Origin: Candidatus Iainarchaeum sp. | GTDB lineage: Archaea; Iainarchaeota; Iainarchaeia; Iainarchaeales; GCA-2688035 | Direction: 5' to 3' | DNA: 16,376 bases | Assembly: GCA_028713935.1 (NCBI GenBank) | Contig: JAQTNI010000032.1 | Coordinates: forward strand, 1 to 16,376 | In this document: positions 1 through 16,376 of the stretch, in pieces | Numbering within the stretch: position 1 is the stretch's first letter | How the letters are laid out: every line of letters begins with the position of its first letter | The notes under the pieces: generated by a model | What the model saw: the letters and a program-made list of their open reading frames with translations, nothing else | The model's database searches: none | What the model was told of the DNA's origin: nothing | Program-made: the position numbers and the translations under genes

Positions 1-976
1 TTACATTTGGCCAGACATAAAAAGCACCGCCAGGGAAATGGCATTTGAAGCCATCAATTTCATTCAATAATTTTACAATCAGGTCTCTTCTTTCCCTGAA
101 ACTTTTTGCCATTTTGATTGATTCTTCCTGCGAACCGTTTAATGCCTCGATTACTGCATATTGCGTTGGATGGTTTGCGCAGCTGTCAGTGTTTGTCATC
201 CATCTTGCAAACTGCGGCGCAAGAGCATGGTTTGCAGCATACCCAAGCCTCCAGCCAGTCATTGCATATGCCTTTGAACAGCAGTCAACAATGATTGTGC
301 GTTCAGGCATTCCTTCTATTGAGGCGATAGACTCGAATTTTGTGTCATGCACTATTGTTGAATAAACCTCATCCGAATAAACCCAGAAATCATTGTCCTT
401 TGCAAGGTCTGCAATTGCCCTTAATTCCTCTTTTTTCAATGTGCTTCCTGTCGGGTTCTGGGGAGAATTCACAATAAGCATTTTTGTTTTTTTTGTTATC
501 TTGCTTTTCAAATATTCAATGTCAAAAGCAAAACCGGTTTCTTCAAGCAATGGAATTGGCACTGGCTTTGCCCCATTAACAGCAATCTGGCTGCTGTAAA
601 TCGGAAAACCGGGATTTGGATAAAGAATTTCATTGCCCTTTCCATAATCAGTTGTGCATAAAACAGACCAGCCAATAAAGGGCTTTCCCCCGCATGCAAT
701 TGCAATGTCTTCAGGAAAAATTTTTATGTTTCTTGTCCTTGAAAACATTTTTGCGGCTGCTTCCCTAAGCTCGGGAATTCCAGCGCTCGCAGTATAACCA
801 GTTTTTCCGGCATTGATTGCCTTAATTGCGGCTTCTTTTATGTTTTGGGGAGTGTCAAAATCAGGCTGGCCAATGCAAAAACTTATTATGTTCTGGCCTT
901 TTTTAAGGCGCTCATTGACTTCTGCAAGGACTGTGAATGCATTTTCTGTTCCCAAATTAGAAGCCCTGTTTGACAA
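1..976 (-). CDS. Pyridoxal-phosphate-dependent aminotransferase, class I/II (aspartate-aminotransferase-like); C-terminus lies beyond the window edge
   Basis: Manual minus-strand translation gives ...SNRASNLGTENAFTVLAEVNERLKKGQNIISFCIGQPDFDTPQNIKEAA...LIVNSPQNPTG...DEVY...CCSKAYAMTGWRLGYAA...GGAFYVWPNV. NSPxNPTG and SKxxxMTGWRxGY (PLP lysine) are the class I aminotransferase signatures. It is not in the ORF track because there is no stop in the window. There is an in-frame TGA at 986-988, and the first plausible start is TTG at 976-974. The ATG at 1014 is in another frame and terminates after 7 codons. Confidence 0.9.
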   Translation of the reverse strand, partial: MSNRASNLGTENAFTVLAEVNERLKKGQNIISFCIGQPDFDTPQNIKEAAIKAINAGKTGYTASAGIPELREAAAKMFSRTRNIKIFPEDIAIACGGKPFIGWSVLCTTDYGKGNEILYPNPGFPIYSSQIAVNGAKPVPIPLLEETGFAFDIEYLKSKITKKTKMLIVNSPQNPTGSTLKKEELRAIADLAKDNDFWVYSDEVYSTIVHDTKFESIASIEGMPERTIIVDCCSKAYAMTGWRLGYAANHALAPQFARWMTNTDSCANHPTQYAVIEALNGSQEESIKMAKSFRERRDLIVKLLNEIDGFKCHFPGGAFYVWPNV

Positions 977-1105
977 GCCCGGTATTCAGATTACCCCGAT
1001 TCTTTTATGACCATAAAATAATATATATTTAACTGTTGCCAAAAAGAACAATTGTTTTTTTTTTGCCGGCAAAGATTTAATTAATAAGCCACTCCATAAT
1101 TTATT

Positions 1106-1429
1106 ATGCAAAAAAAAATCAGGTGCAAAAAACAGTTGGCTGTTTCAAAAGAAACAGCATTGAAAATCGCCCTTGCTGCTTCAGGAGGTTTTCTTGGCAC
1201 CTGGATAAGCGTGGCATTGAAAGAGGGGAATTGGCATATTTCGGCTTCTTCCAAAAGCGATGCCGCGCCTGTTTATTTTGTTGTTAATGGCAAAACAGCA
1301 AAACTTGTTTACAAAAACTTTAACACTGATGTTAAAAAAGTTCCAAAAAAATTTTTTGAAATTCCTGCAACAGAAGCATTCAATGTCAAGGAATCAGAAG
1401 GAAAAACAGTCTGGGAAAAAACTTCTTAA
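1106..1429 (+). CDS. Small hypothetical protein, possibly a PepSY-like fold
   Basis: 107-aa ORF in the gap between two minus-strand genes. An A/T-rich TATA-like box (atttaattaataa, 1073-1085) lies about 26 nt upstream of the ATG, suggesting a leaderless mRNA. The pattern VSKETALKIALAASGG...VALKEG...APVYFVVNGKTAKLVY loosely resembles PepSY domains (by eye only). Confidence 0.45.
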   Translation: MQKKIRCKKQLAVSKETALKIALAASGGFLGTWISVALKEGNWHISASSKSDAAPVYFVVNGKTAKLVYKNFNTDVKKVPKKFFEIPATEAFNVKESEGKTVWEKTS

Positions 1430-1434
1430 CCGTC

Positions 1435-2439
1435 TTATTGGATTCTTAATTTTTCAATTTCTTTTTCTGAAACCTGCTTCACAATTATTTTTTTCTTTTT
1501 TGATGGCAAAGCCCAGTATTCAACTTCGGCTTTTTCCTGCCTGCAGTCGGAATAGCGCAGTGTTAATTGCGCCGCTGCCTGCAAAGTGCTTTTTGTTTTT
1601 TTTCCCTGCAAAATTGCAACCGGGCTTCCAGTGTTCGGCACTTCAAATGCAATTTCATTTTTTTGCTTCAGCCCGAGCAATTGCGCGTTTTCTTCCTTGT
1701 TTCTTCCGACAATTATTTTGTTTTTTCCAATCCTGAAATGCCTGCCAATTTTGAGAATTGCAATGTCTTTAAGGGAAACTGTTTTTTTGTTTTTAAAAAG
1801 GTCCCTGATTTTTGCTGCAAATTCTTTATAGGTTAAAAGGCATCCTCCCGATGGGCAGGGAAAATCGTTTATGCCGAATTTTTTTGCAAGCTCAAACTGG
1901 GGTTTTCTTGTCCTGCCCTGCAGGCACAAAAGCTTGTTCCTGTCAACCCATTTTTTTTCCTCGGCTTCTGTTGGGGCCAATAGTTTTGCGGAAAGCGGCC
2001 TTAACAGTTTTCCTTCAAGGCCAGCTTCTTTTTCAATTTTTTTCAATGCCTGGAAATGCTGGCTCATTGGCCTCTGCCCAAGCACTTCTCCTGTGAACAA
2101 GAATTTTGCGCCTGTTTTTTTTGCAAATGACTTTGCCTCTTTTAAAATGAAAATCCTGCAGTCAATGCAGGGATTCATTGCGCTTCCATAACCGTGCTTT
2201 GGATTGCGCAATAGCTTAAGGTATTTTTCTCCCTTGGGAATAACCTTGGAGGCAATCCCGAGTTTTTTTGCTGTTTCAGCCGAATAGCATTTTCCTTTCT
2301 GGTTGCATAGGCAGAAAGGGCTTGTAAAAGTCAGTGCAATCACTTCAATGCCCTGGTCCTGCAAAAGTTTTACTGCAAGAGTTGAGTCCAGGCCTCCTGA
2401 CAGCAAGCCGATTGCCTTGATTTTTTGCACAGTAGCCAT
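1435..2439 (-). CDS. PP-loop ATP pyrophosphatase, ThiI/MnmA-like tRNA sulfurtransferase family
   Basis: N-terminal PP-loop IGLLSGGLDSTLAVKLL. Also NPCIDCRIF and FTGEVLGQRPMSQ...LLRPL, which resemble the ThiI C-terminal domain motifs (TGExLGQxxSQ, RPL). 334 aa, ATG start. Confidence 0.8.
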   Translation of the reverse strand: MATVQKIKAIGLLSGGLDSTLAVKLLQDQGIEVIALTFTSPFCLCNQKGKCYSAETAKKLGIASKVIPKGEKYLKLLRNPKHGYGSAMNPCIDCRIFILKEAKSFAKKTGAKFLFTGEVLGQRPMSQHFQALKKIEKEAGLEGKLLRPLSAKLLAPTEAEEKKWVDRNKLLCLQGRTRKPQFELAKKFGINDFPCPSGGCLLTYKEFAAKIRDLFKNKKTVSLKDIAILKIGRHFRIGKNKIIVGRNKEENAQLLGLKQKNEIAFEVPNTGSPVAILQGKKTKSTLQAAAQLTLRYSDCRQEKAEVEYWALPSKKKKIIVKQVSEKEIEKLRIQ

Positions 2440-2522
2440 ACTGCTTCTTTGTGCGCTTATTGTTTTTTAAATCCTTGTTTGCTTTTTTTGATTTGCCTAT
2501 TGTTTTGGCAGGGCTTTTTTTT

Positions 2523-3170
2523 ATGGATTTGTTTTCTTTTTTCTTTGATTTTTTATTGCATCTTGATGTTTATCTTGGCGCTATTCTGCAGGCTTTTGGG
2601 GTTTGGGCTTATGGAGTGCTTTTCCTGGTTGTTTTTTGTGAAACAGGTCTTGTTTTTCTGCCTTTCCTGCCTGGAGATTCCCTGCTTTTTGTTGCAGGCT
2701 CTTTTTCCGCAATTGGCTCTCTTGATGTCTGGCTGCTTTTTGCTGTTTTTTCAGTTGCCGCAATTCTTGGCGATACAGTGAATTATTGGCTTGGGTCTTT
2801 TTTTGGAAAAAAAATTTTTAAGGAAAAATTCTTTTTCCTGAAAAAAGAGCATTTTGAGGCAGCACAAAAATTTTATGAAAAGCACGGGGGAAAAACAATT
2901 ATTCTGGCACGCTTTTTGCCAATAGTAAGGACTTTTGCGCCTTTTGTAGCCGGAGTCGCACAAATGAAATATTGGCACTTTGCAACTTACAATGTCATTG
3001 GGGGGCTTCTCTGGGTTGCCTTGTTTGTGTTTGGAGGCTATTTTTTTGGAAACATGCCTTTTGTAAAGGAAAATTTTTCATTGGTGATTATTGCAATAAT
3101 ACTGGTTTCACTTTTGCCAGCAGCAATAGGATTGGTCAGGCACAAGCTCAGGAAACATAAACAAACCTGA
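2523..3170 (+). CDS. DedA / SNARE-associated family membrane protein
   Basis: FCETGLVFLPFLPGDSLLFVAG and IILARFLPIVRTFAPFVAGVAQMKYWHFATYNVIGGLLW are typical DedA motifs. The ORF track starts at 2451, but the ATG at 2523 (MDLFSFF...) gives the usual DedA N-terminus and leaves an 83-nt divergent promoter region. Confidence 0.85.
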   Translation: MDLFSFFFDFLLHLDVYLGAILQAFGVWAYGVLFLVVFCETGLVFLPFLPGDSLLFVAGSFSAIGSLDVWLLFAVFSVAAILGDTVNYWLGSFFGKKIFKEKFFFLKKEHFEAAQKFYEKHGGKTIILARFLPIVRTFAPFVAGVAQMKYWHFATYNVIGGLLWVALFVFGGYFFGNMPFVKENFSLVIIAIILVSLLPAAIGLVRHKLRKHKQT

Positions 3171-3247
3171 CAGTATCTTTTTTGAAACAGCTTGTTTTTA
3201 TATTTCAAAGCGCATTATCATATCATCAATTGGGAGGGGTGTTTTTA

Positions 3248-3862
3248 ATGCCAAAATTTGAATTGCCAATGCTGCCTTATGCTTATGATTCCTTGGAGCC
3301 ATTTATTGATGAGCAGACAATGCATATCCATCATGACAAGCACCATCAGGCTTATACTGACAAGCTGAATTCTGCTCTTGAAAAATATCCAAAGCTTTTT
3401 GAAAAAAAACCGGAAGAATTGCTTAAGGGGCTTTCAAAGCTCCCGAAAGAAATCAGGGAGCAGGTCCGCAATCATGGCGGTGGCTTTGTGAACCATTCTT
3501 TTTTCTGGCCATTGCTGAAAAAAGATGTTTCTTTTTCAGGGGAAATTGCACTTGCAATCAATGCAAGGTTTGGGAATTTTGAAAAATTCAAAGAGGATTT
3601 TTCAAAAGCAGCTTTAGGCCAGTTTGGCAGCGGCTGGGCATGGCTTGTTTTAAACAAGGGAAAGCTTGAAATTGTTTCAACTTCAAACCAGGATTCCCCT
3701 TTGAGCGAAGGAAAAATCCCGTTGCTGACCATCGATGTCTGGGAACACGCCTATTATCTCAAGTACCAGAACAAGAGAGCGGATTATGTTTCAGCTTTTT
3801 TTAATGTAATCAATTGGGAACAGGTTAACTCTAATTTTTTGAATGCAAAAAACAAAAAGTAA
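3248..3862 (+). CDS. sod: Fe/Mn superoxide dismutase
   Basis: MPKFELPMLPYAYDSLEPFIDEQTMHIHHDKHHQAY... and the C-terminal signature DVWEHAYYLKYQNKRADYV. A strong SD (GGGAGGGGTG, 3232-3241) precedes the ATG at 3248. The TTG at 3182 given in the ORF track adds a non-homologous 22-aa extension. Confidence 0.95.
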   Translation: MPKFELPMLPYAYDSLEPFIDEQTMHIHHDKHHQAYTDKLNSALEKYPKLFEKKPEELLKGLSKLPKEIREQVRNHGGGFVNHSFFWPLLKKDVSFSGEIALAINARFGNFEKFKEDFSKAALGQFGSGWAWLVLNKGKLEIVSTSNQDSPLSEGKIPLLTIDVWEHAYYLKYQNKRADYVSAFFNVINWEQVNSNFLNAKNKK

Positions 3863-3934
3863 AATAGTTTTCCAGTCCCAATCCCTATTTTGAATTCAAT
3901 TTTGCCACGCTTATGTGTGTTTAAAAAAGTAAAA

Positions 3935-4180
3935 CGCAGGGACAGGGATTTGAACCCTGGCTCCCTTTCGGGAACGAGCTAGCTACTGCCCTTTTCTTTT
4001 TCTTTAGGAAAGAAAAAGAAAAGTGTAAGTTGCCCAAAAGAAAAAGAAAAAAATTCCTTTTCATGCGGGCAAAGTGAACTACAAAATTGCAAAGCAATTT
4101 TGTTTCTTTCCCAAGGCTTTCTTTGCTCTGCAAAGAAAGGCTTTAGCAGGCTCGCGCGTTAACCACTCCGCCATCCCTGC
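3935..4180 (-). tRNA. tRNA-Ser(GCU): tRNA-Ser (anticodon GCU), class II, interrupted by a 163-nt intron at the canonical 37/38 position; CCA not encoded
   Basis: Hand-folded from the reverse complement. Acceptor GCAGGGA/TCCCTGC. D arm GCG-GAGTGGTTAA-CGC. Anticodon stem CGAGC/GCTCG with loop CTGCTA|A. Long variable arm TTCCCGAAAGGGAGC. T arm CAGGG-TTCAAAT-CCCTG. Discriminator G. An A/T-rich box lies about 20-30 nt upstream (4200-4212). Confidence 0.9.
3981..4143 (-). other. tRNA-Ser intron (163 nt, junction ambiguous by 1 nt)
   Basis: This is the sequence between A37 and A38 of the folded tRNA. A UAGC segment complementary to anticodon+37 sits next to the 3' junction, as expected for a bulge-helix-bulge substrate. 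The intron contains a perfect 15-bp polypyrimidine/polypurine hairpin (3991-4023) and the repeat module at 4083-4142. Confidence 0.8.
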
Positions 4181-4253
4181 ATGTTATAGTGGCGCTAATT
4201 ATTTTTTTTAAGCAACTAATTTTAATGCTTTGTGGGAAGCAAAAGAGGGGGTT

Positions 4254-6275
4254 TTATTTGAATGCTGCGTTTTTGTCCCAGCATTCTGTGTTTAGCTTGG
4301 TGTCAGGAATCATGTCGCAGATGAACAGGTTGTTGCTGGTTATTGCGTAGTTTTTGTAGCAGAGCCAGTCAAGGCGGTAATCGCTGTAGCTGAATGCATA
4401 GTTGGGGTTGAAGATTTGGCAGGTTTGCGTGCTTTGCAGGTTTACTGCAGTGTCGAAGACGCAGTTTATCCTTGTGTACTGGTTTTCTATTCTGATGCAG
4501 AGGCTTGCGTCGTTGTTTGCCGTTGCAATGCCTTCAAAGCAGGAATCCCAGTTTGTGTAGTCCGTGAGCAGTATTTTTTCGCAAATTGAAGGGTCTTTTT
4601 TTTGTATTCCTATTATTGAATAGCAATTGTCTTTGAGGATTATGCTGTTAATTTTTTCGCAGTATTGTATTTTGCCAGTTGCCCCTGCAAGGTTTTTTTC
4701 GCAGGCATCCTTGTCCTGGGTAAAGGTCATTTCATTGCAAATTGCCTCGTTGCTGTTTGAGTCAAGCAGGCCTGCAAGAGAGTTAAGGCAGCTTCTTTTT
4801 GAATTTGAATCTGAAATCTGCCTGCATAACAGGTAGTTTTTGCTGTCTATTGCTATTTGTTCAATGCATATGTTCCTGTTTGAATCCGAAGGCAATTGCA
4901 GGCAGTCATTGATCGTTGCCGGTTCTGAAGCTATTGTTGCAAGGCATTGTTCTTTTTTTGTCCTTGAAATGAATTTTTGGCATATTTCTGGGGCTTTTGT
5001 GGAGGAAAAAATTCCCCAATAACAGTCGTCCCTTACGTAATGGTCAGTTGAATAGGATGCGCTCATCATTGCGCAGGCGCTTGTGTCTTTTTTTGCTGTT
5101 GCAACTGCCTGCAGGCAGGAGTCCCTTTCCTGGATTATTTTCTGGCTTGACTGGCTTATTCCTGCACATGCCTGTGCGTCGGAATTTTCAATTCCAATTG
5201 CATAATAGCACGAATTTTTTATTTCTTCGGAAGAAATTTTTTTGCAGGTCAATGGGTTTTCCTGGGCTTTTGCTGTTTCGTTTATGCAGTTGTCTTTTGA
5301 AAGCACTGCAAGTTTGCTGCAGAGTTCAGGATTTTTGTCTTCTATTGCTTTTTCCTGGTAACAAGCATCCTTTTGCAGTGGGCCTGTTTTTTCATTGCAG
5401 TTGTCTTGGCCCTGTGAATTATCGTCCTGGTTTGCTGGCCAGTTAAAATCAGGCGCTGAAGAAGTTTGCCTTGCCAAGGCATCAAGCCCTAAGAGGTTAT
5501 AGGCCGCAGCTGTTTTGTTTTTGGTATTGTTTTGCGCTGAACTGTAATTTGATTTTAATTGGATAATGTATTTTTCCATGTATCCTGTGCATTCGCTTTT
5601 TATTGCTTCTTTTTGGTTTTCAATTGTCTGCAAAAGGTCTTGGCTGAACTGGTTTGTGTCTTTGTTTGCGTTTGTGTCGCATAAGGCGTAAATTCCGCTG
5701 AAGCTGCTTGTCAGCAGTGTTTTTGCTGCCTGGAAATCGCTTTCAAAATTCTGGAATGTTTCCTGTGCGCTGCCAAACTTGTTTTTGTCAATTGAATTTA
5801 TTTTTTGCTGCATCAGGATTGTGCCATAAAACAGTTCAAGGCTTGCAGCCATTGAAACAAATGTTGAGCCTGTTGCCTTGGCATTTGCCTGGTCAATTTC
5901 CTGTATTGTTGTGGCCGAATTCAGGTCTGTGCCTGCAGCAACTGATTCGCCTTTGAGCCAGTTCACTATTCCAAGAAACTGGCCATAGGATTCTTTTTGG
6001 GTTTCCAATAAAAAAAGCTCTTTTTGTTTTTCAAGTTTTTTGCCTTGGTCTGTTTCCGCTGCAATCTCCGCCTGTTTTGAGGCTATTTGCGTTGCCATTA
6101 AATTGCTTGTTCCTGAATCCAAAATTTTTTCATAATAATCTGATATTGTTGAATGGAGTTTTTTGGATTGTGTCTGGATTTTGTATTCCTCCAAAGGGTC
6201 AGGAACAGGGCTTGTGCATCCAGCAAAAAAAATTGCAATCAGAATAAGCATTGCCAGCAATAAGGCTTTTTTCAT
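4254..6275 (-). CDS. Putative lipoprotein / surface protein with helical N-terminal half and about 13 tandem Cys-pair repeats
   Basis: The N-terminus MKKALLLAMLILIAIFFAGC is a signal peptide plus lipobox-like AGC. From about aa 299 (coordinates 4257-5399) there are repeats of 26-31 aa with the pattern C-x13-15-C-x10-16, e.g. CYYAIGIENSDAQACAGIS..., CYSIIGIQKKDPSICEKIL..., CFEGIATANNDASLCIRIE.... The ATG at 6275 is preferred over the TTG at 6293. Confidence 0.75.
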   Translation of the reverse strand: MKKALLLAMLILIAIFFAGCTSPVPDPLEEYKIQTQSKKLHSTISDYYEKILDSGTSNLMATQIASKQAEIAAETDQGKKLEKQKELFLLETQKESYGQFLGIVNWLKGESVAAGTDLNSATTIQEIDQANAKATGSTFVSMAASLELFYGTILMQQKINSIDKNKFGSAQETFQNFESDFQAAKTLLTSSFSGIYALCDTNANKDTNQFSQDLLQTIENQKEAIKSECTGYMEKYIIQLKSNYSSAQNNTKNKTAAAYNLLGLDALARQTSSAPDFNWPANQDDNSQGQDNCNEKTGPLQKDACYQEKAIEDKNPELCSKLAVLSKDNCINETAKAQENPLTCKKISSEEIKNSCYYAIGIENSDAQACAGISQSSQKIIQERDSCLQAVATAKKDTSACAMMSASYSTDHYVRDDCYWGIFSSTKAPEICQKFISRTKKEQCLATIASEPATINDCLQLPSDSNRNICIEQIAIDSKNYLLCRQISDSNSKRSCLNSLAGLLDSNSNEAICNEMTFTQDKDACEKNLAGATGKIQYCEKINSIILKDNCYSIIGIQKKDPSICEKILLTDYTNWDSCFEGIATANNDASLCIRIENQYTRINCVFDTAVNLQSTQTCQIFNPNYAFSYSDYRLDWLCYKNYAITSNNLFICDMIPDTKLNTECWDKNAAFK

Positions 6276-6314
6276 GGGATATAAAAGAAACAAACTAGTA
6301 TAAAAAATTGCTTT

Positions 6315-7670
6315 TCAGTGGGTTTGCACTGAAAAAATTGTTTTCAGGAAAATATCGTCTATTTTTTGGAATTCATTGGAAGGCGAAGTGAATGCAATTG
6401 AATAAACATTGTTTTTGTGCATTATGAAAAGCGCTTTTGTAATGGATTTTTGCCCCGAGTTTTCTTCTGAATATTCAAGGAAAATATTGTTGCTTGTTTC
6501 CTTTCGAAGCAAAATTTTTGAGCCTTTTTTTGACTGGATTTTTGCTATTTTTGAGGAAACAAATTTTTGAATTGCCTGGTTAAATGCCTCTGTTTTTGAC
6601 AATTCAAACCTGAACTGGCCTTGTGCAACAGCAAGAAGGGAATCAGGGGATTTTTCCCTGCTTTCAGGCCAGTCGGGATAAACAAGCGAAATGTCCCCAT
6701 CCTTGTATTGCTTTGTGTTTTTTTCAGGGCTTATTACAGGGCCTTCTTCGCTTTGTTCTTGCTCTTCTGTTTCTTCAGGCTGAGAAGACTCTTCTACTGA
6801 TTCTTCAGCAAGGTCAATTTCTTCAAGGCCTTCTTTCTTATTTTCCTCTTCAAGGGCATCTTCGCCTTCCTCAAATTTTTCTTCAAGATTGCCTTCTGTT
6901 TTTTCAGGCTCTTCAGGAGGCTCGCCCGCAAGTTCTCTTTGCCGTTTTTCCCAGTCAAGCACTTCTTTTCCGCCGGATTCTTCTGAATCTTCTTTTTTTT
7001 CTTCCGGCTCTGGCTCTTCAGGCTCTGGAATTTCTTGCTTTTCAGGCTGTCCTTCAATTGCCTCTTCTTTCTGCTCTTCTGCTTCCTCTTTTTCCTTTTC
7101 CAGTGCCTTTCTCAGCTCTTCGGTTACTTCAGCAATTTTTTTGTTTTTTGCAAGCTGTTTCTTTGCTTCCTTTTTGCTGCCGGCTGGTTTCAAAACAATT
7201 TTCTTGGCTTTTTTTTCTTTTGCCTTGGAAATTTTTTTCACTGCACTGCCCAGGGGCTTTTTTTCTTTTTGCAGAGTTGCAGTGCCGGCCATTTTTTTTA
7301 TGCCATAAAGCTCGGCAGTGTCTGATTTAAGGCGGGAGTTAATGAGGTCAATTTCTTTTTTTATTGCCTCTTGTTTTTCCTTGATATGCTTCGCGGCTTC
7401 TTTTTTCTTTTCATATTCCAGCTGTTTTTTCTGCAGGTTTCCAATCCTCTGCCTTAAGCGCGCTTCTTTTTCCGCGGTTGTTTGTTTTGCAAAAGAAACC
7501 TTTGTTTCCTCAAGAACAATCATTTTTGCAAGCAAAACAGTGAGCTTTTTTTCAAGCTTCATTTCTTTCCTGATCAGGTCAGTTGCCTTTTTTTCGCCTG
7601 CAATAATCTCCTTTGACAACAAGGCAATGTCTTTTTTCAGCAAGTTTTCAGGATGTTCAGGCTTATGCAT
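6315..7670 (-). CDS. Coiled-coil, Lys/Glu-rich protein with acidic linker and C-terminal globular domain (PsbP/Mog1-like by eye)
   Basis: Long ORF with heptad-like K/E/L-rich N-terminal half, a PEEPEPEE acidic low-complexity centre, and a C-terminal roughly 130-aa domain (ISLVYPDWPE...FLEYSEE...ALFIMHKNNVYSIAFTSPSNEF...). The ATG at 7670 lies 1 nt after the upstream gene's TGA (7672-7674). The alternative ATG at 7697 would overlap that gene by 26 nt. Confidence 0.65.
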   Translation of the reverse strand: MHKPEHPENLLKKDIALLSKEIIAGEKKATDLIRKEMKLEKKLTVLLAKMIVLEETKVSFAKQTTAEKEARLRQRIGNLQKKQLEYEKKKEAAKHIKEKQEAIKKEIDLINSRLKSDTAELYGIKKMAGTATLQKEKKPLGSAVKKISKAKEKKAKKIVLKPAGSKKEAKKQLAKNKKIAEVTEELRKALEKEKEEAEEQKEEAIEGQPEKQEIPEPEEPEPEEKKEDSEESGGKEVLDWEKRQRELAGEPPEEPEKTEGNLEEKFEEGEDALEEENKKEGLEEIDLAEESVEESSQPEETEEQEQSEEGPVISPEKNTKQYKDGDISLVYPDWPESREKSPDSLLAVAQGQFRFELSKTEAFNQAIQKFVSSKIAKIQSKKGSKILLRKETSNNIFLEYSEENSGQKSITKALFIMHKNNVYSIAFTSPSNEFQKIDDIFLKTIFSVQTH

Positions 7671-7671
7671 T

Positions 7672-8157
7672 TCAACCCCATTCCTTTGACTGCACATTAA
7701 GTCTTTCCAATTGTTTTTTCAGGAAAGCCTGGCGTTTTTTTGCTTCAAGAATCCTGATTTTTTTTTCGTCATAAATTCTTGTTATTCTTTGCAGGCAAGA
7801 AATCCTCGCCTTCAAGGCGGATTCCTCTTTTTTGGAAGAATCGGTTATCTGTTCAAGGGCTTTTTTTTCACTTGAAAAACTGCTTGCCAGGAGGCTGTTA
7901 AGCCTGTCCTCCAATTCCATTTTTCTCTGGATTTTGCCCTTAAGAAAATTTTCGTTCCCAATTATAAGCTCTCTTGTTTCCCTGATTTTTGCAGACAATG
8001 CAGCTGACTGCTCTCCAAGCTTCTTAATCGCCTTATCTGCTTTTTTGATTTTTAAAAGCTCCCTGGAAGACAATTTTTTGGATTTTTCCAGGGTTTTTGC
8101 AATTTTCTTAATCCCTTTTTTTGCTTTGGATTTTGGTTTCAGTTTTTTCTTTGCCAC
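7672..8157 (-). CDS. Lys-rich coiled-coil hypothetical protein
   Basis: 161-aa ORF with GTG start, basic N-terminus MAKKKLKPKSKAKKGIKK, the remainder predicted helical/coiled coil. It abuts the next gene on the same strand, giving an operon-like arrangement. Confidence 0.6.
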   Translation of the reverse strand: MAKKKLKPKSKAKKGIKKIAKTLEKSKKLSSRELLKIKKADKAIKKLGEQSAALSAKIRETRELIIGNENFLKGKIQRKMELEDRLNSLLASSFSSEKKALEQITDSSKKEESALKARISCLQRITRIYDEKKIRILEAKKRQAFLKKQLERLNVQSKEWG

Positions 8158-8360
8158 AATATCACTCTGCTCTTTTTTTGCAGTATAACTAATAACCTTT
8201 CACAAATATAAAAAGCTTTTGGTGGCCTTTTGCAAATCCGGTCTGCAAGCCAGAAATTGTTTATAAACTTTGCCAAATAAAAGCGTAATTTGTTTAAAAG
8301 CAAAAAAAGGCTTTTTTTGCCTTCCGAAACCTGTTTAATAGCTTGCGGTTAATAAATTAA

Positions 8361-8380
8361 AAGGCAACAATGGTTGCCTT
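8361..8380 (+). promoter_or_regulatory. Perfect 8-bp hairpin (AAGGCAAC-aatg-GTTGCCTT) 10 nt upstream of the SD of the Cys-rich peptide gene
   Basis: The inverted repeat is read directly from the sequence. The ORF-track start ATG (8370) sits in its loop. The SD GGAGGT is at 8390-8395 and the ATG at 8403. Confidence 0.3.
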
Positions 8381-8402
8381 ATCCGAAAAGGAGGTAAAAA
8401 TT

Positions 8403-8675
8403 ATGGGAAAATCTTTTTTTGGAATTCGCAATTCTCGCGGAGTAATCCCGGCACTAGCCTGGCTTGTAGTTGTTGTTTTAGCAGCAGGGGGCATAACATT
8501 TGTAGCAGGTGGCGGATGCGATGCGAGTAATACTACTCCAACTTCCCCGACATGCCCGGGCGGATCTGTCTGGAATCAATGCGCTGCAAGCTGCATGGGT
8601 GCAGGCGCAGAACATTCAGATCCCTGGAATAGCTGCATGGCTTCTTGCTTGGGAACCCCGGGAAGCCAAAAATAA
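8403..8675 (+). CDS. Small secreted or membrane-anchored Cys-rich protein with a duplicated WNxCxASC (twin CX3C) motif
   Basis: MGKSFFGIRNSRGVIPALAWLVVVVLAAGGITFVAGGGC... is a signal/anchor segment. It is followed by ...VWNQCAASCMGAGAEHSDPWNSCMASCLG. A perfect SD GGAGGT lies 7 nt upstream of the ATG at 8403. A hairpin plus T-run terminator follows the stop. Confidence 0.55.
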   Translation: MGKSFFGIRNSRGVIPALAWLVVVVLAAGGITFVAGGGCDASNTTPTSPTCPGGSVWNQCAASCMGAGAEHSDPWNSCMASCLGTPGSQK

Positions 8676-8680
8676 TGCCA

Positions 8681-8710
8681 AAGCCCCTTCAGGGCTTTTT
8701 TTATTTTTTT
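8681..8710 (+). terminator. Stem-loop plus T-run terminator
   Basis: AAGCCC-cttca-GGGCTT followed by TTTTTATTTTTTT, immediately after the stop at 8673-8675. Confidence 0.5.
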
Positions 8711-8758
8711 AAAAAAATTAACAACAGGGGCAGCCAGTGATTTTAGGCAGGGGAGCAC

Positions 8759-9739
8759 ATGCGACCGAAACTGATTTCAAGGCCAGAACTGAATGCGGAT
8801 TACATTGTTGTCTTGGAAGATAATCCAACTAATCCTGATTTGTCCTGGGCAGATAAATACTCTTATGATGCAGTTGCATCAGAATTACTGCGCCCTCTTG
8901 CCAGCCCAGAATCTTTTTATGCTAATCCAAAATGGCCCTACCTTGGAGAAAAAGATTATCAGGCAGTAGCAAGATATTTTAAGTTGCTTGGCAAGTTTTC
9001 AGAACACAATATCCCATTGGCATTTCCTGATATTGTTGTCCCGCCAAAAGACGTTGCAGAGGCTGAACAGCGCTATCGCGTAAAAAATCGTGCGCCCTAT
9101 ACAGTGGGCGGCACTGGACTGGCAGCAGCTCTTTTAGGCCTGGCATCGTGGCAATCAAAAAAAATTTTTTCGCGCAGGAAATTATTGAGAAAGGGCTTGG
9201 CATTAGGCGCAGCAGCTACAGGCGCTTCTTCTTCAGTAGAATTGGCTCGGCGCTTAGTGTCTTCGAAAGTAATTGGCCTGGAAGGCAGAAGCGCGCTTAT
9301 TGCGTATCGCTGCGAAGATGTTTTGGCTCCATTATTGGCAGCAAGGATTAGAACAAGGTCGGGCATGGCAGCCAAGCTAAGGAGAAAACCAATTGTTGTT
9401 TTGCATATCGATAAGGGGCATGAGGACGTGATTAAATTTTTAGAGAACAAAAAATTACGCATGGAAACCATTCAAAGCTTTGCACCGGAAATACAAGCGC
9501 TTCTTTCTTCAAGAATTTATGGGCGCTTTCTGCGGGAAATGTATATTTTCCAATTTGGCAGGTATAAATGGCGCCGCAAAAAAGTTTCAGACAGTTTGTT
9601 TATAAAAGGCTTTAAACCAAAGGGCGAGAGTTCACAGGCTGGTTTTTCGCGCCGTGACTTGCTGGCAGCTGCTTTTGGTGCCCACAGGGAAAGGCCTGCC
9701 CAAGCACAGCAGCACAGAAATAAGCCCAGGCGCATATAA
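8759..9739 (+). CDS. Orphan hypothetical protein (326 aa) with two internal twin-arginine-like motifs
   Basis: Longest ORF in a locally GC-rich (about 50%) segment. No family recognised. Contains FSRRKLLRKGLALGAAATGASS (mid-protein) and FSRRDLLAAAFGA (near the C-terminus). Confidence 0.5.
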   Translation: MRPKLISRPELNADYIVVLEDNPTNPDLSWADKYSYDAVASELLRPLASPESFYANPKWPYLGEKDYQAVARYFKLLGKFSEHNIPLAFPDIVVPPKDVAEAEQRYRVKNRAPYTVGGTGLAAALLGLASWQSKKIFSRRKLLRKGLALGAAATGASSSVELARRLVSSKVIGLEGRSALIAYRCEDVLAPLLAARIRTRSGMAAKLRRKPIVVLHIDKGHEDVIKFLENKKLRMETIQSFAPEIQALLSSRIYGRFLREMYIFQFGRYKWRRKKVSDSLFIKGFKPKGESSQAGFSRRDLLAAAFGAHRERPAQAQQHRNKPRRI

Positions 9740-9772
9740 GCACAAGCTTTTTTGCAAACAAGAAATCAGCAG

Positions 9773-10093
9773 TTACAACTTCATCCTGAAATATTTTTCC
9801 AAGACCTTTTTTTCGCGTTCCATGAATTTTGCAGTTGCCTTGTGTGTTCCGGATGAAAACACAAATTTTACAAGGCAAAGAAGCATTGCGCCATACAAAA
9901 GCAAATCAACAACAACAACCTGCACAGCAAGAGTCCAGTTAAAATTTGCAGGAATCACAGGAGTTCCAGAAACAAAAGGCGACTGCTGCGCAGAGCTTAA
10001 AGCCAAAAAAAACACCAAAGCGCAAACAACCACTGCAACAACAACAAGGCCAGCATATTCAAAAGCAATGCCTTTTCTTTCCTCAATCATCAT
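9773..10093 (-). CDS. Small membrane protein with a possible class III (type IV pilin-like) signal peptide
   Basis: MMIEERKG|IAFEYAGLVVVAVVVCALVFF resembles archaeal prepilin signals (basic residues, then G, then a short polar stretch with E, then a hydrophobic helix). It has a second hydrophobic segment near the C-terminus. The ATG at 10093 is preferred to the TTG at 10138, which would run into the repeat element. Confidence 0.45.
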   Translation of the reverse strand: MMIEERKGIAFEYAGLVVVAVVVCALVFFLALSSAQQSPFVSGTPVIPANFNWTLAVQVVVVDLLLYGAMLLCLVKFVFSSGTHKATAKFMEREKKVLEKYFRMKL

Positions 10094-10135
10094 GCAAAAT
10101 AATTGTTTCTGCCAGTTAATAAGCCTTTTGAAGCG

Positions 10136-10348
10136 CAACTTTTTCGGAGCGCTCGCAAGCTTGCTTTCAAAAAGTTGACAAAAATTTCGCTTTCAAAAGC
10201 CTTGGGAAAAAATAAAAAATTTACGCCTTTTGAAGCCAGCCTTTTCTTAAAAAGAACATTGCAAAACCAAAGGTTTTGCGATGCCTCAAAAAGCATTTGG
10301 CTTTTTAAGGAAGCCTGGGGAAAAGAATTTTTGCTAACACAAAAATGC
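10136..10348 (+). repeat. Composite structured repeat element (leader-type copy 1)
   Basis: 10136-10177 is CAACTTTTTCGGAGCGCTCGCAAGCTTGCTTTCAAAAAGTTG, about 37/43 identical to 14553-14594. Downstream are the hairpin GCAAAACC-aaa-GGTTTTGC (10261-10279), GGCTT..AAGCC, then CTGGGGAAAAGAA and the hairpin ATTTTTG-ctaaca-CAAAAAT (10299-10348). The order matches the 14553-14843 element. Confidence 0.6.
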
Positions 10349-10458
10349 TTCGTAAAACACCCAAAACAAACGGTTTTTATGGCTTTTCAGGGATTTAAAA
10401 CATATCCAATCCCAAAATTTTTATAGTTGAAAGTAACAGTAATTATTATGGTGGTGCC

Positions 10459-10890
10459 ATGGTTTGGCCATTCTCAAAAAACAAATCAGAAAAACAGGAA
10501 AAAGTCTGCATTCCCGAAGCCAGAAAAGCAATTGACGAAGAAGAAGCAAGGCTCAAAAAAATAGAAAACGAGCAAAAAACAAAAGAACAGCAAATGCAGG
10601 AAAACCTCAAAAAAATAGAACTGCCTGTTTTTACGGACAGCAAGCCAAGATTATTCATAGAAGGGGTTTTTGCAGTTTCAAGCACACTAATGCTCAAAGG
10701 AACAGTTGTTTCAGGAAAAATAACAAAAACAAGCAAACTAAAAATAAAAAAGAAAATCTTCAAAGTAAAAGACCTGCAGTTAAAAGGAAAAAACACAGGT
10801 GCACTACTCGCAGGCCAAAGAGGCGCAATTTTCTTTGAAAAAGCAAAAGGATTATATCTAAGGCAAGGAGACATAATCTCCTTCAACTAA
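10459..10890 (+). CDS. Hypothetical protein: N-terminal charged helix plus C-terminal beta-barrel resembling translation-factor domain 2 (EF-Tu D2-like)
   Basis: LFIEGVFAVSSTLMLKGTVVSGKITKTSKLKIKKKIFKVKDLQLKGKNTGALLAGQRGAIFFEKAKGLYLRQGDIISF follows the EF-Tu domain II pattern (V..VF...G.V.sG.v.sG.i..g..v.....k..V.si......v..A.aG..vgi.l.g.....i..GD.i). Similarity judged by eye only. Confidence 0.55.
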   Translation: MVWPFSKNKSEKQEKVCIPEARKAIDEEEARLKKIENEQKTKEQQMQENLKKIELPVFTDSKPRLFIEGVFAVSSTLMLKGTVVSGKITKTSKLKIKKKIFKVKDLQLKGKNTGALLAGQRGAIFFEKAKGLYLRQGDIISFN

Positions 10891-10901
10891 AAATTATCAA
10901 T

Positions 10902-11137
10902 GCACGGGTAGGGAAGCGGTCAAACCCGCGAGACTCAAGAGGCCTTTTCTTGGCAAGAAAAGCCCTGGGAAAAGAAACTTTTTTCTTTTGGAAAAAAGTG
11001 AAGTTCGCTTCGCTCACAGCTTTTTCTCTAAAGAGAAAAACCTGGGAAAAAGAGGAATTTTTGCTTTGCAAAAATTTTATTTGTTTGAGCTATCTCGTCG
11101 CTTAGTGCGTTCGGCGGTTCGATCCCGCCCCCGTGCA
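10902..11137 (+). tRNA. tRNA-Leu(CAA): tRNA-Leu (anticodon CAA), class II, interrupted by a 152-nt intron at 37/38; CCA not encoded
   Basis: Acceptor GCACGGG/CCCGTGC. D arm GGG-AAGCGGTCAAA-CCC. Anticodon stem CGAGA/TCTCG with loop CTCAAG|A. Variable arm TCGCTTAGTGCGTTC. T arm GGCGG-TTCGATC-CCGCC. Discriminator A. Confidence 0.9.
10940..11091 (+). other. tRNA-Leu intron (152 nt, junction ambiguous by 1 nt)
   Basis: Lies between G37 and A38. A UUUG segment able to pair with CAAG (anticodon+37) sits 4 nt before the 3' junction. Made almost entirely of hairpins: CTTTTCTT-ggc-AAGAAAAG (10944-10962), TTTTTTC-tttt-GGAAAAAA, GAAG-TTCG-CTTC (11000-11011), TTTTTCTCT-aa-AGAGAAAAA (11021-11040), TTTTTGC-ttt-GCAAAAA (11058-11074). 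Confidence 0.8.
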
Positions 11138-11237
11138 ATCTCATTCTGGGATATATACATATCACTTTTTTGGACTGTGTTTTAAGAAGATTTATCTCGC
11201 AACTAATAATTCAACATATCTCATTTTGAAGAAATAG

Positions 11238-12257
11238 TTAGCTTGCTTTTGAAGCTTCAAAAAGACCAGTGTAAATTAAAATATCTTTAAATCCGAAAGA
11301 CTTATTCTGGCAAATAAATGCTGTGTTCTCTTTATTTCTTGTGCATTCGCAATAGTTTAGTGGCGAAATGTTTTGGGTTAGGAAATCCGCAATTAAATCT
11401 TTTGTAATACGTTGTTGTTGAAATTCAAAATAATTTTGGTCATTGGCAATGCTCAATCGAATATTAGTATACTGTTTACTTAAACTATCCCTGTTCGGGT
11501 TCTCGTAAGGTATTTCAAAATAAGAAAATTTTGGGGCTGCAACCTCACAACCGTATTCGCAACGAACATAAGTCTCAGGAAACACTTTGGTTTTTATGAT
11601 TATAATCCCAGTATTTGCTCCAAAATTTCTTTGCGTCAAATCATTATTATCGGCTATTGTTTTTTCAGCATTAGAAATAATTTTAAATTCTCTATTTGTA
11701 CAATCGGCTGTCCCTTCGTCAAAGAACATCGGCAAAGAATATCCAAAGCTAATGATTGTAAAAAGTAAAATCCCGGCGCCCCCTAATATTGCTGCCTGTT
11801 TTTCTTTCTCCTTGCCAATGGCAATATTATAAACTGCAATAGCTGTTAGTCCAAAACAAGCTAAAGCAATAGAAAACACAAAAACAATGGGGCTACCCAA
11901 AACTGCGAGTATTGCCCCGTACGCCAAATTCCAAATAATAAACACGTAAAGTGCCATATCTAGAATAGAGATATTCCCCTTGACTGGGAACAAAAAGTAA
12001 ATAGCAATAAAAAGAACACCAACAACTATTGCGCCTGGCAAATAACCATTGAAGAGAGCCAGACAAAATGCCATAAACAGGGCTACAACAAAACAAGATA
12101 TGCTGACGCCCAATGCAACATATTTTTTATACAAATAACTTGCGGCATAGGAGATTATCTTTTTTAGCATAAAAAAAAGGTCTTTTGCTTTTTGTATAAG
12201 CCAACTTTTTATCTTAAGGATTTTTGAATACAACCTTGAAATCATTCGTGAAGCCAT
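11238..12257 (-). CDS. Hypothetical polytopic membrane protein with a C-terminal Cys-containing soluble domain
   Basis: 339-aa ORF with about 5 hydrophobic helices in the N-terminal 180 aa, followed by a polar domain (CTNREF...VRCEYGCEV...YCECTRNKENTAFIC). A TATA-like box lies 20-33 nt upstream of the ATG. Locally lower GC (about 30%). Confidence 0.65.
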   Translation of the reverse strand: MASRMISRLYSKILKIKSWLIQKAKDLFFMLKKIISYAASYLYKKYVALGVSISCFVVALFMAFCLALFNGYLPGAIVVGVLFIAIYFLFPVKGNISILDMALYVFIIWNLAYGAILAVLGSPIVFVFSIALACFGLTAIAVYNIAIGKEKEKQAAILGGAGILLFTIISFGYSLPMFFDEGTADCTNREFKIISNAEKTIADNNDLTQRNFGANTGIIIIKTKVFPETYVRCEYGCEVAAPKFSYFEIPYENPNRDSLSKQYTNIRLSIANDQNYFEFQQQRITKDLIADFLTQNISPLNYCECTRNKENTAFICQNKSFGFKDILIYTGLFEASKAS

Positions 12258-12410
12258 TTACATATGTCGTTGCTAATAATTTTTTAAGCCCACTCTTCAA
12301 ACAGCCGCATTCTTTATTTTTTCAGTATTTGTTTTCCCTTTTTCTGTAATCTGGTAAATGCGGATTGTTTTTTCTTTTGGTGTGGGCGTTTTGCAGGCGC
12401 TGAAAAATTG

Positions 12411-12440
12411 AATTAAAAAAAATTAAAAAAATTAAAAAAA
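12411..12440 (-). terminator. Three tandem (T7-8 AAT) runs: oligo-T terminator for the 12455-12826 gene
   Basis: The plus strand reads aattaaaaaa aattaaaaaa attaaaaaaa. On the minus strand these are three consecutive T-runs beginning 15 nt after the stop codon. Archaeal termination uses oligo-T tracts. Confidence 0.4.
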
Positions 12441-12454
12441 GAAGAAAGGGCGGG

Positions 12455-12826
12455 TTAAACGAATTTTGTTATTGTTGAATCGTTTTTTCCCACGTATATG
12501 AATGGATACAATCTGGTTCCGCCGATTGTCTGCAATTTGAGGAAATAGTATTGGTTTGGCTTCAGGTCTTGAAAAACCAGTGTGCCGTTTGTAGTGCTAA
12601 CATAGCCCCTTGTTTCACCGCCCCAAAATCCAACTTGTGCATAGAGAGTCCCTACAACATTTCTTGGGTTTCCAAAGCCAGTGACATTAATGCTCAGGCT
12701 GACTTTTTGTGGGGCTTGCGAAAAATTTCCAGTGTTTGTTCCTCTCACACCCCAAGCAAAAGCCGAAGATGAAAAAACAAGCAATGCAAGCAAAGACAGA
12801 GCCAAAAATGCGATTGATTTTTTCAT
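12455..12826 (-). CDS. Small secreted protein (Sec signal peptide; beta-rich)
   Basis: MKKSIAFLALSLLALLVFSSSAFA|WG is a signal peptide with an AxA cleavage site. The SD GGGGTGAT lies 4 nt upstream of the ATG. The mature part is Gly/Thr/Val-rich (...GTLVFQDLKPNQYYFLKLQT...). Confidence 0.65.
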   Translation of the reverse strand: MKKSIAFLALSLLALLVFSSSAFAWGVRGTNTGNFSQAPQKVSLSINVTGFGNPRNVVGTLYAQVGFWGGETRGYVSTTNGTLVFQDLKPNQYYFLKLQTIGGTRLYPFIYVGKNDSTITKFV

Positions 12827-13044
12827 TTAATCACCCCTTTTTAACATTAAACAATTAAGCCAGGAAAATGTTTTTAATTCTTGGTTTCCAATCCAATTTT
12901 TTCAGAATTGGATTTGAAACAGTGCTTATACAAATAGGGCTTTTTTTAATTAAATAACCAAACTTTCTGAAAGGAAAGCTTAAAAGTTTCAGGAAGCTTT
13001 CACAAATAAATTGCTTTTTATGCTTTTCTTTTCTCATTTAATTC

Positions 13045-13185
13045 ATGAATATTGGGGCAATTTTTTTTGTAGCTGGCTTTTTGGTGTCATTGGCTGCAAT
13101 AACCCCGAATTTTTTAATGCTATTGATTGGCTGCGGAGTAATGGCTGCGGGCTTATTGGTAATGCAAACGAACTGGGGTGAATAA
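13045..13185 (+). CDS. 46-aa hydrophobic micro-protein (two predicted TM segments) directly abutting rpl41e
   Basis: Not in the ORF track (shorter than 60 aa). MNIGAIFFVAGFLVSLAAITPNFLMLLIGCGVMAAGLLVMQTNWGE. Its TAA stop is immediately followed by the rpl41e ATG (TAAATG). A TTTTTATG box lies about 29 nt upstream of the ATG. Confidence 0.35.
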   Translation: MNIGAIFFVAGFLVSLAAITPNFLMLLIGCGVMAAGLLVMQTNWGE

Positions 13186-13317
13186 ATGGGCAAGCGGAAA
13201 AGGGATTCCAGCAGATTCAAAAAGACAAGGGCAAGGCAGCGCTGGAAATGGAAAAAGAAAAAGATGCGCAGAAAAAAGCGCAGAAAAAGATACCTGCGGC
13301 AAAGAGCAAGGGCATAA
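13186..13317 (+). CDS. rpl41e: Ribosomal protein L41e (eL41)
   Basis: Not in the ORF track (43 codons). MGKRKRDSSRFKKTRARQRWKWKKKKMRRKKRRKRYLRQRARA. The RWKWKKKKMRRKKRRKR...RQR core matches the eL41 pattern (eukaryotic [25 protein letters not shown]; archaeal homologues carry an N-terminal extension). Confidence 0.75.
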   Translation: MGKRKRDSSRFKKTRARQRWKWKKKKMRRKKRRKRYLRQRARA

Positions 13318-13376
13318 AGGCCTTTTCTTCCCAAGAAAAGCCCTGGGAAAAGAATTTTTTTGCCTTGCAAAAAAAC
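13318..13376 (+). repeat. Repeat-family copy immediately 3' of rpl41e
   Basis: AGGCCTTTTCTTcccAAGAAAAGCCCTGGGAAAAGAA (13318-13354) is 35/37 identical to the 5' end of the tRNA-Leu intron (10940-10976). It is followed by the hairpin TTTTTTTGC-ctt-GCAAAAAAA, as in 11058-11074. Confidence 0.65.
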
Positions 13377-13432
13377 TTTTTATTTTTGCAAACCGCTTTG
13401 TTTTTTCGGTTTGCTTTTTCAATTCTTTTTTT

Positions 13433-14371
13433 TCAAAAGATTTTTGCAATCCAGGTGTAGTACAGGATAATCATGCCTGCTATAAAAAGCAAATTGTGAA
13501 AGTAAAGGATTTTGTACATTTTTTTCATGTCGCTTTCCTGGGGGTTTCTCAGGGCAGGCTTGTAAAGCGGAATTGAAAATAAAGAGAGAAATCCCAATAA
13601 CAAAAATCTGTGGGGCCAGAAACCAAAAAATCGCAGCCCTGGAAGCCATTGCCAGAAAAAACTGTTAGTGCACAACAACAAATAAGCAATTCCGCCTGCA
13701 AGCAAAACAATATAGCAAATCCAGCGCAATTTTCTTTCAGGAAAACAGACAACGCTGCTCTTGTAATTCATCTGCTTGTCATGCTTTGTAGAGCTGACCC
13801 TGTACAATCCATAACCGCCAAACTGCAATCCAAGAATAAAAATCAATGCAAGGATAGGCGCATTGAATGCGGGAACAAACAATGTCCAGCCGGCATAAAA
13901 CCTGAAAACAGGGTTTACTAGCGAGCCTGAAATCAAATCAAGCACTGGCCTTTTTTTGAAATTAAACGGCTTCATTGTGTAAAGAATCTGGTTTACAAGC
14001 ATTATGAAGAGGCAGAGCAGATACAAAAACGAGCCGTTAATAAAAAACCCGATTGCAAGTGCAATTAAAACCAGTGCAATTGAAAAAACCAAAGCAACTT
14101 TTGCAGGCACCCTGCCAGAAGGAATTGCACGCGCTTTTTTAATCGGGTGCAATGCATCTGCTTTCCTGTCAGTATAATCATTAAGCGCATAAAGCCCGCT
14201 CCAGAGCAATGCAATCCCTGCAAAGCCGATTGCAAATTTTATCGGGTCAAGGGCAATTCCAAAAACAATTCCCGCTGTAATTGCTGCAACAACCATGTTT
14301 GCAAAGCTCTTGCTCCATTCCATTGGCCGCATGAGCGAAACAAGGCCCCTGATAAAAACAAAAAAAGACAT
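13433..14371 (-). CDS. UbiA-family membrane prenyltransferase (divergent)
   Basis: Polytopic membrane protein (about 8 hydrophobic helices) with the first Asp-rich motif LNDYTDRKADALHPIKKARAIPSGRV (NDxxDxxxD...RP/IPSG), typical of UbiA/DGGGP-synthase-type enzymes. The second Asp-rich motif is degenerate, so the substrate cannot be assigned. Confidence 0.7.
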   Translation of the reverse strand: MSFFVFIRGLVSLMRPMEWSKSFANMVVAAITAGIVFGIALDPIKFAIGFAGIALLWSGLYALNDYTDRKADALHPIKKARAIPSGRVPAKVALVFSIALVLIALAIGFFINGSFLYLLCLFIMLVNQILYTMKPFNFKKRPVLDLISGSLVNPVFRFYAGWTLFVPAFNAPILALIFILGLQFGGYGLYRVSSTKHDKQMNYKSSVVCFPERKLRWICYIVLLAGGIAYLLLCTNSFFWQWLPGLRFFGFWPHRFLLLGFLSLFSIPLYKPALRNPQESDMKKMYKILYFHNLLFIAGMIILYYTWIAKIF

Positions 14372-14501
14372 GACAAAATAACAAATCAGGAAAGGATTAA
14401 TAAATATTTTCTTTGAATTATTTAAAAACCGGAAACAAATTCAATTTTTTTCTGGCAGGTTTTGGGAATTTGGACAGCAAAGCTTTTTAAAGACAAGCCC
14501 G

Positions 14502-14522
14502 ATAATAAATAATATAATAATT
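14502..14522 (+). promoter_or_regulatory. A/T-rich TATA-like block, candidate rRNA operon promoter
   Basis: ATAATAAATAATATAATAATT lies about 30-50 nt upstream of the conserved leader stem-loop at 14553 and about 450 nt upstream of the 16S 5' end. Position-based inference only. Confidence 0.3.
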
Positions 14523-14552
14523 GAGCCTAATTGCATTGTGCAAACAATGCAG

Positions 14553-14843
14553 AAACTTTTTCGGAGCGCTCACAATGTTCGCTTCCAAAAAGTTTGCAAA
14601 AAGTGCGAATTTTACCAGCTTTGCTGGGAGCTTAAAAGCTTTTGAATGAGAAAGAAGCATAGGCTTTGCCTTGTGCTTTTATTATCAAAAATCAAAAGCA
14701 ATTATGGCTCGCAATTGTGAGTGCCAAAGTTTTTTTTGGCATGATGCAGGCTGAAAAAATCGCTTTTCATAGGACATTTGGTTACAAGCTTTTCTTTGAA
14801 AAAGAAAAGTTTGCAAAAGAAAGATTTTTGCCAAAGCAAAAAT
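14553..14843 (+). repeat. Composite structured repeat element (leader-type copy 2) in the 16S rRNA leader
   Basis: 14553-14594 is AAACTTTTTCGGAGCGCTCACAATGTTCGCTTCCAAAAAGTTT, a homologue of 10136-10177. 14786-14843 is AAGCTTTTCTTTgaaAAAGAAAAGTTTGCAAAAGAAAGATTTTTGCcaaaGCAAAAAT, with the same hairpin / A-rich spacer / TTTTTGC-hairpin architecture as the intron modules. Confidence 0.55.
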
Positions 14844-14971
14844 AAAAATTTTTGTTCACGCAAAAATCGAAAAGCAAAATTGTGTAATCCAATTCCAATT
14901 AAGGTTTCCAAAACTCTTTTCAGAAAGAACCATCTGAAAATAAGCGGCTAATTTAAAATTTGAAAAGAGTA

Positions 14972-16376
14972 ATTCCAGCTGATCCTGCTGGAGGATACTG
15001 CTATCGAAATCCGACTTAGACATGCAAGTCTTGGAAGCAAGGCCATTCTTGTTTCCGGCAAACGGCTCAGTAACACGTGGACAATCTGCCCTTGAGAGGA
15101 GCAAAACCCGGGAAACTGGGCATAATACTCCGTAGGCAATCGACACTGGAAGGTTTGATTGCCAAAAAGCATTGCAGTGAATGCTATTGCAATGCGCTCA
15201 AGGATGAGTCTGCGGTGGATTAGGCTGTTGGCGGGGTAACTGCCCACCAAACCATTGATCCATACGGGCCTTGGAAGAGGGAGCCCGGAGAAGGACACTG
15301 AGATAAGGGTCCTAGCCCTACGGGGTGCAGCAGTCGCGAAAACTTTACAATGCGCGAAAGCGTGATAGGGGGATTTCGAGTGCAAGTTAAACTTGCTTTT
15401 GCCGAGCCCAAAAAACTCGGCGAATAAGTGGGGGGTAAGATACGTGCCAGCCGCCGCGGTAATACGTACTCCACAAGTGGTATCCGCTAATATTGGGCCT
15501 AAAACGTCTGTAGCCTGTTCAAAAAGTCTTTGGTGAAATCCAGTTGCCCAACAATTGGAATTGCCAAAGATACTCTTGGACTCGGGACCGGGAGAGGTTA
15601 AGGGAATTTCTGGAGTAGCGGTGAAATGCTATGATCCCAGAAAGACCACCAGTAGCGAAGGCGCTTAACCAGAACGGGTCCGACGGTGAGAGACGAAAGC
15701 TGGGGGAGCGACCCGGATTAGATACCCGGTTAGTCCCAGCCGTAAACGATGTGGACTAGGTGTTCCGTCACCCTCGAGGTGCCGGAGTGCCGTAGGGAAG
15801 CCATTAAGTCCACTGCCAGGGAAGTACACTCGCAAGGGTGAAACTTAATGGAATTGGCGGGAGCTCACTACAAGGGGTGGATGCTGCGGTTCAATTGGAT
15901 ACAACCCCAGATAATCTTACCAGAGCCGACAGCAGAATGATGGACAGTCTGAAGGGCTTTCCTGACGCGCTGAGAGGTGTTGTATGGTCATCGTCAGCTC
16001 GTACTATGAAGCGTCCTGTTAACTCAGGCAACGGGCGAGACCCACGCCAATAGTTGCAACCAGGAGAATTTTCTTTTGGGCACTCTATTGGGACTGCGAC
16101 AGCAATGTTGAGGAAGGAGTGGGCCACGGTAGATCTGTATGGCCCGAATGCTTTGGGCAACACGCGGCATACAATGGCTAAGACAAAGGGTCACGACACC
16201 GAAAGGTGAAGTTAATCTCATAACCTTAGCCTCAGTTCGGATCGAGGGTTGTAACTCACCCTCGTGAATGCCTGGAATCCCCAGTAATTGCAGTTCATTA
16301 TACTGCGGTGAATACGTCCCTGAGCTTTGCACACACCGCCCATCAAGCCAGTTGAGTAGAGCCTGGATGAGATGTT
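14972..16376 (+). rRNA. rrs: 16S rRNA, archaeal type, 5' about 1400 nt (3' end beyond the window)
   Basis: 5' end ATTCCAGCTGATCCTGCTGGAGG (archaeal helix 1 with compensatory changes). GTGCCAGCCGCCGCGGTAATAC at 15444. GGATTAGATACCCGGTTAGTCC at about 15716. AAACTTAATGGAATTGGCGGG at 15841. TTGCACACACCGCCCATCA at 16327-16345. No large insertions detected relative to the usual spacing of these landmarks. Confidence 0.97.

Follow-up and report, generated by a model that had tools for sequence, protein, structure and literature searches.

A two-hairpin interspersed repeat forms the conserved 5' core of long tRNA introns in an Iainarchaeota-type DPANN lineage

We describe a previously uncatalogued two-hairpin repeat of ~57 nt, a real family that recurs through the genome of a small archaeon, Candidatus Iainarchaeum sp., and those of its relatives, and that is the conserved 5' core of this lineage's unusually long tRNA introns. 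The window, by which we mean the whole 16,376-nt stretch of contig JAQTNI010000032.1, holds five full copies scoring 39-74 bits with a covariance model that was seeded with relatives' copies plus one window copy (13318-13374, trimmed) and run on the window without filters. The proposal of a preliminary description, that modular hairpin-rich copies in this DNA form one family, is thus borne out. The elements and their host genes are as follows.

13318-13374, plus strand: full repeat unit; 73.6 bits with the covariance model (in seed)
10940-10999, plus strand: full unit beginning with the first nucleotide of the tRNA-Leu(CAA) intron; 64.1 bits, outside the seed
11017-11075, plus strand: the tRNA-Leu intron's second unit, belonging to another sub-type; 55.3 bits
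4083-4143, minus strand: full unit beginning with the first nucleotide of the tRNA-Ser(GCU) intron; 52.4 bits
14786-14843, plus strand: 16S rRNA leader unit, with the 16S 5' end ~130 nt downstream; 38.8 bits
10283-10348, plus strand: diverged sub-type ("variant B"); 24.3 bits (10298-10345) and BLAST
3975-4052, minus strand: second triplex-type element in the tRNA-Ser intron; triplex-motif scan and fold
3934-4181, minus strand: tRNA-Ser(GCU) gene with a canonically placed intron of 163 nt; ARAGORN with introns allowed, Rfam tRNA 38.8 bits
10901-11138, plus strand: tRNA-Leu(CAA) gene with a 152-nt intron; ARAGORN with introns allowed
13186-13317, plus strand: small basic ORF of 43 aa (MGKRKRDSSRFKK...), taken as rpl41e; ORF list

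Helix 1 of the unit (~11 bp) runs from a 5' AAGCC or AGGCC through a pyrimidine arm, a 3-4-nt loop and a purine arm to GCC-YU, and has a conserved C·C mismatch that 100 of 114 distinct copies retain. Next come a purine tract, GGG-A(n)-G-A(n), that mirrors the helix 1 purine arm in sequence, and helix 2, with a U-rich arm, GC, a loop, GC and an A-rich arm. The mismatch, the mirrored tract and the unit's place as the core of tRNA introns had all been missed in the preliminary description. In the copy that begins 1 nt past the rpl41e stop codon (TAA, 13315-13317), helix 1 reads AGGCC-UUUUCUU-ccc-AAGAAAA-GCCCU, the tract is GGGAAAAGAA and helix 2 is U7GC-cuu-GCA7; its minimum-energy fold consists of two hairpins with the tract unpaired. 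The first tRNA-Leu intron unit has a variant helix 2 (ACUUUUUU-cuuuugg-AAAAAAGU), and in its minimum-energy fold the pyrimidine arm pairs with the purine tract instead; as previously claimed, these two copies are identical at 35 of 37 positions (10940-10976 versus 13318-13354), with both differences (GGC versus CCC) confined to the loop. Other sub-types are represented by the second tRNA-Leu unit (UUUUUCUC / GAGAAAAA / AAAAAGAG; fold z-score -3.0) and by the tRNA-Ser unit (UUUCUUUGC / GCAAAGAAA / AAAGAAAC; z-score -3.7), and L012, the closest relative, has a sub-type near-identical to the latter in its tRNA-Leu intron. The 16S-leader unit (z-score -4.0) is a variant in which UUUGCA replaces YUGGG and the C·C mismatch is absent.

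The likeness among these copies could in principle be a chance product of low-complexity A/T-rich homopolymer tracts, a reading to which we give virtually no weight. Some fold z-scores are indeed unremarkable (-0.6 to -1.1 for three copies, and several copies fold no better than shuffles), and a low-complexity stretch inside a coding gene (2793-2848) reaches 25.5 bits with the covariance model. Against this, all five full copies lie above the top score of 30.8 bits in 607 kb of bacterial control DNA, and genomes of Iainarchaeota-type DPANN archaea, the lineage to which the family is specific and in which it is abundant, contain 144 matches in 473 kb, with compensatory changes. Chance is also excluded by 200 dinucleotide shuffles of the window, in which a two-part pattern matched twice in the real sequence has an expectation of 0.00, and a pyrimidine-purine-purine (Y-R-R') triplex motif found at 6 loci occurs 0.13 times on average (sd 0.45). 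The bacterial and shuffled controls together refute the chance reading. A repeat finder grouped 10940-10997, 11018-11075, 13318-13375 and 14785-14842 in register. Searching Rfam 15 with the repeat returned no matching family, and no viral link of the family was found.

Not every element first assigned to the family belongs to it in full. The putative copy at 10299-10348 is kin to relatives' copies by BLAST, the segment 10237-10345 being 82-85% identical to copies L034, L073 and L032 of another genome (which score 42-46 bits), and on this ground we class it as a diverged sub-type; it is not a full copy, its 24.3 bits being on a par with the coding low-complexity match and below the control maximum. 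This variant B has a purine-first hairpin, CCUCAAAAAGC-auuug-GCUUUUUAAGG, followed by AAGCCUGGGGAAAAGAA and a decayed helix 2. A supposed degenerate copy at 10191-10215 is unsupported (the covering match, 10157-10222, scores 10.8 bits, E=0.24), and the word GTTCAC, once listed as a family part, is absent from relatives' copies; a similar word in L121 is part of the conserved 16S leader.

Both hairpins show compensatory changes. All 19 helix pairs have changes on both sides, 97.3% of paired cells in the alignment are complementary versus 80.2% in shuffles, and the covariation score is 0.393 versus 0.119 when shuffled and at most 0.119 with partners slid, in an alignment that was fitted to the covariance model's own structure. 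The two hairpins proposed earlier are genuine; the YTGGG tract between them is single-stranded only in part, as its YU forms covarying pairs with the AA or AG with which the unit opens on its 5' side. On the sense strand G·U pairs outnumber A·C pairs (20 versus 9), a weak hint of selection at the RNA level.

The two host tRNA genes are real. The intron of tRNA-Leu(CAA) is composed of two units and a short UUCG hairpin, and that of tRNA-Ser(GCU) hosts the unit at 4083-4143 and the element at 3975-4052. We note that ARAGORN at default settings misses the tRNA-Ser(GCU) gene. Across the lineage, all 17 intron copies, in 15 tRNA genes with at least eight anticodons, are in the sense orientation and begin at intron nucleotides 1-3. 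The shortest of the lineage's long tRNA introns consist of one unit and a few nucleotides, as in tRNA-Thr(CGU), where introns of 65-66 nt comprise one unit plus ~6 nt. Among orthologous Ser(GCU) introns from four genomes and Leu(CAA) introns from three, only the unit is conserved, and the remainder varies in sequence and in length (83-163 nt).

Outside tRNA genes, 16 units adjoin the stop codon that ends an open frame of 40 or more codons, and, relative to ORFs of at least 100 aa, 10 of 34 sense distances lie between -1 and +2 nt, the nearest antisense distance being 12 nt. The small ORF taken as rpl41e has no match in Pfam; its L121 ortholog (42 aa) has a unit of another sub-type directly after it, and in all, rpl41e has a unit behind it in three genomes, with a different sub-type in each. 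The sense orientation noted for the tRNA introns, the rpl41e 3' flank and the 16S leader holds, but it does not extend to all placements, as sense and antisense 3' flanks are equally frequent (31 versus 33, for ORFs of at least 100 aa) and some arrays run opposite to both neighbouring genes (e.g., L119 6764-6870). A general link to the translation apparatus likewise fails, since stop-adjoining copies in relatives follow genes of many functions, which we take from our own reading of the sequences to be FtsZ-like, a putative uL23, Sec61-beta-like, L41e, zinc-ribbon and several membrane proteins. Units occur singly or as tandem arrays (e.g., L014, L142), and both sub-types and positions turn over among relatives; the related L121 leader lacks a unit at the position of the 16S-leader unit.

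These placements bear on whether the units are terminators or RNA-processing signals, with U-rich hairpin arms after stop codons ending transcripts, possibly bidirectionally between convergent genes, or with the hairpin and UGGGAAA forming a cleavage site for a processing nuclease. Units that begin at stop codons, the many that lie between convergent genes (18 "same, opposite" cases), T-runs on both strands, and arrays in one genome that end with GGGAAAAGAAAUUUUCCC and then U9 would all fit. We nonetheless think such a role improbable, and termination signals, raised at the outset, unlikely, because at least 15 tRNA genes, which need read-through, contain units with T5-T9 runs; stop-adjoining copies do not generally have a U-run behind helix 2, and by inspection no bulge-helix-bulge (BHB) motif can be drawn around the rpl41e copy.

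The Y-R-R' order of the unit resembles the fold-back triplex motif of E. coli BoxC/PIT, the triplex itself being putative. In the scan the arms are 8 nt with no mismatch at 13318-13374, 10940-10999 and 4083-4143, 8/8 at 11017-11075, and 9 nt with one mismatch at 14786-14843. Intrastrand triplex motif repeats of the BoxC/PIT/TMECO type, for which Hoyne et al. 2000 is reportedly a source, are the closest analog. Known from E. coli and from further bacteria (Holder et al. 2015, PMC4666352), they are, like the unit here, short interspersed repeats in which one strand carries a pyrimidine arm, loop, purine arm, linker and second purine tract (a "class II" purine-motif fold-back triplex) and the complement a matching pyrimidine-motif arrangement; the loops are least conserved, and the many copies per genome vary among close relatives. 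Unlike them, the archaeal unit is A/U-rich rather than CCCTCNCCC/GGGNGAGGG, its triplex is read from sequence, and it always has a second hairpin, a conserved C·C mismatch and a YUGGG junction.

The copies might accordingly be an archaeal, A/T-rich counterpart of these repeats, selfish or promoting genome plasticity with no RNA role, in which single-stranded sense DNA (Y-loop-R-linker-mirror R') would fold back, in the course of replication or transcription, into an intrastrand triplex of the purine motif; tRNA genes would then owe their orientation bias to the block that such a triplex on the template strand would pose to RNA polymerase. We regard this as possible, if rather unlikely. The excess of motifs over shuffles and the in vitro demonstration of a DNA triplex for the like architecture of TMECO (PMC4666352) speak for it, and the turnover among relatives fits it. 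So does the mirror relation, which covaries among sub-types (class I, 99 of 113 identities versus 81.9, sd 3.8, with 0 of 20000 permutations as high; with the first A-run matched, tails 29 of 35 versus 22.4, sd 2.3, p=0.004) and is also present in the model-based alignment. The permutation p-values are optimistic, however, because sub-types are not phylogenetically independent, and a linker-independent comparison gave 65 mirror versus 59 direct matches. Moreover, the covarying base pairs of helix 1 (model positions 1-27, 2-26 and 3-25) leave no loop before GGG, so the mirror register requires opening of lower helix 1; variant B and many class II units have GGGAAAAGAA but no mirror partner for it; and TMECO lacks strand bias and a fixed distance to genes, unlike the strict sense placement in tRNA introns and the exact stop-codon adjacency seen here.

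Alternatively, the triple helix could form in RNA, with the purine tract of the main unit, or the upstream pyrimidine tract of the second tRNA-Ser intron element, lying in the groove of helix 1 as a nuclease-resistant compact knot, which would lend stability to mRNA 3' ends and to introns after excision or circularisation, a function like that of ENE/MALAT1. The second element, on the tRNA strand, has a pyrimidine tract UUUCUUUUUCUUUU, a linker and CUUUUCUUUUUCUUU-ccu-AAAGAAAAAGAAAAG, a pyrimidine-motif order without the GCC/YUGGG signature of the family; the scan finds it on the plus strand at 3991-4049 with 15-nt arms and one mismatch, nothing comparable occurs in any of 200 shuffles, and it folds at -29.1 kcal/mol (z-score -3.7). 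Besides the mirror statistics, which apply equally, the RNA strand is indicated by the strict sense orientation in transcripts, the C·C mismatch goes together by inspection with GGG (those few copies whose base is fully paired carry GCA or GCG), and the 14-15-nt Y-Y-R arrangement on the tRNA-Ser sense strand has a geometry known to form in RNA (PMC7583470). Likenesses to ENEs (PMC7583470) lie in the homopurine tract beside a U-rich helix, the location at RNA ends where exonuclease protection would make sense, and, for the second element, two U-rich strands and one A-rich strand. ENEs, though, hold an A-rich tract between two U-rich internal-loop strands through U·A-U triples, and the main unit would combine one U-rich with two A-rich strands, a purine motif not known to form in RNA; no sequence or Rfam similarity to ENE/MALAT1 was found. 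Purine-motif triplexes form in DNA, not RNA, and are linked to local genome instability (PMC4666352); work cited there and in PMC7583470, the consulted text of which describes no natural purine-motif example, has them exclude RNA strands. With the missing loop between helix 1 and GGG as a shared problem, we find an RNA triplex quite doubtful.

We favor, with confidence evenly balanced, the view that the copies are a lineage-specific interspersed structured repeat, transcribed within host RNAs and acting in cis at the RNA level as a two-hairpin block. Thermoproteales offer a parallel in similar introns spread among tRNA genes by "intron transposition" (Fujishima et al. 2010, as relayed in PMC4090602): near-identical introns occur across anticodons within a lineage, removal is by protein-dependent BHB splicing and spread is inferred at the DNA level. 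Here, what the introns share is a discrete structured unit at their 5' end, found also in mRNA flanks and an rRNA leader, with all intron copies at the canonical position and in a DPANN lineage. Bacterial REP/BIME elements are also alike, as untranslated imperfect palindromes of 20-40 nt, mostly 3' intergenic, single or in tandem arrays; the units here lack a GTAG-type 5' tetranucleotide and do not alternate in orientation. Co-transcribed REP hairpins are thought to stabilise the mRNA upstream, and REPs are not known from tRNA introns.

Under this favored explanation, the repeat would be transcribed as part of tRNA introns, stop-codon flanks and the rRNA leader, the long introns being removed through the archaeal BHB pathway. 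Folding autonomously, the block may keep long introns and untranslated flanks compact, prevent mispairing with the tRNA body or splice motif, cap RNA ends and influence RNA fate. On the DNA level it would multiply by duplication, recombination or gene conversion among copies, with the anticodon-loop splice position and stop-codon flanks as sites where a sense-oriented insert is tolerated or useful. The equal sense and antisense 3'-flank frequencies, the arrays opposed to both neighbours, the unremarkable folds and the model-fitted alignment all count against it; the unconserved 16S-leader position is as compatible with a selfish or neutral element as with a functional one, and a pure two-hairpin role leaves the mirror-symmetric tract, invariant GGG and conserved C·C mismatch unexplained. 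Of the origins first suggested, that from an intron, or as a miniature repeat element, is still a live one, now for one family with many copies. On our best reading, the repeat would be comparable to REP or BoxC elements, and would be one that builds tRNA introns.

Parsing 93 distinct units for their general form, we find that helix 1 opens with AAGCC, or with AGGCC in introns; a loop of 3-4 nt joins its pyrimidine arm to the purine arm, after which comes GCC-(C/U)U. GGG and an A-rich purine tract make up the middle of the unit. Helix 2 has a U-rich 5′ arm and an A-rich 3′ arm, each separated from the loop by GC. The basal pairs of helix 2 vary freely, with CCA/UGG, CG/CG, GC/GC and AU/AU among the combinations seen. 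With a plain MAFFT alignment as input, RNAalifold returned a poor consensus in which helix 2 was misaligned, and we therefore specified the structure by hand and built a covariance model of 56 positions and two helices from ten seed copies, nine from other genomes and the copy after rpl41e (13318-13374), several of them cut by 1-2 nt for equal length.

In an unfiltered run of this model on the window, the five full copies score 73.6, 64.1, 55.3, 52.4 and 38.8 bits. We regard these five as secure because of how their scores compare with two noise levels: 25.5 bits for a low-complexity two-hairpin mimic, the coding stretch GGGUCUUUUUUUGGAAAAAAAAUUUUUAAGGAAAAAUUCUUUUUCCUGAAAAAAGA at 2793-2848 (+) within the VTT-domain ORF 2451-3170, and a ceiling of 30.8 bits in bacterial DNA (607 kb of loci pre-selected for the purine tract plus helix 2 pattern). 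A repeat finder likewise places 10940-10997, 11018-11075, 13318-13375 and 14785-14842 in a single family, in register, and the proposal of one repeat family in the preliminary description is upheld for the five full copies. Its copy at 10299-10348 is real but diverged: the model gives only 24.3 bits (10298-10345), and BLAST finds 82-85% identity between 10283-10348 and three copies of another genome, which is why we retain it. The degenerate copy proposed at 10191-10215 finds no support, its region scoring 10.8 bits. Judged by fold-energy z-score alone, several copies are indistinguishable from shuffled sequence; chance resemblance is nonetheless excluded by the dinucleotide-shuffle control that had been proposed, as the pattern of tract plus helix 2 has two window matches against 0.00 in 200 shuffles, and a triplex motif six loci against 0.13 (sd 0.45). 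We also note that AGCCTTTTCTTAAAAAGAAC at 10232-10262 resembles a decayed helix 1 of another unit, with an intact counterpart, CAGCCUUUUCUUAAAAAAGAAAAGCCUGGGG, in a locus of another genome (L031), and that the region 10140-10350 seems to contain several unit remnants.

Both helices are under covariation. Among 114 distinct sequences in a model-derived alignment, standard pairs occupy 97.3% of cells, compared with 80.2% when partners are shuffled; two-sided changes occur at 19/19 pairs; and the covariation score is 0.393, against 0.119 for shuffled partners and at most 0.119 with partners slid by 1-3 columns. This alignment was fitted to the covariance model, which favours the structure, yet we find both helices convincing because the effect is large and the arm sequences are many and distinct. 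The compensatory changes for which a covariance model had been suggested are thus present in both hairpins. The pairing extends to the junction: the YU that precedes GGG is paired with the two nucleotides that start the unit, as A-U in 89-94 sequences and as G-C or C-G in 10-16. A C·C mismatch in helix 1 is flanked by two G-C pairs in 100/114 sequences. On the sense strand there are 20 G·U and 9 A·C pairs, an excess that is weak evidence for the sense RNA as the putatively selected strand. By inspection, a fully paired helix-1 base without C·C goes with GCA or GCG in place of GGG in four or five copies, as in the following.

Copies without the C·C mismatch, in the window and in loci from other genomes
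Window, 14786-14843: copy in the 16S leader
L133, 4212-4267: copy without C·C
L134, 1916-1962: copy without C·C
L157, 2000-2052: copy without C·C

Because these copies have GCA or GCG rather than GGG, their sequences hint, on a very small number of cases, that GGG and the mismatch interact. Two other assignments were considered and rejected: a K-turn or C/D-box, because inspection showed neither RUGAUGA nor CUGA boxes, nor a conserved GA as the 5′ flank, and a Shine-Dalgarno role for GGGAAAAG, which has no complementarity to the expected CCUCC (the 16S 3′ end itself lies outside the window).

In our scans the repeat is lineage-specific. Searching one genome per species for exact matches to a pattern yielded 111 loci, of which 26 are archaeal and come from metagenome-assembled genomes; their labels include four Iainarchaeum or 'ainarchaeum', several 'uncultured archaeon', one Woesearchaeota and one Micrarchaeota, and several of these genomes account for four to nine loci apiece. 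Another 45 loci came from a scan of metagenomes. In 473 kb of these archaeal sequences the covariance model has 144 matches at E<0.001, in 123 distinct contexts, a density of about one every 4 kb. The bacterial loci among the 111 were rejected as chance matches or one conserved coding stretch, and many Flavobacteriaceae matches in the first scan are unrelated, looking like a single conserved protein-coding stretch that we take to be dnaE. A viral or mobile-element origin was also rejected: two pattern scans of viral contigs gave two and zero matches, none recognised by the model, and one of the two (L159) falls within an ORF. Rfam 15 matched only SSU rRNA and tRNA, with nothing on the units in the window or its relatives even at E up to 5; the architecture, which the preliminary description had not recognised as a described RNA family, thus matches no Rfam family. 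A literature search found no paper on Iainarchaeota tRNA introns, which does not prove that there is none. Arrays of units occur in loci of other genomes (L014, L025, L128 and L142); in three from one genome (L014 2282-2440, L142 44-275 and L128 6265-6502) they are head-to-tail, with three to four repeats of a hairpin plus GGGAAAGAAAG, and some such arrays terminate in a GNRA-loop hairpin, GGGAAAAGAAAUUUUCCC, followed by U9.

Two of the structural RNA genes of the window carry long introns.

Structural RNA genes of the window
14972 to window end: archaeal 16S rRNA gene (Rfam)
Complement of 3934-4181: tRNA-Ser(GCU) with a 163-nt intron (ARAGORN with long introns; Rfam tRNA, 38.8 bits)
10901-11138 (+): tRNA-Leu(CAA) with a 152-nt intron (ARAGORN with long introns)

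Further genes code for a ThiI/NFACT-R protein, an Fe/Mn superoxide dismutase, a VTT-domain protein and a UbiA prenyltransferase. ARAGORN at default settings reports zero tRNAs in the window, and both tRNA genes are seen only when introns of up to 400 nt are allowed; tRNAs are probably under-counted in genome annotations of the Iainarchaeum lineage. The closest sequence retrievable, L012, is a contig of 'Candidatus Iainarchaeum archaeon DeMMO3_25' that is syntenic with the window at 77-80% identity.

Among the 93 parsed units, 17 lie within tRNA introns, in 15 genes and all on the tRNA strand. The hosts are Leu-CAA, Leu-UAA, Ser-GCU, Ser-GGA, Ala-UGC, Thr-CGU, Thr-UGU and Val-CAC, and two further Ala-CGC introns also have a unit. 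Intron units always start at intron nucleotides 1-3, and the tRNA-Thr(CGU) introns, at 65-66 nt, are a single unit plus about six nucleotides. Between orthologous introns (Ser-GCU in four genomes, Leu-CAA in three) only the ~58-nt unit is conserved, with the remainder unalignable and lengths of 83-163 nt. The unit itself can differ in sub-type, the Leu intron having 4-A and 5-A forms in the window and a 3-A form in L012, the type found in the Ser intron of the window; such differences between orthologous introns imply that copies have replaced or converted one another. The intron position is canonical, one nucleotide 3′ of the anticodon, and the tRNA folds without the intron (by ARAGORN, and with Rfam tRNA spanning the introns). 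By inspection, exon CUCAA could form a helix with a UUGAG close to where the Leu intron ends, with no inner helix h′ of a bulge-helix-bulge (BHB) motif evident other than helix 1; minimum-energy folds show no clean BHB.

Several of these introns have additional sequence features. In the Leu introns of the window (10998-11017) and L012 (about 675-700), and in a third locus, L088 (about 7170-7190, minus strand), a short conserved stretch, GUUCGCUUCGCUCAC, lies 3′ of the unit; in the window it has the form of a GUGAAG-UUCG-CUUCGC hairpin. The words GUUCGCUUC and GCUCAC reappear in permuted order in a leader repeat at 14566-14586. The SO_2017_SWC_5-type genome has a third conserved hairpin, GCGAAUUGCA-nn-UGCAAUUCGC (variants GGCAAUUGCAAUGCAAUUGC and GGAAUUGCCUUGCAAUUCC), after intron units (L039 5625-5650 and 6480-6510; introns of L141, L119 and L130).

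The preliminary description offered termination signals as one explanation of the modules. A role as intrinsic terminators is contradicted by units with T5-T9 runs inside tRNA introns, where T-runs reach T9 within tRNA genes, and a consistent U-run after helix 2 is absent. Runs of 5-9 T are found within tRNA introns of the window and of L043, L039 and L061, an example being AATTTTTTTTTG in the Ser intron of L043; in these organisms either such runs terminate transcription poorly or structure masks them.

Outside introns the units are mostly intergenic. Sixteen adjoin the stop codon of an open frame that runs in their own direction for 40 codons or more, UAA often overlapping the start of AAGCC; 10 of the 34 sense distances to long ORFs are -1 to +2 nt, and the smallest antisense distance is 12 nt. 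A unit directly follows rpl41e in the window, in L012 and in a further related locus, L121, with a different sub-type in each. The proteins encoded before stop-abutting units presumably include FtsZ-like, uL23, Sec61-beta-like, L41e, zinc-ribbon and membrane proteins. Because the genes next to units have such diverse functions, the link to the translation apparatus seen in the preliminary description was an accident of this window. There is no orientation bias in the 3′ flanks of long ORFs as a whole (31 sense, 33 antisense units), and some arrays are oriented against both neighbouring genes. The unit in the 16S leader is not fixed in place either, as the related L121 leader has a unit-like stretch elsewhere, and a BHB motif could not be drawn around the rpl41e copy. 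A second repeat, AACTTTTTCGGAGCGCTC(G/A)CAA..GCTT(T/C)CAAAAA, with a potential 12-13-bp hairpin, occurs at 10137-10173 and 14554-14590 (81% identical), one copy about 300 nt upstream of the ORF at 10459 and tRNA-Leu, the other some 400 nt before the 16S gene; TATA-like, AT-rich stretches precede both copies, and the two sites may share the repeat as a promoter-proximal leader element. The intergenic stretch between two minus-strand ORFs contains, at 12409-12447, a short A-rich tandem, AAAAAATTAAAAAAATTAAAAAAAG.

The arms and the tract of the unit are related in a further way: in the parsed units the purine tract is the purine arm of helix 1 read in reverse.

Purine arms of helix 1 and the purine tracts that go with them
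Purine arm AAGAAAA: tract AAAAGAA
Purine arm AAAGAAA: tract AAAGAAA
Purine arm GAGAAAA: tract AAAAGAG
Purine arm GAGAAAAA: tract AAAAAGAG
Purine arm GCAAAGAAA: tract AAAGAAAC
Purine arm GAAAGAAA: tract AAAGAAAG
Purine arm GAAAAAAA: tract AAAAAAAG

The resulting core of pyrimidine arm, purine arm and mirrored tract (Y-R-R′) spans 37-45 nt, as in AGGCCUUUUCUUCCCAAGAAAAGCCCUGGGAAAAGAA. Over 14 informative class I types, whose lineages are not mutually independent, mirror identities number 99/113 against 81.9 (sd 3.8) on permutation, and the observed number is reached in none of 20000 permutations; the result from the model-based alignment is similar. In register, such a mirror would give antiparallel G·G-C and A·A-T triplets. 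A simpler model, in which GGGA(n)G, as a direct repeat of the arm, pairs with the pyrimidine arm, was set aside, as it leaves the tail of the tract unexplained. Because that model predicts A(n)G but not the tail, we tested the tail alone: beyond the shared A(n)G, 29/35 positions are identical against 22.4 (sd 2.3) for equal A-runs (p=0.004; the types are not independent). The alternative hairpin of pyrimidine arm and GGGA(n)G can form in all sub-types, and for one copy it is the fold of lowest energy; a switch between the two hairpins, possible on these predicted folds, is kept as a caveat that may explain part of the mirror signal.

Polymerase-based processes yield direct or inverted rather than mirror repeats, and the covarying mirror relation for that reason suggests selection for what would be a triple-stranded fold. 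We scanned for perfect pyrimidine-purine hairpins of at least 7 bp with a mirror tract within 14 nt and at most one mismatch, and five of the six window loci recovered are family copies; the order pyrimidine, loop, purine, loop, purine is general across the 93 parsed units. A linker-independent count over all pyrimidine-purine hairpins is noisy (65 mirror, 59 direct matches), and many class II (U6GC/GCA6) units, together with variant B, the diverged sub-type at 10283-10348, carry GGGAAAAGAA without a mirror partner. Of the short free loops (1-6 nt) that fold-back of the third tract calls for, loop 1 has 3-4 nt, but in the second connector, GCC-YU-GG, YU and C are paired with the 5′ flank and covary. 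With these basal pairs formed, GGG is not preceded by any free loop, and the tract could fold back in the mirror register only if the lower helix opened. The triplex potential of the unit is real as far as its sequence goes. The sixth locus of the scan, at 3975-4052 (-) in the 3′ part of the tRNA-Ser intron, is a separate element with 15-nt arms and without the GCC/YUGGG signature; its order on the tRNA strand is pyrimidine, pyrimidine, purine, a geometry able to form U·A-U triples in RNA, and the shuffles contain nothing comparable.

The nearest known architecture is that of TMECO, the E. coli BoxC/PIT repeat, with the consensus CCCTCNCCC-N3-6-GGGNGAGGG-N3-GGGNGAGGG, which among intrastrand triplexes of class II (purine motif) is the best-known example; its DNA folds into a stable triplex in vitro, and it goes with local genome variability and has neither demonstrated promoter or terminator activity nor strand bias (PMC4666352). 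Our unit has the tract order of that class and the mirror of the purine arm, except in the many class II units and variant B. However, its arms are U/A-rich (UUUUCUU, UUUCUUU) and do not match the consensus, so that it is the same kind of architecture but a different family. A BoxC-like DNA triplex would explain the mirror symmetry best, and avoidance of a template-strand triplex could account for orientation bias. A functional RNA triplex in the unit would be the most novel outcome, but it conflicts with published chemistry, in which purine-motif triplexes are stated not to form in RNA, whereas pyrimidine-motif ones do (PMC4666352); a review of RNA triple helices likewise cites evidence both for and against RNA third strands in the purine motif (PMC7583470). 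We consider it rather unlikely that the unit is an intramolecular triple helix in which the triplex itself is selected, as a purine-motif RNA triplex or a non-template-strand DNA triplex coupled to transcription, with tRNA introns, mRNA 3′ flanks and an rRNA leader built around it and C·C plus GGG as the hinge that would open the lower helix for fold-back.

Other known systems resemble the unit in part. Like REP/BIME elements, which are extragenic imperfect palindromes of 20-40 nt, it is mostly intergenic and occurs singly or in arrays, but its 5′ flank is AAGCC or AGGCC rather than their GTAG-type tetranucleotide; REP elements also have a cognate REP-associated tyrosine transposase (RAYT). 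As regards MITEs, which have terminal inverted repeats and target-site duplications, the only terminal symmetry of the unit is AAGCC...GCCUU, in which GCC is direct and not inverted, and no filled and empty orthologous sites could be aligned. In an ENE, two U strands of a U-rich internal loop clamp an A-rich tract, whereas the main unit combines one U-rich strand with two A-rich ones; the Y-Y-R composition occurs only in the element at 3975-4052 (-). Unit-bearing introns share the canonical position of archaeal BHB-spliced introns, and a summary of Fujishima et al. 2010 describes intron families shared among tRNA genes in Thermoproteales (PMC4090602). Related concepts are thus already known, in BoxC/PIT repeats, REP elements and shared Thermoproteales intron families.

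Taken as a whole, the units fit a lineage-specific interspersed structured repeat with two helices under selection, which serves as a building block of the tRNA introns of the lineage. As an autonomously folding block, the unit would keep long introns and flanks compact and cap RNA ends, while spreading at the DNA level. We judge the chances of such an RNA-level role in cis, combined with DNA-level spread, to be about even, and favour it over a purely DNA-level account because of the strict sense orientation and fixed 5′ splice-site position of intron units, their conservation while the rest of the intron turns over, and the exact abutment of other units on stop codons.

Even if it were only a neutral repeat, the unit would be of use for marking the lineage, and a hazard for annotation. 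With a model of it, tRNAs such as those missed here by default tRNA finding would be easier to annotate in metagenome-assembled genomes of DPANN (Nanobdellati) archaea, which include Iainarchaeota. Fold-back triplex repeats, so far bacterial and without a known role, are extended to archaea in a strand-specific, transcribed setting, which makes the in vivo formation and relevance of such motifs, as RNA or DNA, directly testable; the link between a triplex-type repeat and tRNA introns is a main point of interest. The unit is also a clear case of a discrete structured module common to the introns of many tRNA species and to non-tRNA transcripts, and as such bears on the origin, spread and persistence of archaeal tRNA introns and on the function of excised introns.

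Follow-up and report, generated by a model that had tools for sequence, protein, structure and literature searches.

The tRNA-Ser(GCU) gene described here lies on the minus strand (positions 3935-4180) of a 16,376-nt stretch of DNA from Candidatus Iainarchaeum sp. (contig JAQTNI010000032.1, positions 1-16,376), which is called the window below. The assembly that carries it comprises 1.23 Mb in 72 contigs with 40% G+C, and the window also contains an archaeal 16S rRNA starting at position 14972 (Rfam). The gene is the only Ser(GCU) gene found in the assembly and encodes a class II tRNA with a long variable arm. The Rfam tRNA model RF00005 aligned to 4180-3935 through a single 165-nt insertion, located after CUGCU, and was covered from position 1 to 71 with 38.8 bits (gathering score 29). 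ARAGORN, run with introns allowed, reported tRNA-Ser(gct) at c[3934,4181] with an intron of 163 nt. Under its default settings ARAGORN returned zero tRNAs in the window, and Rfam at the gathering score retrieved the 16S rRNA only, the tRNA match having come from the E-value mode. Once the insert is taken out, a complete tRNA remains that agrees with the model. The 5' exon (nt 1-37, 37 nt; 4144-4180) carries the anticodon GCU at 4147-4145 and the 3' exon (nt 38-73, 46 nt; 3935-3980) ends without an encoded CCA, so that the mature tRNA has 83 nt (37 + 46). The intron occupies 3981-4143, at the canonical 37/38 site, with a junction common to 10 orthologues. The intron, its position and the mature length, as proposed in a first-pass annotation of the sequence, were confirmed.

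Upstream of the gene, a TATA-like A/T-rich box spans 4196-4211 (-31 to -16 from the tRNA 5' end) and is a putative promoter element; boxes of the TTTTAAATA type precede the other tRNA genes of the genome, between about -38 and -28. The discriminator base is immediately followed by the T-rich stretch TTTTACTTTTTT (3919-3934), a likely candidate for the terminator; archaeal transcription ends at oligo-T. An ORF of 70 aa on the same strand (3921-4133) spans repeat tracts and exon 2, and was treated as a low-complexity by-product. The exons are collinear and 163 nt apart, unlike those of a split or permuted gene.

Splice motif and processing enzymes

All positions of the precursor are given here on the minus strand, in the direction of transcription. 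On the 5' side of the BHB motif (4149-4143), the H strand C32 U33 G34 C35 (4149-4146) is followed by the bulge U36 A37 / A (4145-4143). On the 3' side (3992-3980), the h' strand (3992-3988) is followed by an unpaired A (3987), by GUAG (3986-3983) and by the bulge CU/A (3982-3980). In the resulting hBHBh' arrangement, helix h (the anticodon stem) is paired 5/5 and helix H 4/4 (C32-C35 with GUAG), the two bulges have 3 nt each, and the predicted cleavage points fall at 4144/4143 and 3981/3980. Helix h' opens with an A.A mismatch, after which GCCUU, the head of a repeat described below as module A, forms 5 pairs with AGGGC (3992-3988), which is composed of two purine-arm bases and three head bases of a second repeat, module B.

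This canonical BHB fold of the precursor has -98.6 kcal/mol and thus lies 7.5 kcal/mol above the computed minimum (-106.1 kcal/mol), which uses another register. All four pairs of helix H are present in 9 of the 10 intron-bearing orthologous genes, in which the intron strand reads GUAG, GCAG, GCGG or GUGG with compensating changes. Since H is conserved across orthologues and the minimum-energy register is not, the canonical register is favoured. The BHB as a whole is kept in 10 orthologues. Of the 17 credible long introns of the genome, 7 showed the strict motif in a rapid scan and most of the rest a near-canonical form of it.

One EndA is encoded (PF01974, 91.9 bits; a 176-aa ORF with a single catalytic domain on contig C21), and its size suggests that it is of the alpha4 type; DPANN EndAs of this type accompany more disrupted tRNA genes (PMC5829648). 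RtcB is also encoded (566.9 bits), and an archaeal RNase P RNA was detected with 80 bits, slightly below the gathering score of 84.

The tRNA-Trp intron of Haloferax encodes a C/D-box sRNA. In the 163-nt intron, neither RUGAUGA nor CUGA occurs, in agreement with the first-pass annotation, and Rfam (E-value mode) returned nothing credible for it besides tRNA, including no snoRNA family. The Ser(GCU) intron otherwise resembles the BHB introns of Haloferax in its 37/38 position, its hBHBh' plan with two 3-nt bulges and a 4-bp helix, its predicted removal by EndA and an RNA ligase and the circle that is expected to result. It differs from them by the lack of a C/D-box sRNA, by a body built of repeats, by the mismatch that comes first in h' and by its greater length, the introns of Haloferax volcanii measuring 103 nt in tRNA-Trp, 75 nt in tRNA-Met and 31 nt in tRNA-Gln (PMC7714728).

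Composition and history of the intron

The intron is a mosaic of two dispersed repeats and not a dedicated RNA, and it is long and ordered because it has been assembled from copies of these repeat modules. Module A (4142-4080; nhmmer, 1.9e-14) is in forward orientation and comprises a pyrimidine arm (4139-4130), a loop (4129-4127), a purine arm (4126-4117), a linker (4116-4111), a mirror purine tract (4110-4102) and a second hairpin (4102-4082). It is followed by a 30-nt spacer (4079-4050) which alignment with the two congeners (G001 and G002) assigns to the ancestral intron, and in which the purine tract GAAAAGGAA (4062-4054) precedes a U7 run (4053-4047). Module B (4049-3986; nhmmer, 6.4e-16 on the plus strand) is inverted, its forward sense lying on the plus strand, and is truncated, without its TGTTTATC tail. 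It is composed of a third (Hoogsteen-type) pyrimidine tract (4049-4036), the linker GGGCAACUUACA (4035-4024), a pyrimidine arm (4023-4009), a loop (4008-4006), a purine arm (4005-3991) and the head GGCAG (3990-3986). The intron ends are specific to the tRNA: a single A at the 5' end and, at the 3' end, GUAGCU, which pairs with anticodon-loop nt 32-35.

The intron alone folds with -58.8 kcal/mol (z = -5.6) and the pre-tRNA with -106.1 kcal/mol (z = -7.45), and in each case 0 of 200 shuffles were as stable. The first-pass annotation had described three hairpins. The perfect 15-bp hairpin was found exactly as proposed (4023-4009 / 4005-3991). The two others exist with different pairing: the supposed 12-bp hairpin (4143-4130 / 4126-4113) consists of 10 perfect pairs, a C.C mismatch and 3 pairs, and the supposed 8-bp hairpin (4102-4094 / 4090-4082) has 9-10 pairs. 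As an inventory the list was incomplete, a fourth hairpin at about 4072-4030 and the mirror third tracts having been missed. At minimum energy, the upstream purine tract GAAAAGGAA and the third strand of module B are paired with each other in an ordinary hairpin, which is predicted to compete with the triple helix discussed below.

The same annotation had read this order as the mark of a structured RNA rather than of a spacer. Order beyond that of a spacer is borne out by the folding scores and by the mirror co-variation of the modules; a structured RNA specific to this intron is not, given the roughly 108 dispersed copies and a module B confined to one lineage. We consider it improbable that the intron is a dedicated non-coding RNA, excised, stable and probably circular, whose hairpins were selected for a function of their own. 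Such an RNA would suit the folding far above shuffles and the RNA-compatible helix of 14 triples that the inverted module B offers, and archaeal tRNA introns do leave as circles, the 103-nt tRNA-Trp intron of Haloferax having been recovered in circular form (PMC7714728). However, the structured parts are generic repeats, some of them located outside introns, module B is missing from both congeners, the orthologues vary widely in the length and content of their introns, four of them having none, and the intron holds neither C/D boxes nor an Rfam family except tRNA.

The orthologous gene was located by a pattern search in 13 other genomes of the same family. Nine of these genes have an intron at the same site (66, 77, 94, 109, 110, 116, 124, 132 and 149 nt) and four are intronless. 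The impression of an unusually long intron was borne out. A neighbouring gene (679-aa ORF) is common to the two congeners and to a genome of another genus (G004), and at least these loci are therefore positional orthologues. Two genera (g5 and g8) include both intronless and intron-bearing genes, which indicates that gain and loss are ongoing and that tRNA-Ser as such can function without the intron.

Module A opens 8 of the 10 orthologous introns and is therefore old at this site, dating back to the ancestor of the family. Alignment with the congeners sets off a single clean block of about 61 nt that only the present intron has, which is the inverted module B and whose flanks are both collinear with the congeneric introns. 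Deprived of this block, the intron would measure about 100 nt, against 109 and 116 nt in the congeners. Judging from this alignment, module B was inserted solely in this lineage. The closest B copies reside in the tRNA-Cys intron of the same genome (94% identity) and in other genera (95-97%). The module A copy is 95% identical to the copy in a tRNA intron on contig C28, compared with 80-82% to the orthologous copies of the congeners, and we conclude that copies have been exchanged or replaced within the genome.

An inserted multi-copy repeat in a metagenome-assembled draft of 72 contigs could also be suspected of being a repeat-induced chimera, the long intron then being an artefact of assembly. 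We give this almost no credence: the repeat is only about 60 nt long, both of its flanks are collinear with orthologous introns and exons, the neighbouring genes are syntenic in both congeners and in G004, and the composite of module A and inverted module B is found in another genus as well.

Dispersed copies and probable mobility of the modules

A BLAST search with the precursor as query matched 52 places in its own genome; more than 25 of the matches are to the final 65 nt of the intron (80-94% identity) and about 10 to its first 70 nt. With nhmmer profiles built from the intron copies, module A was detected 60 times and module B 48 times, about 108 copies in all. At least 15 tRNA introns contain them, and other copies adjoin tRNA ends without a gap, follow stop codons or stand ahead of starts. 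ARAGORN called 39 tRNA genes, 19 of them with introns (35-236 nt); we recognised four intron mis-calls, two of them among these 19. A copy of module A or B stands at the start of most credible long introns, and in the window the tRNA-Leu(CAA) gene (10901-11138) has an intron of 152 nt with two A copies. Searches of the literature for the repeat family found no description of it, and those combining triple helix, tRNA intron and archaea, or aimed at similar repeats, found nothing relevant.

Each module has a head (AAGCC/AGGCC in A, CTGCCC in B) which points to the mature RNA. A forward copy starts 0-2 nt after a 5' splice site or the 3' end of a tRNA, and an inverted one lies ahead of the 5' end of a tRNA or, in Ser(GCU), of the 3' splice site. 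Outside tRNA genes, and on the basis of crude ORF calls, module A often begins 0-6 nt past a stop codon, and the head of module B faces a CDS start in 17 copies (7 nt to about 1 kb away, 12 within 71 nt) and a CDS end in 9. Most B copies have a conserved tail which, in inverted reading, is TGTTTATCAAAAGTTCAGG, lies 17 nt upstream of the third tract and is TATA-like; in tRNA-Val(TAC), a typical TATA box upstream of the gene occupies the position of the B tail. The B copy of the Ser(GCU) intron is without a tail.

These promoter-like tails bear on another explanation of the locus, in which two halves of the tRNA would be separately transcribed and trans-spliced, module A and the U runs ending the first transcript and the inverted module B serving as promoter and leader of the second. 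The intron contains runs of U7 and U5 that resemble termination signals of archaea, an awkward feature in a single-copy essential tRNA gene, and the TATA-like tail of inverted B copies elsewhere, together with the 17 heads turned towards a CDS start, fits the same idea. It is also kept weakly alive by the best match to the whole intron in another genus, which is a circularly permuted tRNA-Gln(UUG) of G004: the linker between its 3' and 5' halves is 78% identical over 158 nt to the arrangement of A forward and B inverted. The same permuted gene is present in our genome, on contig C17, where ARAGORN miscalled it as a tRNA-Pro with a 207-nt intron. However, the B copy of Ser(GCU) lacks the TGTTTATC tail, no A/T box stands at the right distance, the exon order is normal and the BHB forms in cis, and orthologous introns without module B have the same frame. 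We therefore regard separate halves as highly improbable. As the same composite fills the linker of the permuted tRNA-Gln, A forward and B inverted form a general spacer between the end of one mature RNA and the start of the next.

Several copies carry what appear to be marks of insertion. Perfect direct repeats abut the head on contigs C52 (36 nt), C58 (20 nt), C8 and C41 (18 nt each), C55, C30 and C10 (15 nt each) and C7 (13 nt). The 36-nt repeat of C52 duplicates the first 36 nt of a CDS, and the gene thus stays whole; the 18-nt repeats of C8 bracket a composite of A forward and B inverted. Flanking repeats of at least 12 nt were found at 9 of 93 loci, compared with 4 of 400 controls with mismatched flanks. 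The bracketed B elements measure about 92-106 nt, and some have a nested insert of about 60-70 nt in the hairpin loop. The target-site-like duplications at some copies suggest a mobile, MITE-like family; they are unusually long, their length is not fixed, and they appear to be a signature of insertion. No duplication flanks the B copy of the Ser(GCU) intron, for which recombination or gene conversion may have been the route of arrival instead of transposition.

No enzyme able to move the modules was identified among the candidates examined (Y1_Tnp, TnpB and reverse transcriptase). The genome has a single Y1_Tnp gene, and the GC-rich hairpins at its flanks are unrelated to the modules. Among 40 relatives, Y1_Tnp is present in 11 of the 24 genomes with modules and in 3 of the 16 without, a distribution that tracks the modules only loosely; a REP/RAYT-like relation is thus unsupported. 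Neither TnpB nor a reverse transcriptase was found in the genome, which leaves IS605-type and retroposition routes without support. Module B was detected in 63 of the 214 genomes of the phylum that were searched (38 of 79 genera) and, among the matches listed by kinship, all genomes belong to the same order. The intron as a query matches 24 of 40 close relatives.

REP/BIME and Correia elements are short non-coding hairpin repeats of bacteria, present in many copies at gene borders and riding on transcripts, and some of them bring promoter-like sequence. The modules resemble them in being short, non-coding, hairpin-forming, multi-copy and located at gene borders, with some promoter-like copies. 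They differ from them by duplications of variable length (13-36 nt), by the mirror third tract and by residence in tRNA introns, as well as by having no terminal inverted repeats and no partner transposase that we could see. In Thermoproteales, related introns in different tRNA genes have been ascribed to 'large-scale tRNA intron transposition' (Fujishima et al. 2010, as reported in PMC4090602). As in that report, near-identical intron sequence is found here across tRNA identities in one genome (95% between Ser(GCU) and the intron on C28), an identity that implies copying at the DNA level. Unlike the short whole-intron copies of Thermoproteales, the introns of this DPANN lineage are long mosaics, and the module also stands outside tRNA genes with target-site-like duplications, so that the donor pool is visible.

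We consider it probable that the Ser(GCU) gene contains a genuine protein-spliced BHB intron at 37/38, enlarged by the uptake of dispersed mobile modules of triplex type. The gene would be transcribed from its own upstream A/T box and the modules would fold locally as self-contained hairpins, while pairing between the two heads (GCC in A, GGC in B) would draw the splice sites together. The single 176-aa EndA would then cleave within both 3-nt bulges, and RtcB would ligate the exons and probably circularise the intron. Actual splicing and circularisation are inferences.

A three-strand plan in the modules

Both modules follow the same plan: a pyrimidine arm and the purine arm complementary to it enclose a short loop, and a conserved linker, which is GCCYTGGG in A and TGTAAGTTGCCC in B, leads to a third tract, of purines. 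This third tract repeats the purine arm in mirror order instead of copying it directly, and it follows the arm where copies differ, the arm AGAGAAAAG being for instance accompanied by the third tract GAAAAGAG and the arm AAGAAAGAAAAG by AAAAGAAAGAA. Among distinct copies of module A (12 distinct purine cores), the mirror reading was better in 40, the direct reading in 1, and 8 were ties; for module B (22 distinct purine cores) the corresponding numbers were 29, 1 and 12. As the copies are interrelated, these counts overstate independence. When third tracts were re-paired with other arms, the observed number of perfect mirrors was reached in 0 of 2000 permutations for each module. Ordinary copying gives rise to direct or inverted repeats and not to mirrors, so that selection on a fold with the third tract in the groove is the simplest reading. 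The three co-varying tracts point to an encoded intramolecular triple helix. Imperfect hairpins were too few for the asymmetry of G.U wobbles to indicate the selected strand.

BoxC, PIT and TM-ECO are bacterial multi-copy intergenic repeats of intrastrand triplex type, of unknown function and linked to genome variability (PMC4666352). Both modules of the intron show their succession of a pyrimidine tract, a purine tract and the mirror image of the latter, as well as their distribution of a class II plan on one strand and of pyrimidine classes on the other. The archaeal modules are A/T-rich, unlike the G/C-rich consensus of the bacterial families, and the second linker of module B, with 12 nt, is outside the 1-6 nt searched in PMC4666352. 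They differ further in that their copies lie in tRNA introns and flush with RNA ends, in fixed orientation to the gene.

The strand that is transcribed matters, since a class II purine-motif plan forms in DNA and not in RNA, whereas a pyrimidine-motif plan is possible in RNA (Holder et al. 2015, PMC4666352). The forward strand of the modules has the class II purine-motif plan and the opposite strand the pyrimidine-motif plan, and nearly all introns of the genome yield RNA with the purine-type plan. Owing to the inversion of module B, the RNA of the Ser(GCU) intron has the order third strand, linker, pyrimidine arm, loop and purine arm. Placed in parallel, 4049-4036 and 4005-3992 match without a gap (12 U.A and 2 C.G matches, 14 in all). 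Module B is thus read here in the RNA-compatible orientation, with 14 potential U.A-U/C+.G-C triples, and no other intron of this genome has a module that is transcribed in this sense. Triplex formation, be it in RNA or in DNA, and any benefit to the cell are inferences.

RNA triple helices of the ENE type are found in MALAT1 and PAN RNA; their U.A-U runs are broken by C+.G-C, and the MALAT1 helix adjoins a tRNA-like processing site. The strand order of the inverted module B is that of an ENE, namely a Hoogsteen U-rich tract, a Watson-Crick U-rich tract and an A-rich tract. The two have no relation of sequence or family; in module B, simple loops connect the tracts, which are located in an intron. 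With considerable reserve, we put forward the rather doubtful idea that module B makes an RNA triplex of 14 consecutive U.A-U/C+.G-C triples which stabilises or compacts the excised circular intron, and that the family is a mobile triplex-forming element that seeds and enlarges archaeal tRNA introns. If this were true, it would be the first natural RNA triple helix of such size in an archaeon.

Apart from this idea, three-way co-variation is a rare comparative signature of a triple helix, and the Ser(GCU) intron, with both orientations in one transcript, offers a convenient object for testing RNA against DNA formation. For annotation, the locus means that default tRNA finders miss such genes, as ARAGORN did throughout the window. 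Finally, the locus concerns the origin and growth of archaeal tRNA introns, for which no general way of arrival emerged from a 2026 census of the tRNA introns of Asgard archaea (bioRxiv 10.64898/2026.10.13.758758). Enlargement is visible here, with a module that is also free in the genome, bracketed there in some cases by target-site-like duplications, and was added to an older intron in one lineage, and the locus thus adds a dated, lineage-specific insertion into an existing intron. If the modules do act as mobile triplex elements, their family would be the missing donor in the question of intron origin.

Module A in tRNA introns and a permuted tRNA gene

The dispersed repeat called module A is found in the window outside the tRNA-Ser(GCU) intron as well. 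The tRNA-Leu(CAA) gene (10901-11138, + strand) carries a canonical 152-nt intron with a strict BHB (bulge-helix-bulge) motif, and in this intron module A occurs twice, at 10940-11000 and at 11019-11074. A further copy (13318-13375, + strand) lies on a crude ORF of the gene calls (13178-13576). Elsewhere in the genome, C1:47443-47766 looks like a tRNA-Ser(UGA) gene whose intron contains module A; ARAGORN calls this locus a tRNA-Glu(ttc) with a 236-nt intron. Upstream of the C1 tRNA, its initial 12 nt occur a second time, joined there to a further module A copy.

The tRNA-Gln(UUG) gene is circularly permuted on contig C17 (about 1722-1975, + strand) and in G004, a relative of another genus (locus L010, about 1450-1720). 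Its 5' half is located downstream of its 3' half, and both halves are connected by repeat modules. The outer flanks, CCUGAGGAA and UUCUUCAGG, show the complementarity that a BHB helix needs. The tRNA-Pro(tgg) with a 207-nt intron proposed by ARAGORN on C17 is a miscall of this permuted gene.

Oligo-U tracts are termination signals in archaea. The tRNA-Ser(GCU) intron contains runs of U7, U5 and U4 (window 4036-4053, - strand), which is awkward for a single-copy essential tRNA gene; the polymerase would have to read through them.

Direct repeats bracketing the modules

At eight loci of the genome, perfect direct repeats of 13-36 nt abut the module head (the end facing the mature RNA) and bracket the module copies (C52:5992-6155, C58:2542-2722, C8:35106-35241, C41:10249-10382, C55:4065-4242, C30:3400-3535, C10:9848-10041 and C7:33626-33820). 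On C52 the duplicated segment is the opening 36 nt of a coding sequence, so that the gene is still intact. These long and variable repeats resemble target-site duplications; no transposase matching them was found in the genome. A single IS200-type Y1 transposase gene (C7:22349-22702, + strand), situated about 470 nt from an intron-bearing tRNA-Arg(CCU), has its own GC-rich hairpins on its flanks, and its ends lack any module.

Possible expression signals in module B

In some copies of the second dispersed repeat, module B, an ATG follows the head variant GGGGAG or GGCGGAGG by 5-7 nt, a sequence arrangement that may be read as Shine-Dalgarno-like. Genome-wide, when read in the inverted orientation, most B copies (for example C11:11451-11505, C30:3414-3471, C41:1277-1331 and C41:323-379) have a third tract that is preceded, at a distance of 17 nt, by TGTTTATCAAAAGTTCAGG. 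Upstream of tRNA-Val(TAC), this place is occupied by a canonical TATA box, TTTAAAATATAA. If TGTTTATCAAAAGTTCAGG is a promoter, transcription of the B copies carrying it would start near GGGCAAC, and their third tract would exist only as DNA.

Follow-up and report, generated by a model that had tools for sequence, protein, structure and literature searches.

Short hairpin repeats of the REP/BIME, BOX and Correia type lie after stop codons or between convergent genes, sometimes in tandem, where they are co-transcribed in 3' UTRs and can stabilise the upstream mRNA or terminate transcription. In the Thermoproteales, near-identical introns occur within a clade in tRNA genes of different identity (Fujishima et al., 2010, via PMC4090602), which implies spread at the DNA level by a mechanism that is unknown. 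How archaeal tRNA introns are gained and how they move between genes is an open question, and the RNA module described here bears on it, as one structured unit common to the introns of many tRNA isoacceptors and to non-tRNA sites. We refer to it as the Iainarchaeial 'AAGCC-clamp' module; it was defined in this analysis and found in Iainarchaeial MAGs and metagenomes, and a literature search returned no description of it.

The window, i.e. the whole analysed stretch of 16,376 nt from Candidatus Iainarchaeum sp., is archaeal and has a G+C content of 40%. A 16S rRNA gene occupies it from 14972 on, and the homologues found for its UbiA gene carry the names Candidatus Iainarchaeum or Diapherotrites (DPANN lineage). 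The product of rpl41e matched the eL41 chains of solved ribosomes (phmmer against PDB, E = 7e-6) and had no match in a Pfam search. The small ORF upstream is kept beside rpl41e in the relatives' loci L002, L003 and L024, and its differences between the window and L002 are distributed over the three codon positions as 6/0/17, which is a coding pattern. Between the rpl41e stop codon and the end of the convergent UbiA gene lies a spacer of 115 nt, in which the segment discussed here is followed by an older terminal hairpin. Feature coordinates are given in Table 1.

Table 1. Features of the window around the rpl41e tail, with the tRNA genes and a further module copy.
Feature	Position	Strand	Support or remark
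tRNA-Ser(GCU), intron of ~163 nt	3934-4181	-	ARAGORN with introns allowed
tRNA-Leu(CAA), intron of 152 nt (10940-11091)	10901-11138	+	BHB scan; ARAGORN with introns allowed
46-codon transmembrane-like ORF	13045-13185	+	first cistron of operon with rpl41e
rpl41e (eL41), 43 codons	13186-13317	+	stop codon TAA, 13315-13317
P1 clamp hairpin	13318-13344	+	Leu-intron match; covariance model; family covariation; fold
J, conserved single-stranded purine tract GGGAAAAGAA	13345-13354	+	mirrors 3' strand of P1
P2 hairpin UUUUUUUGC-CUU-GCAAAAAAA	13355-13375	+	fold; covarying helix in family; identical in L002
T-rich tail CTTTTTATTTTT	13376-13387	+	collinear with TTTTATTT at end of Leu intron; identical in L002
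Older terminal hairpin GCAAACCG-(11 nt)-CGGTTTGC (13388-13414), then T5 and T8	13388-13433	+	fold
UbiA-family prenyltransferase gene, convergent	13433-14371	-	Pfam PF01040, E = 1.9e-26
Diverged module copy in 16S rRNA leader	14786-14862	+	covariance model, 33.8 bits, E ~1e-5; repeat family D1

The rpl41e tail and the tRNA-Leu intron

An earlier note on this DNA had pointed to a similarity between the rpl41e tail and the tRNA-Leu intron, and to an element directly adjoining the rpl41e stop codon. Both observations were confirmed: 13318-13354 is identical at 35/37 positions to 10940-10976, the first 37 nt of the tRNA-Leu(CAA) intron, with both mismatches in a hairpin loop (CCC vs GGC), and 0/200 dinucleotide-preserving shuffles gave any match. 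The similarity sets in at 13318, the first base after the TAA, with a spacer of 0 nt, and the resulting TAA/AG junction does resemble the exon-intron junction of tRNA-Ser (CTGCTA/AAGCC), as had been proposed. The 3' part is likewise collinear (13355-13395 vs 11050-11095, TTTTTGC(C/T)TTGCAAAAA ... TTTTATTT), with a local score of 18 that was reached in 0/1000 shuffles. The collinearity of the TTTTTGC hairpin and the T-rich tail holds; what had been read from it as a Leu intron that lost its centre is better described as one plain P1-J-P2 unit. The same single-unit layout is found in the Leu intron of L003, with a P2 of T6GC...GCA6. The Leu intron of the window contains a module with a 3' box (10940-11020, 83 bits with the covariance model described below) and a second, box-less unit (11018-11091).

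In the rpl41e copy, the P1 clamp comprises 12 bp. The outer pairs A13318-U13344, G13319-C13343 and G13320-C13342 are followed by a C.C mismatch (13321/13341), the pair C13322-G13340 and the helix UUUUCUU/AAGAAAA, closed by a CCC loop (13330-13332), so that 13318-13344 carries the closing motif AGGCC...GCCCU of the family. J can pair with the CUUUUC in the 5' strand of P1, and in a full-length alignment to the covariance model the purine tract and P2 were both recovered at 13345-13375. With U7 and A7 as its arms, P2 gives both DNA strands a T7 run. The box GTTCGCTTCGCTCACA(TT) is absent from the rpl41e copy; P2 is followed by CTTTTTATTTTTGCAAACCG, and the T-rich tail occupies the place that GTTCGCTTCGCTCACA has in full-length copies. 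The rpl41e copy thus belongs to a box-less subtype, together with a copy in L013 (165-108) and most copies from the metagenome scan.

Runs of at least five T on the sense strand start shortly after the stop codon (T7 at 13355-13361, T5 at 13377-13381, 13383-13387 and 13415-13419, T8 at 13426-13433), the last two lying 3' of the terminal hairpin and the T8 reaching the end of the UbiA ORF at 13433; for the ubiA strand, the complement of A7 (13369-13375) provides a T7. The terminal hairpin itself, which the earlier note had described with its 11-nt loop and T-runs between convergent genes, was found as such. In the minimum-free-energy fold, 13286-13440 forms three separate local hairpins. The folding energy of this region is ordinary for its composition (z = -0.30), so that structural support comes from family covariation only.

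The AAGCC-clamp family and its contexts

By sequence and covariation we assign 13318-13387 as one copy of a clade-specific, multi-copy structured RNA module of Iainarchaeial genomes. For the family alignment, 16 full copies were obtained from the relatives' syntenic loci and from one scan of species-representative genomes, in which the stringent pattern matched only four Iainarchaeum MAGs, with 8 copies in one. The copies have a common layout: P1, closed by AAGCC...GCCUU round the C.C mismatch (consensus A[A/G]GCC...GCCYU, mismatch conserved at position 4), the tract (Y)UGGGAAA(G)AAA, P2, which is variable in sequence across the family and keeps its pairing, and the box GTTCGCTTCGCTCACA. Because the search patterns that gathered the copies prescribed the purine-tract core and the box, the invariance of these two parts is partly by construction.

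A covariance model built from the 16 other copies (R1) scored 49.1 bits on 13318-13396 (E = 3e-9), and also found the orthologue in L002 (39 bits) and the Leu intron of L003 (55 bits). In the family alignment (A1), 92% of cells in the helices are paired and 9 pairs are changed on both sides, a number reached in 0/500 shuffles; the covariation score was 0.261, as compared to at most 0.095 when partners were slid. Over 117 copies, the closing pair nt2:nt30 is A:U in 100, G:C in 13, G:U in 3 and A:C in 0, the rpl41e copy carrying the G2-C30 variant, which covaries across the family. The mirror run between J and P1 was 6.47, as compared to 5.42 +/- 0.08 with permuted partners (0/500 permutations reached the observed value). 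A purine-motif triple helix of J and P1 fits this mirror symmetry and was discarded: in short introns J simply pairs with the P1 5' strand, forming the inner helix of the bulge-helix-bulge (BHB), and RNA strands are disfavoured in such triple helices.

For a census of contexts, 123 unique P1+J cores were classified, with anticodons taken as called by ARAGORN and stop codons counted for ORFs of at least 50 codons. Cores lay exactly at the 5' end of a tRNA intron (24/123, about a dozen anticodons), deeper inside a tRNA intron (6/123), at an ORF stop codon (25/123), directly 3' of a tRNA end (5/123), in tandem arrays (17/123) or elsewhere (46/123, including two rpl41e copies, placed there because the rpl41e ORF is shorter than 50 codons). 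At stop codons, 17 of the 25 cores fall within -2 to +2 nt, and in 9 the AA of the TAA forms the first two pairs of P1. In L003, one copy follows tRNA-Ala in the 16S-23S rRNA spacer. Copies were also found nested in P1 loops, and modules that are 77/81 identical stand behind unrelated ORFs in different MAGs, which makes exchange or spread a general property of the family. In orientation to long ORFs nearby, no clear bias emerged (17 copies on the same and 16 on the opposite strand), according to crude gene calls that are confounded by many small ORFs. Full copies are not followed by T-runs, and in other copies the P2 arms are not rich in T.

The earlier description of the rpl41e segment as an intron-type element outside a tRNA is retained as far as homology to tRNA-intron sequence is concerned; its reading as a stray intron was recast, since stop codons and tRNA 3' ends carry the module about as often as introns do. 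The module-bearing introns are all at the canonical 37/38 position and have only the 5' module in common, their 3' parts differing even between orthologous Ser introns. In the window, the tRNA-Ser intron opens with the same motif, following ...CTGCTA at the exon border; its module spans 4143-4062 (79 bits) and is followed by a second conserved block at about 4035-3984 ('module B': GGGCAACTTACAC, a hairpin and GGGCAG). Besides the diverged copy in the 16S rRNA leader, a further repeat of the family lies near 10300. With default ARAGORN settings and Rfam at gathering threshold, tRNA-Leu and tRNA-Ser were missed or nearly missed because of the length of their introns; long module-bearing introns thus make standard tRNA finders overlook genes.

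Several other candidate identities were discarded. A search of the whole window against Rfam at E <= 1 gave no C/D or H/ACA RNA, ribozyme, riboswitch or IS605-associated RNA at the module. Inspection by eye revealed no C/D box, K-turn or pseudouridylation pocket, and the Watson-Crick covariation of the closing pairs also speaks against a K-turn. Complementarity of J or the box to 16S and 23S rRNA did not exceed 8-9 nt, which is the level of chance and gives no indication of a guide or antisense RNA. Four pattern matches in IMG/VR were not confirmed by the covariance model, so that a viral origin was dismissed. A promoter was considered for several copies in which a TATA-like, A/T-rich stretch follows the box, with a gene start 28-50 nt further on; this spacing is expected from compaction, and the stretch is absent in intron copies.

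Constraint, probable gain and sequence exchange of the rpl41e copy

The synteny comparison proposed in the earlier note was carried out with five relatives, in which the arrangement of small ORF, rpl41e and ubiA is kept among relatives and the spacer is not. In L002 (UbiA 90% identical to that of the window) the module is present, its P1 loop enlarged by an insertion of 55 nt of additional hairpins. It is absent from the rpl41e tail of the four more distant relatives: L003 (UbiA 70%) and L024 (71%) have only a terminal hairpin and T-runs, the tail of L147 (59%) is a spacer of 14 nt, and that of L146 (57%) holds an unrelated tandem repeat of ~220 nt. As L003 and L024 (68% identical) are about as distant from each other as from the window, a single gain in the lineage of the window and L002 is simplest. 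On this simplest reading, given few lineages at roughly equal distances, the copy would have been gained in the common ancestor of the window genome and its closest relative, next to a terminal hairpin with T-runs that has counterparts in L002 and also in L003 and L024, where the module is missing.

Outside the P1 loop, the module differs between the window and L002 at 1 of 67 positions; the corresponding figures for third codon positions are 82/226 in ubiA and 17/47 in the small ORF (36%), yielding a binomial P of 4e-12 for the conservation of the module. The terminal hairpin downstream has also diverged more than the module. The rpl41e copy is evidently under strong sequence constraint, and is therefore probably not inert.

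Intron mobility had been suggested in the earlier note, and is borne out by the pairwise identities of the module copies. The Leu module of the window is 35/37 (95%) identical to the rpl41e copy of the same genome and 33/37 identical to that of L002, whereas its identity to its orthologues, the Leu introns of L002 and L003, is only 29/41 and 31/41 (71-76%); those two agree with each other at 35/41 positions. Such non-orthologous similarity implies intragenomic exchange between the rpl41e tail and the Leu intron, as would be expected if dispersed module copies exchange sequence within a genome. The direction was probably from the 3' UTR to the intron: rpl41e-type sequence is present at the rpl41e site in two genomes and Leu-type sequence at the Leu site in two, so that overwriting of the window's Leu intron is simplest. 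In L002 and L003, tRNA-Leu is immediately upstream of the small-ORF/rpl41e operon, as compared to 1.9 kb away in the window, and this adjacency would favour local conversion; rpl41e-type sequence most likely overwrote the 5' module of a Leu intron that in the relatives lies a few hundred bases upstream. This recent and probably directional exchange makes the process testable.

A wider and more speculative proposal, which we consider improbable though worth stating, is that the module is a unit that builds or reshapes archaeal tRNA introns in these genomes, moves among RNA contexts by gene conversion or insertion, and may be a boundary signal. The contexts that can be named for this unit are mRNA tails, tRNA trailers, rRNA spacers, a permuted-tRNA spacer and tRNA introns. 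If the proposal were true, it would provide the first concrete donor-recipient system for the spread of archaeal tRNA introns.

Probable role of the rpl41e copy and comparison with known systems

As an explanation of the locus as a whole, we favour with modest confidence a box-less module copy that has a role in 3' UTR structure and termination and a history of exchange. The copy occupies the terminator slot, between a stop codon and a convergent gene, and would be transcribed as the first ~70 nt of the 3' UTR of the small-ORF/rpl41e mRNA. P1 would then act as a stable terminal mRNA hairpin starting at the stop codon, with a probable stabilising effect, and the U7/A7 arms of P2, the later T-runs and the older hairpin would together terminate both convergent genes, rpl41e and ubiA. 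Termination is not the general role of the family, as P2 arms elsewhere are not rich in T and copies lie within introns and rRNA spacers. Moreover, T5-T6 runs are found inside the tRNA-Leu intron, so that in this organism oligo-T by itself may be an inefficient terminator. That the module adjoins stop codons, tRNA ends and splice sites so closely points to a possible common role in processing, which lies outside the favoured explanation.

This abutment is the starting point for an unlikely alternative, in which the module is a general cis-acting RNA boundary signal, cut or protected exactly at the 5' edge of P1. The clamp hairpin would be read, together with the C.C mismatch and the UUGGGAAA tract, by a trans-acting factor, which may be an RNA-binding protein or an endonuclease, perhaps an EndA of broad specificity. 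This factor would set the 3' ends of tRNAs and mRNAs, the 5' ends of introns and the cuts in rRNA spacers, such that the rpl41e mRNA would end at its stop codon; exact abutment would then reflect a possible boundary signal that different RNAs share in streamlined DPANN genomes. In the census, 24 intron 5' splice sites, at least 5 tRNA 3' ends and, to +/-2 nt, 17 stop codons do coincide with the 5' edge of the module. Its single-stranded motifs and C.C mismatch are conserved while the helices covary, which is typical of protein-recognised RNA, although the search patterns account for part of the conservation of the J core, and the strong constraint on the rpl41e copy is also in line with such a signal. 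The EndAs of DPANN archaea carry an insertion tied to a broad substrate range (PMC5829648), yet non-intron copies display no helix-bulge geometry of any kind. In addition, cleavage at that edge of the module would cost 9 genes their stop codon, whose AA lies in P1, many copies are in other contexts (46 'other' and 17 in tandem), and orientation to long ORFs is not uniformly sense.

Equally doubtful in our judgement is a selfish, non-autonomous mobile or duplicative DNA element of the REP/BIME, BOX or MITE kind, whose hairpins would serve only its own spread, which would accumulate in tolerated sites (introns, spacers, convergent 3' ends), and which would have no role in rpl41e expression. The module is a dispersed, multi-copy intergenic family like REP- and MITE-type repeats and is restricted to a clade, and the 77/81-identical modules behind unrelated ORFs, the tandem arrays and the copies nested in P1 loops are as expected for such an element. 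So is the presence or absence of the module at the rpl41e site, where a different repeat fills the same spacer in L146. Against this, synonymous sites have changed far more than the rpl41e copy, and random insertion leaves unexplained why copies adjoin stop codons so precisely. A MITE signature was sought in 12 full copies, which had no terminal inverted repeats and no consistent target-site duplication, CACAT(T)TAA recurring in 4. A link to IS200/RAYT elements was rejected as well: the one Y1 transposase gene encountered, the Y1_Tnp gene in L003/L008 (10873-11334 in L003), has unrelated GC-rich flanking hairpins. Viral contigs yielded no true copy of the module.

The earlier proposal of a BHB-processed mRNA 3' end, that is, of an intron-like element excised from or cleaving the rpl41e transcript via the tRNA splicing endonuclease, draws on an onset of similarity at exactly the intron's first base, on the TAA/AG junction resembling that of tRNA-Ser and on the known BHB processing of archaeal mRNAs and rRNAs (PMC5829648). 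An exhaustive scan of all bulge starts in 13305-13325 found that neither a strict nor a relaxed BHB is possible at the rpl41e site; the same scanner recovered the true BHBs of tRNA-Leu (h=6, H=4, h'=3, at the canonical 37/38 site) and tRNA-Ser. For the register-equivalent bulge (13316-13318), the 4-nt helix partner ATGC occurs nowhere in the element, and the only partners of GCAU (13473-13476 and 13527-13530) lie within the UbiA coding sequence and leave outer helices of 2-3 bp including G.U; there is no second bulge in or near the element. The flanking helices h and h' (or one of them, as in the relaxed HBh', hBH and BHL forms) were not found at rpl41e. In short introns of the module family (L038, L027), the inner helix consists of A(A/G)GCC paired with GGCUU; after rpl41e there is no GGCCU that could pair with AGGCC. 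Folding the region together with the end of rpl41e, as the earlier note had advised, gave only the three independent local hairpins and no BHB, and nothing downstream needs rejoining. As no BHB can form, splicing-type excision at rpl41e is not supported; judged from sequence, the segment is not a spliced intron and should not be excised by the tRNA splicing endonuclease, and the proposal is close to refuted.

Compared with known systems, the module copy favoured here resembles archaeal oligo-T terminators in the T7, T5, T5, T5 and T8 runs that follow the rpl41e stop codon, and relatives that lack the module have T12 or T8 runs at the same place. Such terminators, however, need no conserved upstream structure, whereas P1 and J of the module are conserved and recur where termination would be harmful (introns, rRNA spacers). 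Like REP/BIME, BOX and Correia-type repeats, the module is short, multi-copy, modular, hairpin-forming and located near stop codons; in contrast to these, it is linked to no RAYT or other transposase, has a conserved C.C mismatch and a purine tract mirroring P1, and resides inside tRNA introns and a permuted-tRNA spacer of an archaeal host. With the non-tRNA BHB introns of cbf5 pre-mRNA and pre-rRNA it shares the association of archaeal intron-related sequence with mRNA, but the rpl41e site lacks a BHB and has no exons to rejoin. Eukaryotic introner elements, which are transposon-derived introns (PMC11282704), are similar in that one repeat family provides introns as well as ordinary intergenic copies. 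They use spliceosomal splicing, whereas the module brings no complete splice signals of its own, because the 3' half of the BHB is specific to each tRNA.

The nearest concept is that of the transposed tRNA introns of Thermoproteales, with which the module shares similar intron sequence in non-orthologous tRNA genes. There the similarity extends over whole introns, non-canonical positions included; here only the 5' module is common, intron 3' ends are tRNA-specific, and all introns seen sit at the canonical position. The module furthermore occurs about as often outside tRNAs (stop codons, tRNA trailers, rRNA spacers), and its host belongs to the DPANN lineage and not to the Crenarchaeota.

Variation of the module and of the rpl41e tail

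The P1 loop of the AAGCC-clamp module can accommodate 50-60 nt of extra nested hairpins, with the clamp and the purine tract left intact. Tandem arrays are built from three to six units of clamp hairpin, purine tract and second hairpin (P1-J-P2) with a period of ~50-59 nt; both stems vary between the units of an array, the constant elements being AAGCC and GCCTTGGGAAA. In L146, a relative with 57% identity, the rpl41e tail (4150-3930, minus strand) holds a tandem repeat of ~220 nt that is unrelated to the module, made of units like AAGAGCTAAATGCTTTTGAGC. A repeat of another kind has thus accumulated in the corresponding convergent spacer.

Coordinates of repeats and genes in the window and in the compared loci (L-numbers)
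Feature	Locus	Position	Strand	Remarks
Module with nested P1-loop hairpins	L002	825-746		rpl41e tail
Module with nested P1-loop hairpins	L090	1786-1899
Tandem P1-J-P2 array	L120	78-420	minus
Tandem P1-J-P2 array	L057	6739-6880
Tandem P1-J-P2 array	L047	1179-1320	minus
Tandem P1-J-P2 array	L093	13118-13800
Module-like cores	window	10121-10212, 10298-10365		within 9740-10458
Intervening ORFs	window	11238-12257, 12455-12826, 12855-13037	minus	no Pfam match
Y1 transposase gene	L003	10873-11334		stand-alone, 153 aa (PF01797)
Y1 transposase gene	L008	5933-6394		stand-alone, 153 aa (PF01797)
Module B	window	4035-3984	minus	3' end of tRNA-Ser intron
Module B	L022	3342-, 5957-		conserved block
Putative permuted tRNA-Gln(UUG)	L022	5790-6050		JAFGEM010000125.1, Candidatus Iainarchaeum MAG Zod_Metabat.1228

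Gene order, further repeats and mobile-element genes

Dense hairpin units, including module-like cores, fill ~700 nt of the window at 9740-10458, where the only ORFs are of low complexity and doubtful, and where an Rfam search returned no family match. One part of this region (10137-10173) shares 81% identity with a stretch of the 16S leader (14554-14590). A long, perfect A/T-rich palindrome (GTCTTTTTTTGGAAAAAAAATTTTT ... AAAAATTCTTTTTCCTGAAAAAAGAG) lies at 2795-2849, inside or adjoining the VTT-domain ORF; its only Rfam match is a microRNA-like one, due to chance. The tRNA-Leu gene directly precedes the operon of the small transmembrane-like ORF and rpl41e on the 5' side in both L002 (1148-1446) and L003 (7777-8101), and in the window three minus-strand ORFs separate the two (10901-13045).

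Among the relatives, the Y1 transposase genes lie between GC-rich hairpins that bear no relation to the module. A LAGLIDADG_3 ORF was called within the rRNA-operon region of L006 (5731-6426), a population variant of the L003 species, with no such call for L003 or L004. This pattern suggests that an rRNA gene carries a polymorphic homing-endonuclease intron.

tRNA genes, module B and a putative permuted tRNA-Gln

With default settings, ARAGORN found no tRNA in the whole window, and the Rfam tRNA model recovered tRNA-Ser only (38.8 bits), missing tRNA-Leu. Both tRNA-Ser (3934-4181) and tRNA-Leu (10901-11138) were recovered when long introns were permitted. Genome annotations of the Iainarchaeial clade probably under-count tRNAs.

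A second conserved block, termed module B, consists of TTTTGGGCAACTTACAC, a pyrimidine/purine hairpin and GGGCAG. It is absent from the orthologous tRNA-Ser introns of L002 and L003, and in L022 it is found directly 5' of the 5' end of a tRNA-Gln(UUG) gene that appears to be circularly permuted. There the 3' half is followed by a spacer of ~200 nt, made up of the module and module B, and then by the 5' half. Leader and trailer are complementary over 9-10 bp (CCTGAATGAG / CTCATTCAGG), with a full bulge-helix-bulge at 37/38, and the rejoined halves were identified by ARAGORN as tRNA-Gln. To our knowledge, Thermofilum is the sole known case of permuted tRNAs in archaea (PMC3218864).
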